Assembly (NCBI GenBank): GCA_965230395.1
Contig: CBDDKV010000002.1
Coordinates: forward strand, 6,456,926-6,520,925
Length of the DNA stretch: 64,000 nucleotides
Direction of reading: 5' to 3'
Source of the DNA: Bacteroidales bacterium
GTDB taxonomy: Bacteria > Bacteroidota > Bacteroidia > Bacteroidales > UBA10428
This document shows positions 1 to 64,000 of the stretch, in pieces (the stretch's first letter is position 1; the number at the start of each line of letters is the position of its first letter). The notes below the pieces were generated by a model. That model made no database searches, was not told where the DNA came from, and was given only the letters and a program-made list of their open reading frames with translations. The translations under genes were made by a program, and so were the position numbers.

Positions 1-78
1 GTTCACTTCTCCAATTTTCTCCGAAATCGAAGCAACCAACTTTAATATCTTTACTGTTATGTTATACGGTGGTTTCAT
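1..78 (-). CDS. Fic family protein, N-terminal 26 aa only (runs off the window's left edge)
   Basis: Manual translation from ATG at 78: MKPPYNITVKILKLVASISEKIGEVN, which matches my recollection of the N-terminus of Bacteroidota Fic-domain proteins. Too short for the ORF track. Confidence 0.65.
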   Translation of the reverse strand, partial: MKPPYNITVKILKLVASISEKIGEVN

Positions 79-91
79 TGCATCTAATTTA

Positions 92-121
92 TGATACTAT
101 CATATGATAGTATCAAAGATA
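92..121 (-). promoter_or_regulatory. Perfect 24-bp palindrome (92-115) overlapping a Bacteroidota -7 promoter box (TATCTTTG on - strand, 114-121)
   Basis: TGATACTATCATATGATAGTATCA is its own reverse complement and lies 13 bp upstream of the Fic-like ATG. TAnnTTTG is the established Bacteroidota -7 consensus. Confidence 0.65.
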
Positions 122-177
122 CGTTCTCTAATTCAATTTCCAAACAACTAACCGATTAGAAAGGACACTCCCCTCTC

Positions 178-401
178 AACTGCCGCAAGTTCAATATCAC
201 TAAGTTAAGGTTGTTTCATATATTAAAGCCACCTAACCTACTCTTCGACTCCGCTCAGAGTGACGGTCAGGCTGAGCGGAGTCAAAGCCTTTTTCTTAAC
301 TTAATGACATTGACCGCAAGTTTATAACTTGTGGCTAAAAAGCAGACTATTTCTTTTCAACTTACCCTTCCATAATTTACAGAAGGCTATTATCTTAGCA
401 A
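178..401 (+). repeat. 224-bp direct repeat, copy 1 (nested MITE/REP structure)
   Basis: Aligns with 1347-1570 with 3 mismatches (at about 284, 324 and 349). Confidence 0.97.
192..313. mobile_element. MITE-like element with 18-bp imperfect terminal inverted repeats, a 9-bp flanking duplication and an internal REP-like hairpin
   Basis: Left end CAATATCACTAAGTTAAG vs reverse complement of right end CAATGTCATTAAGTTAAG. CCGCAAGTT at 183-191 and 314-322. Internal hairpin CTTCGACTCCGCTCAG...CTGAGCGGAGTC(A/G)AAG. Same structure at 1361-1482. Confidence 0.75.
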
Positions 402-571
402 AAGATCAATAAAAGTTCAGACTCAAGTTTTCAAGACTTAAAGGAATAATTTTTTCAAAGCTTCCTAACAGGGGTTAGACAAAATACTTACGCTAAGTGA
501 ATACAATCGTAATTAATAAAACATTTTGATTTTTCAACCGTTTAAATACCAAGAATTCATATATTTGAATC

Positions 572-802
572 ATGACAAGGAGAAAAAGATATAGGACTAG
601 TTATTTATTTCCAAAACCTACAATTATTCAAGGAGTTGGGAGCATTATGAATATTGCCGGGAATCATTATCACTTTCATTATACATCTTCGCCTGAAGAG
701 GCTGACTTTAAAGCAATAGAAAACGACTGGGGTATGGTAGGCAATGATATTCTTAAAGCTTCACAAAAAGTTGAAGATGAACTTTTAGAGCCTCAGGATT
801 AA
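572..802 (+). CDS. Small hypothetical protein, translationally coupled partner of the DUF2335 gene
   Basis: 76 aa. TAATG overlap with the next gene. TATATTTG -7 box at 560-567. C-terminal 'DFKAIENDWGMVGNDI' motif. Confidence 0.7.
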   Translation: MTRRKRYRTSYLFPKPTIIQGVGSIMNIAGNHYHFHYTSSPEEADFKAIENDWGMVGNDILKASQKVEDELLEPQD

Positions 803-1296
803 TGGACAAGAATCAAGACCAAACACAAAAAAACAAGGCGACTCAAGCAAATATTCATCCCGATACTTTACCCAACGATTTAGAAAAATTAATAGAATAC
901 ATTCCTGATGATAAAAAAGAAGAAGCACTAAAAACAATCACTTCTTTGACGGTTCAAAAAGCTTCATTTAGTGGACCATTACCTCCTCCTTCCATTTTAA
1001 GCGAATATGATTCAACACTAGAAAATGGTGCTGAAAGGATTATGAAGATGGCTGAACACCAGTCTAATCATCGGATTGAACTTGAAAAACATGCAATAAA
1101 AGAAGAATTAAGACAAAGTGGAAGAGGTCAAATTTATGGATTTATATTAGCATTAATTGGAATGGCTATCGCATTTGGTTTAGCTTATTTAGGACATGAT
1201 ACTGTAGCCGGTATATTTGGAACTACTACAATTGTTGGACTGGTTACAGTCTTTGTGCTCGGAAGACAGCAACAAAACAAAGAATCAGAAGAGTAA
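802..1296 (+). CDS. DUF2335 family predicted membrane protein
   Basis: SFSGPLPPPSILSEYD...GAERIMKMAEHQSNHR motif followed by two C-terminal TM helices. Confidence 0.85.
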   Translation: MDKNQDQTQKNKATQANIHPDTLPNDLEKLIEYIPDDKKEEALKTITSLTVQKASFSGPLPPPSILSEYDSTLENGAERIMKMAEHQSNHRIELEKHAIKEELRQSGRGQIYGFILALIGMAIAFGLAYLGHDTVAGIFGTTTIVGLVTVFVLGRQQQNKESEE

Positions 1297-1346
1297 TTTG
1301 TACTTTACCTAAAGGAAAAAACGGACGTTAGCATTTATGCCCCCCA

Positions 1347-1570
1347 AACTGCCGCAAGTTCAATATCACTAAGTTAAGGTTGTTTCATATATTAAAGCCA
1401 CCTAACCTACTCTTCGACTCCGCTCAGAGTGACGGTCAGGCTGAGCGGAGTCGAAGCCTTTTTCTTAACTTAATGACATTGACCGCAAGTTTGTAACTTG
1501 TGGCTAAAAAGCAGACTGTTTCTTTTCAACTTACCCTTCCATAATTTACAGAAGGCTATTATCTTAGCAA
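1347..1570 (+). repeat. 224-bp direct repeat, copy 2
   Basis: Near-identical to 178-401; offset 1169 bp. Confidence 0.97.
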
Positions 1571-1782
1571 GATGTTAATTAATAAAACCAACAGCGCCCA
1601 ATTGAAACTCCTGATATAATTGACTATTGATGCGATTAAAATTCGAAGGAAGAAATGCATCTCAAACAAGTTGATTTGATACCAGAGATTGGTGGGAAAA
1701 GTAGGGTTTCTGACATTTTGAAAAGTAAAAAAATGAATAATTAAGGTTTATCCGCCCTATTATGTTACATAAATAATAAGAT

Positions 1783-2283
1783 ATGCTTAGACAGACCTCA
1801 TTTCTGACAACCTTTGTTTTATTAGGTTGCTATGGCTTACAAAATAATAATACCGATAAGGGTTTAGCTCTTGAAGTCAAAGAACTTAATTACGGGATTT
1901 GTGAGTCCCGGAAAATAAATACCATTGAGGATGCCATTACACCCAGCGGTAAAGAATATATCGCAACAGGATTTAAACTGGTGGAAAAGACAGATACAAT
2001 CCCTGCCGTTTTAGGGAAAGAATTTGGGGTGCAATATTTTATTAAATGCAAAAGGACAAAGAATATCAAAGTAGAAAATATTTGGATTTTTCCATCTGAA
2101 ATCATAAATGACAAAGGGGAGAAATTCAAAGGAATACGTTATACCGTTTCAAAGCCAACTAATCACGCTACATTTACGAGTTATTATTTATCTGAAGAGT
2201 ACGAAACAAAAAAAGGCGAATGGATATTTCAGATGTATTATCAGGACACATTGTTGTATGAGAAAAAGTTTATTCTTGAGTAG
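1783..2283 (+). CDS. DUF3859-like putative lipoprotein
   Basis: Lipobox-like VLLGC; TDTIPAVLGKEFGVQY and GEWIFQMYYQDTLLYEKKF segments. Confidence 0.65.
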   Translation: MLRQTSFLTTFVLLGCYGLQNNNTDKGLALEVKELNYGICESRKINTIEDAITPSGKEYIATGFKLVEKTDTIPAVLGKEFGVQYFIKCKRTKNIKVENIWIFPSEIINDKGEKFKGIRYTVSKPTNHATFTSYYLSEEYETKKGEWIFQMYYQDTLLYEKKFILE

Positions 2284-2299
2284 AGAATCATGTCCAATC

Positions 2300-2998
2300 T
2301 CATAAATTTAAAAACCGGTAATTAACACTGAAGATCAAAACATTATTTATTTCCTTCAGCTTACCTTCATCTCCGTTTAGCCTGTTCGTAATACCTTTAT
2401 CGAATGTGAACATGAAATCGAATTTATTCACCTCATATCCGACAACGATGGGTATAGATAAACTCAATCTCTTGAAGTTGTGAGCCTTATATTTTTTGTC
2501 ATGTTTAACCTCTTCAAAGGAGTAATAATTGTATATGCCATTTGATTTATATGTAACGATTTCTTCTTTAAACCTCAGTGTTGATTTAAGGTTAATATTA
2601 CCAGAAATACCTCCCCCGACAAATAATCTGTCAGCTATCTTAATATAAAAAACCGGACTAATTTTTAAATTGTGGTTAACAATAGAAGATTCATAATATT
2701 TTATAAGTAATCCTGTCGGGTCAAGGAGTTTAAAATCAGGAAGGTTTTTATTGTTTAACCTAAAATATTCAACCGTTAATAAAGCCCCTGTTTTATTTTT
2801 GAGGATTTTCAGACTAGCTCCCAGGTTAAACGAAATCTTTGGACTAGCCTTTACATCACTGTCTATTCTGTAATCGCTTTTAAGCCCTACAAAGTTTAAA
2901 TTTCCTCCGCCAACAACACCAAGCTCAAGGCCCTGGGCATTTAATTCACTTCCAGCAAACAAGAGGGTAATCAATAAAATCAGTGTATATTTAGACAT
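2300..2998 (-). CDS. Small outer-membrane beta-barrel protein (PorT/OMP_b-brl_2-like)
   Basis: Signal peptide ending LNA-Q; GLELGVVGGGNLN N-terminal strand; alternating hydrophobic strands; C-terminal FSVNYRF. Confidence 0.7.
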   Translation of the reverse strand: MSKYTLILLITLLFAGSELNAQGLELGVVGGGNLNFVGLKSDYRIDSDVKASPKISFNLGASLKILKNKTGALLTVEYFRLNNKNLPDFKLLDPTGLLIKYYESSIVNHNLKISPVFYIKIADRLFVGGGISGNINLKSTLRFKEEIVTYKSNGIYNYYSFEEVKHDKKYKAHNFKRLSLSIPIVVGYEVNKFDFMFTFDKGITNRLNGDEGKLKEINNVLIFSVNYRFLNL

Positions 2999-2999
2999 G

Positions 3000-3365
3000 C
3001 TAATCTTCTTTTATAAGGTATTCTCTGAATAAAACTCCATCTATTAAAACTTCAACAAGGTAGGCCCCGGTTTTCTCTTCTGAAAAATCGAACGTACCGC
3101 TATTTCCTTCAAAAGAAAATTTCTTCCCCCGTCTGTCATCAAGTCCGTATATAAATATTTCTGCCTTATCATTCTCATGATTATGGAAGTATAAAACGCT
3201 ACCAAACGGATTAGGACATAGCGTAAAACTTTCTTCGGCACCCGAAGTTGAAGATGCACCTGATATTGATTTTAAAGTAATATTTAGTTCCCCGGCTGTA
3301 TTATCCGCTTCTTCACAGGAAATAAGAAACAAGAACATTGATGACAATAGAAGTATTCTTTTCAT
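3000..3365 (-). CDS. Small lipoprotein ending in a T9SS type-A C-terminal sorting-domain-like region
   Basis: Start reassigned to ATG 3365 (MKRILLLSSMFLFLISC). Contains FTLCPNPF...IFIYGLDD...KTGAYLVEV...EYLIKED. Confidence 0.6.
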   Translation of the reverse strand: MKRILLLSSMFLFLISCEEADNTAGELNITLKSISGASSTSGAEESFTLCPNPFGSVLYFHNHENDKAEIFIYGLDDRRGKKFSFEGNSGTFDFSEEKTGAYLVEVLIDGVLFREYLIKED

Positions 3366-3660
3366 AATAAACCACAAATCATTAAATATTAACATTTTAC
3401 AAGCATTACTTGCTTTAACACATCGTACAAACGGCACAAATATAACCCTTTCCTGACTAACCCGACTATTTTGCACACATGATTTTAACATCAGTATTTG
3501 AAACTGCTCCAAAGCCTAACCAAATAGGTTCAAGTTTCTTTTAGTCAGCCTAAAGATTTAATACAATGACAAATAAATAATTAATTCTAATGTAATAATG
3601 TCATTCTTTCTTTTATCTCAATAATATATTTTAGCCAAAATTATACAGATAATATTGGAT

Positions 3661-4896
3661 ATGACAAGTATTTGGGTAAAGAAAACACAGGAAGAAATTA
3701 AGAACAGGATTTTTAAATCCTTAATGGTAAATTCCAATTACGACGAGCATACGGTATTAGGCATACCTGCTTCGTACCTTGATGAAAAAGTTTTTAATCA
3801 GGATGAAATCTTTTTAAAAGATGCCCCTTTTTTGACCGCTTTAATGAAAAACCCAAATCACATTGGTTGTCATACCATGGGTAAGTCGGAATCGTTTTTC
3901 AAAGGCACACAGGAAATTGAAAACGAACTACTGGACATATGTGCCATTGACATACTCAAAAGTAAACCAGGAGGATATGATGGTTATGTAGCTTCGGGGG
4001 GAACAGAAGCCAACATTGAAGCAATTTGGATATACAGAAATCTCTTTATGTCTAAACATAATGCACAGAGAAATGAGATTGGAATTTTTTGTAGTGATGA
4101 CAGCCATTATTCCATGGATAAAGCCGGTAATTTGTTATCATTGGATGTCTACAAATTTCCTGTAGATGAAAATACCAGGGAATTAAAAGAAGAAAGTGTT
4201 GAGGCAGTGCTTCAGGAAGCAATAGCCGATGGAAAAAAATATTTTATTGTAATATGCAATATGATGACAACAATGTTTGGCTCTGTCGATGACATAGATG
4301 TCCTTACAAATTCATTAAACAAGCTGTCTTGTAACTTTAAACTTCATGTAGATGGGGCTTATGGAGGCTTTTACTACCCATTTTCAAATGCGAAAAGCCC
4401 TCTTACATTTGAAAATGATATGATTTCATCATTTACTTTGGATGCTCATAAAATGGCTCAGGCCCCCTATGGCACAGGTATTTTTATCATAAGAAAAGAT
4501 TTAATACACTATGTAAACACACAGGAGGCCAGTTATGTTGAAGGAGAGGATTTTACATTAATTGGAAGCCGGTCGGGTGCCAATGCAATTGCAGCATGGA
4601 TGATTTTGTCAAAATATGGCCCTTATGCATGGTTCGAAAAAATTTATATTTTACAGAAGAGAACTGAATGGCTATGTGAGGAACTGAATATGTTAAATAT
4701 ATGTTTTTACAGAAACCCGTTTTCGAACATTGTAACAATCAAAGCCGGTCAAATTAACAAGGACATTATATCTAAGTTTGGATTAGTTCCGGATAACCAT
4801 TCTAATCCTAAATGGTATAAAGTTGTAATTATGGAACATGTTACTGTTGAAAAACTGGAATTACTTATAAATGAATTGAAGAGCAAGAATAACTGA
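3661..4896 (+). CDS. Group II PLP-dependent amino-acid decarboxylase (MfnA/tyrosine or aspartate decarboxylase-like)
   Basis: SGGTEANIEA, HYSMDKA, LHVDGAYGG and the PLP-lysine motif SFTLDAHKM. Substrate cannot be determined from sequence. Confidence 0.85.
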   Translation: MTSIWVKKTQEEIKNRIFKSLMVNSNYDEHTVLGIPASYLDEKVFNQDEIFLKDAPFLTALMKNPNHIGCHTMGKSESFFKGTQEIENELLDICAIDILKSKPGGYDGYVASGGTEANIEAIWIYRNLFMSKHNAQRNEIGIFCSDDSHYSMDKAGNLLSLDVYKFPVDENTRELKEESVEAVLQEAIADGKKYFIVICNMMTTMFGSVDDIDVLTNSLNKLSCNFKLHVDGAYGGFYYPFSNAKSPLTFENDMISSFTLDAHKMAQAPYGTGIFIIRKDLIHYVNTQEASYVEGEDFTLIGSRSGANAIAAWMILSKYGPYAWFEKIYILQKRTEWLCEELNMLNICFYRNPFSNIVTIKAGQINKDIISKFGLVPDNHSNPKWYKVVIMEHVTVEKLELLINELKSKNN

Positions 4897-4964
4897 ACAA
4901 GTACGATAAGTTGATTCTTCAGATTCAACAATACTAAAAAGCTCAAACTTCAGAGTTGAAATAC

Positions 4965-5010
4965 AATGAAACATCCCGGTCATATATAGTTTTATATGAC
5001 CGGAAGTTTT
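4965..5010. repeat. 46-bp hairpin repeat, copy A
   Basis: CCCGGTCATATATAGTTTTATATGACCGGAA hairpin; 41/46 identical to 10744-10789. Confidence 0.85.
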
Positions 5011-5227
5011 ACAGGAAAAAAAATCAATAATAGTTTGTCAAATAAAGTGTTACAACAGCAATCATTGCACTCATGAGACGCAACAACGGCCATATCAACT
5101 TATGGCGGAAGCATATTTTCCAATCCTGTTGTAAATTCTCAGAACCTTAAAAAGAAAAAGTTATACGTACCCCAAAAACAAAACAGCCTAACTCCCCCTT
5201 AAAAAACATGAAACCCCTTTAGGTTAA

Positions 5228-6886
5228 TCAAAAACTTTCAAATTCAGAATCTGATTTTGAGTCTTTAAGATCCAGCCTTACGACCTCTTTCTTTTTAGTG
5301 GCTCCAGATACCTGTTTGCTTTCTTTTTTTCTGTCAACCTGATAATCCTTATCTCTTTTAGAGCCGGAATCCAGGTTACCAACCTCAAAAAAACTCACCA
5401 CATCCACAAGGTGGTCGGCCTGACCGTTCATCTCTTGCGAGCCGGTAGCCAATTGTTCACTTATAGAAGCATTCTGCTGGGTTACCCCACTCAATTGCTG
5501 TACGGCATTGTTTATCTGTGATGCCCCATTGTTTTGTTCCATACTAGCCGCCGATATCTCTTTAACCAGTTGAGCCGTTTTTTCTACATCGGGTAAAATA
5601 TTCTCCATTTTTTGTCCGGCTGTTTGTGCCAAATCAAGGCTACTGTTGGCAAGGGAAACAATTTCTTCAGCAGCCTCTTTACTTCGTTCGGCGAGCTTAC
5701 GCACTTCTGCAGCAACAACGGCAAACCCCTTACCGTGCTCTCCTGCCCTTGCAGCCTCAACAGCTGCATTTAAGGCTAAAATATTGGTCTGAAAGGCGAT
5801 ATCGTTGATTATGCTTATTTTCTCTGATATCTGTTGATTTGCTTCTACGGTTTGCATTGATCGCTGGCTCACCTCCTGAATTCCTGTTGATGCACTTTCT
5901 GCAATTTTTTCTGTTTGTTGCGAGTTATTTGTATTCTGCTGTATATTCGCTGCAATTTCTTCAATAGTTGAAGATACTTCTTCAACCGATGCAGCCTGTT
6001 CGTTGGCCCCCTGGCTCATCGATTGGGCTGAACTGCTTATTTCTGAGCTTGCGGACAAAATATTTTCAGATCCTGCGATAATCTCTGAAACAACTTCCTT
6101 TAGCTTTTGGCTCATATTCATCAATGCATTTGTTAGTTGTCCTATTTCATTGTCGCCCACATATTCAATTGATGCGGAAAGTTTACCATGAGCAATTTTC
6201 TCCGCAAATGCCACTCCTTTTGACAAAGGGATAGTAATAGACCTGATTAACATTACTCCGGCTATACTACCAATAATTACGAGGACAATAAACATGGCAA
6301 GCATCGTCAGACGACTTTTGTGTGTGGTCTCCATTATCGACTCAAATTCGATTTTGGCATCTTCAGAACTGTAATTGGTAAAATCGTCCAAAACGGTTCG
6401 TACTTCGTTAAAAACCGGCATATAATCATTAAAGTACGTACGTTTGGCTTTGCGCATAGAATGGTTATTTATTGCATCTACTAACTCATTGGTGATCCGG
6501 GTCAGGTTCTGGTAACCACTTGTAAAAATGTTCTCCAGATCAGTATGCTGTTCGCTGGTCGATTCTTTAAAAGCTTCAAGAAAAGCATTATAACGTTGTT
6601 GTACCTGCTGAAGGTTGGAAGTAATTTCATTTATCACAACAGATTTATCAGTATTCCTGTCCCCTTCCTTTATAATAGCATTACTAATCGCCAGGTTCGA
6701 CTGGTATACATCCCTGTCTGCCTCAATTAAATTCTGTATACCGGTCAACCGAACCTGGTAAATCGATTCGGTTTTTGCGATTAATTTATTCAGGTTGATC
6801 AGCGATATCAAAAAGGAAACTGCAAAAAAAGCCAGGAAAAGGACAATCATTAGAATTAATCTAAACCTTATACTCGTATCTCTCAT
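5228..6886 (-). CDS. Methyl-accepting chemotaxis protein (four-helix-bundle sensor, HAMP, MA domain)
   Basis: Two TM helices, HAMP domain, signature [40 protein letters not shown], and C-terminal pentapeptide EFESF. Confidence 0.95.
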
Positions 6887-6921
6887 ATTTCTGTTTTTAT
6901 AGTTATATCTCCATTAATTGA

Positions 6922-8028
6922 TTATTTCGAAGAAAATTTGTACCGTAACTGAAAGTAGAAAAGAGCATTGTCAATTTCTTCAAATCCAGGTGCGGCATCC
7001 TCCATACGTGCCACATAGTTGAACATGATGGCTATGTTTTTTGCGGGATAATAATTAACGCCAATGGTCAGGTTATTGTAACGGTTATATCCATTGGCAT
7101 CCGGATTTTCATCATCCGGGGTATAAGAATCATACCTCACTACAGGTTCAAGTTGTTCTGTAACTTTATAAGCAGCCTCAATAAAGTATCCATTGTAGTT
7201 GAAATCACTACTTTTAACATCGTTGATTAACTGTTCGTTGCCACCACCAATATACTCGGCCATTACATACAGTTTTTCCTGTCGGGTAAGTAAATAAAAG
7301 CCATAGGACAAACGGTTAATCTGTATAGAATCCAAAGAAGTCCCTTGTCCTGTATGGAAATTTACCCCCACTTCCATCTTATTAATAGGAACAACTTCTA
7401 ACCTGGAAAACAAAGCTATACCATTTTCATCATTCTCGTATTTTGGCGACTTTACACTTGGATTCCAGTAGAATGCTGGCCCTGCATGAGGCATGGCAGC
7501 CATAACATAATAATTGACCTTTTTATCAAGGAACCCACCATAAGCCATTATACCGCCACTTCTGAACCCTGACAAACCAGCATTAGAATTCCAGTTTTGA
7601 GTAATCGTAGCGCGATCATTCAGAACCATGCTGGCTGTCGACCAAATAGATGAGCTAAGAACCCCGGACTTTGCTCCCGGAACAGGGAACTGTCCAAACC
7701 GCACATTTAAGTACTCCACCGGTTCGTATGACAAGAATACATCAAGAAGCGCCGGGTTCCCCCTGTCCAACCCAATCTGCGTTACCCACTTCACATTCGG
7801 GGTCAGCTTCCCCGAAGCTTTCCACCTGAAATACCTCACACTAAACCCATAATGTACGTCTAGCGAATCACGTTGTACATAACCCGTCCAGATATGAGTA
7901 AAACCACTCCATTTCAAGGTAGGTTTAAAGACTTCAGGCTCTTCCTGCGTATAAGATTTTACGCATATTCCACCAGTTAAAAATACCAGCAAAACAGTAA
8001 TCTTAATTAAGTTCTTAATTGTGCTCAT
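6922..8028 (-). CDS. OprO/OprP-like (phosphate-selective porin family) outer-membrane protein
   Basis: Start reassigned to ATG 8028. LLDVFLSY...LNVRFGQFPVP, LEPVVRYDSY, LTIGVNYY, C-terminal FQLRYKF. Confidence 0.75.
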   Translation of the reverse strand: MSTIKNLIKITVLLVFLTGGICVKSYTQEEPEVFKPTLKWSGFTHIWTGYVQRDSLDVHYGFSVRYFRWKASGKLTPNVKWVTQIGLDRGNPALLDVFLSYEPVEYLNVRFGQFPVPGAKSGVLSSSIWSTASMVLNDRATITQNWNSNAGLSGFRSGGIMAYGGFLDKKVNYYVMAAMPHAGPAFYWNPSVKSPKYENDENGIALFSRLEVVPINKMEVGVNFHTGQGTSLDSIQINRLSYGFYLLTRQEKLYVMAEYIGGGNEQLINDVKSSDFNYNGYFIEAAYKVTEQLEPVVRYDSYTPDDENPDANGYNRYNNLTIGVNYYPAKNIAIMFNYVARMEDAAPGFEEIDNALFYFQLRYKFSSK

Positions 8029-9179
8029 ACCATTTAAGAGTAAAATATAATTTCTACGTAGTTTTAATCTAAAAGTTAGTGAATTTTTACTTGTTAACCA
8101 ACAACCAATTACAATAAATTGGACTTCCATTTATCACATAGGAAATTTTTCTTTTTCAACACTTATTTGCCCCTATCATTCATCAGGTCAACTACAGCAT
8201 CCTAGCTTCCTGAAGCTTTGTTGCCTCCTTAAATCAGAATGGATTCCATTATATGGTTAATTCTTTTTTCTAAATAATTTTTATCAGGTTCCACCGAACA
8301 CAATGAACACATTAGAAAAATTTACTATTTCTTAGCTATTATAAAACTGCCCGTTTTCTATAATAAATGAGGCTTTCATTATTAATGATTAACTTAGCCA
8401 AAACGATTCGAAGTATTTCGCGATAAATTTACAGAATTCTACCATAACCCGGGAAAGTTGCACTTTTTCCTGGACAACGAAGATTTTGTTTTACAAGTTC
8501 AATTAATAATGATAATCGCACCCCACCCCCTTTGATATTCTCTCCAAGGAAAAGTCCTCTCAATGGATAATAGCCGACCTGCTTTGCAGCATAACCCGGA
8601 TTACATAAGAGACTTAAAAGATATTCGATTTTTTCTCCTGGGCTAATCCAACAAAAGACTCCACAACCTGTTTCCAGATGCAGAGCGTGTTTTGTGGGGT
8701 GTCGAACGTTTTTGAGCAAGATCTACACCCTGTTTTAGGGTGATGAAGCTAAATGGAAAATAAGTTCATTGTGCAGAGGCTAAATACTTGTCATTATTTT
8801 TGTTCTCCAATCTATCAAAGACCCTAAGTGGTAAAAATCGATAAGCTGGGCAAAAACATATTTTCCTGTGTTCATGCGAGTATAATTTACCCGCTGAACA
8901 TAACAATTCGAATCGTCACGCTAACAAAATTGACCGGACACTAATGATAACAATAATTCTAAAGAACCCTCTTTAATTTTTAGTGGCCACCAGTGCAGAG
9001 AAATGAACAACTCTCATGCAGATGTTAACATGATTTTTACAGCTACAGAAACTTATACTTATGAAGTCATAAAAGTTGGGGAGCAGTAATTTGTAGCACA
9101 CCAATTATTTTTTATAGATTAAAGCTCATATTACTAAAGCACTAAGGCACTAGTTGCCTTGGTGGTAAAAAAATAAAAG

Positions 9180-10325
9180 ATGAAACAAATTGGTTGGTTT
9201 TGGTTAGTAGTGTTATTGGGTGTGTTTAGTGCCTGTGATGATGATGAGGACACTCTTGTAACAGATACGGATGATGAAATAGATTGGGTGGTTAATGCAG
9301 ATAAGGCTATTGAAGATTTTGTCGCTACCTACTGGAACAGTTATGCCGGATATTTCAATTATAATAATCTGGGAAGTACCGAATTTCATTATTGGCCTCA
9401 GGCACATTCGTTGGATGTGTTATTGGACGCATATGAAAGAACAAATAGTAATTTTTACCTCACATATATCAACAATTGGTTTGATGGAGTGAGGATCAAA
9501 AATGGCAATACATGGATCAATGATTATTATGATGACATGGAGTGGAATGCACTTGCTATGTTAAGGGCTTTTGAAATAACAGGTGACCAAAAGTTCAAGG
9601 ATGCGGTAGATGTGCTCTGGGAGGATATAAAAACAGGCTGGAATGATTATGCAGGTGGCGGATTAATGTGGTTCAAAGAAACCCCGAACGGGAAAAATGC
9701 CATATCGAATAGCCCGGCTTCAATACTAGCATCAAGGTTATATCAAATAGACCAGGATCCGGACGATCTGGAATGGGCCCAAAAGATTTATACCTGGGTA
9801 AAAACTAATTTAATAGATCTGTCAACAGGAGCCGTTTGGGATCATGTAATTGATAACGATGGAGTATTGTCTATTAAAAAAGATTGGATTTTCACATACA
9901 ACCAGGGCGTTTATTTGGGGGCAGCTCTTGAGTTGTACGAAATTACAGGGCAGTCAGGTTATTTAAACGATGCCCAAAAAACAGCAGATTATACCGTGAA
10001 TTCATTATCTACAACAGAGAGATTATTGAAAGATGAGGGAGATGGAGACGGAGGTTTGTTCAAAGGTATATTTGTCAGGTATTTCTCTCAGTTAATTTTA
10101 AACAAAAACGTATCACAGAATATACGTAACAGATATTCAATTTTCCTTGAGCATAACGCTAAAACATTATGGACAGAAGGTAGAAATGACAAAACCAATC
10201 TTTTTAATTCGAATTGGAATACAAAACCAGGTTCAACTGTCGACCTAACTGTTCAATTAAGTGGCATTATGTTGCTTGAAGCGGCAGCTTTATTGCAAAC
10301 AGAAGGTATAATCAATAATGAGTAA
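9180..10325 (+). CDS. Glycoside hydrolase family 76 lipoprotein (alpha-1,6-mannanase-like)
   Basis: Lipobox FSAC; catalytic YYDDMEW motif; KNAISN, FTYNQGV and GDGGLFKGIFVRY. Confidence 0.92.
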   Translation: MKQIGWFWLVVLLGVFSACDDDEDTLVTDTDDEIDWVVNADKAIEDFVATYWNSYAGYFNYNNLGSTEFHYWPQAHSLDVLLDAYERTNSNFYLTYINNWFDGVRIKNGNTWINDYYDDMEWNALAMLRAFEITGDQKFKDAVDVLWEDIKTGWNDYAGGGLMWFKETPNGKNAISNSPASILASRLYQIDQDPDDLEWAQKIYTWVKTNLIDLSTGAVWDHVIDNDGVLSIKKDWIFTYNQGVYLGAALELYEITGQSGYLNDAQKTADYTVNSLSTTERLLKDEGDGDGGLFKGIFVRYFSQLILNKNVSQNIRNRYSIFLEHNAKTLWTEGRNDKTNLFNSNWNTKPGSTVDLTVQLSGIMLLEAAALLQTEGIINNE

Positions 10326-10329
10326 GAAA

Positions 10330-10768
10330 TATTGGTTTGAGGGAAGACGAAAAAGTATTCTGGTCACGAAGCCTTGGATATAGAAATACCTTCGATAGCA
10401 AAACAAATTATTTATGACCTCGACTAACCAACGGACAATTCGCAGACATGGATACCACACTTTGGGATGAATTAAAGCCTCATTACGCATCGGGAAATAT
10501 CTGGGTTTCGGCCTATACACCTCACGATATGTTAGGGACCATCAGGTTATTTTATGGTGCAACTAATTACGAATCGTGGTTAGATAATACGCTAAACACG
10601 CCGCTGCAAATGGCAGAGGAACACACAAAGATATTACAGGTTTTATCGAAAAATACAGCCATGGATGAGCCAGAGCAACAAATTCCATATCTGTACAATT
10701 TCGCTGGCAAGCCATGGAAAACCCAGAATTTAGTGAGAAAGATAATGAGACACCCCGGTCATATATAG
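10330..10768 (+). pseudogene. Fragment of a GH92 alpha-mannosidase
   Basis: PHDMLG and DEPEQQIPYLYNFAGKPWKTQNLVRKIM resemble the GH92 C-terminal catalytic region. Only about 100 aa remain, truncated by hairpin repeat B. The 5' boundary is approximate. Confidence 0.75.
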
Positions 10769-10789
10769 TTCTATATGATCGGGAGTTTT
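10744..10789. repeat. 46-bp hairpin repeat, copy B
   Basis: CCCCGGTCATATATAGTTCTATATGATCGGGAG; matches 4965-5010. Confidence 0.85.
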
Positions 10790-10899
10790 GTGTTAAAAAT
10801 ATAGCTTAGCTTCAAGGAAAGAATACGTTACAACAGCGTGAGCTGCACCCTTAGGTTGAGATAATTGAAATCGCAACAAAAAGTGCAGAAATTTGCATC

Positions 10900-11125
10900 A
10901 AAACAAATCTTAAATTACTGAATTTATAGATGTTATAAGACATTAACCAAAAGAAGGTGTTACAAGGAATGCTGTTCCCTGAAGGAATTTATTATAACCG
11001 GGAAAAAGACGAAGTTCGAACCAAAAGGGTGAATTCTTTTTTCTCTCTAATTGCAGGAATATCAAATGATTGCAGTGGAAATAAAAATGGGGATTCTACC
11101 AAATCTGGTAAAATCCCCGTTTGGG
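10900..11125 (+). pseudogene. C-terminal remnant of a Bacteroidota tRNA-associated site-specific recombinase
   Basis: QKKVLQGMLFPEGIYYNREKDEVRTKRVNSFFSLIA...NKNG reading into the tRNA 3' end. The upstream frame is interrupted. Family assignment is from recollection; 5' boundary approximate. Confidence 0.65.
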
Positions 11126-11199
11126 TGGTCCCACATGGGCTCGAACCATGGACCCCCTGATTATGAGTCAGGTGCTCTAACCAGCTGAGCTATGGGACC
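11126..11199 (-). tRNA. tRNA with CAT anticodon, most likely tRNA-Ile2 (lysidine)
   Basis: GGTCCCATAGCTCAGCTGGTTAGAGCACCTGACTCATAATCAGGGGGTCCATGGTTCGAGCCCATGTGGGACCA folds as a cloverleaf. It lacks initiator features; GACTCATAATC anticodon arm is typical of Ile2. CCA is not encoded. Confidence 0.92.
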
Positions 11200-11284
11200 A
11201 ATACTTTTGTCAAAAACATTATCAAAAAGCGGGTGCAATATTAAGCATTTGAATTCAAATATGCAACACTTATTAAATGTTTTC

Positions 11285-12040
11285 TTAATCTTCTATCAAT
11301 AGTTTTAAACTCGCCTCAATTATTTCATTCACCCTGCCTTCGTTTAACTCTATGATATTGAGCTTCTCTCCTCGTGTTGCGGGCTGTATATCCGTTCTCC
11401 AGGTATCAAAATAAGTACACAAAGAAAGTGCTCCGTATTTAATATTTAACTCATGTGCTAAAATAGCCTCCTGTGTTGTTGTTGTATTTACCACATCGGC
11501 TCCCAGTTGCCGGTATAAATTCGATTCTGCCCTGGTCGACTGTCTTGGTCCGTCAACAGCCATTACTATTCCCCGCGTATGTGTTGTACAACCATTTGTA
11601 ACCGCCGCATGAATAAGACTGTCTCTTATTTCTTCTGCAAAAGGATAATTAAATGCAGAATGATTTAATTTGTCCGCATCAATTTTATCGACAAATGACA
11701 ACTCACTGTGTGTGGTTAAATCAATAAACTGATCGAATATGACAAATTCTCCAGGACAAATCTCTTCCCTTAAGCTTCCACAAATCGAAGTGGCAATTAT
11801 ATACCGACAACCTAACTCGTATAACGCATAAATGTTTGCTTTAGAATTAACTTTAAATGAAGGCAATGTACCATCCTCCCCATGCCGGTATAATATAACC
11901 AGCTCATTGTCACCAAGCTTACCTGTTAACAGTTTACCCGATGTTTTTCCAAAGGGGGTTTCATAATCCAGCACTTCTACATCTGTGATTAGAGGACTGT
12001 ATTTACTACCATATCCTAAAATCAATGCAATTTTCGTCAT
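11285..12040 (-). CDS. mtnP: MTA phosphorylase (MTAP)-family purine nucleoside phosphorylase, divergent active site
   Basis: ETPFGKTS, RHG, ANIYAL, CGSLREEI, DQFIDLT and GPRQSTRAES motifs; near mtnA. Confidence 0.75.
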   Translation of the reverse strand: MTKIALILGYGSKYSPLITDVEVLDYETPFGKTSGKLLTGKLGDNELVILYRHGEDGTLPSFKVNSKANIYALYELGCRYIIATSICGSLREEICPGEFVIFDQFIDLTTHSELSFVDKIDADKLNHSAFNYPFAEEIRDSLIHAAVTNGCTTHTRGIVMAVDGPRQSTRAESNLYRQLGADVVNTTTTQEAILAHELNIKYGALSLCTYFDTWRTDIQPATRGEKLNIIELNEGRVNEIIEASLKLLIED

Positions 12041-12169
12041 AGGGAAATTCTTTAACACTTTGTTAACCTTAAAAATAAGGAATCAGGAACAATAAATTAC
12101 AATGATTTAAAAAACATTTAAAGATCTTTTATCACCTTTAAACTTTTTACTCATCAAAACAGCATTAAA

Positions 12170-12820
12170 ATGATTATTGACAATTTAAAGAACCTGGAAA
12201 TTCACCTGGTGAAAAATATAATATTTGACTGGGGAGGTGTTATCACCAACCTGAATTTCAACATTACCGGTGAGGAGTTTAAAAAACTGGGCATCAATAA
12301 CTTTACCGATCACTTCTCCAAATTGAAGCAAAGCGATCTACTCGTTGACTTTGAAGTGAACAAAGTCTCACCGGAACAATTTAGATCCGAAATAAAAAAA
12401 ATCACAGGAACAATTGTGACCGATGAAATGATAGACAATGCATGGATGTCTGTTTTACGGGACACCCCAAAAAAACGAATTGACCTGCTTCTTAAACTTA
12501 AACCAAAATTTCGCACCTTTCTTTTAAGCAACACCAATAAAATCCATGCAGATTACTATAACAAAAAACTACAGGCAGAAACGGGACTAAGTCACCCGAC
12601 ATTATTTGAGAAAACGTATTACTCACATGAGATTGGCGAAAGAAAACCTAACCCGGCGATATTTGAATACGTACTTTCTGATGGCGGCCTTATCTCAGGC
12701 GAAACACTATTTATTGACGATACAAAAATGCATATTGAAGCCGCATCAAAGGTTGGAATCAATGCATATCACCTTAAACCCGATCAGGATATTGTCGATT
12801 TATTTGAAAGCTGGTTATAA
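12170..12820 (+). CDS. HAD-superfamily phosphatase (YihX-like)
   Basis: IIFDWGGV, LLSNTN, RKPNPAIF and FIDD motifs. Confidence 0.9.
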   Translation: MIIDNLKNLEIHLVKNIIFDWGGVITNLNFNITGEEFKKLGINNFTDHFSKLKQSDLLVDFEVNKVSPEQFRSEIKKITGTIVTDEMIDNAWMSVLRDTPKKRIDLLLKLKPKFRTFLLSNTNKIHADYYNKKLQAETGLSHPTLFEKTYYSHEIGERKPNPAIFEYVLSDGGLISGETLFIDDTKMHIEAASKVGINAYHLKPDQDIVDLFESWL

Positions 12821-13410
12821 TATTTAAGAAGTACATTTCCGGCACTTTCCAGGTTTTTCCCAAATGTCAGAATTCCCTCTTCATGCCCCCCCATAACAAT
12901 GATCCCCTGCTCACTTATCCGCTCTCTGCGTATAAGATCTGTTATTTCATAAGCCAACGCTGGAGTGCCATACTCCATACTTTCATCAGTAGTGGGTAGA
13001 AGGTTTTTATATTTATTCCACATCTTTATGGAATGGACATGAATAACTGCTCCTGTATTTTTTAAAGTGTCATAAACCGCCGCGTGGCTCAACGATTCGG
13101 AAGAAGCTTTCGTTCTCCCGAAACACTCCAGCTCATTATTTTCAAAATCCCATTTAGTAACTTTGGAATAATCGGATTTTTCCAGAAAACTTTTATTCCC
13201 TGTTGCACTTCCGGTTATAAAAAAAGCAGTCTCCGAATCTTTTTGACTGATATTCCCATAACCAATACCGTTCTGGTACATTCCAATCAGTAAATAGTCG
13301 TATAGCACCTTACGCCACTTACTAAATGAGCCCAATGCTGTTGACGGGATATCTATACCGATATTATTCCAGTTACATTTATACTTTATATATCCTTCCT
13401 TATTCATCAT
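12784..13410 (-). CDS. Class II aldolase/adducin family protein
   Basis: YGNIS, FFITGS, ASSESLSH, VIHVHS and MGGHEEG metal-binding motifs; overlaps the mtnA stop. Confidence 0.88.
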   Translation of the reverse strand: MMNKEGYIKYKCNWNNIGIDIPSTALGSFSKWRKVLYDYLLIGMYQNGIGYGNISQKDSETAFFITGSATGNKSFLEKSDYSKVTKWDFENNELECFGRTKASSESLSHAAVYDTLKNTGAVIHVHSIKMWNKYKNLLPTTDESMEYGTPALAYEITDLIRRERISEQGIIVMGGHEEGILTFGKNLESAGNVLLKYYNQLSNKSTIS

Positions 13411-14512
13411 CAATTAAATCCGAAAACATTCTTACAATACCCTCTTCCGAAGCTTCACAAATACCTCTTTCTGTTATTAGTCCGTTTACTAATCCTGAAG
13501 GGGTAACATCGAAACCATAATTAGCTACTTTAGCATTTTTGGGCAGAATATTCACCTTACAAATTTTATCATCCATAACACCCTCAACATGAGTCACCTC
13601 ATCAGCATCTCGCTGTTCAATGGGTATTTCCTTCAGGCCATCTGATAAATTAAAGTCAAAGCTGGAAGAAGGAAGAGCAACATAAAAGGGGACATTATTA
13701 TCCTTAGCGGCCAAAGCTTTAAGGTAAGTACCTATCTTGTTTGCAACATCTCCTGTACGGGTTGTCCTGTCACTCCCAACAATTACAATATCAACCATTC
13801 CGTGTTGCATCAAATGTCCTCCGGTATTATCAGGAATTACTGTATGAGAAACCCCTTGCTGCCCCAGCTCCCAGGCCGTAAGTTTCCCCCCCTGGTTTCT
13901 TGGCCGTGTTTCATCCACCCAGACATGAACCGGTATTCCCTTTTCATAAGCGGCATATATTGGAGCCGTTGCCGTTCCATAATCAATACATGCCAACCAA
14001 CCAGCATTACAATGTGTAAGAATATTAACAGGTTCACCGTTTTTCTTTTTGCTTAGCTCTTCGATTAATTCTAATCCAAATTCTCCAATTCTTCTACAGT
14101 ATTCCCGTTCTTTGTCAACCCGTTTTACTGCAATATTTAGCGCTATTTCCTGTGCTTCGTGCAAAGAGGCTGCATATTCAGCTTCCTTAACAACTTCATC
14201 AACAGCAAAAGCAAGGTTGACGGCAGTCGGCCTGGACGATTTAAGATATTCACCCTGTCTGATTATTTCTTTTTGAAAATCCCGCCCGTCTTCTATTTCC
14301 AATGTTGCAAGATAAACTCCAAAAGCCCCGGTTGCCCCTATCAGTGGCGCCCCACGAACCGCCATGTCTTTTATAGCATTATATACATCTTCTGTGGTAT
14401 GTAAATCGATCATTCCAAACTGGAAAGGCAATGTACGCTGATCAATTATCTGAATATGCTTTTTGTCCTGACCTAACCATATTGTTTCATACCTTTTATT
14501 GTTTACTAACAT
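13400..14512 (-). CDS. mtnA: S-methyl-5-thioribose-1-phosphate isomerase
   Basis: MAVRGAPLIG, SRPTAVNL, LTHCNAGWLA, DETRPRNQG, ANKIGTY and FDVTP. Confidence 0.96.
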   Translation of the reverse strand: MLVNNKRYETIWLGQDKKHIQIIDQRTLPFQFGMIDLHTTEDVYNAIKDMAVRGAPLIGATGAFGVYLATLEIEDGRDFQKEIIRQGEYLKSSRPTAVNLAFAVDEVVKEAEYAASLHEAQEIALNIAVKRVDKEREYCRRIGEFGLELIEELSKKKNGEPVNILTHCNAGWLACIDYGTATAPIYAAYEKGIPVHVWVDETRPRNQGGKLTAWELGQQGVSHTVIPDNTGGHLMQHGMVDIVIVGSDRTTRTGDVANKIGTYLKALAAKDNNVPFYVALPSSSFDFNLSDGLKEIPIEQRDADEVTHVEGVMDDKICKVNILPKNAKVANYGFDVTPSGLVNGLITERGICEASEEGIVRMFSDLIDDE

Positions 14513-14794
14513 AGTTATAATTTTTATATGCGCTAAATTTAACTATTTCCGCAAAAAACCCAAGAAACCCTTATACGGTCTATAATTACCACCTACAAAT
14601 TAGTCCAGCTAAATTCTTTATAAAACATTTACATGCTTACAACGAATAAAGACCGCGCTCGCTATACGTAAACTCATTGGGAAAAATTAGTTATAAAGTT
14701 GAATTTCAGCACAAAAAATTGTTTTTGTATATTTAAAATTAAGTTCTTACGTTTATAAATACTAAAATAAACTATTTAACTAAATTCAATAGAA

Positions 14795-15265
14795 ATGAAA
14801 ATTCTACTAGCTAGCCTGCTTCTAATGGTAAGCCTTGCGCTGACCGCTCAACAAAAAGACACTCCTGTTCAGATAAACCTAAAAGACGGAAGCAGCATTA
14901 ATGCGAAACATTTTGGGCAACTTAAATGCGGGAAACAGGGTTTTGGTGAGAATCACATTTTCATTAAAGGTAAATACCTAGGCACTGTAACAGAAGTTAA
15001 TGACTATGATGATATTGAAAAAATCGTCCTCGAAGGTTATAAGGCAGCACCTGTTGCCTCCGTTGGTAATGAAAAGGCTGTTGTAAAAGTAACAAAAAAG
15101 GACGGTATCACTGTTGATATTGAAGAGGCTGAAATATTTATGACCTGTTATGCGACCGGAGATAAATACAATCAGCTTATTGTACAAATAAAGAACCCTT
15201 TAACAAACCAGGTTGCAGAAAAGGTTATTCCTACAAAGGATGTACAATCTGTAATTTTTAAGTAG
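14795..15265 (+). CDS. Secreted hypothetical protein
   Basis: 156 aa with a signal peptide ending LTA-Q; no recognised domain. Confidence 0.75.
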   Translation: MKILLASLLLMVSLALTAQQKDTPVQINLKDGSSINAKHFGQLKCGKQGFGENHIFIKGKYLGTVTEVNDYDDIEKIVLEGYKAAPVASVGNEKAVVKVTKKDGITVDIEEAEIFMTCYATGDKYNQLIVQIKNPLTNQVAEKVIPTKDVQSVIFK

Positions 15266-15336
15266 CAAATCTTTAAGAAAAACAGGTCTGTACCCTCTTT
15301 TGTTATTTCCGTACAAAGCCTAATATAAGATATGTT

Positions 15337-15373
15337 CAGGACGACCAATTTCGTAAATCAAATGGTCGTCCTG
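15337..15373. terminator. Hairpin between convergent genes (probable terminator)
   Basis: CAGGACGACCA...TGGTCGTCCTG, 11-bp stem. Confidence 0.55.
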
Positions 15374-15376
15374 TTA

Positions 15377-16444
15377 TTACTTAGCGTTCTCTTGTCCTGC
15401 TTTCTTTAAGGTAAAGGTGAATGCACTTCCGCTGTTTATTTTACTTCTGACATTAATTGTCTGGTTATGCGCTTCAATTATATGCTTAACAATAGACAAT
15501 CCCAGTCCTGTACCGCCCATCTCCCTTGACCGGCTTTTATCCGTTCTGTAAAAACGCTCAAAAATGCGAGGAAGATCCTTATCCGAGATTCCAATACCGT
15601 CGTCAGAGACCTCTACTAACACATTATCCTCCATATCAAGGAAATCTACAATTGTATTTCCACCTTCTTTACCATATTTTATTGAATTTACCACTAAATT
15701 ATTTACTACTTCCAGTATTCTTTGTTTATCAGCATAAACTTTCACCTGTTTATCAGGGAACCTTGCAAATTTGAGAGTTATGCCCCTTTCGGCGGCCAAC
15801 ATTTCGTGTTCTTCAAAAACCTCATCAACCAATTTTGCAATGTTAAACTCTGTATAATTAAGTTTTAGTTCACCCGACTCCAGCCTTGAAATAGATTCCA
15901 AATCATCAACGATGGATATCAACCTGTTTACGCTTTTTTCTGCCCTCTCTAGGTATAAAATATTAATGCTTTCATCTTCAAGCCCTCCGTCCAGAAGAGT
16001 TGAGATATACCCCTGTATATTAAATATCGGCGTTTTTAATTCATGCGAAACATTTCCTAAAAACTCCCTCCGGTATCTTTCCAATTGTCTCAACTGAGCA
16101 ATCTCCCGGGTTTTCTTCTTTGCCCACCTCAATACATCAGCCTGAACATCCTGAACCAAATCACGTTCTTTTTCTTCCATGTCCCTTTTCAACTGCTCTT
16201 CAGAAAAGTTCACATTTTGAATGGTCTTATATATTGGCTTTAACTTTTTGAATATAAAACTATTGAGCGAATAAAAAACAATTAGATAAACAAATAAAAA
16301 TACAAGCAGGCTTATAAAAATAATTGCCACAAAAAACCCTGATTCTTCAATTGCAAATACAATTAAGCTTGTTGTAAAGGTTACAACTGCCGAAACAAAA
16401 GCTATGGTTATAGCCTGCCTTCTCGGTGAAACACTCTGCATCAT
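15377..16444 (-). CDS. Sensor histidine kinase (PhoR/RprX-like)
   Basis: Two TM helices; NVSHELKTP H-box; NSIKYG, DDGIGI, FERFYR and GGTGLGL boxes. Confidence 0.93.
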   Translation of the reverse strand: MMQSVSPRRQAITIAFVSAVVTFTTSLIVFAIEESGFFVAIIFISLLVFLFVYLIVFYSLNSFIFKKLKPIYKTIQNVNFSEEQLKRDMEEKERDLVQDVQADVLRWAKKKTREIAQLRQLERYRREFLGNVSHELKTPIFNIQGYISTLLDGGLEDESINILYLERAEKSVNRLISIVDDLESISRLESGELKLNYTEFNIAKLVDEVFEEHEMLAAERGITLKFARFPDKQVKVYADKQRILEVVNNLVVNSIKYGKEGGNTIVDFLDMEDNVLVEVSDDGIGISDKDLPRIFERFYRTDKSRSREMGGTGLGLSIVKHIIEAHNQTINVRSKINSGSAFTFTLKKAGQENAK

Positions 16445-16785
16445 AGAATAAATTTATTTCAAAAGTAATTATCAAATACTTAAAATAAGAACTATACATT
16501 GATTTTTTCTTTAAGTAACCATTAACTTTTAAACAACACTCCCTCAACATAAAGTACAAAAAAGAAAAAACCATACATTCACGTTCCGGAAAACTATGAA
16601 GAATTACCACTCCAACGTAAAATGCCTTTTTGAAATTACAAATTAGCCCCTTAGCTATCATTTGTATACCGCCTTGTCTATCTGCAATTTAAAATCAACC
16701 TTAAGCGCCGAAGACAAGCCTGAACACAGGCTTGGCACTGTATTTGTTCAGGTAAGAAAAAGATTGTATTTTTTATTTCAATAAC

Positions 16786-16793
16786 TATCTTTG
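16786..16793 (+). promoter_or_regulatory. Bacteroidota -7 promoter element TATCTTTG
   Basis: Matches TAnnTTTG, 38 bp upstream of the TPR gene ATG. Confidence 0.55.
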
Positions 16794-16831
16794 TGATTCA
16801 GAAATTGTAAATTATTTAAAATCTGATAATT

Positions 16832-17824
16832 ATGAGAGCAGTTGTAATCTTAAGAAGAATTACCGCATTATTTGTACTGTTTTTGCCATTAAGCATTACA
16901 GCACAAACACTTGAAGAGGCACAAAAGGCGTATAATGCAGGTGTCACAGCAAACGGAGAAGGAAATCTGGAAGAAGCCATTAGCCAATTCACAACTTGTA
17001 TAGAAGCATGCGAATATTTAGTTGAAGAAGAGGAAGACGAAACCGCTGAAGAGCTTTTGTATACGGTTCAGGCAGTAGTACCAAAATTATACCTGCAGTT
17101 AGGTACCGGCCAGCTTCAGGAAAAGAAAGTTACTGAAGGGCTCGCAAATGTTTACAAAGCAAAAGAAGTAGCCGGAAACTATGGCGATACTGAGACTCTT
17201 GAAAGGGCAAAAAAGATTATCCCACAAATTCATTACAAATTGGGAGCATCTAAATATAAAGCCGGAGACCTTGACAAAGCAATTGAAGAACTTGATAAAG
17301 CCCTTGCCGTTAACAACAATTACGGAGCAGCTTATTACTTAAAATCTGTAGTGTATAAAAAGAAAGGCGACGATGAAGCGTTCAAAGAAACAGCCTTGGC
17401 TGGTATTAAAGCTACGAAAGAAGCAAAGGACGCTAAAACAGAGAAAAAAATTACTGTTCTTGCACAAAAACACTTCCTGAAAAAAGGAAACGATGCAAAA
17501 GGAGCTTCAAAATATGCAGAAGCTGAACAATACCTGAATACTTCATTGGAATTTATGCCAACAGATGTTACAACCCTTTTTCTTCTTGCCCAAACATACA
17601 GTTCTCAAAAAAAATATAACGAAGCGATTGAAACAGGAAACAAAGCTGTTGAAAACGAGACTGGTGGAGATGAAGCCAAAGCTAAAATTTACATGATAAT
17701 AGCTGAAGCCCAAACCAACAAAGGAGATAAATCGGGAGCATGTGCTACTTACAAAAAGGCTGCCGTTGGCCAGTACGCCGAATTAGCAAATTATCGTATT
17801 GAGCACGAACTAAAATGCGAATAG
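16832..17824 (+). CDS. Secreted tetratricopeptide-repeat protein
   Basis: Signal peptide (ITA-Q) and multiple TPR-like helices, e.g. YKLGASKYKAGDLDKAIEELDKAL. Confidence 0.88.
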   Translation: MRAVVILRRITALFVLFLPLSITAQTLEEAQKAYNAGVTANGEGNLEEAISQFTTCIEACEYLVEEEEDETAEELLYTVQAVVPKLYLQLGTGQLQEKKVTEGLANVYKAKEVAGNYGDTETLERAKKIIPQIHYKLGASKYKAGDLDKAIEELDKALAVNNNYGAAYYLKSVVYKKKGDDEAFKETALAGIKATKEAKDAKTEKKITVLAQKHFLKKGNDAKGASKYAEAEQYLNTSLEFMPTDVTTLFLLAQTYSSQKKYNEAIETGNKAVENETGGDEAKAKIYMIIAEAQTNKGDKSGACATYKKAAVGQYAELANYRIEHELKCE

Positions 17825-17846
17825 CCTATCCGCATTAATTATAAAT

Positions 17847-17892
17847 AAAACTGTTCACAAAGATTATTTTAATCTTTGTGAACAGTTTTTTT
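17847..17892 (+). terminator. Intrinsic terminator
   Basis: AAAACTGTTCACAAAGATTA...TAATCTTTGTGAACAGTTTT followed by a T-tract. Confidence 0.85.
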
Positions 17893-17915
17893 ATCCTGTT
17901 AAGCAAAAGAAATAA

Positions 17916-18602
17916 ATGAAATATATTAGCATTAAACACTGGTCGGCAGAGGATCAGCCCCGTGAAAAACTATTATTGCATGGTCCCCGGGTACTGTCAG
18001 ATGCAGAACTAATTGCAATACTTATAGGAAGCGGGACCAAGGAATTGTCAGCCGTTGAGCTGTCCCGAAAAATTTTAAACCTTAGCGAAAACAATCTCTC
18101 TGAACTTGGAAAACTTGATATTTCCGAGTTTATGACTTTGAAGGGAATCGGAGAAGCAAAAGCCATAACAATTTCAGCAGCACTCGAACTGGGCAGAAGA
18201 AGGGCCTCAACCGAACCGCTTTCAAAACCTAAAATAACATCAAGCCGAGAAGCATATATGGTATTTACCTCTCTATTAAGCGATTTACCATACGAGGAAT
18301 TTTGGGTTGCTTTTTTAAACCGGTCAAATACCTTAATTGAACGGTTCAGGATAAGCCAGGGGGGAATATCCGGAACGGTAACAGACGTAAAAATTATAAT
18401 GCGTAAAGGCCTTGAAGTCATGGCTTCTTCTATTATTCTTTGCCATAATCATCCTTCTGGAAACTTACAACCAAGCCCTCAGGACAAAAAGATTACACAA
18501 AAAATTAAAGATGCTGCCAAATTTTTTGAAGTCCAGGTCCTTGATCATATAATCGTTGCCAATAATAGTTACTACAGTTTTGCCGACGAATTTATTATTT
18601 GA
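17916..18602 (+). CDS. radC: RadC/UPF0758 JAB-domain protein
   Basis: PREKLL...LSDAELIAILIGSG, GIGEAKA, HNHPSG and VLDHII. Confidence 0.95.
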   Translation: MKYISIKHWSAEDQPREKLLLHGPRVLSDAELIAILIGSGTKELSAVELSRKILNLSENNLSELGKLDISEFMTLKGIGEAKAITISAALELGRRRASTEPLSKPKITSSREAYMVFTSLLSDLPYEEFWVAFLNRSNTLIERFRISQGGISGTVTDVKIIMRKGLEVMASSIILCHNHPSGNLQPSPQDKKITQKIKDAAKFFEVQVLDHIIVANNSYYSFADEFII

Positions 18603-18707
18603 ACTTCACCAAACAAAATAGCCCGTTTACATAGTTAAAATATACAGCCGGCTAACTACTTGCAGGGTTCTGCTAAAAATCTATCTTTACAGGCAAAATT
18701 GTCCAGT

Positions 18708-19472
18708 ATGCGCTTTATATTATTTCTATCTGTTATTTTTTTATTTATTTCCTGCGGTGGGGATAAAAAACCCAAAACAATAATTGCGGAAGAAACATTT
18801 GTCGAATTATTAGTTGAATTACATATGTATGATGCTGTGGGCACCGATCATACACTGAACGAGCTTACCGGTGACATTGACTCCCTTACTTTATATACCT
18901 CCCTACTACATAAGTATAATACCAGCAAAGAACAGTTTGATGCTTCTATAAAATGGTATTCGGAAAATCCGGAAGAATTGTCAAAATTATATGACAACGT
19001 TTTTGGTAAAATCACCCGTATTTCCCAGACCTGGGATGATGATCTGGAAATGATTAATGAAAGCGAAAATAAGCAACTATTTAAACTTTCTGGTTATATT
19101 GACACCCGTGGAGATACAGTAAGTTACCCTAAACCTTTCCTGGTTAAAATTGATACCGCCGGAATTATTCTAGTAGACTTAAGAATCAGAATGTTAAAAG
19201 ATGATGGCTCGAAAAACCCACAAATAGTAGCATACTTCCAGAAAGACACAACAAACATCAAGGATACCTTACTCGCTATTAAACAGCGAGTTGTAAAATC
19301 AAATTTCTCCCGCGACTACCAATACACAACTGAGTTAACCGACACCAGTTATAAATACTTAAAAATCATTATACCTAAAGTAGATAATGATACCAGCTCT
19401 TATTTTAAGAATCTTCAGCTTTCATCTATGGTAATCTCAAGAGCACAGAAAAAAGAAAACGATAACAAATAA
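18708..19472 (+). CDS. DUF4296-domain lipoprotein
   Basis: Start reassigned to ATG 18708. Lipobox FISC; LLVELHMYDA...KEQFDASIKWYSENPEELSKLYDNV. Confidence 0.8.
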   Translation: MRFILFLSVIFLFISCGGDKKPKTIIAEETFVELLVELHMYDAVGTDHTLNELTGDIDSLTLYTSLLHKYNTSKEQFDASIKWYSENPEELSKLYDNVFGKITRISQTWDDDLEMINESENKQLFKLSGYIDTRGDTVSYPKPFLVKIDTAGIILVDLRIRMLKDDGSKNPQIVAYFQKDTTNIKDTLLAIKQRVVKSNFSRDYQYTTELTDTSYKYLKIIIPKVDNDTSSYFKNLQLSSMVISRAQKKENDNK

Positions 19473-19489
19473 AAGCGGATTATTTGCCC

Positions 19490-20257
19490 ATGGCAACCTT
19501 TCTTTTTGATAAAATTATATTTGGTCCCATTTCAAGCAGAAGATTGGGACAATCATTGGGAATTAACCTCCTTCCTACAAACAAAAAAGTTTGCAATTTT
19601 GATTGCATTTATTGTGAATGTGGCCTTACAGAGGGAACAACGGGCAATTTACCATCACGATCGGAAGTAAAAAGCCAGCTTGAAAAAGTATTGACAGAGT
19701 TTAAAGAAAAGGGGGGAAACATTGACACTATTACTTTTGCCGGAAATGGAGAACCCACATTACACCGTGAGTTCGAAGAAATTATTTCCGATACCTTTAA
19801 CCTAAGAAATAAATACTTTCCTAAGGCAAAAATAGCATTGCTGACAAATTCCACTACTCTGGGAAGTCCCAAAGTACAACGCTCCATGAAAAAAATCGAC
19901 CAGAATATTTTTAAAGTCGATTCCGTTTTAGAGCCTACCGTCAAATTACTGAATAGCCCTATTGGAGAGTTTGATATAAAAAAAATAACAGCGTTGCTAA
20001 AAAAGATTCCATCCCCTATTATTCAAACCATGTTTATCAGGGGGGCTTTCAAGGGCATTCCTGTCGACAATACGACAGAAGAGGAGTTGGTTCCCTGGTT
20101 AAACGCACTTGAGGAAATTAAACCTCCGCTTGTTATGATTTATACAATTGCCCGCGACACCCCTTTTGAAACGCTTCAAAAAGTTCCCCTCCCCGATTTG
20201 GAGAAAATTGCATCACGTATAAGAAAATTGGGAATAGAAGTTCAAATCTCCGGATAG
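19490..20257 (+). CDS. Radical SAM protein (Fe-S oxidoreductase)
   Basis: FGPISSRRLGQSLGINL, CNFDCIYCECG (CxxxCxxC) and GNGEPTLH. Confidence 0.92.
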   Translation: MATFLFDKIIFGPISSRRLGQSLGINLLPTNKKVCNFDCIYCECGLTEGTTGNLPSRSEVKSQLEKVLTEFKEKGGNIDTITFAGNGEPTLHREFEEIISDTFNLRNKYFPKAKIALLTNSTTLGSPKVQRSMKKIDQNIFKVDSVLEPTVKLLNSPIGEFDIKKITALLKKIPSPIIQTMFIRGAFKGIPVDNTTEEELVPWLNALEEIKPPLVMIYTIARDTPFETLQKVPLPDLEKIASRIRKLGIEVQISG

Positions 20258-20258
20258 C

Positions 20259-21296
20259 ATGAAGGTTTTTGTAGCTGCCCTGGACTGGGGGCTCGGCCAT
20301 GCTACACGATCTGTATCAATTATTGAAGAGCAGATTAAAAAAAAGCACACAATAATTATAGGTGCAAGTAAAAATCAAATGCCTGTTTACAGGGAACATT
20401 TTCCGACTATTCCAATTATAGAAATGCCATCGGCACCACCAAGGTACTCCCCAACAAAAAATCAGTTCTGGGCCCTTCTATTTTTTATTCCCAAATTCTA
20501 TAAACTTATTCAATCAGAAAACCGGACATTAAAAGATATCATCAAAAAGCATAAAATAAATATGGTGATATCGGACAACTGCTATGGCCTTTACAACAAG
20601 AAGGTAAAAAACATCATTGTAACCCACCAGGTCAGTGTTATTCTTCCAAAACCGCTCAGGTTCTTAAACAGATTTGTAAACTTTAAGATAAGGAGTATGC
20701 TGAATAAATTCGATGAATGTTGGATTCCGGACTATCCCTCTCCCAATAACCTGGCAGGAAAACTCAGCATTCCATCACCAAGGCTGCAATGTAACATAAA
20801 ATTTATCGGAGCACAATCCAGATTAAAGTTAAGCAGGGTTAACCCTTTAAAAAACAAACCCGAACTTGTAGTTTTAATATCCGGTCCCGAAAAGCAACGT
20901 AGTGTTTTTGAAGATAAAATCCTTGGCTCTATAAGGCATCTTCCCTGTTCTGTTAGTTTCATCATCGTTCGCGGGCTACCAGCCTCTTCTGAAAATAATA
21001 TAAAAAACAGCAAAAACCACGTTAGTGCTGAAGAACTAAAGTCACTACTAATTCATGCAAAGTATATTATTGCCAGAGCCGGATATTCCACCATTATGGA
21101 TTTATCTCTACTTGGAAAAACTGCTATGCTTGTCCCAACACCAGGTCAACCAGAACAGGAATACCTTGCCGGCCTATTAATGAATAAAGGGCTATTCCTG
21201 TCTGTTTCTCAATATGACTTTGAGCTTGGAGATGCCATAGAAAAACTAAAGCATTTTACCCCTCAGAAATATCAATTCGCTCAAATAACCAATTGA
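20259..21296 (+). CDS. Glycosyltransferase (GT28 C-terminal/MurG-like fold)
   Basis: LDWGLGHATR, RAGYSTIMDL and VPTPGQPEQEYLA. Confidence 0.88.
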   Translation: MKVFVAALDWGLGHATRSVSIIEEQIKKKHTIIIGASKNQMPVYREHFPTIPIIEMPSAPPRYSPTKNQFWALLFFIPKFYKLIQSENRTLKDIIKKHKINMVISDNCYGLYNKKVKNIIVTHQVSVILPKPLRFLNRFVNFKIRSMLNKFDECWIPDYPSPNNLAGKLSIPSPRLQCNIKFIGAQSRLKLSRVNPLKNKPELVVLISGPEKQRSVFEDKILGSIRHLPCSVSFIIVRGLPASSENNIKNSKNHVSAEELKSLLIHAKYIIARAGYSTIMDLSLLGKTAMLVPTPGQPEQEYLAGLLMNKGLFLSVSQYDFELGDAIEKLKHFTPQKYQFAQITN

Positions 21297-22182
21297 ATGG
21301 TTTCCAACGGAAAAGTTTTTTTAAAATAATCAGGTATACGACTGAAACCAAAATAAACCCGGAAGTCATTAAAATCATATCCATATTGTTCGTATGAAAT
21401 AATGATGGGGTTTTTAAAACAGATCCTGAATATGACACAAAACTGATTAGATAAATATTGTTCATTGTATGCATCCCGAAAGCCATTTCCAAGCCACCGT
21501 CCATGGCTACCATTATACCCAACAAAACTCCAAAGCCTATATACTGTACCATTGCCGGGGCCAGTCCAAACTTTGCAACTTCAGGGTTTCTTATATGCAT
21601 TAATCCGAATAATATTCCCGAGAATAGTACAGAAATAATTCGGGAACCGGATAAAACACCAATCCCCTGTAAAATATTTCCCCTAAAATATAATTCTTCT
21701 GCAGATGCCTGAAACGGAACAAAAATAAAGCTAAACAAAATAAGTAAGAAAAACTCACTTCCCTTAAAACTAAAACTATAGTGTTCTGAATTGAATATAT
21801 AGCTGACCAGTTCAACTAAAGCAAGCAATAAAAACCAAATGGCCCCTGCTGTAAAAAAGTTTTTCCACCTGAATTTATGGTATGCTGTAAATATCTGTTT
21901 TAATGGTATTCCATGTACAAGGTGAATACTTATCACCAGAAAACAAAAAACAAACACCATTGGACCGAACATTAAAGCAAAATACAAATTATCCGACACC
22001 TCTAAACCACTGGCGCTCAAATAATATCCAACATTCCCGGCATCATTGTTCTCTGCGGCCTTCATTTTTGCCAATAACAATATCGGATATTCAGATATCG
22101 TTTTTGCAATTAATGTCAAAATAAATACGAGCAAGTACCTCCACCATTGGGTATGTCCTTTATGGGCAAGCTTTAAATACAT
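21256..22182 (-). CDS. CPBP/Abi (CAAX) family intramembrane metalloprotease
   Basis: Polytopic membrane protein with EELYFRG, FGLMH and HTMNN motifs. Confidence 0.92.
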   Translation of the reverse strand: MYLKLAHKGHTQWWRYLLVFILTLIAKTISEYPILLLAKMKAAENNDAGNVGYYLSASGLEVSDNLYFALMFGPMVFVFCFLVISIHLVHGIPLKQIFTAYHKFRWKNFFTAGAIWFLLLALVELVSYIFNSEHYSFSFKGSEFFLLILFSFIFVPFQASAEELYFRGNILQGIGVLSGSRIISVLFSGILFGLMHIRNPEVAKFGLAPAMVQYIGFGVLLGIMVAMDGGLEMAFGMHTMNNIYLISFVSYSGSVLKTPSLFHTNNMDMILMTSGFILVSVVYLIILKKLFRWKPFNWLFERIDISEG

Positions 22183-22184
22183 AA

Positions 22185-23363
22185 CTACTTCTTTAATGGG
22201 ATAAGTAAAACTATAGGTATAGTCAGAAATGCAACAAATGATGCGATTTTCAAAGTTTGCATGGGTTCAAGAAAATCAAGACCATAACCTGTTAACATGG
22301 TTGCTATTGAACCCATTAGAAAATTACTGGTCATATAAATACCATTTAAGAAGGTAACATGCTTTGATTTAATGGTATTCACAATACTTAGAAAAACCGG
22401 GGTTGGTGCCAACAGAAAAAAGCCAATTACAGACAAAAACAGAAAAGGGTATTGCCCGTTGGAATAAATAAAAAGCAATGTTAACAAGGGGGTAAGAATA
22501 CATGAAGTAATAAGGACGGTCCTTCTTCCAAGAAAATCCGAAGCAATACCAGAAAGCACGGAACCAGCGGTTCCAGACAGATAAACCACAGATAAGCCTA
22601 TACCGGCTTTCCATGCTGACCATCCCTGCTCTTCAAGGAACCCGACCAGATAGTACGAGAAAAAACTCTTTACCCCACCTCTTAGCAAAGTAACACAAGC
22701 TATTAAAAAAAGCAGCAACAAATACCGCTTAAAAACCTCTACATAAGATCCTTCTGAAGTTTTATCCTTATGGAATTCTTTCCTTAAATCAACTTTTCTG
22801 AACCGGTAAAAAAGAATAGCTGAAGACAGAATACCTGCCGGGATCAGCCTGAACATTCCATCAAATCCCCACAGACCAAATGCGGATATTGCGGCAATTG
22901 GGCCAACTGTCCTGGCAAATTCCCCTCCAAACATATAAAACCCCATTCCCACGCCGGGCCTGTTACCAGACACATGCTTCATCATCACTGGAGTAGGTAC
23001 ATGAAAAACCGCTGAGCTAACCCCGGAAATAAAAACAAGAACAGCCAGCATTGTAAAATTCCCCACATTCCCGATCAGGCTCATACTAATAGCCGTTATT
23101 GTTGGGGCAATAATCATCAGATACCTGATACGGACTTTCTCCGCCAAAATTCCAATAAAAGGGTTCAGTAAAGTTGGGATTCTCTGAAATACAGAAAGTA
23201 GGCCAAATAAGCGATTATTTAAACCAAACGCCCCAATTATCGCTGGTTGTAATGCCGGAAGAAAAGAGGTAAATATATCATGAATATGATGAGCAACAGT
23301 AATTGCAAGCACATTAATGACATTAAACCCTCTTATTTTTTCCTTTTTTCTAACTTTCTGCAT
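22185..23363 (-). CDS. MFS transporter (Fsr/fosmidomycin-resistance-like)
   Basis: About 12 TM helices; AHHIHD, GVSSAVFHV and ASDFLGRR. Confidence 0.85.
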   Translation of the reverse strand: MQKVRKKEKIRGFNVINVLAITVAHHIHDIFTSFLPALQPAIIGAFGLNNRLFGLLSVFQRIPTLLNPFIGILAEKVRIRYLMIIAPTITAISMSLIGNVGNFTMLAVLVFISGVSSAVFHVPTPVMMKHVSGNRPGVGMGFYMFGGEFARTVGPIAAISAFGLWGFDGMFRLIPAGILSSAILFYRFRKVDLRKEFHKDKTSEGSYVEVFKRYLLLLFLIACVTLLRGGVKSFFSYYLVGFLEEQGWSAWKAGIGLSVVYLSGTAGSVLSGIASDFLGRRTVLITSCILTPLLTLLFIYSNGQYPFLFLSVIGFFLLAPTPVFLSIVNTIKSKHVTFLNGIYMTSNFLMGSIATMLTGYGLDFLEPMQTLKIASFVAFLTIPIVLLIPLKK

Positions 23364-23371
23364 CCGATAAA

Positions 23372-24178
23372 TTAATCTGAAATAAGCCCTTTCACAATAG
23401 CAGCCATCTTTGGCTCAGCCCTGGCTGCTGCCTGCTGAACAAATTCATGCGTCATATACTCAATTTTTCCGGGTACCCCCAGGTCCGTAACAACTGAAAT
23501 TGCGAAACATTTCATTCCACTTTGACGGGCAACAATTACTTCCGGAACGGTGGACATGCCAACTACATCACCACCAATTATCCTGAAAAATTTATATTCA
23601 GCAGGAGTTTCATAAGTTGGTCCGGTTACTGCGACATAAACCCCCTTATGTACTTTTATGGCATTATCAGAGGCTATTTTCTCTGCTCTTTTAATCAGGT
23701 TTTCATCATAAGCCTCGCTCATATCCGGAAACCTGGCCCCAAATTCTGGTTTATGAGGCCCTATCAATGGATTAGGCATCAGATTAATATGATCATTTAT
23801 TATCATCAGATCTCCAATTTCATAATTCTCATTCATACCGCCACTTGCATTCGAAAGAATTAACGTTTCAATTCCAAGCTCATTAAAAACTCTTATTGGG
23901 TAGGTCAGGGTTTCCATACTTTGCCCTTCGTAAAAATGAATTCTCCCCTGCATAATCAGAATATCCGTATTATTATGCCTTGCATGTACAAGTTGGCCGG
24001 AATGACCATCAACCGTTGTGTTAGGAAAATCCGGAATTGTCTCATAAGGAATTTCCTTTACCACTTCAATGTCATTAATAAATCCACCCAGTCCCGAACC
24101 TAATATTACAGCATATTTGGGACTGACCTGTACCTGACTACGAATGTAATCAGATGACCTTTTAATCTTTTCTAACAT
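23372..24178 (-). CDS. punA: Purine-nucleoside phosphorylase (trimeric type)
   Basis: ILGSGLG, QGRIHFYEG, GPTYETPAE and VGMSTVPE. Confidence 0.93.
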   Translation of the reverse strand: MLEKIKRSSDYIRSQVQVSPKYAVILGSGLGGFINDIEVVKEIPYETIPDFPNTTVDGHSGQLVHARHNNTDILIMQGRIHFYEGQSMETLTYPIRVFNELGIETLILSNASGGMNENYEIGDLMIINDHINLMPNPLIGPHKPEFGARFPDMSEAYDENLIKRAEKIASDNAIKVHKGVYVAVTGPTYETPAEYKFFRIIGGDVVGMSTVPEVIVARQSGMKCFAISVVTDLGVPGKIEYMTHEFVQQAAARAEPKMAAIVKGLISD

Positions 24179-25229
24179 AGTCTATTATTTTGCTTTCGAA
24201 TTCTTTTTGTCTTTCCTCCAGAACCTGAACCTGAACAGGAATATAATAAGTCTTCTCTTTCAGGTTCCTTGGATAATTTTTCAGGTGCTTCAAACGTACT
24301 GCATCTTTTTCAGTTGTTAATATAATTTTTCTCCGCTTTTTTATTGCATCGAACTTTGCTTTTATGGTTACCAGGTCTGAATTATTAAAATTGTGATGAT
24401 CAGGAAACCGGATTATCTCAAGGAAAAGCCCACAACTTTCAAGATAATCGATAAAAGGCGCTGGTTCAGCTATCCCGGTTACTAAAAGGACCTTCACATT
24501 ATTATCTGCAAGCTCAATTAATGAAGATAACCGTCCACTTTTTGAAAATAATGGTTGTGGTGAAGCATATTGAAAAGTTGAAAAATAAAGCAACTGTTTC
24601 TTTGTAAGTTTAAGTTTTTGGTTCCATTCCCTTTTTTCTTCAATGGTAATATTACCATTGGGGACCTTAGTTACAATAACTATATCTGCTCTTTTTATTC
24701 CTTTTCTCCCTTCCCGCAAATTACCCGCCGGCAACATTAAGTCATTGAATATAGGCCGGTTATAATCAACTAATAAAATTGACATACCCGGCTTAACATG
24801 TCTGTGCTGATAGGCATCGTCAAGTAAAATCACGTCGATATTCTTTTTCAGGCCGAGTATTTTTTCAATGCCCTGAACTCTTTTTTCACAAACGGTGACC
24901 ATCGTTGACGGATTCTTCCTGAATATCTGGTAAGGCTCATCTCCAACAGATTCAGGTGTTGCACGCTTATCGGCAAGTACAAACCCTTTAGTCTTTCTTT
25001 TATACCCACGGCTTAATACAGCTATTTCCTCTGTATGCTTTAAAGTTTCTATTAAGAATTCAATATGAGGCGTTTTTCCTGTTCCCCCTACAGTTATATT
25101 ACCGACTGAAATAACAGGTATTTCAAATTGCTTTTCCTTTTTTATACCTAAATCAAAAAGCTTATTCCTGACTAAGGTTATAAAACCGTACAATAATGAA
25201 AAAGGCAACAATAACAATCTAAAATTCAT
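24162..25229 (-). CDS. lpxK: Tetraacyldisaccharide 4'-kinase
   Basis: SVGNITVGGTGKTP, LSRGY, GDEP, LDDAYQH, FPDHH and TTEKDAVR. Confidence 0.96.
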   Translation of the reverse strand: MNFRLLLLPFSLLYGFITLVRNKLFDLGIKKEKQFEIPVISVGNITVGGTGKTPHIEFLIETLKHTEEIAVLSRGYKRKTKGFVLADKRATPESVGDEPYQIFRKNPSTMVTVCEKRVQGIEKILGLKKNIDVILLDDAYQHRHVKPGMSILLVDYNRPIFNDLMLPAGNLREGRKGIKRADIVIVTKVPNGNITIEEKREWNQKLKLTKKQLLYFSTFQYASPQPLFSKSGRLSSLIELADNNVKVLLVTGIAEPAPFIDYLESCGLFLEIIRFPDHHNFNNSDLVTIKAKFDAIKKRRKIILTTEKDAVRLKHLKNYPRNLKEKTYYIPVQVQVLEERQKEFESKIIDYVRKD

Positions 25230-25863
25230 ACTTAAACCCATTAATCCACCAATCCCTAGAAACCCTAAAATGAACCCCTAAAAAACACATTTTACATTCG
25301 TCTCAGCAAATCAAGTCCCGCAATTGACTAATATTGAAATTAAGAAAATCCGAAACAATATTTTCCGCTTCAAATCCGGCAAAGAAAATCAATTAATTAA
25401 AGATTCGTAAAAATCATCTTTCTATTTTCTTAACAAAAGTATTTAACCCGACCTCAATTATCAGAATTCGTTCCTTAATCATTAAAATATTGCAATTAAA
25501 TGATTTAAGGAATTAACTAAACCTTAAGTTCTCCTAATTTTTATGCTGGCTTATTTTTTCATAAAAATTTGACGCCCGAAATTAATCATTATTCGATTAA
25601 AGCACTACTTTGAAATAATATTTGTACGATTACGGACAACTACTAGCCATATTCGTTCAATTCTTTCATTTCCAGTTATGAGTTATTCAAAATCATCTAC
25701 CTGGTTTATTGAACATTAACTCTTTATGGCACATTTATGGTTATACCATTATTATAAGGGAGTAAGAATAAATCGTTTATATTGTCACGCTATAAATCCG
25801 GGAAAGGCTGTCTGAGGGATTCAGGTAGCTTTTCCTTTTTTATGTTTCAATCAGATTTTATGT

Positions 25864-27153
25864 TTAGGCAACTGCCATTGCTCTTTCTATCAACTCAACA
25901 AGTTTCTCTTTCAGTACTTCGTAAGAAAAATACTTTTTCCCCAAAGCGAAATTATACGCAGCAATTTCCTCATTGAGCTTTCGGTTATGAATAACCTCTT
26001 CCATTTCCCTAACTGCATTATCCGTTAAATTTCCATCTTCTATCATAACCGCTTTAAAGCCTTTTGAACCAATATCAGGCCAATATACGGGTTTGTAATT
26101 GTTCACAAATATTGGCCTTTTTGCCAAAACCGATTCTACAAAAGCATTTCCGAACCCTTCATAAGTACTGAAATAGGTACACACCCTTGCTTGCGCATAA
26201 GCATCTGATAATGAAAAAACCTGACTGTTCCCGGAATGTAAGTACCCCTTGTTGCTAAACAAATGATAAGAAAACGTAACCTGTTCTCTAAGTTTCAATC
26301 TGTGTATTCTATCAACTAAACTGTAATAATACTTACTCCCGGTATCATCATTATAATTTCCCGTAATTACCAGTTTTATTTTAGGGTTTTCTAATTTTCT
26401 AATCAATTCAATGGCTGTTTCTATTCCTTTCCGCTTTACGATTCTGGTAATCTGAAAAAGGAGTATATCATCCTCTTCAAAACCAAGGTTTCTGTAAAGT
26501 TGTTTATTTGTTTCGGTAACCTCTCCAAACGGTTCGTTAAAATCCATAACGTTAGGAACATTAACAGCCTCTCTGTTGTACTTTTCTTTTAGCAAATCTT
26601 TTCCATAAGTATTTATTACCGCATGAACCGAGTTCGGTGCCCTCAGAGGGAAAGTATCTGCAACAAAGTCATTTATTGTTTTATGTGGAGAAATATACCT
26701 GTCCCCCCTTTCCCATGCAAAATCGTGATCATGTGTAATCGTGGGCAAACCTGTATTAAATACAAGCTTTTTTATTGCCAGCCCCATTTCCAGATGTGAT
26801 GGAAGACAGCTTGCATTCTCTGACAGGATTAATTCTATTTTCTTCTCATTTACCCATTCAAGCAATTTCTTATAAATGACCTTAGAATACAAATCAATAT
26901 GCTCAAGTAATTCCTCTTCATTGGCTTCCGGATGAAAATAAGCCTTTTTTTGGCCCCAATAACTTTCCGGTGAAAAAAATGACATTTCAGGAACCAGAGT
27001 TTCATATTCCGGATCTATCATCCTCTCTTCAAACTGCCCCGCTATAATATATACCTGATGACCAAGCCTTTTAAAAACATCAATCCATTTTTCCGTTTCA
27101 AGGGCAACTCCGTCAACGCCACCAATACGTCCTATAATAACACCTATCCTCAT
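25864..27153 (-). CDS. GT4 glycosyltransferase, mannosylglucosylglycerate synthase (MggS)-like
   Basis: GGVDGVALETEKW, HDHDFAWER, TRIVKRKGIE and STYEGFGNAFVE. Confidence 0.75.
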   Translation of the reverse strand: MRIGVIIGRIGGVDGVALETEKWIDVFKRLGHQVYIIAGQFEERMIDPEYETLVPEMSFFSPESYWGQKKAYFHPEANEEELLEHIDLYSKVIYKKLLEWVNEKKIELILSENASCLPSHLEMGLAIKKLVFNTGLPTITHDHDFAWERGDRYISPHKTINDFVADTFPLRAPNSVHAVINTYGKDLLKEKYNREAVNVPNVMDFNEPFGEVTETNKQLYRNLGFEEDDILLFQITRIVKRKGIETAIELIRKLENPKIKLVITGNYNDDTGSKYYYSLVDRIHRLKLREQVTFSYHLFSNKGYLHSGNSQVFSLSDAYAQARVCTYFSTYEGFGNAFVESVLAKRPIFVNNYKPVYWPDIGSKGFKAVMIEDGNLTDNAVREMEEVIHNRKLNEEIAAYNFALGKKYFSYEVLKEKLVELIERAMAVA

Positions 27154-27267
27154 TTTTCCCTTGTAATTAAGGTTATCCCGGAATTTATCATAAGCGATTG
27201 TTTCATAAGCTTTTCTTTTGACGAAGAAGATATTCTAATAAAGTTAAGAAATCTACGTATTGGAAAC

Positions 27268-27301
27268 AAAAAAGGCCATAATAAAGAATATTATGGCCTT
27301 T
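27268..27301 (-). terminator. Intrinsic terminator downstream of 27322-28233
   Basis: AAAGGCCATAATA...TATTATGGCCTTT with an A-tract on the left. Confidence 0.7.
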
Positions 27302-27321
27302 CCCTTGTGTTATGCTGATTT

Positions 27322-28233
27322 TTATTTCAGTTCTAAAGTAGTTGTCCCAATTTCATGCCCTTCAGCGAAAAGGCTAACAAAATATGTTCCCGGAATTAAC
27401 TCCTCATTCTTATCCCAGTAAATACACATATCTATATCCTGATTGTCGTACTCCAACTCCCGCTTCTCGGTATACACCATCTGCTCTCCCTGAAATTCAA
27501 ACACACCTGCTTCTGGTGATGAAAGTACAATTTCGTCAGGCCTGGTCAATTTAATATAAATCATTTTATTTCCTGGTTCGGCAACATTGTTTTCCCTCAC
27601 AGTAAAGCAAACACGGACTTTTGAAATCTTGGCTATCCGATCTTTCTCCTTCGATCTTTCATTTAGCCCTACAGCTATAATATTTTTTGCAGATAATTTT
27701 TGAGCTAAAGCAACTTTGGATGTAAGTTCTTCTTTTGTTTCATGGAGCTCATCATAATCGGTTTGCACCTGAACTAACTCTTTATGCACTTCAATATTTT
27801 CCTGCGTAAGTTCCCGGTTTCGGGTATTCAACGAGTCTATCTGAACTATATAACTCCTCATCACCTTACGTAAGGTTGATAATTCCTTCTGATACATTTT
27901 TAGTTTCTGCGTATTAGAGGCCCTTATACGCAGTAATCTTCGAATTTTTTCCTGCTCTGATACCAGTTTAGTATTTATGCTGTCGTTTTCTGTCTTCAGA
28001 GAATCATAATTAATTATCAATTCGTTTAACTCCACTTCCAATTGTTGCTTTTGCTCCTGCACAAACTCAACATCTTCAACGGTTTCAGCATGTTCTTTAC
28101 TTTTCTGGACATACAATATACCCAAAACTACAGCAAGTACCCCTAGGGTAACAACAATAGCTACCAGGTACAAAGGGACTTTAGGCTTATTATTATAGTG
28201 CATTCCTGTATCCTGTTCTGTTTTTCTTTCCAT
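27322..28233 (-). CDS. Membrane-anchored coiled-coil protein with C-terminal beta-rich domain
   Basis: Single N-terminal TM, a long heptad region, then KVRVCFTVREN...PGTYFVSLF. Confidence 0.75.
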   Translation of the reverse strand: MERKTEQDTGMHYNNKPKVPLYLVAIVVTLGVLAVVLGILYVQKSKEHAETVEDVEFVQEQKQQLEVELNELIINYDSLKTENDSINTKLVSEQEKIRRLLRIRASNTQKLKMYQKELSTLRKVMRSYIVQIDSLNTRNRELTQENIEVHKELVQVQTDYDELHETKEELTSKVALAQKLSAKNIIAVGLNERSKEKDRIAKISKVRVCFTVRENNVAEPGNKMIYIKLTRPDEIVLSSPEAGVFEFQGEQMVYTEKRELEYDNQDIDMCIYWDKNEELIPGTYFVSLFAEGHEIGTTTLELK

Positions 28234-28377
28234 TTAATTTGCAGTTTTCAATATTAACTAAACAAAGTAAACAATTATTGTAATTTAGTTTTACAAATGT
28301 AAAAAACCGATAAAAATAAATCCTTATCGGATAAGATAATTATAAAAAAATAAACATAATATAACTTTTAAACTGTC

Positions 28378-28950
28378 TTAAAAAACAGTTGAAGCTTTGT
28401 AGACCTTCGATACCTTAACAGGCACCAACCTTCCTGAATATTTTAATTGGCCTCTTGTGTAACCACTAACAGTTGCGTCGGCATAACCTGTTTCGGAAAC
28501 CGAAAAAGCAATATCATATGTTCCCAAACCCGTCATTATAGTAATCTGTAAAGTATACAATTTTCTGCTTTTCCGACTCACTTCTTTCAATTCGTATTTG
28601 CTTATCCTTCCATCTGCTGTTACCCCTCCTACTCCGTTATACCCTATCCCATGAGGGGAACCATACTGTATTACCCCCTCTAATGAGTCAATGGCTACAA
28701 AATTAATGTTCGAGTTTACCGGAATTCTCTGTCCTCTTCCGTCCCCAATATAATCGGCCTCAAGAACAAACCGGTGACTATGCAGCATTAATGCGGTCAA
28801 TTCCTTCATCATTTCTTCCTCTTCAAGTCTTTTTGCCTTCTTATCTTCTTTGGCCATTCTTTTCAATTCTTTCTTTGAAATTGTTTCATATTCCTGTGAA
28901 TACAATGTTATGCCGATAAAAAGCATAAAAAATAATATATAATTCTGCAT
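28378..28950 (-). CDS. DUF4251 family secreted protein
   Basis: Signal peptide; FVLEADY, NINFVAI and GYNGVGGVT. Confidence 0.8.
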   Translation of the reverse strand: MQNYILFFMLFIGITLYSQEYETISKKELKRMAKEDKKAKRLEEEEMMKELTALMLHSHRFVLEADYIGDGRGQRIPVNSNINFVAIDSLEGVIQYGSPHGIGYNGVGGVTADGRISKYELKEVSRKSRKLYTLQITIMTGLGTYDIAFSVSETGYADATVSGYTRGQLKYSGRLVPVKVSKVYKASTVF

Positions 28951-29008
28951 AATTTCTTTCTTATTAAGGTTTACACATAAATATTCATAATTGTAAAAGC
29001 TTTAACAC

Positions 29009-29139
29009 TTAACCCGGAAAATGGATTACACCGAAGTTTGAATTCCTTCCTACAATTCCACACACATTGACTTCGTCGGGGTCCTCTAATTTTCAGTTCA
29101 TTTCGTTCACTTCGTTTTGACATGCATAATGCGGGTTAA
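29009..29139. mobile_element. Possible MITE remnant
   Basis: Ends TTAACCCGGAAAATGGAT vs reverse complement TTAACCCGCATTATGCAT (imperfect inverted repeat). Confidence 0.35.
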
Positions 29140-29288
29140 CTTTCGTTTATTTCTCTTTAATTAACACACAAACATTTTTTTTACAACAAAAACCACACCA
29201 TAACGCACGAACTGAACACAATGCGGAACCTCTCAACTCTCGGTACTTTAAAAAGGGAAATTATGAAAAAAATAAATCAGGAATAAAG

Positions 29289-29666
29289 CTAATCTATTAC
29301 CTCTTCGTATTTATCGTATTCGAATTCAAAACGAGGATAAAGTTCCTGATAAATCTCTCCCGACTCAAACATTTCATCATCACCTTCCTCGTAATGCCAG
29401 ATAACCTTTATTTTACAGTTTTCCGGTTTGCCATCCAGAATATTAAAAAAATCATGAAGCTGTTTAGAGACACTTGTATTAAAATACTCCAGATTAACAT
29501 CAACACAAATGTCCTCTCCCTGAAATTCGCTTACCCAGGCTATAATAGGGTTGAAAAAACGGACAGCATCTTCAGGCAAGGCTCTACCCTCAAATTTAAT
29601 GCCTCCGTTAACATTCATCTCAACGTTTGGCAAAGTATCGGTACCTTCTATAATTAAATTTTCCAT
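29289..29666 (-). CDS. SiaC family (DUF1987) regulatory phosphoprotein
   Basis: LIIEGTDTLPNV, LEYFNTSVSK and VIWHYEEGDDEMFESGE. Confidence 0.85.
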   Translation of the reverse strand: MENLIIEGTDTLPNVEMNVNGGIKFEGRALPEDAVRFFNPIIAWVSEFQGEDICVDVNLEYFNTSVSKQLHDFFNILDGKPENCKIKVIWHYEEGDDEMFESGEIYQELYPRFEFEYDKYEEVID

Positions 29667-29993
29667 TCTATCCCGAATTGCTCCATTTACAAAAATAATA
29701 ACTAAATAAATATCATAAAAATTATATAGAATAACAACATTTAAATAAAATGTACCCTTATTCTTTTTTTATTGGCTATAAATCTATTCATTTTATCATA
29801 AAACATTTCGTTCACCCTTAGCTCCTGAATAAAACCAAATCTAATAAGCAAATGTTCAAAAAAAGCCTTTGACCTGAATATTTTCAACAGACAATTCATT
29901 TTCCAGGTTAAAAAAATTTTAAAACCTTAAATCTATTTAATTTATTAGAAGGATCTGTATTAAAATTTGTCCGGAAAAAGCTTTTTAGAGGAA

Positions 29994-30689
29994 TTACACC
30001 AGTTTTCTGACCTCTATCGCCCTCATTACGATCTTAACCATCTCATCTACTGACAGTGTCATACAGTTTAATGAAATATCAAACCAGGTATAGTCGGTAT
30101 TTTTCCCTTCAAAATAATCCCGGAAAGCTTTACGTTTTTTATCAATACCAATCGTCGTTTTTTCCGCTTCTTCAAAAGACATATCATACTTCTCCGCAAT
30201 ACGCAATGTCCTCCATTCCAAAGGGGCCACAAGGTTTATATGAAAAGATTTCAGAATATCGTGTGTTATAGCAACACCACCCCTTCCTACAATTACAACG
30301 TTTCCTTCGCATGCCATATTTCTTATAACACGGGCAATAGTATTTCTTATTTTTCTATCGCTTTTATAATATTTACTTGAATGAGCTGAAAACAGCTCAT
30401 CAATCATGCTTTTTTTCTCATAATCAAAAACATACTTTATTTGTGAAGGGTTAAGTTCAAGTTCTCTGGCTGATTCACTTAATATTTCCTTGGTAATATA
30501 TTCCCACTGAATTTCTTTTTTACCAAGAACAATCATTTTTTGGGTTAAAGATTCGGAAAGGGACTTGGCTACTTTTTTCGCCGGACAACCATAAAGCCGT
30601 GATATTGTTACCACTGGACCACAATCCGGAGCCTCTCCATCTTCCTCTTGTAGCCTTTCTGACATGTACTTAAGTAAATCAACCTTCAT
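29994..30689 (-). CDS. Cytidylate kinase-like family protein
   Basis: VVTISRLYGC, VVIVGRGG, LVAPLEWR and IDKKRKAF. Confidence 0.85.
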   Translation of the reverse strand: MKVDLLKYMSERLQEEDGEAPDCGPVVTISRLYGCPAKKVAKSLSESLTQKMIVLGKKEIQWEYITKEILSESARELELNPSQIKYVFDYEKKSMIDELFSAHSSKYYKSDRKIRNTIARVIRNMACEGNVVIVGRGGVAITHDILKSFHINLVAPLEWRTLRIAEKYDMSFEEAEKTTIGIDKKRKAFRDYFEGKNTDYTWFDISLNCMTLSVDEMVKIVMRAIEVRKLV

Positions 30690-30890
30690 AATTGAGATGA
30701 TTTGGTTCTGACCTACTTAAATATACAAATTCTAGGTGAATAATCAAAGTAAGAAGCCGTTTACCCCCTTAAATTTAAATGCTCATTGATCGAAGATCAA
30801 TTTTTTATTATCTTCATCACGAATTGAACATATTTTGCATCATTCACATCAGTCCTATTATTATTTTCTGTACCTAATAAATGTTGGTAA

Positions 30891-31391
30891 ATGAACAACT
30901 CAGCTGATTACTGGATACAACACTTAAATTTGAAGCCTCATCCCGAAGGAGGATTTTATTCTGAAGTATACCGTTCAAATATAAATGTTAGTTCGAATCA
31001 GTTGCCTATAGGTTTTGAAGGGGACAGAAGACTTGCCACGAGCATATTTTTTCTTTTGCGCTCAAAGGACATCTCAAAAATGCACCGGTTGAAATCGGAC
31101 GAAATGTGGTATTTTCATCACGGAAGCCCTGTAAAAATTATTGTAATTAACCGTGAGGGGCATAAAAAAACGATTAAATTGGGTGCCAACCCGGAAAAAG
31201 CAGAACATTTTTTCACTTTAATTCCCGCAGGGAATATTTTTGCCGCTGAAGTTATTGAACCTGATACGTATAGCCTTTTCAGTTGTATTGTAACTCCCGG
31301 ATTTGAGTTTGATGACTTTGAATTGTTCGATAAAGAAGAGCTTATTCAGGCTTATCCCAAACATGAAGAGTTGTTTAAAAAATTCTGTTAA
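30891..31391 (+). CDS. Cupin_5 (DUF985) protein
   Basis: LNLKPHPEGGFYSE, HRLKSDEMWYFH and VTPGFEFDDFE. Confidence 0.92.
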   Translation: MNNSADYWIQHLNLKPHPEGGFYSEVYRSNINVSSNQLPIGFEGDRRLATSIFFLLRSKDISKMHRLKSDEMWYFHHGSPVKIIVINREGHKKTIKLGANPEKAEHFFTLIPAGNIFAAEVIEPDTYSLFSCIVTPGFEFDDFELFDKEELIQAYPKHEELFKKFC

Positions 31392-31393
31392 TT

Positions 31394-32467
31394 TTATTGA
31401 GCAGATATTATTTGCTTTGCCCCTTTAACAACAATCTGTTTGCCGTACAGTTCAGGATCATACTTAACCAGTAACCTTTCACCCTCAATTTTAATTCCTT
31501 TGATTTCCTTTGCCCGATAAAGGTTTTCATGATAGTGGACAATAACCCATTTATTATTTAACACCGCTTCAAGCGGAAGAGCCAATAAAGTATCATTAAC
31601 AGGTAGATATAGCTCCACAAATTCACCTTCCTCTTTCACGATACCCTCAGGAATTTTAACTGTCAAAACCCGCCCTTTATCTGTCACCTTTTCTTCAGAT
31701 ATTCGTGAATTCCAGACCGTATCCGTATAATATGAAAACTTAAGTATATCGGAAGCGACAAAGTTCCGGCCAGCTCCATTATCTAATATAAATCTGGCAA
31801 TCAGTGCTCTGTTTTTTATAACCTGAAATATTTCTTCGGATTCTTTAAAGTATTTTCCTTCGGTTGCATTTAGTTTTGAAATTGTTCCGCCAATGGGGGA
31901 GTATAAAAACGCCACAGGTGTTAATGTTTCTTCTGTTACTCTTTGCGGATCTATTCCAATTAGTTTCAGTTTCGACTTTAAAGCATTTAGTATTACTTCA
32001 GATTCTTTGTAGTTTCTTTCAGAGACCTGCATCTTTTTTAAAGATGTGGCATGTTCTATAGCCATTTCTCCCTGCCGGGCAAAATCGTTCCTAAAGAATT
32101 CAAACTCGTACTTTGCTTTCAGGTAATCCGTTTTCAGATCCAAGAAATCAGGATGCTCAATTACAGCCAACAGATCCCCCGGTTTTATCCTGTCCCCTTC
32201 TTTTTTCTTTACAGTCTTTAAGAATCCGCCTAAAGGAAAGCAAACATAATAAAGGTTTTCATCAGGATATATTGCACGGCCCCTGAGTTTTTTTAAGGTA
32301 TCTTTTACAAGCAGTTCGGTTTCTGTCACTTCAATGTCGAACTTGTCTTTTGCAATGCCTGGTAGAATAATTTGTTCGGCCATAAAAACATCATCTGATT
32401 TTTTTCCTGAACCGGAACAGGAAAAACTTAAAACAAGGACTATCAATAATATATATGTATGCTTCAT
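31394..32467 (-). CDS. RND efflux periplasmic adaptor lipoprotein (CzcB/CusB-like)
   Basis: Lipobox SFSC; lipoyl-like GDRIKPGDLLAVIEHP; hairpin helices; SPIGGTI. Confidence 0.82.
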   Translation of the reverse strand: MKHTYILLIVLVLSFSCSGSGKKSDDVFMAEQIILPGIAKDKFDIEVTETELLVKDTLKKLRGRAIYPDENLYYVCFPLGGFLKTVKKKEGDRIKPGDLLAVIEHPDFLDLKTDYLKAKYEFEFFRNDFARQGEMAIEHATSLKKMQVSERNYKESEVILNALKSKLKLIGIDPQRVTEETLTPVAFLYSPIGGTISKLNATEGKYFKESEEIFQVIKNRALIARFILDNGAGRNFVASDILKFSYYTDTVWNSRISEEKVTDKGRVLTVKIPEGIVKEEGEFVELYLPVNDTLLALPLEAVLNNKWVIVHYHENLYRAKEIKGIKIEGERLLVKYDPELYGKQIVVKGAKQIISAQ

Positions 32468-32475
32468 TTTTATTT

Positions 32476-33672
32476 CTATTTTGTATATAACTCCAGCCGG
32501 ATGGCTGTTTGGTTATATTCGTTCATTGCTTCAAGATATTTTTGTTTAATATTCAGGGCCTCCGTTACACCTTCAATATACTCTTCATAATCAATAGCTT
32601 CATGTCTGTATTTTGATATTACGGTATTAAGCTGCAGGTTAGCCATTGGAATTGCATTATTTTGAAAATGCCTGACTCTTAAAAAACAACGATCCAACTT
32701 AAACAGTAGGTTCTCTATTTCGGTCTCAGTTTCATTAACAGCTTGTTTATACATATTCAATTCCATCTCGGATTGTAGTTTTGCTTTTTTAACTTGCGAC
32801 TTCACCGGAAAAAACCAAATAGGGACGGAAATCCCTGCCTGAACCCCTGTCATTGTATTGTACGGGTCAATATTCTGAATAAAAAACCCTGCATTTACAG
32901 TTGGAGAATAATATGCTTTTCTAAGTCTCAAATCGGCACATGTATAATTATATTTCTCCTTATAAATATCTGTAATATACCCCCCTGAATAAGCAGAGGT
33001 ATCATCCTTTTTCTTAACCATGTATAATTCAAGTTTTCTACTCATCGGAATTAAAAAAGCATTGGTATTTAACAGTTTTCTTAAGTTATTTCTGGCAATG
33101 TCTATATCTATTCTATTTTCCATATATTGCGTTTCAATTTCAGAAACCCTGGTAATCATTTTCATATATTCAATTGGCTCATTTTCGCCTAACTCATCTT
33201 TTATTTCGGCTACAGAAATACTTTTGGAAATATACTTTCGGATCAATTCAATATTATCCCTCAAATTATAAAGATAAATCCACTCAAAATAGATTGATTT
33301 CATTTTCAGCTCAAATCTCTTTTTCTTAAGCTCTTCCTGCCTGTTCCGTAATATCTGTTTAGCATTATTTACATCCTTTTCCCTTTTATAAGAGAAAACA
33401 TTTCCAAAATCCTGGTTTACATCAACTTTCCAACCTATTTCCGGGGTATATAGCTTTCCATAACTATAATCTATTTTTGTTGCTGGAAGGTTTATGTCGG
33501 AAATGGACAACTTGTCTCCTTTATCTTCCGAATTTGTATTAATACGCTGATAGTTTCCTGAATAAAGGATATTTAAAGCCGAATTCAAATCAACGTAAAG
33601 GGTATCCTGGCCAGACAGGGATAAAAAAAGAAATAACGCTACAACTACAACTGTTAAATCACGATACCCCAT
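32476..33672 (-). CDS. TolC/CzcC-family outer-membrane efflux protein
   Basis: Start reassigned to ATG 33672. YYSPTVNAGFF...GVQAGISVPIWF; long helices; EAMNEYNQTAIRL. Confidence 0.82.
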   Translation of the reverse strand: MGYRDLTVVVVALFLFLSLSGQDTLYVDLNSALNILYSGNYQRINTNSEDKGDKLSISDINLPATKIDYSYGKLYTPEIGWKVDVNQDFGNVFSYKREKDVNNAKQILRNRQEELKKKRFELKMKSIYFEWIYLYNLRDNIELIRKYISKSISVAEIKDELGENEPIEYMKMITRVSEIETQYMENRIDIDIARNNLRKLLNTNAFLIPMSRKLELYMVKKKDDTSAYSGGYITDIYKEKYNYTCADLRLRKAYYSPTVNAGFFIQNIDPYNTMTGVQAGISVPIWFFPVKSQVKKAKLQSEMELNMYKQAVNETETEIENLLFKLDRCFLRVRHFQNNAIPMANLQLNTVISKYRHEAIDYEEYIEGVTEALNIKQKYLEAMNEYNQTAIRLELYTK

Positions 33673-34034
33673 ACGCAACCGATTCGAAAAGTGCTGTTTG
33701 TTTTGCAAAACGCTCAAAATTAGTTCCTCCCTCAAATAATTTTTCTGTTCAGTTAAGATTGAATAAGCTAAACCTCCCCCCTAATATTTTGGAAGCTGTT
33801 TCATAATAGCAAAATAGAGAAAGGTTTTTGAAAAAAAACTTTAGAGGCCTTTTTTTATAAACAAAGCAAATCTATTTGATGCTCTTATAAAATAAACGTC
33901 GGTAATCCGACGTAATATTTACGGATTACAACAAGCGTAATTGAGCGAAAAACACAAAACTTTGAGTGTTAATCAGCAGGTTATGAGAATGATATTTGTT
34001 GTAATTTTGAAAATATAATCAAATTTCAAGAATT

Positions 34035-34370
34035 ATGGATTCATTCAGAGTTAAAGCCAATGTTCAGGAGAATAAACTCCTTATTCAATTAAGAGGGTAT
34101 TTTATGAAATCTGAACTTGAACTCGCATTCTTTTTAGCACTTAAAGAAAGTAAGAAACTTACAGAGGGATTTGAAGTTGAACTGGATCTTGATGGTATGC
34201 ACACAGATAAATCAATAAATAACTCCATAAATAAAAAAGCTAATGATTTTTTTATGAAACAAGGAGCAAGCTGTGTCAAACCAGTAGGAGCAATTCCACA
34301 AATGCCAGTTTTTAAATTAATTGATTTAGAGCACTTTTCATTTGAAGGTGTCGGTTTTTACCCAAATTAA
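34035..34370 (+). CDS. Small STAS/SpoIIAA-like hypothetical protein
   Basis: 111 aa. Pattern F-x-VK...NKLLIQLRGYF...GFEVELDL parallels 45648-46052. Fold assignment is inference. Confidence 0.6.
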   Translation: MDSFRVKANVQENKLLIQLRGYFMKSELELAFFLALKESKKLTEGFEVELDLDGMHTDKSINNSINKKANDFFMKQGASCVKPVGAIPQMPVFKLIDLEHFSFEGVGFYPN

Positions 34371-34541
34371 TACGCGATAATTCCGACATACTTTAAGTAT
34401 AAACACTAATAAGGAATATCAAACTATACTATAAATTTGCTAGCATAAAATTACGAATTAAATGAGTGAAACAAACATTAATTATGCATTGTTTCATAGT
34501 AAAAATATTTGATGTAGGGTTTGGTTGGATTTAGGTAGACG

Positions 34542-34582
34542 ACAGGGTGGCAGATTTATTTTTGTCGCCCTGTTCTTTTTTT
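34542..34582 (+). terminator. Intrinsic terminator in the intergenic region
   Basis: ACAGGGTGGCAG...TTGTCGCCCTGT stem (with G-U pairs) followed by TCTTTTTTT. Confidence 0.75.
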
Positions 34583-34697
34583 GGCAGTTGGCGGTAAATA
34601 CCTACACAAATTAAGTATAATGATAATTGAATTGGGTATTTTAGCGAATAATTAGGTAGGAGCTTAGTTTTACATTTGCCTTATATATTAAGAAAGG

Positions 34698-35081
34698 ATG
34701 ATGAAAAAGCAAAAAATATTAATTGCCGATGATAATCCACACTTTTCAAAGGCGTTAAAGTTCATGCTCCTTGATTCATTTCAAGACCAGGTTGAAGATA
34801 TCAAGATTGTTAAAGACGGGGATGAGTGCCTTCATGAGTTAAACAACCGTATTTATGACACTGTTTTCATGGATATAAATATGCCAAAAATGAATGGTAT
34901 TGAAGCTACCAGGGAAGTAACCCAGGCATTCCGAAATATTGTTGTTATTGCGGTATCATTTCATTCCGAAATGAAGTACATCGTACAAATGATTGAAGCT
35001 GGTGCAAGGAGTTATATTATTAAGGATGAAATAAACAAAGAAACACTCGAAAAAGCCCTGGCGATAGAATACAGTTTTTGA
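34698..35081 (+). CDS. Single-domain response regulator (NarL-like receiver)
   Basis: ILIADDN, FMDINMPKMNG and GARSYIIK; TACATTTG -7 box at 34671-34678. Confidence 0.92.
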   Translation: MMKKQKILIADDNPHFSKALKFMLLDSFQDQVEDIKIVKDGDECLHELNNRIYDTVFMDINMPKMNGIEATREVTQAFRNIVVIAVSFHSEMKYIVQMIEAGARSYIIKDEINKETLEKALAIEYSF

Positions 35082-35290
35082 TTCTCTTAAAATGATGAAA
35101 ATCATCGCGATTTAATGACTATAAGTATTATTTATACCATAAATTAAAATATAACACATTGTATATTTATATATGAATTTGGGTTTGGTTAGGTAAAATT
35201 CATTAAGAAGTAAGATATGCAATGAAAATGATTTACTGATTGTTTGTACTTTTGTTGGTCCTGATATTTACCAGGACCAATTTTTTTATT

Positions 35291-37021
35291 ATGGAAAAGC
35301 ATTACTGTCCAAACCTTTTTAAATATATCCGAAGAAAAACAAGCCCTGTAAAAGTCGGAGGCCTGACAATTGGAGGTGAAAATGATATTTGTGTACAAAC
35401 CATGACAAACACCTCAACCGGTGACGTGGTAAAAACATCCAATCAGGTAATCGAAGCTTATAAATCAGGGGCTCAAATGGTTAGAATAACCGTTCCGTCA
35501 AAAAAGGATGTCGAAAACCTGAAAGAGATTAAAAAATATATTCAAAAACTTGGTTATAACATTCCATTGGTTGCTGACATTCATTTTAATCAACAAATAG
35601 CTTTTGAAGCGGCCAAGGTTGTAGAAAAAGTAAGAATAAACCCGGGAAACTTTGCTGATTCCAAGAAATTTCAAAAACTAAATTATTCCGATGAGGAATA
35701 TTCTGAAGAAATCAACAGAATAAGGAATGAATTTGTCCCCCTGTTAAAAATTTGCAAGGAACATAACACGGCATTAAGAATCGGAAGTAATCACGGTTCT
35801 CTTTCCGACCGTATTATGAGCAAGTATGGGGATACACCTGAAGGAATGGCTGAATCTGCAATGGAATTTCTCCGAATATGCAAAGACGAAAACTTCTATG
35901 ATGTAATTATTTCCATGAAAGCCAGCAATACAATGGTGATGGTGCATGCCACCAGATTATTGGTTGCTAAGATGGAACACGAACATATGAGTTTTCCATT
36001 ACATCTTGGTGTAACAGAAGCTGGTGAAGGAGAAGATGGCAGGATAAAATCTGCGGTTGGTGTAGGAACACTGTTAGCGGATGGGATAGGTGATACCATA
36101 AGAATTTCCCTCACTGAACCCCCTGAAAACGAGATACCGGTTGCCCAAATGCTTGTGGATTATTTAAAAGAAAGGGTTAATCATAAGGAAATCCCTTCAG
36201 AAGACAATTATCCTGTTCATTCGTTTTCGTTTAAGCGCAGAGAAACGCAGGCTACAGGAAATATTGGAGGAAAAAATGTTCCTATTGTTATTTCCTCCTC
36301 AGAAACCTGGTTAGATTTAACTCCAGATTACATTATTTCTTCAGAGGAAGAAATGGAAAAATTAAATTTTGTCCCCTACTTCTCCGATGAAGTAGACGCT
36401 AACCTCTCTCAACAGTTGAAACTTACACCCCCCAAAGCAATCATACTTAAAACAAGAAATGTTAATGGGTTTGCCGATCAAAGAGCTGCAATTGTACGTT
36501 TAATTAATGATGGAAATAAAATCCCAGTAATACTCCACCGGTGCTATCATGAATCAAATGAGGAAAATTTCAGGATAAAAGCTGCTGCCGACCTGGGCGG
36601 CCTCCTGCTTGATGGTTTAGCTGACGGGATATGGCTGGAAAACGAAGGAGAGATAGATAACAACACAATTATCTCAACTGCATTTGGTATTTTACAGGCG
36701 AGCAGAATGAGAGTGACAAAACCCGAATACATATCTTGTCCTTCGTGTGGAAGAACATTGTTCAACCTACAGGAAACAACAAGAATAATCAGAGAAAAAA
36801 CAGCTCATCTAAAAGGTCTGAAAATTGGTATCATGGGATGTATTGTTAACGGTTTAGGGGAAATGGCCGATGCTGATTATGGTTATATTGGTTCTGGTCC
36901 CGGAAAAGTCAATCTGTATTTTAACAGAGAGCTCATCAAAAAAGGAATTCCTGAACATCTTGCTGTTGAAGAACTGGTCTCTCTCATAAAACAGAAAGGA
37001 GACTGGCATGAACCTAATTAG
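35291..37021 (+). CDS. ispG: (E)-4-hydroxy-3-methylbut-2-enyl-diphosphate synthase (long, inserted form)
   Basis: VQTMTNT, PLVADIHF, RINPGN, PLHLGVTEAG, SCPSCGRT and MGCIVNG. Start reassigned to ATG 35291. Confidence 0.97.
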   Translation: MEKHYCPNLFKYIRRKTSPVKVGGLTIGGENDICVQTMTNTSTGDVVKTSNQVIEAYKSGAQMVRITVPSKKDVENLKEIKKYIQKLGYNIPLVADIHFNQQIAFEAAKVVEKVRINPGNFADSKKFQKLNYSDEEYSEEINRIRNEFVPLLKICKEHNTALRIGSNHGSLSDRIMSKYGDTPEGMAESAMEFLRICKDENFYDVIISMKASNTMVMVHATRLLVAKMEHEHMSFPLHLGVTEAGEGEDGRIKSAVGVGTLLADGIGDTIRISLTEPPENEIPVAQMLVDYLKERVNHKEIPSEDNYPVHSFSFKRRETQATGNIGGKNVPIVISSSETWLDLTPDYIISSEEEMEKLNFVPYFSDEVDANLSQQLKLTPPKAIILKTRNVNGFADQRAAIVRLINDGNKIPVILHRCYHESNEENFRIKAAADLGGLLLDGLADGIWLENEGEIDNNTIISTAFGILQASRMRVTKPEYISCPSCGRTLFNLQETTRIIREKTAHLKGLKIGIMGCIVNGLGEMADADYGYIGSGPGKVNLYFNRELIKKGIPEHLAVEELVSLIKQKGDWHEPN

Positions 37022-37078
37022 GCTTTTCCGGTTTTTATAGTATTACAATGTTTCATCTTTTAGATTAAAATCCAGACT

Positions 37079-37738
37079 ATGGTTAATAAAGAGGTATTCG
37101 ATTTTCTTTCAGCCATCAAAAACAATAACTATCGGGAATGGTTTCAAGAGAATAAAAAAACCTACGAAGCATGCAAACAGAGTTTTATCCATACGGTAGA
37201 GCTTCTAATTAGCGGAATAAGTCAGTTCGATAAAAGCATTGCTGGCCTTTTACCCAAAGACTGTATATTTAGGATCAACAGGGATATACGATTTTCAAAA
37301 GACAAATCACCTTATAAAACGAATTTTGGGGCCTTCATAACCCCGGGTGGCAGGAATTCAGGAAAAGCGGGTTATTATATTCATGTCGAACCGGGAAATT
37401 CATTTTTGGCCGGTGGTATTTACATGCCTCCCTCACCTGTTCTGAAAGCTATTCGACAGGAAATTTTTGATAATTATGAAGAATTTATTGAAATTGTAAA
37501 TGATGAAGAGTTTATAAGGAACTTTGGTGAATTAGACGGGGAAAAGTTAAAAACAAGACCTAAAGGATTTCCTGAAGATTTCGAAGGTATTGAATTCTTA
37601 AAATTCAAAAACTATACTGTAATGGATAACAAATCTGACGATGAAATGACAGGTAATGATTTTTATAACAGCGCTATTGATGAATTCAAGGCCTTGTTTC
37701 CTCTTATCCGTTTTCTGAACAATATTGAAAAACAGTAA
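37079..37738 (+). CDS. DUF2461 (TIGR02453) family protein
   Basis: NNYREWF, FRINRDIRFSKDKSPYKT and LKTRPKGF. Confidence 0.92.
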   Translation: MVNKEVFDFLSAIKNNNYREWFQENKKTYEACKQSFIHTVELLISGISQFDKSIAGLLPKDCIFRINRDIRFSKDKSPYKTNFGAFITPGGRNSGKAGYYIHVEPGNSFLAGGIYMPPSPVLKAIRQEIFDNYEEFIEIVNDEEFIRNFGELDGEKLKTRPKGFPEDFEGIEFLKFKNYTVMDNKSDDEMTGNDFYNSAIDEFKALFPLIRFLNNIEKQ

Positions 37739-37743
37739 CTTCT

Positions 37744-38130
37744 TTACTCCTTTATAAGATATTCTTCGAGAACATTAACGACTTTTTGGAAATTCAGAGG
37801 TTTAAATAAACACAAATCGCACCCGGCCTCTTCATATTCTTTTAGTTGTTTTCTTTCCGTAAATGCTGTCTGCGCAATCACTGGCAAGTCAGGCCGAATA
37901 TTTTTTATCTCTCTTGTAGCTTCGGTTCCAGACATAAATGGTAAACGAATATCCATAAAAACAAGTCCTATTTCTTTATCTTCTTTTACCTCTTTTATGG
38001 CATCCATTCCCGATTCAACCCAAACCGGAGTGCCATTACAAAACCGAATAATATCACGAAGAACAAAATAATTACGTTCTTCATCCTCAACAACAAGAAC
38101 TTTCTTCTGCTGTAAATTTAATTTACCCAT
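37744..38130 (-). CDS. Single-domain response regulator (CheY-like receiver)
   Basis: VLVVEDE, FMDIRLPFMSG, IAQTA and FKP. Confidence 0.9.
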   Translation of the reverse strand: MGKLNLQQKKVLVVEDEERNYFVLRDIIRFCNGTPVWVESGMDAIKEVKEDKEIGLVFMDIRLPFMSGTEATREIKNIRPDLPVIAQTAFTERKQLKEYEEAGCDLCLFKPLNFQKVVNVLEEYLIKE

Positions 38131-38190
38131 GATTTTATAGCCTGTTACATTTATACTACGCAACCAAATTAAAAAAGGTTCAAATCATGC

Positions 38191-39156
38191 TTACCGGTTA
38201 TTCAGCTCCTTCCATGCCAGAGCACTGGCCCCTAATACTGCCGCATTTGCACCATGTAATTGTGATGGCATAACTTTAACTTTTCCTTTATAAACCGGGA
38301 ATAAGTTTTCTTCCATATGTTTTAAGGTTGGCTTAAAAATTAAATCTCCTGCTTTTGCCAAACCACCAAAAACAAATATTGCTTCCGGACTTGTGCAGGA
38401 AATTGCATCTGCAAGCTTTACCCCCAGTATCCTGCCCGTAATTTCGAATGCCTCTAATGCAATAGGGTCTTCTTTTTTTGCTGCTTCCGATATCATTTTT
38501 GCCGTAAGATCATTAAAACTAATGTCTCTCAATTCACTTTTTTCAATTCTTTCCGCCAATAATTTAAAAACAGTACGTTTTATTCCTGTAGCAGAGACGT
38601 AGGTCTCCAAACATCCCCTTTTTCCACAACCACAATTTCTTCCCCGATGTTTTACATTCATGTGTCCAAGTTCGCCGGCAAAACCATCGTGCCCATAAAC
38701 TACATCACCATTCACAACGAGTCCGCTACCAAGCCCGGTACCTAAAGTAATTACTATGAAGTCTTTCATTCCTTTTGCCCCGCCATAAATCATTTCCCCA
38801 ATTGCTGCTGCATTTGCATCATTTGTTAGAACCACTGGCAAACCCGGAAAAAACTCCTTAAAGCTATCAACAAAAGGAATAATGCCTTTCCAGTTGAGGT
38901 TCGGAGCGTGTTCAATTGTTCCTTTATAATAGTTGCCATTTGGGGCACCAATACCAACACCTTTAATAACAATTCCTTCATTTATGGAGTTAATCAACTC
39001 CTCTATCTCTGTATGTAAGTGTTCTAAATAAACTTCAAATTCGGTATATTTGTCGGTACTGGTGAAATTTTCTTTAAGACAATTTCCGTCACGATCTACT
39101 ATTCCAAATTTAGTGTATGTTCCACCGATATCAATTCCAATTACTACTTCAGGCAT
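38191..39156 (-). CDS. ROK-family sugar kinase (glucokinase-like)
   Basis: GIDIGGT, NDANAAAIGE, TLGTGLGSG, GELGH and CGCGKRGCLE. Confidence 0.93.
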   Translation of the reverse strand: MPEVVIGIDIGGTYTKFGIVDRDGNCLKENFTSTDKYTEFEVYLEHLHTEIEELINSINEGIVIKGVGIGAPNGNYYKGTIEHAPNLNWKGIIPFVDSFKEFFPGLPVVLTNDANAAAIGEMIYGGAKGMKDFIVITLGTGLGSGLVVNGDVVYGHDGFAGELGHMNVKHRGRNCGCGKRGCLETYVSATGIKRTVFKLLAERIEKSELRDISFNDLTAKMISEAAKKEDPIALEAFEITGRILGVKLADAISCTSPEAIFVFGGLAKAGDLIFKPTLKHMEENLFPVYKGKVKVMPSQLHGANAAVLGASALAWKELNNR

Positions 39157-39276
39157 TATTTTTATTTTCTGTTTTCGGCAGAATAATTCCTGCACATGGT
39201 TTACAATCCGGACTTAATATTATATTGAAATTATGCTTTAAATTACTGCAAAATCTTCAGAGATTCAGGCACACTT

Positions 39277-39912
39277 CTAAGAATGTTTAAATAATCTTTT
39301 TTGGAACAACAATATCAGTATGACCCCAATTGAGATGGCCGAATCGGCAATATTAAAGATCGGCCTGAAAAAAAGAAAGTCCTGCCCTCCTTTTATAGGC
39401 ATCCAGCTCGGATATGTCCCATCGATCAGAGGGAAATAAAGCATGTCAACTACACACCCTCTGAATACTGATGAATATCCTTCAAAATCGGCATGTGAGA
39501 TACCCGAATATCCAATCCACTCATCGTACTCGTGAACATATGTAGTACCCGTGTCAAATATTAAACCATAAAATGTACTGTCCAGGATATTTCCTATTGC
39601 TCCTGCGAGAATCATTGAAACACTGACAATAAGTAACATTTTGGCCTTTTGCTTTATAAGGTTGCTCAGGTACCATATGATACCTCCTATTGCCACTACC
39701 CTGAAAAGGCTTAACGCAATTTTACCGAATTTCCCAGGTATATCCCAGCCAAAAGCCATTCCCGGATTTTCAATGTACCTAATCATAAACCAGTCTCCAA
39801 ATACAGGAATTGACTGGCCCAGCGTCATATTTGTTTTAACAATAATTTTGCTAAGCTGATCGATTACTAGAATCAATACGACAATTAAAGTCGCCTTTAC
39901 TGTTTTTGACAT
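39277..39912 (-). CDS. lspA: Lipoprotein signal peptidase II
   Basis: DQLSK, ENPGMAFG, GAIGNILD, VVDM and FNIADSAI. Confidence 0.96.
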   Translation of the reverse strand: MSKTVKATLIVVLILVIDQLSKIIVKTNMTLGQSIPVFGDWFMIRYIENPGMAFGWDIPGKFGKIALSLFRVVAIGGIIWYLSNLIKQKAKMLLIVSVSMILAGAIGNILDSTFYGLIFDTGTTYVHEYDEWIGYSGISHADFEGYSSVFRGCVVDMLYFPLIDGTYPSWMPIKGGQDFLFFRPIFNIADSAISIGVILILLFQKRLFKHS

Positions 39913-39940
39913 TCTCTTTTTGTTTAGCTTTTAAACCGCT

Positions 39941-39976
39941 AAAAATAAAAAATGATTGGAGAACTTTCCAATCATT
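39941..39976 (-). terminator. Probable terminator between dksA and lspA
   Basis: AATGATTGGA...TCCAATCATT stem with an A-tract on the left. Confidence 0.55.
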
Positions 39977-40000
39977 CAACAACTTAATTTTTTTATGCTT

Positions 40001-40378
40001 TTATTTTTGCTTTTGCTTTGCGTCGATTGATAAAGTGGCATGCGGAACAGCCCTTAATCTTTCTTTTGCTATAAGCTTTCCTGTTTCACGACATATACCA
40101 TAAGTTTTATTCTCAATACGTACCAATGCTGCCTGTAAGTGTTGAATAAATTTTTGTTGCCGCTGTGCCAGTTTACCTGACTCTTCTTTTGACAGCGTTG
40201 CCGCACCTTCTTCCAGCACTTTAAAAGTTGGGGATGTATCCTGAGTATCGTTACTTTCGCTCTGAGTTATTGCACTTTTTAGAAGTTCATAATCTCTCCT
40301 GGCTTTCTCTAATTTCTCATTTATGATAGCCTTAAATTCTGCTAACTCCTCATCTGAGTATTTGGTTTTCTCACTCAT
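40001..40378 (-). CDS. dksA: DksA/TraR family protein (Bacteroidota type, single Cys)
   Basis: YSDEELAEFK, ALVRIENKTYGICRETGKLIAKERLRAVPHATL; in the ileS-dksA-lspA context. Confidence 0.9.
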   Translation of the reverse strand: MSEKTKYSDEELAEFKAIINEKLEKARRDYELLKSAITQSESNDTQDTSPTFKVLEEGAATLSKEESGKLAQRQQKFIQHLQAALVRIENKTYGICRETGKLIAKERLRAVPHATLSIDAKQKQK

Positions 40379-40438
40379 AGCCGTAATATTAATGTTCTTA
40401 AATATAACAAAATTTCTCAATTGTAAGCCCATAGGGCA

Positions 40439-43400
40439 TTATTTTATCCTAGTGATTAAAATTGAAGTTTTATTTACCTCATCAATTTCAATCTCCACAC
40501 TTTCGGGATCATCCATGCTATTAACCAGTTCAATTTCTTTAGCCAATGTTTGCGAGCTAATATAATCCTTGAAATTGCTTATAGCTTCTTTCACATCAGG
40601 TGTGTCGATAATGCAGATATTAATCTTATCAGTTACCTCAAAACCACTTTCTTTACGTAGGTTTTGTATTCTATTTATTAATTCTCTGGCAATTCCTTCC
40701 TGCTTTAACCCTTCCGTTAAAGTAATGTCTAAAGCCACAGTCAGATTGTTTTCTGTAGCTACCAGCCACCCCGGAATATCTTCAGATGATATTTCTACGT
40801 CTGTAACCATTAAATCTATTTCCTGGTTATCTACGTTTATCCTAAAACTTCCTTTCTGCTCAATCTCAATAATATCATCCTGCGTAAAATTATTTACTTC
40901 AGCAGCAATCCGCTTCATAAGCTTCCCGTACTTTGGTCCTAATGCTTTAAAATTGGGTTTGATTTTCTTCACTAAGACACCTGATGTATCCGTGAGATAC
41001 TCAATTTCTTTTACATTAACTTCCGATAATATCAACGGGGCAATAGCTTTCAGTTGCTGTTCAAATTTTTCACTAAGAACCGGCACCATTATTTTTCCTA
41101 ATGGCTGACGCACTTTGAGGCTTTCTTTACGACGGAGTCCCAAAATCATAGACGATAACTGCTGGGCAATTTCCATTCTTTGTTCCAGATCTTTATCAAT
41201 AAAGTCATCATTATGTTGTGGGAAATCTGTATGGTGTACTGATTCTGCATTAAACCTTTTTGACACAGCATTTAAATCCCTGAATATCTTATCGGAATAA
41301 AATGGTGCAATCGGAGCAGAAAGCATTGCTATTGTTTCCAGGCAACTATATAATGTCTGATAGGCCGAGAGTTTGTCGATATCAAATTCGCCTCCCCAGT
41401 AGCGTTTGCGATTAAGCCTTACATACCAGTTACTTAAATTTTCGGTAACAAAATTCTGGATCGCCCTTCCGGCTCTTGTTGGTTCATAATTCTCATAATG
41501 TTCTCCAACTTCCTTTATTAATGTGTGAAGCAATGAGATAATCCATCGGTCTATTTCCGGACGTTCACGAACGGGGACCTCATCCCGGGAACTATCAAAT
41601 CCGTCCACATTTGCATACAAGGCAAAAAATGAATATGTATTATAAAGCGTACCAAAGTATTTACGCCGTACCTCTTCTACCCCTTCAACATCAAACTTTA
41701 AATTGTCCCAAGGCTGTGCATTTGTAATCATATACCACCGCAAGGGATCGGAGCCATATTTCTCAATTGTTTCAAATGGGTCTACTGCATTTCCCAGACG
41801 CTTTGACATTTTATTTCCGCTCTTGTCAAGCACCAGTCCGTTACTGATAATATTTTTAAATGCTACGGAATCAAAAAGCATGGTAGCAATAGCATGAAGG
41901 GTAAAAAACCATCCCCGTGTCTGATCTACTCCTTCTGCAATAAAATCGCTTGGGAATGCCTCCTTTAGTTCTTCTTCATTTACGGAAAACGGATAATGTA
42001 CCTGCGCATAAGGCATAGCTCCTGAATCGAACCAGACATCAATAAGATCGTTCTCCCGTTTCATTGGTTTTCCCAATTCCGAAACCAATATAATATTATC
42101 GACAATATGCCGATGAAGATCAACTTTTTTATAGTTTTCCGAAGAACAGTCCCCCGCTTGAAAACCCTTAAACGGATTCTCTGACATTAGCCCTTCTTTT
42201 ACGGATCTTTCTACTTCATTGTATAGTTCTTCCACAGAACCGATACACTTTTCTTCGCTTCCGTCTTCCGTTCTCCATATTGGCAGAGGTGTTCCCCAGT
42301 ACCTTGATCTGGAAAGGTTCCAGTCAACAAGGTTTTCAAGCCATTTTCCGAAACGTCCAGTACCTGTTGATTCTGGTTTCCAGTTAATCGTTTCGTTTAA
42401 TTTTATTAATTTCTCTTTTATTGCTGTTGTTTTGATAAACCATGAGTCAAGCGGATAATAAAGAACGGGCTTATCGGTTCTCCAGCAGTGGGGATAATTG
42501 TGTGTATGCTTTTCTATACGAAACGCTTTGTTCCCTTTTTTAAGCATTACAGAAATATCCACATCAATTGTAGGAGCTTTTTTATCTAACGACTCATCAT
42601 ACTCGTTTTTAACATATCTCCCTGAAAAGTCGCGATAAGTTTCAAGGTTTACATTTGCAGAAACAAACTTGTCATCTAAGTCTGCAATTCTTACAAACCT
42701 TCCCTTTTTATCTACAAGTGGCCCTGTTGCGCCGTCTTTATCAACAACAACAAGTGGGGAAATTCCGTATTTTTGTGCCACCCGGTAGTCATCGGCTCCA
42801 AAGGTAGGGGCTATATGAACAATTCCTGTTCCGTCTTCCGTTGTAACAAAATCGCCAACCAGCACCTCAAATGCCTTTCCTTCCGGCTTAATCCAGTTAA
42901 TGAGCTGCTCATAAAGAACACCTTCGAGATCCTTACCGGAATATTCAGCAAGTATTTTATATGGAATAGCTTTATCGCCTTCTTTGTAGTCATCAAAAGA
43001 AAGTTCATTATTTTTTGGATCAAAGTATTTATGCATCAGATCCTTCGCCAGAACCACAGTTACAGGTATACCTGTATAAGGATTGAAAGATTGTACTTTT
43101 ACGTATTTTATACCTCCCCCAACAGCCAAAGCTGTATTAGAAGGAAGTGTCCAGGGAGTGGTTGTCCATGCTAAAAAGTGAACTTCCTCTGTTTCGGTAC
43201 CTTCGAATAAAAATGCTGATTTTTCATTCCTGATCACCTGAAACTGGGCTACACAGGTTGTATCTTTTACATCACGATAACAACCCGGCTGGTTAAGTTC
43301 ATGCGAGCTCAGTCCGGTTCCGGCAGCCGGTGAATAGGGTTGTATGGTATACCCTTTATAAAGCATATCTTTATCGTACAACTTCCTGAGCAGGTACCAT

Positions 43401-43891
43401 AAAGTTTCCATGTATTTGCTGTCATAGGTAATATATGGTTCATCCATGTTTACCCAATAGCCCATCTGACTGGTCAGTTCCTCCCATTCGGAGGTATATC
43501 GCATCACATCCTCTTTACAGGCCTGGTTATATTCTGTTACCGATATTTTATCTGTCCCAATATCTTCTTTTGTAATACCCAGACGTTTCTCCACGCTTAA
43601 TTCAACAGGTAGGCCGTGAGTATCCCATCCGGCCTTACGGTTTACCAGATATCCCTTCTGCGTTTTGAACCTGCAAACAATATCTTTAATTGTTCGGGAA
43701 ATTACATGATGAATACCGGGCATTCCATTCGCTGAAGGCGGTCCCTCGTAAAACACAAATGGCCCCTTATCACTGTTTTTCCGAAGTTGTATGCTTTTCT
43801 CAAAGGCTTTCTCTTCAGCCCACTTTGAGGCATATTCCTTATTAATTTCGGATAGGTTGAAATTCTTGTATTCTGCGAACTTACCGCTCAT
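40439..43891 (-). CDS. ileS: Isoleucine--tRNA ligase (type 2)
   Basis: FYEGPPSANGMPGIHH, GWDTHGLP, AWTTTPWTLP, DWNLSRSRYWG and KMSKR; C-terminal DUF5915-like tail. Confidence 0.98.
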   Translation of the reverse strand: MSGKFAEYKNFNLSEINKEYASKWAEEKAFEKSIQLRKNSDKGPFVFYEGPPSANGMPGIHHVISRTIKDIVCRFKTQKGYLVNRKAGWDTHGLPVELSVEKRLGITKEDIGTDKISVTEYNQACKEDVMRYTSEWEELTSQMGYWVNMDEPYITYDSKYMETLWYLLRKLYDKDMLYKGYTIQPYSPAAGTGLSSHELNQPGCYRDVKDTTCVAQFQVIRNEKSAFLFEGTETEEVHFLAWTTTPWTLPSNTALAVGGGIKYVKVQSFNPYTGIPVTVVLAKDLMHKYFDPKNNELSFDDYKEGDKAIPYKILAEYSGKDLEGVLYEQLINWIKPEGKAFEVLVGDFVTTEDGTGIVHIAPTFGADDYRVAQKYGISPLVVVDKDGATGPLVDKKGRFVRIADLDDKFVSANVNLETYRDFSGRYVKNEYDESLDKKAPTIDVDISVMLKKGNKAFRIEKHTHNYPHCWRTDKPVLYYPLDSWFIKTTAIKEKLIKLNETINWKPESTGTGRFGKWLENLVDWNLSRSRYWGTPLPIWRTEDGSEEKCIGSVEELYNEVERSVKEGLMSENPFKGFQAGDCSSENYKKVDLHRHIVDNIILVSELGKPMKRENDLIDVWFDSGAMPYAQVHYPFSVNEEELKEAFPSDFIAEGVDQTRGWFFTLHAIATMLFDSVAFKNIISNGLVLDKSGNKMSKRLGNAVDPFETIEKYGSDPLRWYMITNAQPWDNLKFDVEGVEEVRRKYFGTLYNTYSFFALYANVDGFDSSRDEVPVRERPEIDRWIISLLHTLIKEVGEHYENYEPTRAGRAIQNFVTENLSNWYVRLNRKRYWGGEFDIDKLSAYQTLYSCLETIAMLSAPIAPFYSDKIFRDLNAVSKRFNAESVHHTDFPQHNDDFIDKDLEQRMEIAQQLSSMILGLRRKESLKVRQPLGKIMVPVLSEKFEQQLKAIAPLILSEVNVKEIEYLTDTSGVLVKKIKPNFKALGPKYGKLMKRIAAEVNNFTQDDIIEIEQKGSFRINVDNQEIDLMVTDVEISSEDIPGWLVATENNLTVALDITLTEGLKQEGIARELINRIQNLRKESGFEVTDKINICIIDTPDVKEAISNFKDYISSQTLAKEIELVNSMDDPESVEIEIDEVNKTSILITRIK

Positions 43892-44177
43892 TGATGCGTT
43901 TTTTTCTATGTTAAAAAAGTGTACAAATATAGACTTCTGGATATAAAAAAGCAAAGTGATTCTGTGTTTATTTATGTCTAAACCAAGTAAAATTGTTAAC
44001 CCGGATTATTCACAACTTACGTTTTAACCTTACTGTAAAATTTTGTTTTTCAATAATCGTTGAGAATACTTTGAGATAATTGGCATAACTAAAATTTGAG
44101 TATCGCTTGACATTCGCTTTACGGATCTGCTTTGTTACTAACTATTCGAACCTTTCGCCTGACACATACATTAATTA

Positions 44178-44402
44178 GAGTCTGTCTATAAAGTCCATGT
44201 TACTCACGTATTTTATATTTTAAAAGTGTTCGTGACCTTCGGTTTTAGTTTAAACTTGTGATTCTTCCGTTGTATGATAAGTCTTTTTTCAAATTCACCT
44301 GATTCCTGATGTGCTCAGGACCATTGCTGACAGCACTGACAATTTTCCAGATTAAATTAAGCCAGCCTTTCAGGCTGAGAACCTTAGTTTGTGGACAGGC
44401 TT
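44178..44402. mobile_element. MITE with IS5-like terminal inverted repeats
   Basis: Left GAGTCTGTCTATAAA vs reverse complement of right end AAGCCTGTCCACAAA (11/15); TA on both flanks; no transposase. Confidence 0.55.
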
Positions 44403-44456
44403 TATTTAGATATGATAAGAAGATAACATTAGCAAGAAGTTTTTAAGGCTAAAAAC

Positions 44457-45506
44457 TTATATTGACCATCTTAAAATGGTAGATCCGGCATTCCATCTTG
44501 ATCCCATATCGGACAAAACTACCAAATCACCTTTCTTCAAAAGCTTTTTTTTGTAAGCATCCGTAGTTATAACCGGTATACTGGCAGTTTCTATACAAGC
44601 GGTTTGTTCCAAAGTATCATGAACCTTTGAGTAGTCAACATTAAGATTTTTGGCCCATTTTTGATTCAGTCCGAGAAACTTTTGAGCAAAAATGAACTTA
44701 TGAATATTATCCGGCCTGATCTCTAATTTTCTCAGGAGTTTAGTAATAGTATACGGTATTAGATTTTCGACGTATGGCAAATCATTTTCGAAACTGTCAG
44801 GGGCAATGGAAAAGAAAGGCTTTATGGAATAGTTTTTATCCTTGGGCCCCGCGTAGCCACCTTTTATTTTTACTTCCGCAGCAATTCCTTCATGAAACCC
44901 TGACATGAGATGAAAACCCTGAAACCCGTATTCAGGCTGTGTTGGTCCCAGAATGAAAGCACCGGCACCATCACCTACAAGAAGTGATTTCATTGTAGTA
45001 CTTTCTGTGTGCGTAAGTAAGGTTTCTCCGGAGGTAACCAAAACCTTTTTATAGAAACCGGAGCAAATAAAAGAAGCTGCTACTGTTATTGAATATATCC
45101 ATCCGGAAAAACCAGCATCAATATTTAATGAAGTGGCATTTTTAGCACCAATTGCAGATTGAATCGTTATACAATTGGGTGGCGTCAATTGGTTCATATC
45201 CCTACTCGTATGTGTGGCAATAACCAGGTCAATTTCTTCAGCCGGAATACCAGAGTCGTTAAGTGCATTCCGCGCGGCCTGGATAGCAAGATCAGTAAAG
45301 TTCATTTGATCGGAATAGTGTCGATATTTGATACCAGATGTATTCGAAATGAAAGAAGATTCTTCGTCTGTTAGTTTGGTGTTTGTAAAACAGTCATTTG
45401 CAATTTGTTTCGAAGGCAAAAAACAACCCACACCAAGAATACCAACCGGTTTTTGAGGAATAATTACCGGTGCGTCTGAAAGCTGAAATTTTGAGTTTAT
45501 TATCAT
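44457..45506 (-). CDS. FabH/KAS III-like protein lacking the catalytic triad
   Basis: Clear KAS III scaffold (GVGCFLP, SGIKYRH, LAIQAARNAL, GDGAGAFIL, TASIP), but DAGFSG (no Cys), FAQKF (no His) and TACIETAS (no Asn). Confidence 0.85.
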   Translation of the reverse strand: MIINSKFQLSDAPVIIPQKPVGILGVGCFLPSKQIANDCFTNTKLTDEESSFISNTSGIKYRHYSDQMNFTDLAIQAARNALNDSGIPAEEIDLVIATHTSRDMNQLTPPNCITIQSAIGAKNATSLNIDAGFSGWIYSITVAASFICSGFYKKVLVTSGETLLTHTESTTMKSLLVGDGAGAFILGPTQPEYGFQGFHLMSGFHEGIAAEVKIKGGYAGPKDKNYSIKPFFSIAPDSFENDLPYVENLIPYTITKLLRKLEIRPDNIHKFIFAQKFLGLNQKWAKNLNVDYSKVHDTLEQTACIETASIPVITTDAYKKKLLKKGDLVVLSDMGSRWNAGSTILRWSI

Positions 45507-45647
45507 GTTCTTAACGTATTAACTTTTTTTATTAACAAATTTAGTTTATTTTTATAATAAGAGTTGAGTGTATTGAGCATCATTTTGGGTAAAGAAATTC
45601 TTCAAATATTTTACTTATTAAATAATTATAAATCTTATAGGTGGTTT

Positions 45648-46052
45648 ATGGAAAAACAAATTGCTTCAAATCAAAATTTTACCATTAAAGTAAATACGCA
45701 AAAAAATCGTATGTATGCAACTTTTAATGGTTTTTGGGGAGACGAGAAGATTATTGATGATTACATCGAAAACATGAAGACTGCATTGACATCATTGCAG
45801 CGCAACTTTACTCTGGTGGCGGATCTGAGAATGTTTAAAACTCTTCCTAAAGAGTTAGTTGATAAACAAAAACAGTCTATGCAAGTGTTGGCTTCTGCCG
45901 GAATGTTCAAAGTTGCAGAAATAGTTCCCCAAAGCGTTATTGCCAGCATGCAGTTAGAGCAATCTGCATCGGAATCGAATATGCCAAACCGACAATTTGC
46001 TGATGTTCCATCCGGAGAGAGATGGCTGGACAAGGAAATAGCAGCACTATAA
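45648..46052 (+). CDS. Small STAS/SpoIIAA-like hypothetical protein
   Basis: Start reassigned to ATG 45648. FTIKVNTQKNRMYATFNGFW...FTLVADLR...AGMFKVAEIV...FADVPSGERWLD. Confidence 0.7.
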   Translation: MEKQIASNQNFTIKVNTQKNRMYATFNGFWGDEKIIDDYIENMKTALTSLQRNFTLVADLRMFKTLPKELVDKQKQSMQVLASAGMFKVAEIVPQSVIASMQLEQSASESNMPNRQFADVPSGERWLDKEIAAL

Positions 46053-46093
46053 ATAATGAGAAATAAGAAGAAATTCTCATTGAAATAATAGAG

Positions 46094-46131
46094 AAAAAGA
46101 AGGTTTCTATACTGAAAACCTTCTTTTTTTT
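46094..46131. terminator. Bidirectional intrinsic terminator
   Basis: AAAAAGAAGGTTTC...GAAAACCTTCTTTTTTTT between convergent genes. Confidence 0.8.
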
Positions 46132-46172
46132 ATCATTAAGATGATGTTATATCGGAACCCGGAAAATAATAT

Positions 46173-47372
46173 TTATCTCAAACAGTTTTGAACTAGCTTT
46201 TCAGGAATATTCATAATAATAGCAATATGATTTTCTCCTGCCCCGGATGAAGCAATAAGTACTTTATTACCCGAATTTATTAACCCTTTTTCTATCGCGT
46301 CGAGTAGATTAATACCAGCGCTGCAGGTTGCAATATTGGCATTTTCCTTAAACGTTTCGTGAAATTTAATTTCCGGAACCCCTACAGCCTCTCTCCATGC
46401 ATTTCCTGCCCAGGCCACCGGTTGATGCGTAACAAAAAAATCAAGATCATTTACTGTTATTTCAGCCTTTTCTAAAGCTTTATCTACAACATACTTCAGG
46501 TCAGACTGAGCATTTTTAGCAATTAACTTTAGCGAAGCCTGGTTTAGAAAAGTTACGAAATGCTGATTGTATTTTGGGCCTAATTCTGTTGTCTTTAAAA
46601 GTAGAGGTTCTCTTTCTGTAAAAACAACACCGTCATGTCTATCTCCATGACTATGAGAGTATGAAGAAATGTAACCTTCATTATTGTCAACCGCACTAAC
46701 AATACCTGCAACAGAAGCATCGCCGGTATCAACACTCCAGTAGGTCGATTTGTCATTAATAATAGTATCAATTATACTGCTTACAATTAATACATTTTTC
46801 TTGATACCCGTTTTTACTAATGCCGTTGCTACTTCAACCATTGTTACAAAGGTTGAACAGCAGGTATCAATAGAATATGCCCCCGAGTTTTTTAAACCCA
46901 ATTTGTGTTGTAAGAGAGAAGCGTTAGTGGGTAATGGCCTATCTGGCACCTGTGCATGCGACAACACTAGATCTATTTCGTCAGGATGTAGTCCGGAATT
47001 TGTTATTGCTAAAGCTCCGGCAATGGTTTCTGCATCCGATGGGAGCATTGGGTGTGGGTAAACCGATTCTTTTACCGATACAGGATCCATAGGAACCCGC
47101 CTTCTGCTCTCCGTTCCCTGAAAAGGATCTTTTTGTTTCTTTTCAGGTAAACTTTTTACCCAGGCCTCAAACCATGGTTTGCTTTCCCATCCCTGGTGGT
47201 TCGATTCCGTGTAACCGGGTAGTTCTCCTGTAGTTTCAATGGAATGGATGTACGCTTCATTTAGTTGTGTGTGCGAGCGAAGATAATCTACCAGTCGTTC
47301 CTTTTTTTGTTCAGAGATTTTCTTTCCTGGTAAATAACCTCCCAACGAAATTAATCCAACATTTTGTTTCAT
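46173..47372 (-). CDS. FabH/KAS III-like condensing enzyme with intact Cys-His-Asn triad and an N-terminal insertion
   Basis: Start reassigned to ATG 47372. SIDTCCSTF, TGDAS, THQP, ANIATCS and SSGAG. Confidence 0.88.
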   Translation of the reverse strand: MKQNVGLISLGGYLPGKKISEQKKERLVDYLRSHTQLNEAYIHSIETTGELPGYTESNHQGWESKPWFEAWVKSLPEKKQKDPFQGTESRRRVPMDPVSVKESVYPHPMLPSDAETIAGALAITNSGLHPDEIDLVLSHAQVPDRPLPTNASLLQHKLGLKNSGAYSIDTCCSTFVTMVEVATALVKTGIKKNVLIVSSIIDTIINDKSTYWSVDTGDASVAGIVSAVDNNEGYISSYSHSHGDRHDGVVFTEREPLLLKTTELGPKYNQHFVTFLNQASLKLIAKNAQSDLKYVVDKALEKAEITVNDLDFFVTHQPVAWAGNAWREAVGVPEIKFHETFKENANIATCSAGINLLDAIEKGLINSGNKVLIASSGAGENHIAIIMNIPEKLVQNCLR

Positions 47373-48004
47373 GTGCAATAGATTTAGTTTTTCTGCATAT
47401 TGTTTTGATAGTAAGTACAATATTAGATTAAGCTTAACAGCTTTTAATTTAAAACTACATTTCGTGTTAAATGTAGAATTTCAATTAATGGAGAATGAAT
47501 AACTTTTTAGGGTTATCTCAATACCATCATTTTCATCTCAGTCAATAAATGCTTACTTTATATATAAAGTTAAAAAAAAATACAAGAAATATTATCGGAA
47601 GATTTTTTTTCTGAAAAATTTTCTAGTAGTGCGACCACAAAATAACAATTCATATTTCACACTTCTTTTTCCTTTCTATTGCGTTTAAAATCTTAAACAT
47701 AGTTATACTATGCTTTATAAATTTCGCCTTACAAAAAGAAAAAATAAACCCCTATAGATTAAAATCCATGCAATGCCTTCTTCCGTAAACCACACATATT
47801 CAGATTAACAATTTGTCCACTTAACGCGATTAAAAGGTCGACTTTAGGAGCAAGATATCCCACATTGTATTTTGCTATTAAATACCTATTTTACAGTAGT
47901 TTACACTAAGATATATTTGTCGGTATTTTATCCGTTGTTAAAAATATAGCTTTTTAAAACTTCATCCAACAATAACATGCCCATCGCTCTCTGAATTAGG
48001 GGCT

Positions 48005-49741
48005 TTAGAAGCTCCCCTCAAAATTCATTTTCTTGTCCTCCCGTTTTACAAGGAAGTTGAACATGTAGCTGTAGGCAAAGTTTACTGAATAACGGGTTGA
48101 CGTGCCCTGTAATCCGTTGTTGTTGACCATTGCCCAACTAAGGTTGAAGTTGTGCCGCTTTTGTAAGGTGTACCCCCCGGTTAAGCGCAGGTTGACAATG
48201 TTGGCTATTGTCCCTTCATTGTTTGAGGAATTGCTGTATGTCCCAATAAATGCTGCTTTAAAACTCTCAAAAAATGCCTTTTGTACCGACAGGTTGTAAC
48301 TCATAACAGTCATGGTGGTTTCCGGCATTTTGTTGTGGTTATGGTTTACCGAGGTTGATATGTTCAAACGCTGCGGTATCAGGGAAAACTGGTACGATAA
48401 GGTTGAGTTGTATATCTGGTTCCCGACAAACCGTTCATCGTCTTCCTGTTGTTCCGATGCTTCCTGATAGGTGAACCCGGCATTCAGGTTCTGCCGTATT
48501 TGTTTAGTGCTTTGAATGATGTAGTTCAGGTTGATGGATTCTGTCAGGTTTAACTGGGTGAACGACAAAGTGTCCAGGTTCTCAAATTCGTTGGTCTGGG
48601 TTACCTCGTTGTAAATGTCTTTAATGTGGACATGCGTCTGCAAATTCGAGATGCTTCCGGCCACGTTCAGTTTCTTTGTAATTGCTGATGATACATTGGC
48701 CGAGTAAATCATCCGTGCGCTGGTGTTGGTTTTCTGTTCTTCCAGGTTGTCGCGCTGGTAACCGGCATCCATCGCAAGGTTCACCCGTTTCTTTATTGAA
48801 GTTGAAAAGTTGGCGGTGATGTTTTCAAAGTCGTTGTTGAAGTAATAGGCCCCTAATGTTTTATAATTTGGGTCCACCCTCTCATAAGTTGCCCCTATCT
48901 GCCCAATTTTCGAGCTTTGGCCTATGCTGGCCTTAAATGCATGATAAGTCGATTTGTCCCCATCGCGGGTCAAAAACAATCCCCCTTCTGATGGCAGGCT
49001 GTCAATTTTGCTGATGTCGTGGTTCATGGCACTTATGGCATATTCTGCCATAAACGACAGGTTATTGACCATTTTCAGGTTGATGGCCGCACTTCCGCAG
49101 ATGTTGTCCTGCGGTTTCAGGTAGGTGCTGTCCGGTTCCGGAAAGTAGACGGAGTTTTCACCGTCTTTTGCTTTGAACACATTGACGCTTGCATCTATTT
49201 TTTCGTTCAGGTATTCGAGTTTCAGCCCACCCCCCATGCGTTTGTAGGACGGCCCTGTCCCGGTTGTGTCCGGGTTGACTGCTTTTCTTAACCTTCCGTA
49301 CATGGCCGATATTTTAAATGTTTCTCCGGGGGTAAGTTCTACGCCTCCGCCCAGAAATTCGTGCCCTGCCAAGGTGTAGGGCGAAAAGTTCATGCTGGCA
49401 TACCCAATGTGGGTTGTTATCCATTTGTAAGATGGTGACATCGAAAAGCGGTTAAAGGGCTGGGGCAGTTGGGACGTTACCTGGTTGTTCGTATAGGCAA
49501 ACGAGAACGGCAGGTTGACCACCCCGAACAGCATGGTGTTGATGTTCCCGGACAGGTACCAGGAGTAATCGTTCCCCGGGGTGTTGGTGTCGGGTGAGAA
49601 ATTGGCGATATGGCTCATGGACACCCCGCCATTGGTTGTCATGATGGGTGCTTTTGCCACTTCTTCGATGTCCTGGGCGTTGATGTTTCCGGTAAGCGCC
49701 AGGGCTGTAATGATAAAAATAATGATTAATACTTTTTGCAT
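48005..49741 (-). CDS. Predicted outer-membrane beta-barrel protein of the TANFOR-toxin locus
   Basis: Signal peptide (INA-Q); amphipathic beta-strands throughout; ends ...SVNFAYSYMF...EGSF. Confidence 0.7.
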   Translation of the reverse strand: MQKVLIIIFIITALALTGNINAQDIEEVAKAPIMTTNGGVSMSHIANFSPDTNTPGNDYSWYLSGNINTMLFGVVNLPFSFAYTNNQVTSQLPQPFNRFSMSPSYKWITTHIGYASMNFSPYTLAGHEFLGGGVELTPGETFKISAMYGRLRKAVNPDTTGTGPSYKRMGGGLKLEYLNEKIDASVNVFKAKDGENSVYFPEPDSTYLKPQDNICGSAAINLKMVNNLSFMAEYAISAMNHDISKIDSLPSEGGLFLTRDGDKSTYHAFKASIGQSSKIGQIGATYERVDPNYKTLGAYYFNNDFENITANFSTSIKKRVNLAMDAGYQRDNLEEQKTNTSARMIYSANVSSAITKKLNVAGSISNLQTHVHIKDIYNEVTQTNEFENLDTLSFTQLNLTESINLNYIIQSTKQIRQNLNAGFTYQEASEQQEDDERFVGNQIYNSTLSYQFSLIPQRLNISTSVNHNHNKMPETTMTVMSYNLSVQKAFFESFKAAFIGTYSNSSNNEGTIANIVNLRLTGGYTLQKRHNFNLSWAMVNNNGLQGTSTRYSVNFAYSYMFNFLVKREDKKMNFEGSF

Positions 49742-49849
49742 GGTTTTGTTTGCTGCTTCTTAATTTAACCTTTGTGTTATTTACGTGGCATACATTCTTT
49801 GCTTTTCAAATTTCGACGGCAGGTGCCACGCCACCCCCGTCTTTGTGTT

Positions 49850-49895
49850 CCCAGGGCGTTGCCCCGGGCTAAATTGGCCTGCCCTTTCAGGGCGG
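49850..49895. repeat. REP-like GC-rich palindromic element
   Basis: CCCAGGGCGTTGCCCCGGG followed by GCCCTTTCAGGGC. Confidence 0.6.
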
Positions 49896-49939
49896 TCCCA
49901 AACTCCCTGGCCGACAGCTTTAAACACATAAAACTTCAC

Positions 49940-49980
49940 CCATAACCCATAACCCATAATTCATAACTCATAATTATATA
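49940..49980. repeat. Heptamer tandem repeat (CCCATAA/CTCATAA units)
   Basis: CCCATAA CCCATAA CCCATAA TTCATAA CTCATAA TTATATA, immediately after the Fn3 gene stop. Confidence 0.8.
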
Positions 49981-52038
49981 TCACATTTTCACTGTTATCG
50001 TTTTGCTTAGGGCCGATGTGCTTCCATCGCCGTAGACTGCTTTGATGGCATACCGATATGTTTTTTCTGGCCTGATTTTTTTGTCCATGAATATATCTTC
50101 TTCGGAGTTTCCGTATAGGCGGAGCTGTCCGTCCCCCTCCGCACGGTATACCAATATGCGTTTTACTTCTTTTTCTGACTCTATCTTCCAGGTGAGTTTC
50201 ACCCTGTCGGTCTGTGCCCGTTTCTTTAGTTTGATGCTTTCGGTTATGCCTGATGGCATCTTGAAATACCCCGTGTTTGATGGCGGCGATTGCAGTTTGC
50301 TGTCATCTATTGCTGTTACGTAATACACATATTCTTTCCCGGCTTCGGTCTGTTTGTCTGTAAAGGTTGAACGGGTTTCCGGTTGCTTTTCTATTGTCCC
50401 GATTTTCTGGTACAGGCTGTCTGTCATTTCTTTCCGGTAAACATGGTGGTGTATGACATCGGTACTGGAGCTGTTTACCCAGGTTAGTTCCGGGTTGCCG
50501 TCTTTTCCTTCGATGTTTTTAAGTACCGGGGAGACTGGTGGTATAATGTCCGGGCGTTTTAGGGTCAATAATTCGGAGAATGCCGACTGGTTCTGGCGTA
50601 CATCCACGGCTTTTACTTTGTAGTAAATGTTTTTCGTTAATGTTTTTATGTTGATGGAATCGGTAAATACGGTGTCCTTTATTACTGCCGGGGCTGCCAG
50701 CATAAACTCAAACTTTGGGTTGTTTGCCCGGTAAACCCGGTAGCCTTCCAAATCCTCATCACTGTTTGGTAGCCAGGTGATGGCCACTTTTCCGGTGCTG
50801 TCTACTTTTCCCAAAAGTCCTGTTGGTGGTCCCGGCGGGAAGCTGTCTACCCGCTCGGCATAGGTTTTTATGGATGAGAATTTTTCCGTCTGCTGGTTGT
50901 AGACTGAAATCATGTAGTAATTCGTAAAGTTGGCCGTGCTGTCGGTAAATTCCCGGCTTTCCGGTTCTTTTCCTTCATAGACCAGTTTTTTTCTTCCCTT
51001 TGGTTTTGTGGAGCGGTATAGCTTAAACCCGGAAATATATCCGTTCATTTTTTGTGGGTATTCCCATTGCAGTTTTACCTCTTTGTTGTCGATAACCTGG
51101 TGGTCTGTTATTACTGGCGCTGTTGTTATGGGCAATGTCCCGGTCCCGAAAACAGAATCTGATGGCGGGCCAACTTCCCCAAAGGCACTGGTCCCCCTTA
51201 CCCTGTAATAAAAGGTTGTCCTGTTGTCGGGAAAGGTGTCTGTTTTGTACATCCTGTCCGGGTTTACGCCCTTATCTGATACCTGTACAATGGCATTCTC
51301 ACTGGCCCTTTTGTATGTCTTGCCCCCGTCTGTCGATTTTTCCAGTATGTAGCTGTTGTAAATATGGTTGAGGTACTGGATGTTCCATGACAGGTTGGCT
51401 TCCTTGTCTTTCCATTCGGCTTTTAATCCTATGGGTTTTGGCAATGGCTGGTATTCGGACAGGCCGGTAAATGCAAATGCCGTATCGCTTGCCAGTGAAT
51501 CCGGGCAGTTGATATAGACCCTGTACAGGTATTTTTCGTCCGGTTTTGCGGTTTTGTCCGCAAGGTACAGCCCCGAAAGTTCTGCTGCCGTTAGTGACTG
51601 GTCGGCAGCGAATAAGGCAAAACTGAACCTGTGTTTTTCTTCCTTGTACTTTTTGTAGGCGATATGCGGGTTGCCTGCCGCTGGTATATCTTTATAATAA
51701 GAACCATAGATACACTCGGCCGCTATTCCAATGTATTTGTTGCCGTCTACGTGTCTTTCCCATTTCTCTAATGGTGCCGGCTTGTATGGCTCCGGGGTAA
51801 GGGTTGTTTCCGGGATGTCTTTAGGGATTTTCTTACCCTGCAAAACAGTGTAGCGCTTTACAATGTAGCCGTATTCATTCCCTAACCGCCAGGTTTTACT
51901 GTTTGCCGGTGCCCAGCGCAGCAGGATAGAATTCTGACGCGGGGAACACAGGAGCTGGATGTTTTCTTTTTGCGCCTGTACTTTTATGCTTATTGCCAAT
52001 ACTGCTATTAGTAGTGCTTTGTATTTACTTTTAAACAT
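49981..52038 (-). CDS. Secreted multi-fibronectin type III domain protein
   Basis: Signal peptide (VQA-Q); repeated Fn3 patterns (ILLRWAP, LSWN...YILEKS, ITWLPNSDEDLEGYRVYR, YYKVKAVD, YRYAIKAVY). Confidence 0.88.
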   Translation of the reverse strand: MFKSKYKALLIAVLAISIKVQAQKENIQLLCSPRQNSILLRWAPANSKTWRLGNEYGYIVKRYTVLQGKKIPKDIPETTLTPEPYKPAPLEKWERHVDGNKYIGIAAECIYGSYYKDIPAAGNPHIAYKKYKEEKHRFSFALFAADQSLTAAELSGLYLADKTAKPDEKYLYRVYINCPDSLASDTAFAFTGLSEYQPLPKPIGLKAEWKDKEANLSWNIQYLNHIYNSYILEKSTDGGKTYKRASENAIVQVSDKGVNPDRMYKTDTFPDNRTTFYYRVRGTSAFGEVGPPSDSVFGTGTLPITTAPVITDHQVIDNKEVKLQWEYPQKMNGYISGFKLYRSTKPKGRKKLVYEGKEPESREFTDSTANFTNYYMISVYNQQTEKFSSIKTYAERVDSFPPGPPTGLLGKVDSTGKVAITWLPNSDEDLEGYRVYRANNPKFEFMLAAPAVIKDTVFTDSINIKTLTKNIYYKVKAVDVRQNQSAFSELLTLKRPDIIPPVSPVLKNIEGKDGNPELTWVNSSSTDVIHHHVYRKEMTDSLYQKIGTIEKQPETRSTFTDKQTEAGKEYVYYVTAIDDSKLQSPPSNTGYFKMPSGITESIKLKKRAQTDRVKLTWKIESEKEVKRILVYRAEGDGQLRLYGNSEEDIFMDKKIRPEKTYRYAIKAVYGDGSTSALSKTITVKM

Positions 52039-52073
52039 GAAATTAAAAATCATTACTTTTTATTTTTTTCTAG

Positions 52074-52336
52074 CTGCCCTTTCGGATTTGAAATCCGAAA
52101 GCTTTGGACTGTGGATTTGTAATCTACCCTATTCAACCTCTTTAATTAGACCTATTCCTCCGTTATAATCCCGGGCAGAGTGTTTCAAATAATATTTGTA
52201 TCCGTCTGATATTTTATTCTTTATTCCCATTCAGTTTTATACTATTTTGCTACAAAACTTGCTGTTCTATTTCTAAATACCGGGGTTGCAAATCCCCGGC
52301 TCTTTCTTCTGGATTGCAAATTCGGAAGAGCGGGAG
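52074..52336. repeat. REP/REPIN-like element: two pairs of GGATTTG-A-AATCC hairpins in inverted orientation
   Basis: CTTTCGGATTTGAAATCCGAAAG (52079-52101), GTGGATTTGTAATCTAC, CCGGGGTTGCAAATCCCCGG (52280-52299) and TCTTCTGGATTGCAAATTCGGAAGA (52305-52329). Confidence 0.7.
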
Positions 52337-52375
52337 TTTATAAAACTTTAACCACTTTTTTACTCAGTCTAAAAC

Positions 52376-53383
52376 CTAATCATTACGTTTCTCAAATACA
52401 TGAAAAGTGTTATCTCTTGTAAGCACATATAAAACCGAATCATATACTTGAATATCTACCACTTGTCCATTCTTTGGTTTAAAGTTATAAACCCATTTAA
52501 GGTTATTATTATTTAAATCCAATATACCTACTCTGGAAAAGTTTTCCCCAATGTTTTGTACAAAGTAAAATTCGTTATCTTGAACAACAAATTTATTTGG
52601 CCAAATCTGAAGTTTCTGTCTTTTTAAAACACTTATATAATCAATTGATTTACTTTTTAAAGTAACAGGATCCAAAATTTGAACTTGGTTCGGATATCTT
52701 ACACAATACAGTTGATTATTGAATTTTATGAAATTCCCTCCAAAATTATCAATTTTTTCAATTACGTTTCCAGTTTTTCTATTTAAACAAAAAGTAGCTG
52801 ATTGCTTCTCTGATGAAGCATAAAAGATAAGTCGATCTTTGATAACAATTACATCAGATTGGATTTGAGTATTCACTCCTAATAATTGTTCTAAACCATA
52901 TCTCCAAAGAATTTCACCATCAATTAAAGATTGACAAACCAATCCATTTGAAAACTTTAAGAATGATTCGCTTTTGAAAACTGCTTTCAATCTTCCGTCA
53001 GATAAAGAACAATAGTCTTTGATAGTATTTGTTTGAATGTTGAATGTTGAAATGATCACTTCATCACCCATTCCTTTTTCAAACCAAATTTCATCATCAT
53101 TAATTTGAACTGGAAATATATCCATTTCCAGAGAATCTGTAACTTCTCCTGTCTTTTTACTAACCTTCCTTAATAACTGATATTGATGAAAGGGAAGTAT
53201 ATAATTCTTGTTACTAAATGACAACCACTGTGTTTCTAATTCTGGTGTCATCCATACCAAGTTATTTAAATTATCATATTTACACAGTTTCGAATCAACC
53301 GTAAACAGGTATATCCCGTTTTCTTCAATTAATGAAATTGAGCCAATATTATTTAAAGATTGAATTAAATAATGTATCATCAT
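52376..53383 (-). CDS. Putative immunity protein, PQQ-like beta-propeller
   Basis: No signal peptide; very AT-rich; overlaps the toxin stop by 35 bp; propeller-blade motifs CQSLIDGEILWRY, CLNRKTGNV and LDLNNNNLKWVY. Confidence 0.65.
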   Translation of the reverse strand: MMIHYLIQSLNNIGSISLIEENGIYLFTVDSKLCKYDNLNNLVWMTPELETQWLSFSNKNYILPFHQYQLLRKVSKKTGEVTDSLEMDIFPVQINDDEIWFEKGMGDEVIISTFNIQTNTIKDYCSLSDGRLKAVFKSESFLKFSNGLVCQSLIDGEILWRYGLEQLLGVNTQIQSDVIVIKDRLIFYASSEKQSATFCLNRKTGNVIEKIDNFGGNFIKFNNQLYCVRYPNQVQILDPVTLKSKSIDYISVLKRQKLQIWPNKFVVQDNEFYFVQNIGENFSRVGILDLNNNNLKWVYNFKPKNGQVVDIQVYDSVLYVLTRDNTFHVFEKRND

Positions 53384-56300
53384 TAAACTTATTTATAAAA
53401 TCATCAATGTTTCTTATTTTGACATCTGGGAAAAATGATTGTAGCTTTCCATCATTAAATAATGGTTTCAGTGCATCTTTCCCCTTTTTTGAAGAAAGAT
53501 AATTAATCAAATCTGATTTAGAAAGCTTAGAATTGCCAAGTTGTTTCCATGATATTTGAGATAAATAATTTGCATTAAATAAATCTCTCTCAATAAACTC
53601 GTCTATTATTTCATCCTTGTTAATTTTTCGGTCCATCCATTTTACTTCAACATACTTCGGGCGGTTACCTCCAATTTCTATATCAATTTTTGAATTACGA
53701 TTGGTTTGTCGAATATTTGGAACATCTAGTTCAAACGTAAGATTTTTACCTTTGTATTCATTTATATTTTCCGTTATCTCTTTAATTACTCCATGAGCTC
53801 CTTTTCGTTTTTGAATAGTGGTCCTTTTAGATAATTGGTCAACAATTTTACTAAAGTCATTAAGATGAGTTCCTTTGTTTTTTTTAATAAAATTGGTCAA
53901 TAAATTCAGCTGTTCAAGAACATTTGCATATCCATGCGGAGAATAGTGTCCTGCAATATTTCCCAGTATCTCGTCAGTTAATCCTAAATTGAGCCTATGT
54001 GTATTGCTTCGTAGATTATTTAATGCCTCTATTGCATCCATATTTCGGGTTAATGCCTTTGAAAGATCTCCACTTCCTGTACGTCCATTTCTATAAAGAA
54101 TATCCCAGCTATCCACTAATCCAGAATTTGCATCAAATTTGTGAAGCTTTTGAGAACTATTTCCAAAGCCTGCCATAAATTCATCCCACTTCTTAGTACT
54201 CCATCCGGAGAAAGGTGTTTTATTCTTTAATGAGGCAATAATTTCATCAACTGAGCCAATAGTCTGGTCAATAATTTCATCAAGCTTTTTAAGTTTATCG
54301 GTATCATCAGATAATTTAGATATTTCCTTTATCTGATCTTTAGAAATTTTCTTTTCCTTGTAAAGCTTTGTAAATAGATCTGACTTTCCTTTTAATAGAG
54401 CAGGATCAGTAAATTTTAATAGTCCTGCAGCTGCTTCATCATAGAGGTCTGCTTTTGATAAAACTTTAATGAATTTTTTACTATTATCAAATATCCAGAC
54501 AGATCCCTTATAAACTACTTTTATCAATTCAGGTCCATACTTAAACACAACAGAACCGACCCCAACTGCTGCAAGACCAACGGAATATGCGGTTATATTA
54601 TCAATATCCCCTCTAAAAGAAGAATATGCCAAACCAGCTACATCCGCAAAATTATCTACTATTGGAATTAGACCTGCAAGATCAATTATTGTATATATTA
54701 TCGGATCTATCACCGACAACTTCGAAAATCCATATATGTATTTATCCAGATCCTGGTAATTATCGTGAGGGTCATCAGCATCACTGCTTCCAAAAGCAAT
54801 ATTTAATTCATTCCACCACTCCAGAAATCCACTTGTTACAAATGCCTGCTTTGTTGCAAACATCATCACGTTTTCTTTTGTAATGTATTTTTCCTTAAAG
54901 ATTTTTGATGTTACTCTTTCCCAACCATTAGGATCATTTTTGGCCTGCTCAAGTAAATTAATTACCTGAATATCATACTCAAATTTTTCTATATCATAAT
55001 TTGGGTTCTTTATGGTTGAACCTCCCCCTGCAGATGCGATGAAAATATATTCGTCTGGTTTATTCAGTTTCCTGATTCTATCAAACTCAGGTCTTTTGTA
55101 AAATGTCACAGTATTAATGTATGAATAACCATACTCATTCCCGTTATCCTTTTCATCGTATGAGATTGTACCATCGGCATTTAAACATGCTACAAATTGC
55201 CTGCAAGGTTTTTCCAACCACTTGTATGCCCCAATTATGTATTGATAGGTAGTTTTATAGTCTCCATCATAAAAATCCTTTTTAAGAATATGAGAGGCAT
55301 CATGTATACCGGGCATCATGTATTGCCATTTAACACCTGTGATATATTTTTCAACACTTGTAAACGGAAGAACGATAAGTATTGTGTTCTCCTGGAAATT
55401 AGCCGGTAAATTTGGACTTGCTGCTTCATAAACGGAAGTTGAAAAATCATTAGCAAGAGAATAATTATTATCGTAATCAAAAATGAACGGAACATACCCC
55501 GCTATAACGAAAATCGTTTTTCCGGTTTCTTCTTTTAAATACTGTAGTTTATGTTCAAGTAATGAAAGGTTTTCAACTCTGTTTTCAAATTGAAGTAAGT
55601 CTGCATTTATTATATGATAGAATTTATCTCCATATAAATTAGGGTCATTTTTAGCTGTTGGATATTTATTGGCCGCAGAAACTAATACCTCTGCAAATTT
55701 GTTTATGTATTCATTGGAAAGTTCTTTCTGGACTTCGTTATCAACCTCTTTTTTTATATCAAATCCTGTAGGTTTGAATTTTTCTTCAAATACCTTTTTA
55801 GCACGAATATTACAGGCAGCCTTATCTTTTAAAGATCCAAATTTACTTTTATATTCATCACTAAATATTAGCTTTTCTTCATCTATTGTACCTGTACCCG
55901 TTTTATTTCCATCTTCCAATCGATCTTTAACATGTTTGAATTTTATATTATATAGTTCAACCTTGCACTTACCTATATACCCAAGTACAACATCTGAATC
56001 ATCTGTTAAAGTAGCAGTTTGATTATCTACAACGCATTCCGGCTTGTCATCTGTGTACTTGTATCTTTTATTAATTTTTTCTTCTGCCGGATTTATAAGT
56101 TTCGAATAACCATGGAACTCTTTCGTTTTTCTATGATAAATTCCGGTATATTTTTGTTTGCCTATAAAATAAGCTGTAACAGCACCTTCAGGAATATCAT
56201 CATTTATGCCAACAAAAGAAATAGAGGTTACTCCATCGGGTAAAGTAAAAGGTATACCTGCCGGAGTAAGACACGTAATTTTACCTTCTAATTCTACACC

Positions 56301-59069
56301 ACTCTCTTTTGCACTACAAATAAGATCATTGATCCCAATACTCTCCCCCTCTTTCTCATCCTGTGCCCAGGAGAACCAGAGTTTATCAGGCGATTGTACG
56401 AGTTGCCACTGGTGCTTCCAGAGTTCTGTTCCTCCTTTGTAGTCCATCAGGTTTTGGGTAGAATGCTCTGCAGCAAGGAATCTCTTATCGCTAAATGTGT
56501 GATAGAGGTTAAATGCCCCGTGTCCTAACTCGTGTGCTACGATGTTATTACCCGGATTATCGTAAATAAAACCTACCTGCCGTTGTAATGGCATATACCC
56601 GGCTATGCTTCGTCCTTTGTATTGCACATCTTCAACAAAAAACAGATAGCAGGCATCTTTCTCAAGTTTTCCGTTTTTATCCTCAAATGCTTTTACTATG
56701 GTTTTCTGATCTTTATTGTAGGTTGAAAATGCTGAACTTTCTCCGTGGGTCATTTTGCCATTCTCAAAAACAACATCCTCAAGGTTATCAACTGACACAA
56801 CTTCCCAACTTGTTACTGCCTGGGCATATACTTTATTGAGGGTCTTTTTAAGTTCGCTTTCTTGCGGCAGTTTTGCCCCATTTACCGGAACGATATAAAC
56901 TTTTTTTGCCTGTTCGTCGAAACTAAAGATATTTAGCTTTCCAACGACTTTCTCGGTTGTATCATTAATTTTCTGGTATGCGTAAAGAGCAACTTCAGAG
57001 CCACCTGAAGCTCCCCTTACGGTAAGGTCTTCTCCGGTTTTAAGTGCCGGTATGCCCATCTCATCTTTAAAGATAATGTTGTCACCATTTTCGGAGACTC
57101 CTACTTTATCTGTCCCAAAGCTGGCAACACTTTTGTAAGCCGGCCTATACCCGTTTTTCAGGGGTGGATATTCCGTATCAAGGGCTGATTTTTCTTCATT
57201 GTACAGATCGAAACCAAACTTCTGTTTGTCCGATGCTTTAAAAGCAACTTCTTTTGTTGATGAAAGGTTTTCGGTTTCCTGCTTTTCTTTATGTTCTTTT
57301 ATCTTTCTGGCATTTCCACCACCTGTTTGTTTATATTCGTTAACGCCCATTACCTGGCCGTCTTTCGTCACAACGTACTCTTCGCCATTTTTACCTTTGA
57401 TCATTGTTTTTTCAATGTCATCGGCATTGTTGTTTATTACTACTTCATGAATCTCACCCTTCTCATCAACGGTAACTGCAATTACAGAATCCCCTCCGTT
57501 TATATAAATAGAAGTAATTTCTTCGTTTACGCTTAAAGTGTCTTTTATCCGGGCATCCAGCGTAAGTGTGTTTACCGAATTGGCCAGGTTATTCAGGTAG
57601 TTTGTAGTGGCGTCAATATCGACCAGAAATTGTGGATCGTAAACACTTTCAAAATCCATGTTTACAATAACATTTTCTTTGTTTACCTGTAGGTCCCAGT
57701 ATTCGCAGATAAACTTCAGGTTCCAGACTTCTGCCCAGAACAGGAATAAGCCTTTATAAACGCCGTTGCCCTGAGGCTCCACAGTTTTAATGATAAACCT
57801 TGTTGTTCCTGTTTTATTTACAATTGTGTCTCCCGGTTTCAGATCTTCATTTAATTCGAAGTTCTCAAGATCAACGTTGGGGATCATGTCATCGCATCCG
57901 CAATCGGGGCAAGAAGCAGTATCAATCAGGGGTTCTGGTTCGGGAATGGAAAGTGTTTTCCAGGGGGTAAAATCACTGGTTGATTCCGGGTCGCCATTAC
58001 AGACTGCCTGTACCCTTAATTCATATGTTGTTCCGTATTCAAGATCGAAAAACTCAACTTTATTTTCAAAAGTCTGGCTTTGTGACACCCAACCTGTTTC
58101 CGGATTCCGGATTTCGGTATTGTACGATGTATGGTTCGACTGCGGCTCCCAATCGAATAGTCCGTTTCTGGCACGGTGTGAAGCAGTGAAGTCGGTAACC
58201 GTATCACATAATGCTTTGTACACAAAGGTGCGGATTTCGCTTTGCCCTTTCTGCTCAAAGGATACAAATCCGGCTATATCCGATGCTGTTACCCGCCATG
58301 CGTATTTCATTCCGGGTTCCATCATAAGTGTTGCCGGGTAAAGCGAATAGAGGGTGTTGTATGTTGTATGTTCGTGAAAAACGGGCATTGATGCTGCAAC
58401 AACCTCTGGAGCAATCCCGTCAATACGCATCTCCCACATTTCAAGTTTGTACTGTATGTTATTTGCCGATACCGGACTTCCTACATTACTGGCCAGCCAT
58501 GAGAATGTTATGGGCATTCCTTTAAACTGTCCTAAATCTGTCTCGTTCTCCGGAATTTTTAATACGGGTGGTTTTCCTACTGCTATCCATGCCGAGGTTG
58601 TTCCTGTATTTGATATTAACCTGTTGGTGTGGGCATGTAGCACTTGTACTGATATTTTATAAAAACCTTCCGGCAGCTGGCCTGTGCGGTTATATGCTTC
58701 TTTCTCGTAACCTTTGAATACCAGGTTTTTTATGTTAAAATAATCCAGCAGATCCTTCCCATACAATATGCTTGTTGAACCTCCGTCGAGGTAGATAGGG
58801 CTTGCGTTTATGGTTGGCGGGTTTTCTATTACAATTCCGGCTGTCTCCATTTTGATTCGGAGTTTTACCGGCAGGTTTGATATGTTCAGGTCGTTTACGG
58901 TAACATTTACCATTAACTTTTGCGATCCGAATTTACTGTAATCGCTCAGGTTAAGTGAATAAGGTGGTGTTAACGTTGGTGTTACGTATATCGGGTAATT
59001 GGTTTGTGCAAATACACCTGTAAGTACTAACTGACAAAAAAGTATTGCTATAATTACTGCTTTCCGCAT
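53349..59069 (-). CDS. TANFOR-type polymorphic toxin: signal peptide, TANFOR-like N-terminus, Fn3, HEXXH zincin-like domain, pre-toxin helix region and PD-(D/E)XK-like C-terminal domain
   Basis: VFA-QTNYPIYVTPTLTPPYSLNLSDY; LPEGFY; LEYGTTYELRVQAVC; AHELGHGAFNLYH (56520-56534); IDLAGLIPIVDNFAD; KIDIEIGGNRPKYVEVKW (53641-53690). Confidence 0.8.
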   Translation of the reverse strand: MRKAVIIAILFCQLVLTGVFAQTNYPIYVTPTLTPPYSLNLSDYSKFGSQKLMVNVTVNDLNISNLPVKLRIKMETAGIVIENPPTINASPIYLDGGSTSILYGKDLLDYFNIKNLVFKGYEKEAYNRTGQLPEGFYKISVQVLHAHTNRLISNTGTTSAWIAVGKPPVLKIPENETDLGQFKGMPITFSWLASNVGSPVSANNIQYKLEMWEMRIDGIAPEVVAASMPVFHEHTTYNTLYSLYPATLMMEPGMKYAWRVTASDIAGFVSFEQKGQSEIRTFVYKALCDTVTDFTASHRARNGLFDWEPQSNHTSYNTEIRNPETGWVSQSQTFENKVEFFDLEYGTTYELRVQAVCNGDPESTSDFTPWKTLSIPEPEPLIDTASCPDCGCDDMIPNVDLENFELNEDLKPGDTIVNKTGTTRFIIKTVEPQGNGVYKGLFLFWAEVWNLKFICEYWDLQVNKENVIVNMDFESVYDPQFLVDIDATTNYLNNLANSVNTLTLDARIKDTLSVNEEITSIYINGGDSVIAVTVDEKGEIHEVVINNNADDIEKTMIKGKNGEEYVVTKDGQVMGVNEYKQTGGGNARKIKEHKEKQETENLSSTKEVAFKASDKQKFGFDLYNEEKSALDTEYPPLKNGYRPAYKSVASFGTDKVGVSENGDNIIFKDEMGIPALKTGEDLTVRGASGGSEVALYAYQKINDTTEKVVGKLNIFSFDEQAKKVYIVPVNGAKLPQESELKKTLNKVYAQAVTSWEVVSVDNLEDVVFENGKMTHGESSAFSTYNKDQKTIVKAFEDKNGKLEKDACYLFFVEDVQYKGRSIAGYMPLQRQVGFIYDNPGNNIVAHELGHGAFNLYHTFSDKRFLAAEHSTQNLMDYKGGTELWKHQWQLVQSPDKLWFSWAQDEKEGESIGINDLICSAKESGVELEGKITCLTPAGIPFTLPDGVTSISFVGINDDIPEGAVTAYFIGKQKYTGIYHRKTKEFHGYSKLINPAEEKINKRYKYTDDKPECVVDNQTATLTDDSDVVLGYIGKCKVELYNIKFKHVKDRLEDGNKTGTGTIDEEKLIFSDEYKSKFGSLKDKAACNIRAKKVFEEKFKPTGFDIKKEVDNEVQKELSNEYINKFAEVLVSAANKYPTAKNDPNLYGDKFYHIINADLLQFENRVENLSLLEHKLQYLKEETGKTIFVIAGYVPFIFDYDNNYSLANDFSTSVYEAASPNLPANFQENTILIVLPFTSVEKYITGVKWQYMMPGIHDASHILKKDFYDGDYKTTYQYIIGAYKWLEKPCRQFVACLNADGTISYDEKDNGNEYGYSYINTVTFYKRPEFDRIRKLNKPDEYIFIASAGGGSTIKNPNYDIEKFEYDIQVINLLEQAKNDPNGWERVTSKIFKEKYITKENVMMFATKQAFVTSGFLEWWNELNIAFGSSDADDPHDNYQDLDKYIYGFSKLSVIDPIIYTIIDLAGLIPIVDNFADVAGLAYSSFRGDIDNITAYSVGLAAVGVGSVVFKYGPELIKVVYKGSVWIFDNSKKFIKVLSKADLYDEAAAGLLKFTDPALLKGKSDLFTKLYKEKKISKDQIKEISKLSDDTDKLKKLDEIIDQTIGSVDEIIASLKNKTPFSGWSTKKWDEFMAGFGNSSQKLHKFDANSGLVDSWDILYRNGRTGSGDLSKALTRNMDAIEALNNLRSNTHRLNLGLTDEILGNIAGHYSPHGYANVLEQLNLLTNFIKKNKGTHLNDFSKIVDQLSKRTTIQKRKGAHGVIKEITENINEYKGKNLTFELDVPNIRQTNRNSKIDIEIGGNRPKYVEVKWMDRKINKDEIIDEFIERDLFNANYLSQISWKQLGNSKLSKSDLINYLSSKKGKDALKPLFNDGKLQSFFPDVKIRNIDDFINKFNDDTLFNSIFK

Positions 59070-59079
59070 CTTTTCTAGT

Positions 59080-59155
59080 TATAAATTATGAGTTATGTGT
59101 TATGAGTTATGAGCTGTTTTTTCACTTATCACTCATAACCCATAACTTATCACTA
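59080..59155. repeat. Two inverted arrays of heptamer repeats
   Basis: TTATAAA TTATGAG TTATGTG TTATGAG TTATGAG ... CTTATCA CTCATAA CCCATAA CTTATCA. Confidence 0.8.
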
Positions 59156-59158
59156 TTT

Positions 59159-62100
59159 TTATTCTATAATCATTTTAATTTGTCGGCGCTCGTCTTTTGC
59201 ATTCAGCATGATAACATAAGCCCCTGAGTTCAATCCTCCAAACTGATAGTCAAACACATACTCCTTCAGTCCGTAATCAAAGCGTTCATCAATGATGTCG
59301 CCATAGCTTACACTGAACAGTACAACCCTGACATCTGCCTCTTCGCGCAATTCAATTTTTAGCTGGAAGTTTCCATCGTTCGGATTTGGCATTACCAGCA
59401 GTGATTTTATAAGCGGTTCCCTGTAACCGATAATTCCGGTTGTATCACCTGAATCGCTGCCCTCAGTTATTTCTACCTGTTTTGAAACTTTGGAAATACA
59501 GCCTCCGGAATATGCCCACAATTCAACATTGTAAATTCCTGTTTGCTTACTTTCCAACTCGAATACATATGAAGGTAGCTCGTTATGTGTTACATCAATA
59601 AAAGCTTCGTTATTGAATATCCACTTCAGGCTGTCAAGTTCAAGGTTCGACAATTCAAAAATTGACATGGTATCTCCAAGATAACTTTCGGATGTCATAA
59701 GAAATTCGGCATCCAGGGCATCGTTTCCAATTGTCAGTCCTATTGAGTCCCACGCAAAGCAACCGATGCTGTTTGTTACCTCAAGGAAGTATTCTCTTTG
59801 ATCGCCAATTTCAACAAACCGTTCATTTGAGATAACTCCGTCGGTAGTTGACCATTTATGGGTTGAGAATTCCTGTCCGTCAATTGTGATTGTATTTCCG
59901 GGACATATCTGTATATCTTCCCCTAAATCAACAATTAGTTTATCCGGTTCATCTATTTCAAATGCCTGGTCAAAACGGCAGTTATGCTTGTCTGTTAATA
60001 TCAGGCTATATGTTCCTTTGTAAAGTGAATCGGCTATATAGGTTGTATCTCCGTTTGTCCATTTGAATTTATACCCTCCGACACCTCCAATGGGCTTGAA
60101 GTCGATAAAGCCGTCGTTATAACCAAAGCAGTGAGCATCTTTTATTCCGGCAACTTCACCCCATAGCGAGTCAGGGTGATCAATTTCGTAACTCCGGCTT
60201 GTAAAGCAATTGTGCTTATCGGTCAGGTAAAGGCTGTAAATTCCCTTCTTAAGTGTATCGGCTACATTTGTAGTATCTCCATTCGACCATTTATACCGGT
60301 AGCCTCCAACTCCGCCTTCTGCCCTGATTTGGATATATCCGTCATTGTATTTAAAGCAATCGGCATCTTTTATTCCGGTAACAACACTGTTTAGGGAGTC
60401 GGGATGATCAATTTCGTAATAATTTGTTGTTGTACAGTTATGGGTGTCGGTTAACAATACGCTATAACGTCCTTTGTAAAGGGTATCGGCAGTATTTGTG
60501 GTATCTCCATTTGACCATTTGAATTTGTACCCGCCAACGCCTCCAAGTGCCTGAACCGTAATGTGGCCATCGTTATATCCATAGCAATCGGCATCTTTGG
60601 AGTCTGTCAATACTGTTGTTACAGAATCGGGCTGACCGATTGCAAACTGGTCGAGTGTTTCGCATTTGTTAGAATCGGTGACCAATACTTCATACTGACC
60701 GATATAAAGTGAATCGGCAGTATTCGTGGTGTCGCCATTTGACCATTTGAACCTGTAATTCCCTACTCCCCCGGTTGCACTTACTTTGATAAATCCGTCG
60801 TTATAACCATAACAGTCAGCATCTTTAGCGCTCTCAAAAATTACTTTTAATGAATCGGGCTGTGTTATTTCGAAGTATGTCGTTGTTGTACAGTTATTCG
60901 TATCGGTAATGGTTGCCGGATATGTTCCTATTGCATATCCCGTTGATGTTGGCCCGGTATCTCCGTTTGACCAAGTAATCTGGTACGGTGCAAATGGCAC
61001 TGCCGGTTCTGCTTTTTTCACGGTTGCCGTTCCGGTATTCCCCCCGAAACACAATACCCTGGTGGTATCGATGTCGGTTATTACAGGGTTGACAGACGGG
61101 TTTATCCGTTGTTCCAGTTTTTGCGGACAGTTATGAACATCCAGAACATTAAGGAAATACAATCCGCTTTGTTCAAGTGCTGATACTGTACTGTCGGTAC
61201 TTAATGTGTTATGGGCTGCATCTCTCCACTGGTAACGATATGGACGTGTCCCCCCCTGCATGGCCACCGTTATTGAGCCGTTATCTGTTTCGCATGTGGT
61301 ATGTGTTACATCGATTTTATTGAACAACAACGAATCGGGCTCCGGCATATAAACGGTTAATGTATCCTGACCAACGCAGTTGTTGCTATCAGTAAATACA
61401 AAGGTGTAATGTCCCTCTGAGAGGTTTCCTGCCGTTGTATCTTTTGTCCAGACATTCGGGGCTGTTTCAAAGGCAAACCTGTATGGTTTTGTACCCCCGT
61501 CAACCGAGAAGTCAATAACTCCGTCTGATGCACTTTTACAGTTTACACTGTCTACAAATTTGGTTTTTGCCCTGAGGTATTCCGGTTCGGTAATGATGAT
61601 TGTCACGCTGTCTTCCACTCCCATTTTATCGGTGAGGTAGAAATAATGTTCCCGCACATCGAGGTTGAGCCAGTTTTTACTGTTTGAATAATATTCTGAG
61701 CGGTCCTGGCGGAACTGGTAATCTCCCCATCCTCCTTCGGCTTCAAGCTTTACATAGGCATCTTCGTAGTCTTTACAGCTTTCGTTACGGAATTCTGTAA
61801 TACTTATCTTTAGTGGTTTTTTCGGTTGTTTTATTTCAATGGTTGCTGTTACAGGGTTGCCATACTTATCGGTTGCTGTAAATTTATATTTTCCGGCCAG
61901 GGCATTGGTTAACACTCCTGCACTTTCAAATGCTTCTGTATCCAAAGACATTGTTGGGGATGCCAGTGATTCCCATTTATAGGTATTGCCTCCTGCTCCT
62001 CCTGAAACATCTACTTTTATGGTTCCGCTGGCTTCTCCAATGCGTTTTGCGTGGTTAACCTGAACGTCGGAAATGTAAAAGCGTTCGTAAGGTTTTATTT

Positions 62101-64000
62101 CAAACTGTACATAGGCTTTTTCGCCTTGTATATTGGTTGCCGACACAAAATACTCTCCACCTGAAAGGTTTTGGAGGTATATTACATCATTTTTGGCTGA
62201 GAAAGTGCTTGTTTTATCCGTAATATTAAATGTACTTCTGACACCATCAGGATCAATCAGTTCTACTTTTTCCAGATTCTTTAGTCCTGATGTTAAATGT
62301 GCATAGCCATTCTTAGCCTCGTAAGAGGTTTCATCTTCTTTTTCAATTATTTTCAATGGGATATCGCTCAGGTCGGGAAGATATACCCTTCGTGACTTGC
62401 TGCACCCTCCTTTCTCGGTTACCGTAAGTTCGTAATGCCCGGACGAGAGCCCGGAAAGTGTTGAAGATGAACCCGGGATACTGCTTCCCTGATACTTTTT
62501 CCATGCATAAGTTAACGGCGATTTTCCACCACTCACATGAGCCTGCACTGCCCCATTTTTACCTCCATCCGTTGTTGGATAAGTTACGCTGAACTTACTT
62601 ATTTCAAGCAACATGCTATCTGTTAGCGATGTTTCAATATTGAAACGGCACTCGTTGCTGTCGGTAAGCATCAGCAAGTGTTCCCCTGCCGGCCTGTTGT
62701 TATAATCAAGTACTTTAGGGAAAGGTATTTTTGTGGTGTCAGTTTCGTTTTCAAATACAAGCTTGTATGGCCGGGTACCGCCGAATACATTTACTGACAG
62801 GCTTCCATTGTCATTACATGTTGGCGCTTCTGAGGCAACCAGCTTTGCTTTCAGGCTGTCTTTTGGTTCGTGAATTATGATGGTATCGGTAAAAATTGCC
62901 CCCATTTTATCGCGCACACTTACCAGGTAACTTCCGGCATAAAGGTTTTCAAAAGTATTAATTGAATAGTACCCTTTATCGGACGCCCTTTTAAATTTGT
63001 AATCGCCCCAGCCGCCAAAGCCTTGTATGCTAAAACTTCCTGTATGTGCCTTACATTTTGCATCGTTTTTACTGACTACTGTAAAACCAAGTTCTTGTGT
63101 AGGCTCGGGAACTGTTATTTTAGGCGTGGTGTAGCTACAACCTTTAAAATCGGTCACTTTTAGTCTGTATTCTCCTGCATACAGGGAATCAAAGCTGTAA
63201 GGGAAGCGGTTCATCATACGGGTTTGATCAATCTCTGTTCCTGATACATTGAGTAACTGCAGGTCTTTTAGTCCATCGTTTCCACCTTGCAGGGTACTTT
63301 GAATAATACCTGTGTTTTTGCCCTTGGTAATTACAGGATGAATATTGTCTACCGTGATTTCCAATTCGGCATCGGGCTGGTTTACAAATACGGGGTATGC
63401 CTTGTTGGAACGGCAGCCTTTAGCATCAAAAGCGTATACTTCGTAATTCCCTGTTTTCAGTTTTTTAAACGTGTTATCTGGTGTATTTAACATTTCGGAA
63501 TGGCCAACATTTGAGCCCTGAATTTCCAGTCGTTTTAAATTTTCTGAATTTCCTTTTGCGGAAATAATTACCTCCCCGTTTGATTCTCCAAAGCACTTTA
63601 CGTCGGTTACTTCCGCCTGAGTTACTTCCGGATTCTTATATTCATTCAGTACAATATTCTGGTTAGTTGTACACTCTTCGTTATCCCGCACCGTAAGGAC
63701 GTATGAGCCATGTTTAAGTTTGTCCCCTAAATTTGTTATTGTATTGGAATTAAGGTTTCCATAAGGTTTGAATACCGAATTATCGCGTTTCCATTCGTAC
63801 CTGTACAAACCGTTTCCTCCCTGTACTTCAACTGCTATTGCTCCGTTTTCCAGCTCGCATGTTGGTTGCATTACATGAGAGTCTTTTATTTCTAATCTTT
63901 TGGGTTCTGTAATTTTAGTCTCACCTACCTTTACCCCGTCACATTGATGGTTGCCATCGCGCAGGTAAATGTTATAGTTCCCGGGCCTTAAGCCCTCCAT
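59159..64000 (-). CDS. Large SprB-repeat adhesin-like T9SS cargo with type-A C-terminal sorting domain (5' end beyond the window)
   Basis: Many C-x-G-x-x-DG-x-I...GG-x-x-PY-x-Y-x-W...G-x-Y-x-x-x-VTD-x-N-x-C repeats; CTD LLVMPNPNDGNF...LNSGAYVIML...KMIIE. The frame is open to the window edge. Confidence 0.92.
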   Translation of the reverse strand: MEGLRPGNYNIYLRDGNHQCDGVKVGETKITEPKRLEIKDSHVMQPTCELENGAIAVEVQGGNGLYRYEWKRDNSVFKPYGNLNSNTITNLGDKLKHGSYVLTVRDNEECTTNQNIVLNEYKNPEVTQAEVTDVKCFGESNGEVIISAKGNSENLKRLEIQGSNVGHSEMLNTPDNTFKKLKTGNYEVYAFDAKGCRSNKAYPVFVNQPDAELEITVDNIHPVITKGKNTGIIQSTLQGGNDGLKDLQLLNVSGTEIDQTRMMNRFPYSFDSLYAGEYRLKVTDFKGCSYTTPKITVPEPTQELGFTVVSKNDAKCKAHTGSFSIQGFGGWGDYKFKRASDKGYYSINTFENLYAGSYLVSVRDKMGAIFTDTIIIHEPKDSLKAKLVASEAPTCNDNGSLSVNVFGGTRPYKLVFENETDTTKIPFPKVLDYNNRPAGEHLLMLTDSNECRFNIETSLTDSMLLEISKFSVTYPTTDGGKNGAVQAHVSGGKSPLTYAWKKYQGSSIPGSSSTLSGLSSGHYELTVTEKGGCSKSRRVYLPDLSDIPLKIIEKEDETSYEAKNGYAHLTSGLKNLEKVELIDPDGVRSTFNITDKTSTFSAKNDVIYLQNLSGGEYFVSATNIQGEKAYVQFEIKPYERFYISDVQVNHAKRIGEASGTIKVDVSGGAGGNTYKWESLASPTMSLDTEAFESAGVLTNALAGKYKFTATDKYGNPVTATIEIKQPKKPLKISITEFRNESCKDYEDAYVKLEAEGGWGDYQFRQDRSEYYSNSKNWLNLDVREHYFYLTDKMGVEDSVTIIITEPEYLRAKTKFVDSVNCKSASDGVIDFSVDGGTKPYRFAFETAPNVWTKDTTAGNLSEGHYTFVFTDSNNCVGQDTLTVYMPEPDSLLFNKIDVTHTTCETDNGSITVAMQGGTRPYRYQWRDAAHNTLSTDSTVSALEQSGLYFLNVLDVHNCPQKLEQRINPSVNPVITDIDTTRVLCFGGNTGTATVKKAEPAVPFAPYQITWSNGDTGPTSTGYAIGTYPATITDTNNCTTTTYFEITQPDSLKVIFESAKDADCYGYNDGFIKVSATGGVGNYRFKWSNGDTTNTADSLYIGQYEVLVTDSNKCETLDQFAIGQPDSVTTVLTDSKDADCYGYNDGHITVQALGGVGGYKFKWSNGDTTNTADTLYKGRYSVLLTDTHNCTTTNYYEIDHPDSLNSVVTGIKDADCFKYNDGYIQIRAEGGVGGYRYKWSNGDTTNVADTLKKGIYSLYLTDKHNCFTSRSYEIDHPDSLWGEVAGIKDAHCFGYNDGFIDFKPIGGVGGYKFKWTNGDTTYIADSLYKGTYSLILTDKHNCRFDQAFEIDEPDKLIVDLGEDIQICPGNTITIDGQEFSTHKWSTTDGVISNERFVEIGDQREYFLEVTNSIGCFAWDSIGLTIGNDALDAEFLMTSESYLGDTMSIFELSNLELDSLKWIFNNEAFIDVTHNELPSYVFELESKQTGIYNVELWAYSGGCISKVSKQVEITEGSDSGDTTGIIGYREPLIKSLLVMPNPNDGNFQLKIELREEADVRVVLFSVSYGDIIDERFDYGLKEYVFDYQFGGLNSGAYVIMLNAKDERRQIKMIIE
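59951..60862 (-). repeat. Four tandem 76-aa (228-bp) highly similar SprB-type repeats
   Basis: Units start (Q/H)PDS and share KDAxCxxYNDG, GGVGxYxxKWxNGDTT and ADxL. Confidence 0.9.

Follow-up and report, generated by a model that had tools for sequence, protein, structure and literature searches.

Three neighbouring genes of a Bacteroidales bacterium encode an active KAS III enzyme, a full-length KAS III paralogue devoid of the three catalytic residues and a small STAS-like protein, and this trio is rare but conserved. By analogy with PqsBC and LstAB, it may constitute a heteromeric condensing enzyme of independent origin with a putative hydrophobic small molecule as product, a tentative reading to which a probability of about 45% is given. 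This is nevertheless the best reading. Structurally, the active enzyme is best matched by PqsC, a catalytic subunit solved as a heterodimer together with its triad-less partner. The features of the region are listed below with their positions in the window, that is, the whole stretch of 64,000 nucleotides that was analysed; the two large genes are called the active and the dead gene hereafter.

44362..44378, minus strand: terminator-like hairpin about 80 nt past the stop of the dead gene, by consensus match only
44457..45506, minus strand: dead gene, triad-less KAS III paralogue (pseudoenzyme) of 349 aa, with Cys replaced by Phe133, His by Ala274 and Asn by Cys304
45507..45647, no strand: A+T-rich divergent intergenic region of 141 bp between the dead gene and the STAS-like gene
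45648..46052, plus strand: STAS/SpoIIAA-like protein of 134 aa, assigned by its AF2 fold (longest ORF 45564-46052)
46094..46128, no strand: hairpin of 14 pairs with an A-run on one side and a T-run on the other, located where the active and STAS-like genes converge, between their stops, by consensus match only
46173..47372, minus strand: active gene, KAS III (FabH-fold) condensing enzyme of 399 aa, with Cys-His-Asn kept and an N-terminal insert of about 55 aa

Two FabH-fold genes, one of them without the catalytic triad

Both large proteins exceed the Pfam gathering scores of PF08545 and PF08541 (cut-offs 24 and 26.6), with 46.9 and 54.2 bits for the dead protein and 31.0 and 53.4 bits for the active one, which confirms the two co-oriented FabH-fold genes described in an earlier, sequence-only reading of this DNA. 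Neither of them reaches the NCBIfam cut-offs for FabH: the dead and active proteins score respectively 162.4 and 120.1 bits against the 249 bits of PRK09352, and 154.5 and 111.2 bits against the 292.1 bits of TIGR00747. A separate, ordinary FabH is encoded in the same genome at C2:135055-136026. The longest ORF of the active gene covers 46173-47420 on the minus strand; the start conserved in the family, at 47372, gives a protein of 399 aa, and its relatives measure 397-420 aa.

Residue-by-residue alignment to solved FabH chains locates the canonical triad in the active protein (Cys as the second C of DTCCS, His in THQP, Asn in ENANIAT) and its absence from the dead one, where the Cys, His and Asn sites are occupied by Phe (GFSGW), Ala (FAQKF) and Cys (TACIETAS). 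Retention of the three residues by 46173-47372, and their complete loss from a full-length 44457-45506, had both been read from the letters and hold under this alignment. Among 30 members of the active family, C171/C172, H316 and N346 are invariant and the motifs of the insert are conserved. This insert, also claimed at the outset, is real: the active protein uses about 97 residues to go from strand 1 to the helix matching FabH residues ~52-65, a stretch estimated at about 40 residues in FabH. The AF2 model of the active enzyme (pLDDT 93.9) has PqsC as its closest solved structure (Foldseek TMq 0.76), with a VIA Z of 42.2 over 333 aligned residues and an rmsd of 2.0, against a Z of 40.0 over 307 aligned residues for the best FabH. 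The active family counts at least 400 proteins, more than ten times the 28 relatives found for the dead family.

The dead copy is an old and conserved pseudoenzyme

Twenty-eight relatives of the dead copy were found at 41-67% identity, and none of them keeps the His or the Asn. Across the resulting 29 proteins, the Cys site holds Phe in 27, Cys in one and Tyr in one, the His site Ala in 27 and Gly in two, and the Asn site Cys in 28 and Ser in a single one (P0029). The triad is also lost in six further loci, and the Asn site is Ala in three further loci (three of the four subfamily-B loci). The pocket motifs are unlike between the two dead subfamilies, Cys versus Ala at the Asn site and Ala versus Gly at the His site, and no nucleophile is common to both at the three triad positions; Cys304 was considered as a replacement nucleophile and rejected, the Asn-site Cys not being conserved in subfamily B. 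Around the former active site, subfamily A strongly conserves NIDxGFxGW, FAQKF and ACxETxSIP. The family has also acquired new invariant polar residues (D130, S202, S238, D242 and D333) and carries a putative interface loop, QL-T/A/C-PP-N, with no acidic residue. The QL-T-PP-N loop presumably coincides with the loop by which each FabH monomer lines the acyl pocket of its partner, and its putative equivalence to the Glu position is set through FabH Phe87 and OleA Glu117.

In a quick tree search, the dead family forms one clade, which a long stem separates from the active proteins. Its profile retrieves FabH first from the PDB (2.1e-51), PqsC following at 2.9e-23, and no chain named PqsB occurs among the best 60 of 76 matches; judging from these profile matches, the dead copy probably descends from an ordinary FabH and not from PqsB. 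Mean column identity is 65%, equal to that of the active family. Within one genus, pN is 0.13 for the dead and 0.14 for the active gene against a pS of 0.76-0.77, figures to be read as pN/pS only and not as dN/dS, the synonymous sites being saturated for most pairs (pS 0.71-0.93). On this sequence evidence, the dead copy is a conserved pseudo-KAS III that lost its triad long ago, a state maintained by selection. The two checks proposed earlier, for recent decay and for purifying selection, both speak for the dead copy: the loss of His and Asn is shared by all 28 relatives, and amino acid changes are disfavoured (pN 0.13 versus pS 0.76).

A scan of genome contigs with the dead-family alignment gave a single true relative (L013) among 80 loci, because the GDGAGA pattern attracted ordinary FabH proteins in large numbers, and L014, at 34% identity, was discarded as a normal FabH with Cys, His and Asn. 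The three loci returned from metagenome contigs with the single protein were all ordinary FabH (27-28% identity), and the clusters obtained from the ESM Atlas all bore the generic label '3-oxoacyl-ACP synthase III'.

The small protein has a STAS-like fold

The start of the small gene at 45648 is conserved in its family, the homologue P0044 beginning alike. The protein of the window has no Pfam or NCBIfam match. Its AF2 model (pLDDT 92.8) retrieves SiaC (E 3.9e-5), the STAS structure 4xs5, SpoIIAA, RsbS and the DUF3478 protein 2q3l as best PDB matches in Foldseek, with a TMt of 0.69 for 4xs5, 0.73 for RsbS and 0.71 for 2q3l. A paralogue in the same genome matches PF11964 (SpoIIAA-like) at E 8.9e-5 and 23.6 bits, under the cut-off of 25. 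A word-index search with the protein returned only two proteins; exhaustive search with its profile returned 2694 cluster representatives, and 16 of 42 sampled matches touch PF11964, eight of them over the cut-off. The STAS-like label given to this 134-aa gene is thus supported by the structural matches as well as by relatives that reach PF11964.

Homologues of this gene adjoin KAS genes in L098, L100, L101, L102 and L107, and one to three copies accompany either KAS partner. No anti-sigma-type kinase or PP2C phosphatase was found among the scanned neighbours in the window or in L098-L108, and no DNA-binding domain is conserved beside the genes in the scanned flanks. SpoIIAA-like proteins of the DUF3478 group have been proposed as carriers of small nonpolar molecules (PMC2954212), and a STAS domain has been crystallised with ACP (work cited in PMC3340395). 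No paper on a KAS III-STAS association or on this family was found in the open-access literature searched.

Gene layout and co-occurrence

In the window, the dead and active genes lie 667 bp apart with the opposite-strand STAS-like gene inside the gap, and they are separate transcription units. The hairpin at 46094..46128 may act as a terminator in both directions. The terminator announced between the two genes corresponds to this 14-pair hairpin, but the number of terminator-like elements in the region (four) is not above that of shuffled sequences (2.8, sd 1.8). The divergent region 45507..45647 is a possible shared control region for the dead and STAS-like genes; it showed neither a significant repeat nor an operator, and over 43.9-48.0 kb neither repeats nor promoter-like matches exceeded chance. 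Upstream of ileS, two congeners carry unrelated genes (a histidine kinase; DUF4861 and a SusC-like gene), and a divergent pair of 348 and 125 aa found there was set aside, its likeness to the dead/STAS-like pair being one of size alone.

Elsewhere the two KAS III genes can be much closer. They overlap by 20 nt in L013 and are spaced by 5 nt in L100, 4 nt in L101 and about 56 nt in L102, and eight further dead/active protein pairs were matched through contigs of equal size (2872, 2538 and 8864 bp among others). Other genomes dissociate the trio: in G050 the dead and active genes are 39 kb apart, the dead gene being adjacent to a STAS-like gene without the active one; in G137 one dead copy is on a contig other than that of both active copies; in G257 the active and STAS-like genes adjoin without the dead gene. 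The active gene was found in all five genomes that hold the dead gene, and, of the ten genomes of the same order that carry the active gene (counting the one studied here), five have no dead orthologue. The active enzyme is therefore not an obligate partner of the dead one, and it presumably works as a homodimer in those five genomes. The distance matrices of the two proteins are strongly correlated (Mantel r 0.915, 0 of 5000 permutations as high, 13 pairs, eight of which were paired by equal contig sizes and not by seen DNA), a correlation that can be explained by shared descent alone. Co-occurrence, proposed as a check of the pairing, is thus found in five genomes out of five, accompanied by abutment in other loci and by co-diversification.

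Pfam scans of the flanks in other genomes place MCP or short-chain dehydrogenase genes beside the active gene, and in L013 and L103 short multi-pass membrane MCPs are encoded directly after it. A check of homologous clusters for MCPs or acyl-CoA ligases had been proposed: the MCPs do adjoin, but an acyl-CoA ligase is not conserved alongside, and a single acetyl-CoA-synthetase-like gene, convergent, occurs in L108 only. The stated lack of a neighbouring ACP gene stands, no PP-binding match occurring inside the window and the nearest lying about 39 kb past its end. More generally, the pair has no conserved neighbour that encodes an ACP, an acyl-CoA ligase or a tailoring enzyme, no pqs-type gene (anthranilate-CoA ligase, PqsD, PqsE) was detected by Pfam scans in the window or in the flanks of 11 loci, and no lipstatin-like context was seen around the pair.

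A putative heteromeric condensing enzyme and its alternatives

In the proposed mechanism, the active subunit would take up an acyl group from a thioester on its Cys172 and carry out a Claisen-type condensation, and the dead subunit would replace the second FabH monomer of the dimer, its invariant QL-T-PP-N loop reshaping the acyl pocket of the partner. The STAS-like protein or proteins might bind and pass on a nonpolar product, or dock a carrier protein, and the MCP genes beside the active gene in other genomes weakly suggest that the product is sensed. Several observations count against a heterodimer, namely the disproportion between the two families, the active gene standing alone in half of the ten genomes, the separate units of the window, the distance in G050 and the split contigs in G137. 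Retention of the Asn by the active enzyme, which PqsC does not have, counts against the PqsBC model.

An unlikely but live rival has the active enzyme functioning by itself as a homodimer, with the dead protein acting outside the enzyme dimer, as a ligand-binding sensor, a sequestering protein or a regulator together with the STAS-like protein. It stays live because the dead and STAS-like genes adjoin without the active gene in G050; it also agrees with the active gene lacking a dead companion in five of ten genomes, and with the layout of the window, where the dead and STAS-like genes diverge over 141 bp and a hairpin parts them from the active gene. The strong conservation around the former active site is as expected of a pocket in use, and the small protein comes closest in fold to partner-switch and activator proteins (SiaC, SpoIIAA, RsbS). 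However, co-translated subunits account better for the overlap or 4-5 nt gaps in L013, L100 and L101, each dead subfamily has its own pocket motifs, and neither an anti-sigma kinase, a PP2C phosphatase nor a DNA-binding domain is conserved alongside in the scanned flanks. A decaying duplicate without function, which the loss of all three residues could evoke, has a negligible probability in view of the full-length open frame, of the same loss in the 28 relatives of one clade and of a pN equal to that of the active partner.

Some KAS III-like proteins, such as DpsC and CerJ, work with altered triads. With these precedents, and with invariant polar residues (D130, S202, S238, D242, D333) and an Asn site that holds Cys in 28 of 29 members, the 'dead' protein could be imagined to catalyse a reaction through other residues, for instance as an acyltransferase or a decarboxylase with a non-canonical site, before or after the active KAS III. 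This is improbable: at the Asn site, three of four subfamily-B loci have Ala instead of Cys and P0029 has Ser, all but one of the 29 members have Phe or Tyr at the Cys site, and no nucleophile is kept at a triad position across the subfamilies. The heteromeric condensing enzyme keeps the preference. A bolder version of it, held to be a long shot, would have the active enzyme synthesise a new diffusible, lipid-like signal in anaerobic Bacteroidales, with the dead subunit, where a lineage has one, setting chain length or product identity, SpoIIAA/CRAL-TRIO-like proteins shuttling the product and the MCPs of L013 and L103 as receptors. If true, the signal would be a self-made cue for chemotaxis or quorum sensing, and its arrangement of synthase, carrier and receptor would have no earlier description.

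Comparison with known systems

The canonical FabH homodimer shares the fold and the Pfam domains of both proteins and the triad of the active copy, but here both genes remain under the NCBIfam cut-offs, and the one without a triad stands beside one enlarged by a long insert. KS-CLF pairs of type II polyketide and aryl-polyene synthases are KAS I/II-type proteins (PF00109/PF02801) with a dedicated ACP. They likewise combine an active condensing subunit with a paralogue without nucleophile; unlike them, both proteins described here are of KAS III type, with no ACP gene in the window. The small protein shares its fold with SiaC and with the SpoIIAA-like/DUF3478 proteins (PF11964), a family which its relatives reach, but the protein of the window has no Pfam match itself and no kinase or phosphatase gene of a partner switch nearby.

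The closest likeness is to PqsBC, the 2-heptyl-4-quinolone synthase of Pseudomonas aeruginosa. As described in PMC4807248, PqsB has none of the three triad residues and is thought to be a scaffold, and PqsC has Cys and His only, without Asn. In both systems a triad-less FabH-fold subunit is encoded with a catalytic one (adjacent or overlapping here in L013, L100, L101 and L102), PqsC is the best match of the active enzyme, and a product other than a fatty acid is made, or would be made here, without a dedicated ACP nearby. The differences are also clear: the dead protein described here is full length (349 aa) with ordinary FabH as nearest relatives, the active enzyme keeps its Asn (N346, 30/30) and is longer by an insert of about 55 aa, pqsA/D/E-like genes were not seen, the pair is not always adjacent, the active gene is often alone and STAS-like genes are present. 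LstAB of Streptomyces toxytricini, which makes lipstatin, is described in the review PMC12141560 as an obligate KAS III heterodimer whose genes always co-cluster and whose second subunit supplies a catalytic Glu. The adjacent KAS III-like genes recall this LstAB/OleA type of head-to-head condensing enzyme, but no beta-lactone or ole genes lie nearby and the phylum is another. The dead-family loop QL-T/A/C-PP, the putative equivalent by alignment, would also differ in having no acidic residue.

To our knowledge, few KAS III enzymes work with a non-catalytic paralogue (PqsBC, LstAB). If the proposed reading is true, the pair would add a third example, independent of these two and from a different phylum, with a dead subunit derived from an ordinary FabH and kept by selection. 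The natural variation between genomes (active alone, active with dead, either with STAS-like genes) makes the role of the pseudoenzyme testable by comparison of products. The active enzymes themselves constitute an uncharacterised, well-conserved family of at least 400 condensing enzymes, which fold like PqsC, share a conserved insert and are often encoded beside chemoreceptor genes.

Organization of the KAS III pair and the intervening STAS-like gene

The trio lies next to ileS and comprises two FabH-fold genes, labelled active and dead according to the residues found at the Cys, His and Asn triad sites, with a small gene between them.

40439-43954 (-): ileS, one flank of the trio
44457-45506 (-): dead KAS gene, 349 aa
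3' of the dead gene: second hairpin, consensus match only
45564-46052 (opposite strand): small STAS-like gene, 134 aa from the family-conserved start at 45648
46094-46128: 14-pair hairpin flanked by the stop codons of the active and small genes, which converge here; consensus match only
46173-47420 (-): active KAS gene, 399 aa from the family-conserved start at 47372

Both large proteins exceed the Pfam cut-offs for the two KAS III domains, and both score well under the NCBIfam FabH cut-off of 249 bits (162 for the dead protein, 120 for the active one). The triad sites were located through HMMER alignments to solved FabH chains. In the active protein the Cys is the second C of DTCCS, the His belongs to THQP and the Asn to ENANIAT; the full-length dead protein carries Phe133 (GFSGW), Ala274 (FAQKF) and Cys304 (TACIETAS) at these sites. 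This confirms the sequence-only reading, which had described one intact and one lost triad. The N-terminal insert of about 50 residues that it attributed to the active protein amounts to some 55 additional residues, placed after strand 1 and before the first long core helix. Its 134-aa STAS-like gene on the other strand is upheld by the coordinates and by a STAS/SpoIIAA-type model, and the terminator that it placed between the KAS genes, which are 667 bp apart, would correspond to the hairpin at 46094-46128. It had also noted no ACP nearby, and indeed no PP-binding (ACP) domain was matched anywhere in the window.

Conservation and origin of the dead family

A word-index search retrieved 28 relatives of the dead protein at 41-67% identity, the next matches being ordinary FabH at 30% or less. 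In the alignment of 29 sequences, window protein included, the Cys site is occupied by Phe in 27, Tyr in one and Cys in one (P0008, from genome G050), the His site by Ala (27) or Gly (2), and the Asn site by Cys (28) or Ser (1); Ala is found at the Asn site in three further loci of a more distant subfamily. The triad His or Asn is absent from every member examined, aligned or in the further loci. Columns average 65% identity, as they do in the 30-sequence active-family alignment. Between two species of one genus, pN and pS are 0.13 and 0.76 for the dead gene and 0.14 and 0.77 for the neighboring active gene, values given separately, with no ratio, as synonymous sites are saturated. The conserved triad loss under purifying selection, proposed as a check by the sequence-only reading, is thus supported, and the dead copy is an old pseudoenzyme kept by selection.

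A quick maximum-likelihood tree recovers the dead family as one group with a long stem (SH-aLRT 100) and the active family as a separate group (SH-aLRT 99) within which the dead family is not nested. Against solved structures, the dead-family profile matches ordinary FabH best (2.1e-51; PqsC, 2.9e-23), and no PqsB chain occurs among the best 60 of 76 matches. Because of this tree placement and of the best profile matches to FabH, the dead family would derive from ordinary FabH, with an origin independent of PqsB.

Linkage of the active and dead genes

The active gene is present in all five dead-bearing genomes, including that of the window. The two genes overlap by 20 nt at locus L013 and are separated by 4 nt at L101, 5 nt at L100 and about 56 nt at L102; a second dead copy in G137, the genome of L100, sits at a contig end, apart from both active copies. 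The spacing reaches 39 kb in G050, and this same distant copy (L098, 8430-9476) has again a Cys at the catalytic position (GCSGW), His and Asn still missing. Eight more pairs have equal longest-contig sizes (2538, 2872, 8864, 12586, 16987, 38413, 49005 and 818319 bp) and are presumed to share a contig. The pairwise distance matrices of 13 dead/active pairs are strongly correlated (Mantel r 0.915; 0/5000 permutations as high), which shows co-inheritance; such a correlation alone is no proof of contact, because kin have a common history.

The co-occurrence anticipated from the sequence holds in one direction only. A dead orthologue is missing in 5 of the 10 active-bearing genomes of the order sample (window's genome counted), where the best dead-profile matches are partial and near 1e-34, as for ordinary FabH. 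Together with the family sizes (at least 400 active members at E <= 1e-40 versus 28 dead relatives), this counts against obligate pairing.

The active enzyme and its neighborhoods

C171/C172, H316 and N346 are invariant across the 30 aligned active-family members (relatives of 397-420 aa), and conservation is strong in the insert as well (LPG-x-ETN-xx-GW...PW...PFQG...R-x-RVP...PHPM-x-SDAE). AF2 yields a confident model (pLDDT 93.9) whose best solved Foldseek match is PqsC (TMq 0.76; best FabH 0.70), and VIA-align gives Z 42.2 over 333 residues at 2.0 A for PqsC and Z 40.0 over 307 residues for B. subtilis FabHA; on this predicted model, the lead of PqsC over FabH is modest.

Genes found near the active gene in 11 surveyed loci, window included
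Dead gene: 5/11
STAS-like genes: 5/11 (window, L100, L101, L102, L107)
MCP within 3 kb: 4/11 (L013, L103, L105, L106)
Short-chain dehydrogenase (SDR): 4/11 (L013, L104, L105, L106)
Glyoxalase-fold and B12-dependent mutase-like genes: 2/11 (L105, L106, one genus)
Mevalonate-pathway genes: 1/11 (L104)

Across these 11 loci, neither an ACP nor an acyl-CoA ligase nor a tailoring gene is a conserved neighbor; MCPs, which the sequence-only reading had proposed to look for along with acyl-CoA ligases, are present in the four loci listed. At L104 (7462-13871), the active-family gene overlaps the SDR start, and genes for HMG-CoA reductase and diphosphomevalonate decarboxylase come next; this arrangement hints that the enzyme may act there much like an acetoacetyl-CoA synthase. 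At L105 (1-4150) and L106 (7239-12607), it heads a cluster encoding a glyoxalase-fold protein, an SDR, a 147-aa unknown, a B12-binding protein and a MutE-like mutase subunit, with a dCache MCP upstream; the same condensing enzyme may serve a different pathway there.

At L013 (8118-9236) and L103 (8515-9630), co-oriented genes for short MCPs (371-372 aa) come directly 3' of the KAS genes. By eye, several hydrophobic segments of the L013 translation lead straight into the signalling part, so that a periplasmic sensor domain would not fit. The window's genome has about 19 MCP-type matches and four full-length relatives of this short type; three tandem STAS-like paralogues (L112) lie some 5 kb from one of these four. 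The MCP encoded at 5228-6886 (-), roughly 38 kb away from the trio, has a four-helix-bundle sensor.

The small STAS-like protein

The small protein has no Pfam or NCBIfam match; its model (pLDDT 92.8) resembles SiaC, a Dyadobacter STAS protein, SpoIIAA, RsbS and a DUF3478 SpoIIAA-like protein. KAS-adjacent homologues measure about 125-132 aa and are present as three copies at L101, two at L102, two intact and one broken at L100, two at L107 (adjoining the active gene only) and one at L098 (adjoining the dead gene only). The broken copy (L100 9282-9536; G137:C43:86145-86532) directly follows the dead gene and contains one TAG and one TAA.

A profile built from ten KAS-adjacent homologues matches 2694 cluster representatives (E <= 0.001; 452 at E <= 1e-10), most of which are about 130 aa long and stand alone; 16 of 42 sampled matches reach PF11964 (SpoIIAA-like), 8 over its cut-off. 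The window's genome has six members, its own gene included, and G050 eleven, some of them in other settings, for instance next to GRAS-like and aminotransferase genes. This is a general-purpose STAS-fold family, not private to the KAS system, since its copies are many and some occur in non-KAS contexts. A second conserved context is found at L109 (G000:C2:5490500-5500500) and L114 (G050:C2:57700-68000), at both of which a paralogue precedes a bacterial GRAS-family gene and a class I/II aminotransferase. The window and the scanned loci show no partner-switch kinase or phosphatase close to the small protein. Among related folds, SiaC activates a diguanylate cyclase according to PDB titles, DUF3478 proteins are likened to CRAL-TRIO carriers of small nonpolar molecules (excerpt of PMC2954212), and the YchM STAS domain was crystallised together with ACP (as cited in an excerpt of PMC3340395).

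Distribution and flanking DNA

Four FabH-fold genes are present in the window's genome (6.85 Mb), one of them an ordinary fabH located away from the trio. The dead family is absent from 24 same-genus genomes (best match 29% identity, as for ordinary FabH) and from a class-level sample of 400 other genomes; among 400 others drawn from the order, it is present in 4 and the active family in 9. Two congeners carry unrelated genes upstream of ileS. Owing to this rarity and to the different gene content upstream of ileS, the trio is accessory and patchy in occurrence. By source name, relatives of both proteins come from Marinilabilia, Carboxylicivirga and Prolixibacteraceae, and the active family additionally from a Desulfobacterota MAG.

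Directly upstream of the trio, 48005-52053 has a G+C of 0.45-0.48 against about 0.36 on either side and is probably horizontally acquired; of its two genes, one encodes a 578-aa protein that starts like a signal peptide and lacks Pfam matches, the other a 690-aa protein containing FN3. Beyond lie two giant ORFs whose DNA has a very low G+C (0.28-0.30), at 53349-59069 (-; 1906 aa, an FN3 match and, by eye, a zinc-protease-like HELGH motif) and 59159-64000 (-; >1613 aa, open end). A 335-aa protein with no Pfam match (52376-53383, -) comes after the 1906-aa ORF. This region looks like foreign DNA, perhaps encoding a large secreted or toxin-like protein and its partner.

A predicted heterodimeric condensing enzyme

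No paper on this KAS III family or on a KAS III-STAS association was found in an open-access literature collection. Decay of the dead copy is contradicted by the conserved triad loss and the low pN, and is highly improbable. Catalysis by the dead protein through a non-canonical active site is improbable too, and is weakened by the lack of any nucleophile conserved in both dead subfamilies. The main alternative, though a rather unlikely one, is a self-sufficient active enzyme whose substrate or product is sensed or buffered by binding to the dead protein together with the STAS-like protein.

The reading favored here, with a probability of about 45%, is that the active and dead proteins pair up as a pseudo-symmetric heterodimer resembling FabH. 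The active subunit would carry out the chemistry and the dead subunit would shape the pocket through its invariant loop, which is presumably placed at the dimer interface, while the STAS-like protein might bind the hydrophobic product or dock a carrier. The models for such a pair are two pseudo-symmetric FabH-like heterodimers, PqsBC (excerpt of PMC4807248) and LstAB (excerpt of PMC12141560).

Follow-up and report, generated by a model that had tools for sequence, protein, structure and literature searches.

Polymorphic toxin systems combine a conserved N-terminal trafficking part with a C-terminal toxin that is swapped, and an immunity gene follows directly. In two-partner secretion (TPS) and CDI (TpsB-TpsA, CdiB-CdiA) the gene for a dedicated outer-membrane barrel lies beside that of a very large Sec-exported protein, the cargo bears a conserved N-terminal domain by which it is recognised, and some cargoes end in swappable toxins accompanied by immunity genes. 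Among Bacteroidetes, TANFOR-domain polymorphic toxins were described together with BaCT and BaCTic by Jana, Salomon and Bosis (2020, PMC7073777). According to the accessible text of that report the TANFOR domain spans about 147 aa, is N-terminal in large secreted proteins and often has FN3 next to it, and the T9SS is proposed as the export route with no outer-membrane partner named there. BaCT is described in the same text as a Mg-dependent DNase with a PD-(D/E)xK domain, whose invariant (D/E)xK lies within the C-terminal ~300 aa, and is neutralised by a BaCTic-family immunity protein.

The locus presented here lies in a window (the whole stretch of DNA analysed) of 64,000 nt on contig CBDDKV010000002.1 of a Bacteroidales bacterium (GCA_965230395.1, UBA10428; positions 6,456,926-6,520,925, forward strand). 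A sequence-only reading had described five co-oriented genes, and all were found as minus-strand ORFs: the C-terminal part of a SprB-repeat adhesin (59159..>64000, 1613 aa up to the window end), a TANFOR-like polymorphic toxin gene (53349..59069, 1906 aa), an immunity candidate (52376..53383, 335 aa), an FN3-family partner that we call Fn3fam (49981..52053, 690 aa) and an outer-membrane beta-barrel of an unannotated family (48005..49741, 578 aa). Five was however too low a count: beyond the window end, upstream of the adhesin, lie two further conserved genes, one encoding a protein of 1515 aa that we call X and the other a helical protein of 301 aa. Downstream of the barrel are housekeeping genes (two KAS III-like genes, ileS and lspA). 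The C-terminal toxin domain has a GC content of 0.29-0.34 as against 0.42-0.45 in the 5' half of the toxin gene, and its low GC is common to the immunity gene.

The toxin begins with a signal peptide, seen in a hydrophobicity scan as a hydrophobic stretch at aa 1-24. Directly adjoining is a TANFOR-like handle of two beta-sandwich-like domains (aa 22-290; 58200..59006, minus strand), supported by a TIGR02542 match and by alignment of N-termini. The curated cut-off of TIGR02542 (TANFOR, T_forsyth_147) is 67 bits and the toxin stays far below it, with 18 bits (E 0.0021) for the whole protein, 21.1 for the first 400 aa and 23.6 in the genome scan (E 0.0002-0.0021 depending on the stretch scanned). 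The TANFOR match claimed earlier is thus present but weak, and it sits N-terminally at aa 30-156, not at the C-terminus. The model is narrow, since the cut-off was reached in none of 401 sampled genomes. When 19 handle N-termini were aligned the motifs LPEGxY and W/Y/G-S-F were conserved, and 9 of the 19 members matched TIGR02542 at E<=0.01 (best 2.1e-7). By its HMM values (E about 1e-3, 18-23.6 bits) the handle probably misses the filter given in the accessible text of Jana et al., which is RPS-BLAST to the TIGR02542 PSSM with E<=1e-7 over at least 90 aa (PMC7073777). The layout nevertheless fits the TANFOR description, with the weak N-terminal match behind the signal peptide and then an FN3 domain (aa 291-360; 57990..58199, minus strand; PF00041 E 2.9e-8); the toxins of Jana et al., as their text presents them, likewise have a Sec signal and an N-terminal TANFOR-type domain followed by FN3. 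Further along is a zincin-like HExxH region (aa 546-925; 56295..57434, minus strand; motif HELGH at aa 846) that gave 19.7 bits with Reprolysin_5 (cut-off 27). TANFOR toxins from seven other genomes share this conserved region, as do three non-TANFOR proteins encoded in the same genome as the toxin, and it may be a processing peptidase. Two hydrophobic segments (aa 1450-1475 and 1491-1510; 54540..54722, minus strand; Kyte-Doolittle scan) precede the toxin domain. As had been proposed, the protein is without a T9SS CTD: neither the Pfam nor the NCBIfam scan gave a T9SS tail.

The C-terminal domain (about aa 1640-1906; 53352..54152, minus strand) carries the motif D1797...E1808-V-K1810, which is kept in the TANFOR-type toxins P0125 and P0126 and in a TANFOR toxin of genome G243. 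The C-termini of P0125 and P0126 are 33-34% identical to this domain and also keep FIERDLF, a related domain ends the G243 toxin, and one of the TANFOR-type toxins with the same C-terminal domain contains PT-HINT. We predict a PD-(D/E)xK-type nuclease, the two grounds for this assignment being the motif and a weak Atlas lead to Tox-REase-7 (score 0.87). The ExK lies about 100 aa from the end here; in BaCT, compared by description from the text available, E1724/K1726 lie in a domain of aa 1542-1841. The immunity candidate overlaps the end of the toxin gene by 35 nt and its 335 aa contain no hydrophobic segment, in agreement with the overlapping signal-less partner that had been noted. Propeller hints for it are weak (PQQ_2 E 0.032, NWD2 propeller E 0.012), so that, set against the BaCTic pairing, the candidate here is propeller-like by weak matches only. 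It is also weakly similar (E 2e-4) to the gene that follows the G243 toxin with its related C-terminus.

This layout is repeated at a second locus of the genome, which allowed a direct comparison. Identity between the two toxins, per 100 aa, is 60-79% up to about aa 900 and then falls to 13-25%, and the terminal domains differ, the toxin here carrying the ExK domain and its paralogue Peptidase_M15_4; in one related locus the toxin ends in an AHH nuclease. This variable C-terminal portion fits the proposal that the C-terminus is the toxin part. A conserved N-terminus, a swapped C-terminus and an overlapping downstream gene were thus found in both paralogous loci, as in polymorphic toxins generally, and the immunity protein of the paralogue carries a signal peptide. 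Judged from its sequence, the 1906-aa protein is a TANFOR-like polymorphic toxin of the known Bacteroidota class, and a variable C-terminal toxin with an immunity gene immediately downstream is also what the accessible text of Jana et al. describes. The Fn3fam-barrel block (48006..52039) is 94.6% identical at the nucleotide level between the two loci (blastn), against only 64-70% for the 5' part of the toxin, the adhesin and X. The genome holds three barrels, three handle proteins and three Fn3fam proteins; the third barrel is separated by 43 kb from the third handle gene and adjoins a toxin-like protein without a handle.

The adhesin, whose gene is cut by the window end, is 3395 aa long in the genome, and its SprB repeats are clear (E 7.8e-79), as had been read. 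For the T9SS CTD attributed to it there is a match to a type-A tail at the very C-terminus, but both models remain below their cut-offs (PF18962, 24.3 bits against 27, aa 1536-1611 of the 1612 scanned; TIGR04183, 18.1 bits against 23). A SprB/CTD adhesin gene immediately upstream is also found in the Flavobacterium hydatis example of Jana et al., as far as their text describes it.

The barrel, the Fn3fam family and X are not among the parts given in the accessible text of Jana et al. (PMC7073777). As predicted, the 578-aa protein is an all-beta barrel in its AF2 model (pLDDT 80.6), with about 26 strands by hand count of the DSSP strand list and a large lumen. No Pfam or NCBIfam model matched it at E<=5. 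It has at least 1271 homologues; among the 120 listed, none had a precomputed Pfam domain and nearly all named ones were "hypothetical". The partner, described earlier as a secreted multi-Fn3 protein, does have FN3 (fn3 E 2.2e-10) and is modelled as a rod of six beta-sandwich domains with a helical insert in the first (pLDDT 85.2); its Foldseek matches were multi-FN3 rods only. Like the barrel, Fn3fam had no functional annotation before this analysis.

The best structural match of the barrel was MtrB of the MtrCAB porin-cytochrome complex (6r2q_B; Z 20.4 over 455 aligned residues, rmsd 4.5), which is a large barrel that sheathes another protein in its lumen. The two are alike in fold and size only, with 11% sequence identity; we rejected membership of the MtrB/PioB family as the barrel has no Pfam match and no cytochrome gene was found in the locus. 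LptD and ushers were also among the structural matches, FimD/PapC being the top Foldseek hits (E 1.6e-9, Z about 15). These ushers are large barrels that pass folded Ig-like domains, but no plug, N-terminal or C-terminal usher domain was matched here and the locus has no chaperone or pilin genes. The likeness to TPS and CDI is one of logic, with a barrel, a giant cargo that would be recognised N-terminally and toxin/immunity ends. The barrel, in contrast to TPS, has no Omp85/POTRA match and no N-terminal POTRA-like or periplasmic domains in the model, Pfam and NCBIfam scans gave no TPS domain in the handle, and Fn3fam and X are extra conserved partners; membership of type Vb secretion was rejected on the lack of Omp85/POTRA and of a TPS domain.

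Complex prediction, suggested earlier as a check, gave scores of 0.51, 0.59 and 0.55 for barrel and handle in three runs, with a partner pLDDT of at least 77 and a contact agreement of at least 18%. The value of 0.55 stands against 0.00 for the best of three controls, but the verdict of the tool itself is "weak support". Of 157 solved complexes 116 reach its pass mark, as do 2 of 215 mismatched pairs; only 18 of the 157 solved complexes score <=0.60, a range that also holds both passing mismatches, and for the band of 0.55 the tool itself states that predictions fail more often than they hold if they were not likely at the outset.

Co-localisation was examined in 400 other Bacteroidota genomes that were not selected for the cassette. 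A barrel homologue was found in 45 of these, a handle homologue in 54 and both in 34. A same-strand handle-bearing gene starts less than 2 kb downstream of the barrel in 30 of 53 barrel matches, and 7 further barrels have such a gene on their own strand within 15 kb; in genome G283 a barrel that had been counted as unpaired has a TIGR02542 match directly downstream. By single-sequence search no barrel and no Fn3fam gene was seen within 15 kb of 25 of the 71 handle matches. When 12 handle loci that were barrel-less by this search were re-examined by HMM, 5 had an adjacent barrel and 6 still had no clear barrel in the fetched stretch. Gene order was compared in 18 fetched loci, picked for having matches: it was barrel, giant, Fn3fam in nine and giant, Fn3fam, barrel in two. 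Most relatives carry X as part of a single giant protein, fused behind the handle, and in the seven loci of the toxin type it stands alone beside Fn3fam. The barrel, a handle-bearing gene and an FN3 gene thus form a recurring cassette across the phylum. Lack of co-occurrence of the barrel and FN3 genes with TANFOR genes had been named as the finding that would speak against the sequence-only reading, and tight linkage was seen instead. The claim of dedicated, undescribed structural genes therefore holds at the level of gene context, and our literature search gave no description of the barrel. Of the apparatus parts proposed, barrel and FN3 protein are indeed linked, but X and the 301-aa protein also belong. 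The idea of a toxin-specific apparatus did not stand: most cassettes serve a non-toxin giant and have no immunity gene, which makes the cassette a general display or export module adopted by toxins.

The barrel and the FN3 protein, whose genes are found conserved beside those of the TANFOR type across the phylum, are likely to be the export or anchoring route of these toxins. For the present locus, genomic context and models together make it fairly probable that the neighbouring barrel serves the TANFOR-like toxin, which is encoded with its immunity protein, as outer-membrane partner, exporting or anchoring it by way of the handle. The toxin would cross the inner membrane by Sec, the handle would dock in or at the barrel, and the rest of the protein would be passed to the surface or held there, with X and the FN3 rod as accessory structural parts. 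The SprB-type T9SS adhesin may supply cell-to-cell contact. Release and import of the C-terminal domain could fall to the HExxH region together with the pair of hydrophobic segments, and we predict that this domain cuts the nucleic acid of a neighbour without the propeller-like immunity protein.

That barrel and FN3 protein are unrelated envelope genes that came to lie beside a toxin by chance is extremely improbable. Such a reading would fit the intergenic distances, 322 nt ahead of Fn3fam and 239 nt ahead of the barrel gene, and a GC content different from that of the toxin 3' end. It is contradicted, however, by how often these genes co-localise: they are found side by side in many genera, in either of two orders, and the second locus of this genome repeats the layout. 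Another route would take the toxin out of the periplasm by the T9SS, perhaps bound to the SprB adhesin, with barrel, X and Fn3fam holding or organising it afterwards or serving otherwise. The adhesin gene lies only 89 nt upstream of the toxin gene, SprB-like adhesins occur in three of the seven other toxin-type loci fetched, SprA is present in the genome (2589 bits) and the third barrel also adjoins a CHU_C cargo protein and a PorP/SprF gene; the available text of Jana et al. (2020) reports enrichment of SprB, Por_Secre_tail and Fn3 in the neighbourhood of TANFOR genes and gives the T9SS for >95% of TANFOR genomes. The toxin however has no T9SS tail, nine plain barrel, giant, Fn3fam loci gave no BLAST match to the adhesin of the window, and the link of handle to barrel is far tighter than that of handle to adhesin, so that we regard this route as unlikely. 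The prevalence of non-toxin giants without immunity genes could also mean that barrel, X and Fn3fam only build or anchor a giant surface structure, and that the toxin borrows the handle and is released by vesicles or lysis with no contact-dependent apparatus; a 3078-aa TANFOR protein is indeed listed in the outer-membrane-vesicle proteome of Tannerella forsythia in the accessible part of PMC10682907. Yet no structural part is missing from the toxin-type loci, which have immunity genes in addition, and the predicted nuclease C-terminus must enter a target cell to act, which leaves this reading with a low probability.

Beyond the export or anchoring of this toxin by its neighbouring barrel, we make a more tentative proposal, to which we give somewhat less than even credence. 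The barrel of about 26 strands, the cargo handle, the six-FN3 rod and X may constitute an undescribed outer-membrane protein export and display pathway of Bacteroidota, in which TANFOR toxins would be cargoes that have swapped X for a peptidase and a toxin, turning it into a contact-dependent weapon alongside the T9SS adhesin. If our hypothesis were correct, the Bacteroidota would possess an export pathway analogous to two-partner secretion but built from unrelated parts.

The window carries all five genes proposed by the sequence-only reading, and an ORF check placed each of them on the minus strand at the expected coordinates. In transcription order they encode an SprB-repeat adhesin (59159 to the window end), a 1906-aa toxin (53349-59069), a 335-aa immunity candidate whose ORF overlaps the toxin gene by 35 nt (52376-53383), a 690-aa FN3 protein (49981-52053; its family is called Fn3fam below) and a 578-aa protein without family match, the barrel (48005-49741). 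Two KAS III-like genes, ileS, a dksA-like gene and lspA, all of them housekeeping genes, lie 3' of the barrel gene, and we therefore take the barrel as the end of the locus. The five-gene extent did not hold at the other side: the locus starts beyond the window end, where the adhesin gene is preceded by one for a secreted 1515-aa protein without family match (X), and a 301-aa helical protein is also encoded upstream. The adhesin, 3395 aa at full length in the genome, has the SprB repeats ascribed to it (E 7.8e-79), but the claimed T9SS-type tail, which sits at the extreme C-terminus, scored just below threshold. A promoter and terminator scan gave a site count not above that of shuffled sequence and was uninformative on operon structure.

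The first 24 residues of the toxin resemble a signal peptide and are followed by a two-domain N-terminal part, the handle (aa 22-290). Assignment to the TANFOR type stands as to the place of the TIGR02542 match, which is N-terminal (aa 30-156), and is weak in score (18 to 23.6 bits by stretch, against a cut-off of 67). Further along lie an FN3 domain (aa 291-360), a conserved region (the HExxH region, aa 546-925) with an HELGH motif at aa 846, where Reprolysin_5 scores 19.7 bits against a cut-off of 27, two hydrophobic segments within aa 1450-1510 and a C-terminal domain with D1797...E1808-x-K1810. A second locus 500 kb off in the same genome is laid out alike, with an adhesin, a TANFOR-like protein, an overlapping gene, three small ORFs, an FN3 protein and a barrel. 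Per 100 residues, identity between the toxins is 60-79% as far as about aa 900 and 13-25% beyond it; the paralogous toxin ends in Peptidase_M15_4, and the protein downstream of it combines a signal peptide with a PQQ_2 propeller. Through the 5' half of the toxin gene GC content is 0.42-0.45; in the 3' part, and on through the immunity gene, it drops to 0.29-0.34. Just two other proteins within the searched length range carry the C-terminal domain, both of them TANFOR-type toxins that share the first 950 residues (one with a PT-HINT domain), and the D...ExK and FIERDLF motifs are kept in both. The domain is also present in the TANFOR toxin of G243, a sampled Bacteroidota genome, and the gene downstream of that toxin is weakly similar to the immunity candidate of the window. 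Replacement between paralogues, low GC and recurrence on other TANFOR-type toxins agree with the claim that the C-terminus is the toxin part. An Atlas look-up of this C-terminus gave a lead to Tox-REase-7 with a score below 0.9, and a sequence search against solved structures gave nothing useful. The overlapping partner was rightly described as signal-less, as the 335-aa protein has no hydrophobic segment; hints of a propeller in it are weak. Taken together, the toxin parts, the divergence of the paralogues, the GC drop and the recurring C-terminal domain are the signature by which toxin and downstream ORF are a polymorphic toxin with its immunity pair.

The TANFOR toxin class was described by Jana, Salomon and Bosis 2020 (PMC7073777), in whose text an SprB/CTD adhesin immediately 5' of the toxin gene is part of the class description and BaCT is an ExK-type DNase domain of TANFOR toxins. 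Toxin, immunity gene and adhesin neighbour are known biology already. The exit of the toxins from the periplasm was left unsettled in that text, where T9SS was guessed. In our full-text literature search TANFOR was treated only by Jana et al., and none of the papers found named an outer-membrane partner of these toxins, a search in whose scope the structural genes are undescribed, as had been proposed. Barrel genes may appear under the name of hypothetical proteins in the supplementary neighbour tables of PMC7073777. The locus is a known toxin class joined to an apparently undescribed barrel-based module of putative function; the original observation was confirmed, and its interpretation was supported in part.

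The barrel belongs to a family of at least 1271 members. Among the best 120 of these no precomputed Pfam domain was found and nearly all names are 'hypothetical', one UniRef entry reading 'Outer membrane protein beta-barrel family'. The AlphaFold model (40 sequences; pLDDT 80.6) agrees with the barrel prediction, being a single large barrel of about 26 strands as counted by hand from the DSSP strand list. Its top structural match is MtrB (Z 20.4, 455 residues aligned, rmsd 4.5), a barrel that sheathes a cytochrome, followed by pilus ushers (Z about 15) and porins, with LptD among the Foldseek matches. Because of lower Z-scores and the absence of partner genes, an usher-like or LptD-like role was ranked below MtrB-like sheathing or translocation. 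In its logic the barrel may resemble TpsB/CdiB and the ushers but it is not of those families, having no Omp85, POTRA or usher match and a model unlike theirs; the handle, unlike the cargo of two-partner secretion, has no TPS domain. The multi-Fn3 protein was modelled (pLDDT 85.2) as a row of six beta-sandwich domains with a helical insert in the first, in keeping with its description, and Foldseek returned nothing beyond generic multi-FN3 rods. When the handle profile and X were searched by sequence against solved structures, the FN3 part of the handle alignment was the sole part to match, and an Atlas look-up for X gave 'hypothetical' clusters and nothing else. One family has longer barrel ORFs, of 815-825 aa (loci L019, L020 and L021 of genomes G355, G391 and G051, and L018 of G243); the roughly 250 extra residues have no Pfam match and are C-terminal in three and N-terminal in L018.

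Gene order was compared across 400 other Bacteroidota genomes. This evenly drawn set was searched, unchanged, with the barrel, with toxin residues 1-290 and with residues 1-400 of the FN3 protein, and the coordinates of the matches were then compared. The barrel was matched in 45 genomes, the handle in 54 and the FN3 family in 32. Barrel and handle occur together in 34 genomes, the barrel alone in 11, the handle alone in 20 and neither in 335 (odds ratio 52; the genomes are related and non-independent, so that the p-value overstates the association). For 30 of the 53 barrel matches the start of a handle-bearing gene in the same orientation lies under 2 kb downstream, in line with the proposed co-occurrence of barrel and TANFOR-type genes. 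Seven others have such a gene no more than 15 kb off, again in the same orientation; the contigs of 14 show no handle match, and 2 are distant. Seen from the 71 handle matches, a barrel lies within 15 kb of 38, an FN3-family gene within 15 kb of 25, and neither lies within that distance of 25. These linkage counts, made with single sequences, are lower bounds. Profile HMMs revealed an adjoining barrel in 5 of 12 re-fetched loci that had counted as handle without barrel; one further locus has an upstream 585-aa ORF with an aromatic last residue and no HMM match, and in the stretches fetched for the other 6 no clear barrel was found. Conversely, three fetched loci with a barrel and no handle match have a giant ORF between the barrel and FN3 genes.

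We then compared 18 loci, fetched as 20 stretches, which were selected for having matches and are not an unbiased sample. Nine have the order barrel, giant (a single large handle-bearing cargo protein), Fn3fam; two have giant, Fn3fam, barrel; and seven are toxin-type, where the handle is borne by a peptidase-plus-toxin protein and X is a separate gene. One of these toxins ends in a recognised AHH nuclease. X of our genome is homologous both to the C-terminal ~1100 residues of the giants of plain loci (8 ORFs) and to the standalone protein directly 5' of Fn3fam in the 7 toxin-type loci (E-values 1e-48 to 0). An X-like region is present in 29 of the 67 sampled genomes with any match, and in every comparison made with an Fn3fam match it is the immediate 5' neighbour of Fn3fam within one locus. 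From this homology, then, the usual cargo is a single giant of handle plus X without an immunity gene. At L045 (G309:C4) a standalone 390-aa TANFOR-like handle protein is encoded directly 5' of a 2024-aa ORF, handle and cargo being separate polypeptides.

By HMM our genome has 3 barrels, 3 handle proteins and 3 Fn3fam proteins. The Fn3fam-barrel block (48006-52039) is 94.6% identical in DNA to that of the paralogous locus, while the 5' part of the toxin, the adhesin and X are 64-70% identical, and by this sequence comparison the structural pair has therefore been recently homogenised or replaced between the two toxin loci. Part of the block, the Fn3fam-barrel intergenic region together with nt 1-143 of the barrel gene (49599-49944), recurs 5.6 Mb off at C2:863300-864850 as four tandem copies of ~300-350 bp (90-92% identity), each of which starts a 57-aa ORF with the barrel signal peptide; the copies could be left over from recombination or form a small repeat element. 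In the paralogous locus (L033, C2:6027179-6034903) five tandem lipoprotein genes (432-442 aa, FN3 and Fib_succ_major) lie between its copy of X and the adhesin gene. The third TANFOR-like protein (1720 aa; L034, C2:2179680-2186879) has a homologue of the 301-aa protein encoded 5' of it and an Fn3fam gene directly 3'; there is no immunity-sized gene or adjoining barrel, the closest barrel being 43 kb off across many small ORFs. The third barrel paralogue (577 aa, ~30% identity; L035, C2:2128336-2139624) is encoded 3' of genes for a PKD/CHU_C T9SS cargo protein and PorP/SprF and 5' of one for a 1019-aa toxin-like protein, which has the HExxH region (toxin aa 548-913) and in which profile comparison found no handle. 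Two more proteins with this region (1452 and 1055 aa) are encoded at C2:2104336-2108694 and C2:2121904-2125071, each followed by small ORFs, and the region looks like a pre-toxin module common to several toxin families of the genome.

As a rival route, T9SS may take the toxin out of the periplasm: SprA is present in the genome, and of the 7 other toxin-type loci 3 hold adhesins. Against this route, the toxin was confirmed to have no T9SS sorting tail and the nine plain cassettes have no match to the adhesin of the window. A dedicated barrel encoded next to the handle is a concrete and testable alternative to T9SS: after Sec export the handle would probably dock in or at the barrel, which would send the cargo outward or anchor it. 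By analogy, the adhesin might make contact, the HExxH region might bring about release and the hydrophobic segments might mediate entry. A predicted complex of the barrel (residues 23-578) and the handle (aa 22-290) scored 0.55 (runs 0.51, 0.59 and 0.55), the best of three controls reaching 0.00, with a partner pLDDT of at least 77 and a contact agreement between runs of at least 18%. Of 157 solved complexes 116 reached the pass mark of the tool, as did 2 of 215 mismatched pairs; 18 of the solved complexes, and both passing mismatches, scored 0.60 or less. The prior for a barrel-handle contact is high because the genes are linked. Of the proposed translocon or anchor, the linkage at the gene level was upheld, and the predicted complex lends weak support to the contact.

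To this module the locus contributes a toxin-type cassette with X split off, two gene-converted copies in one genome and an embedded T9SS adhesin. Bacteroidota dominate gut, oral, soil and marine communities. If the barrel were the exporter, the phylum would have a new pathway for secretion or display at the outer membrane, and many unannotated giant surface proteins would be accounted for. Because its toxin-immunity pair offers a simple killing read-out, the locus would be a convenient entry point to a pathway whose usual cargoes are without an assay.
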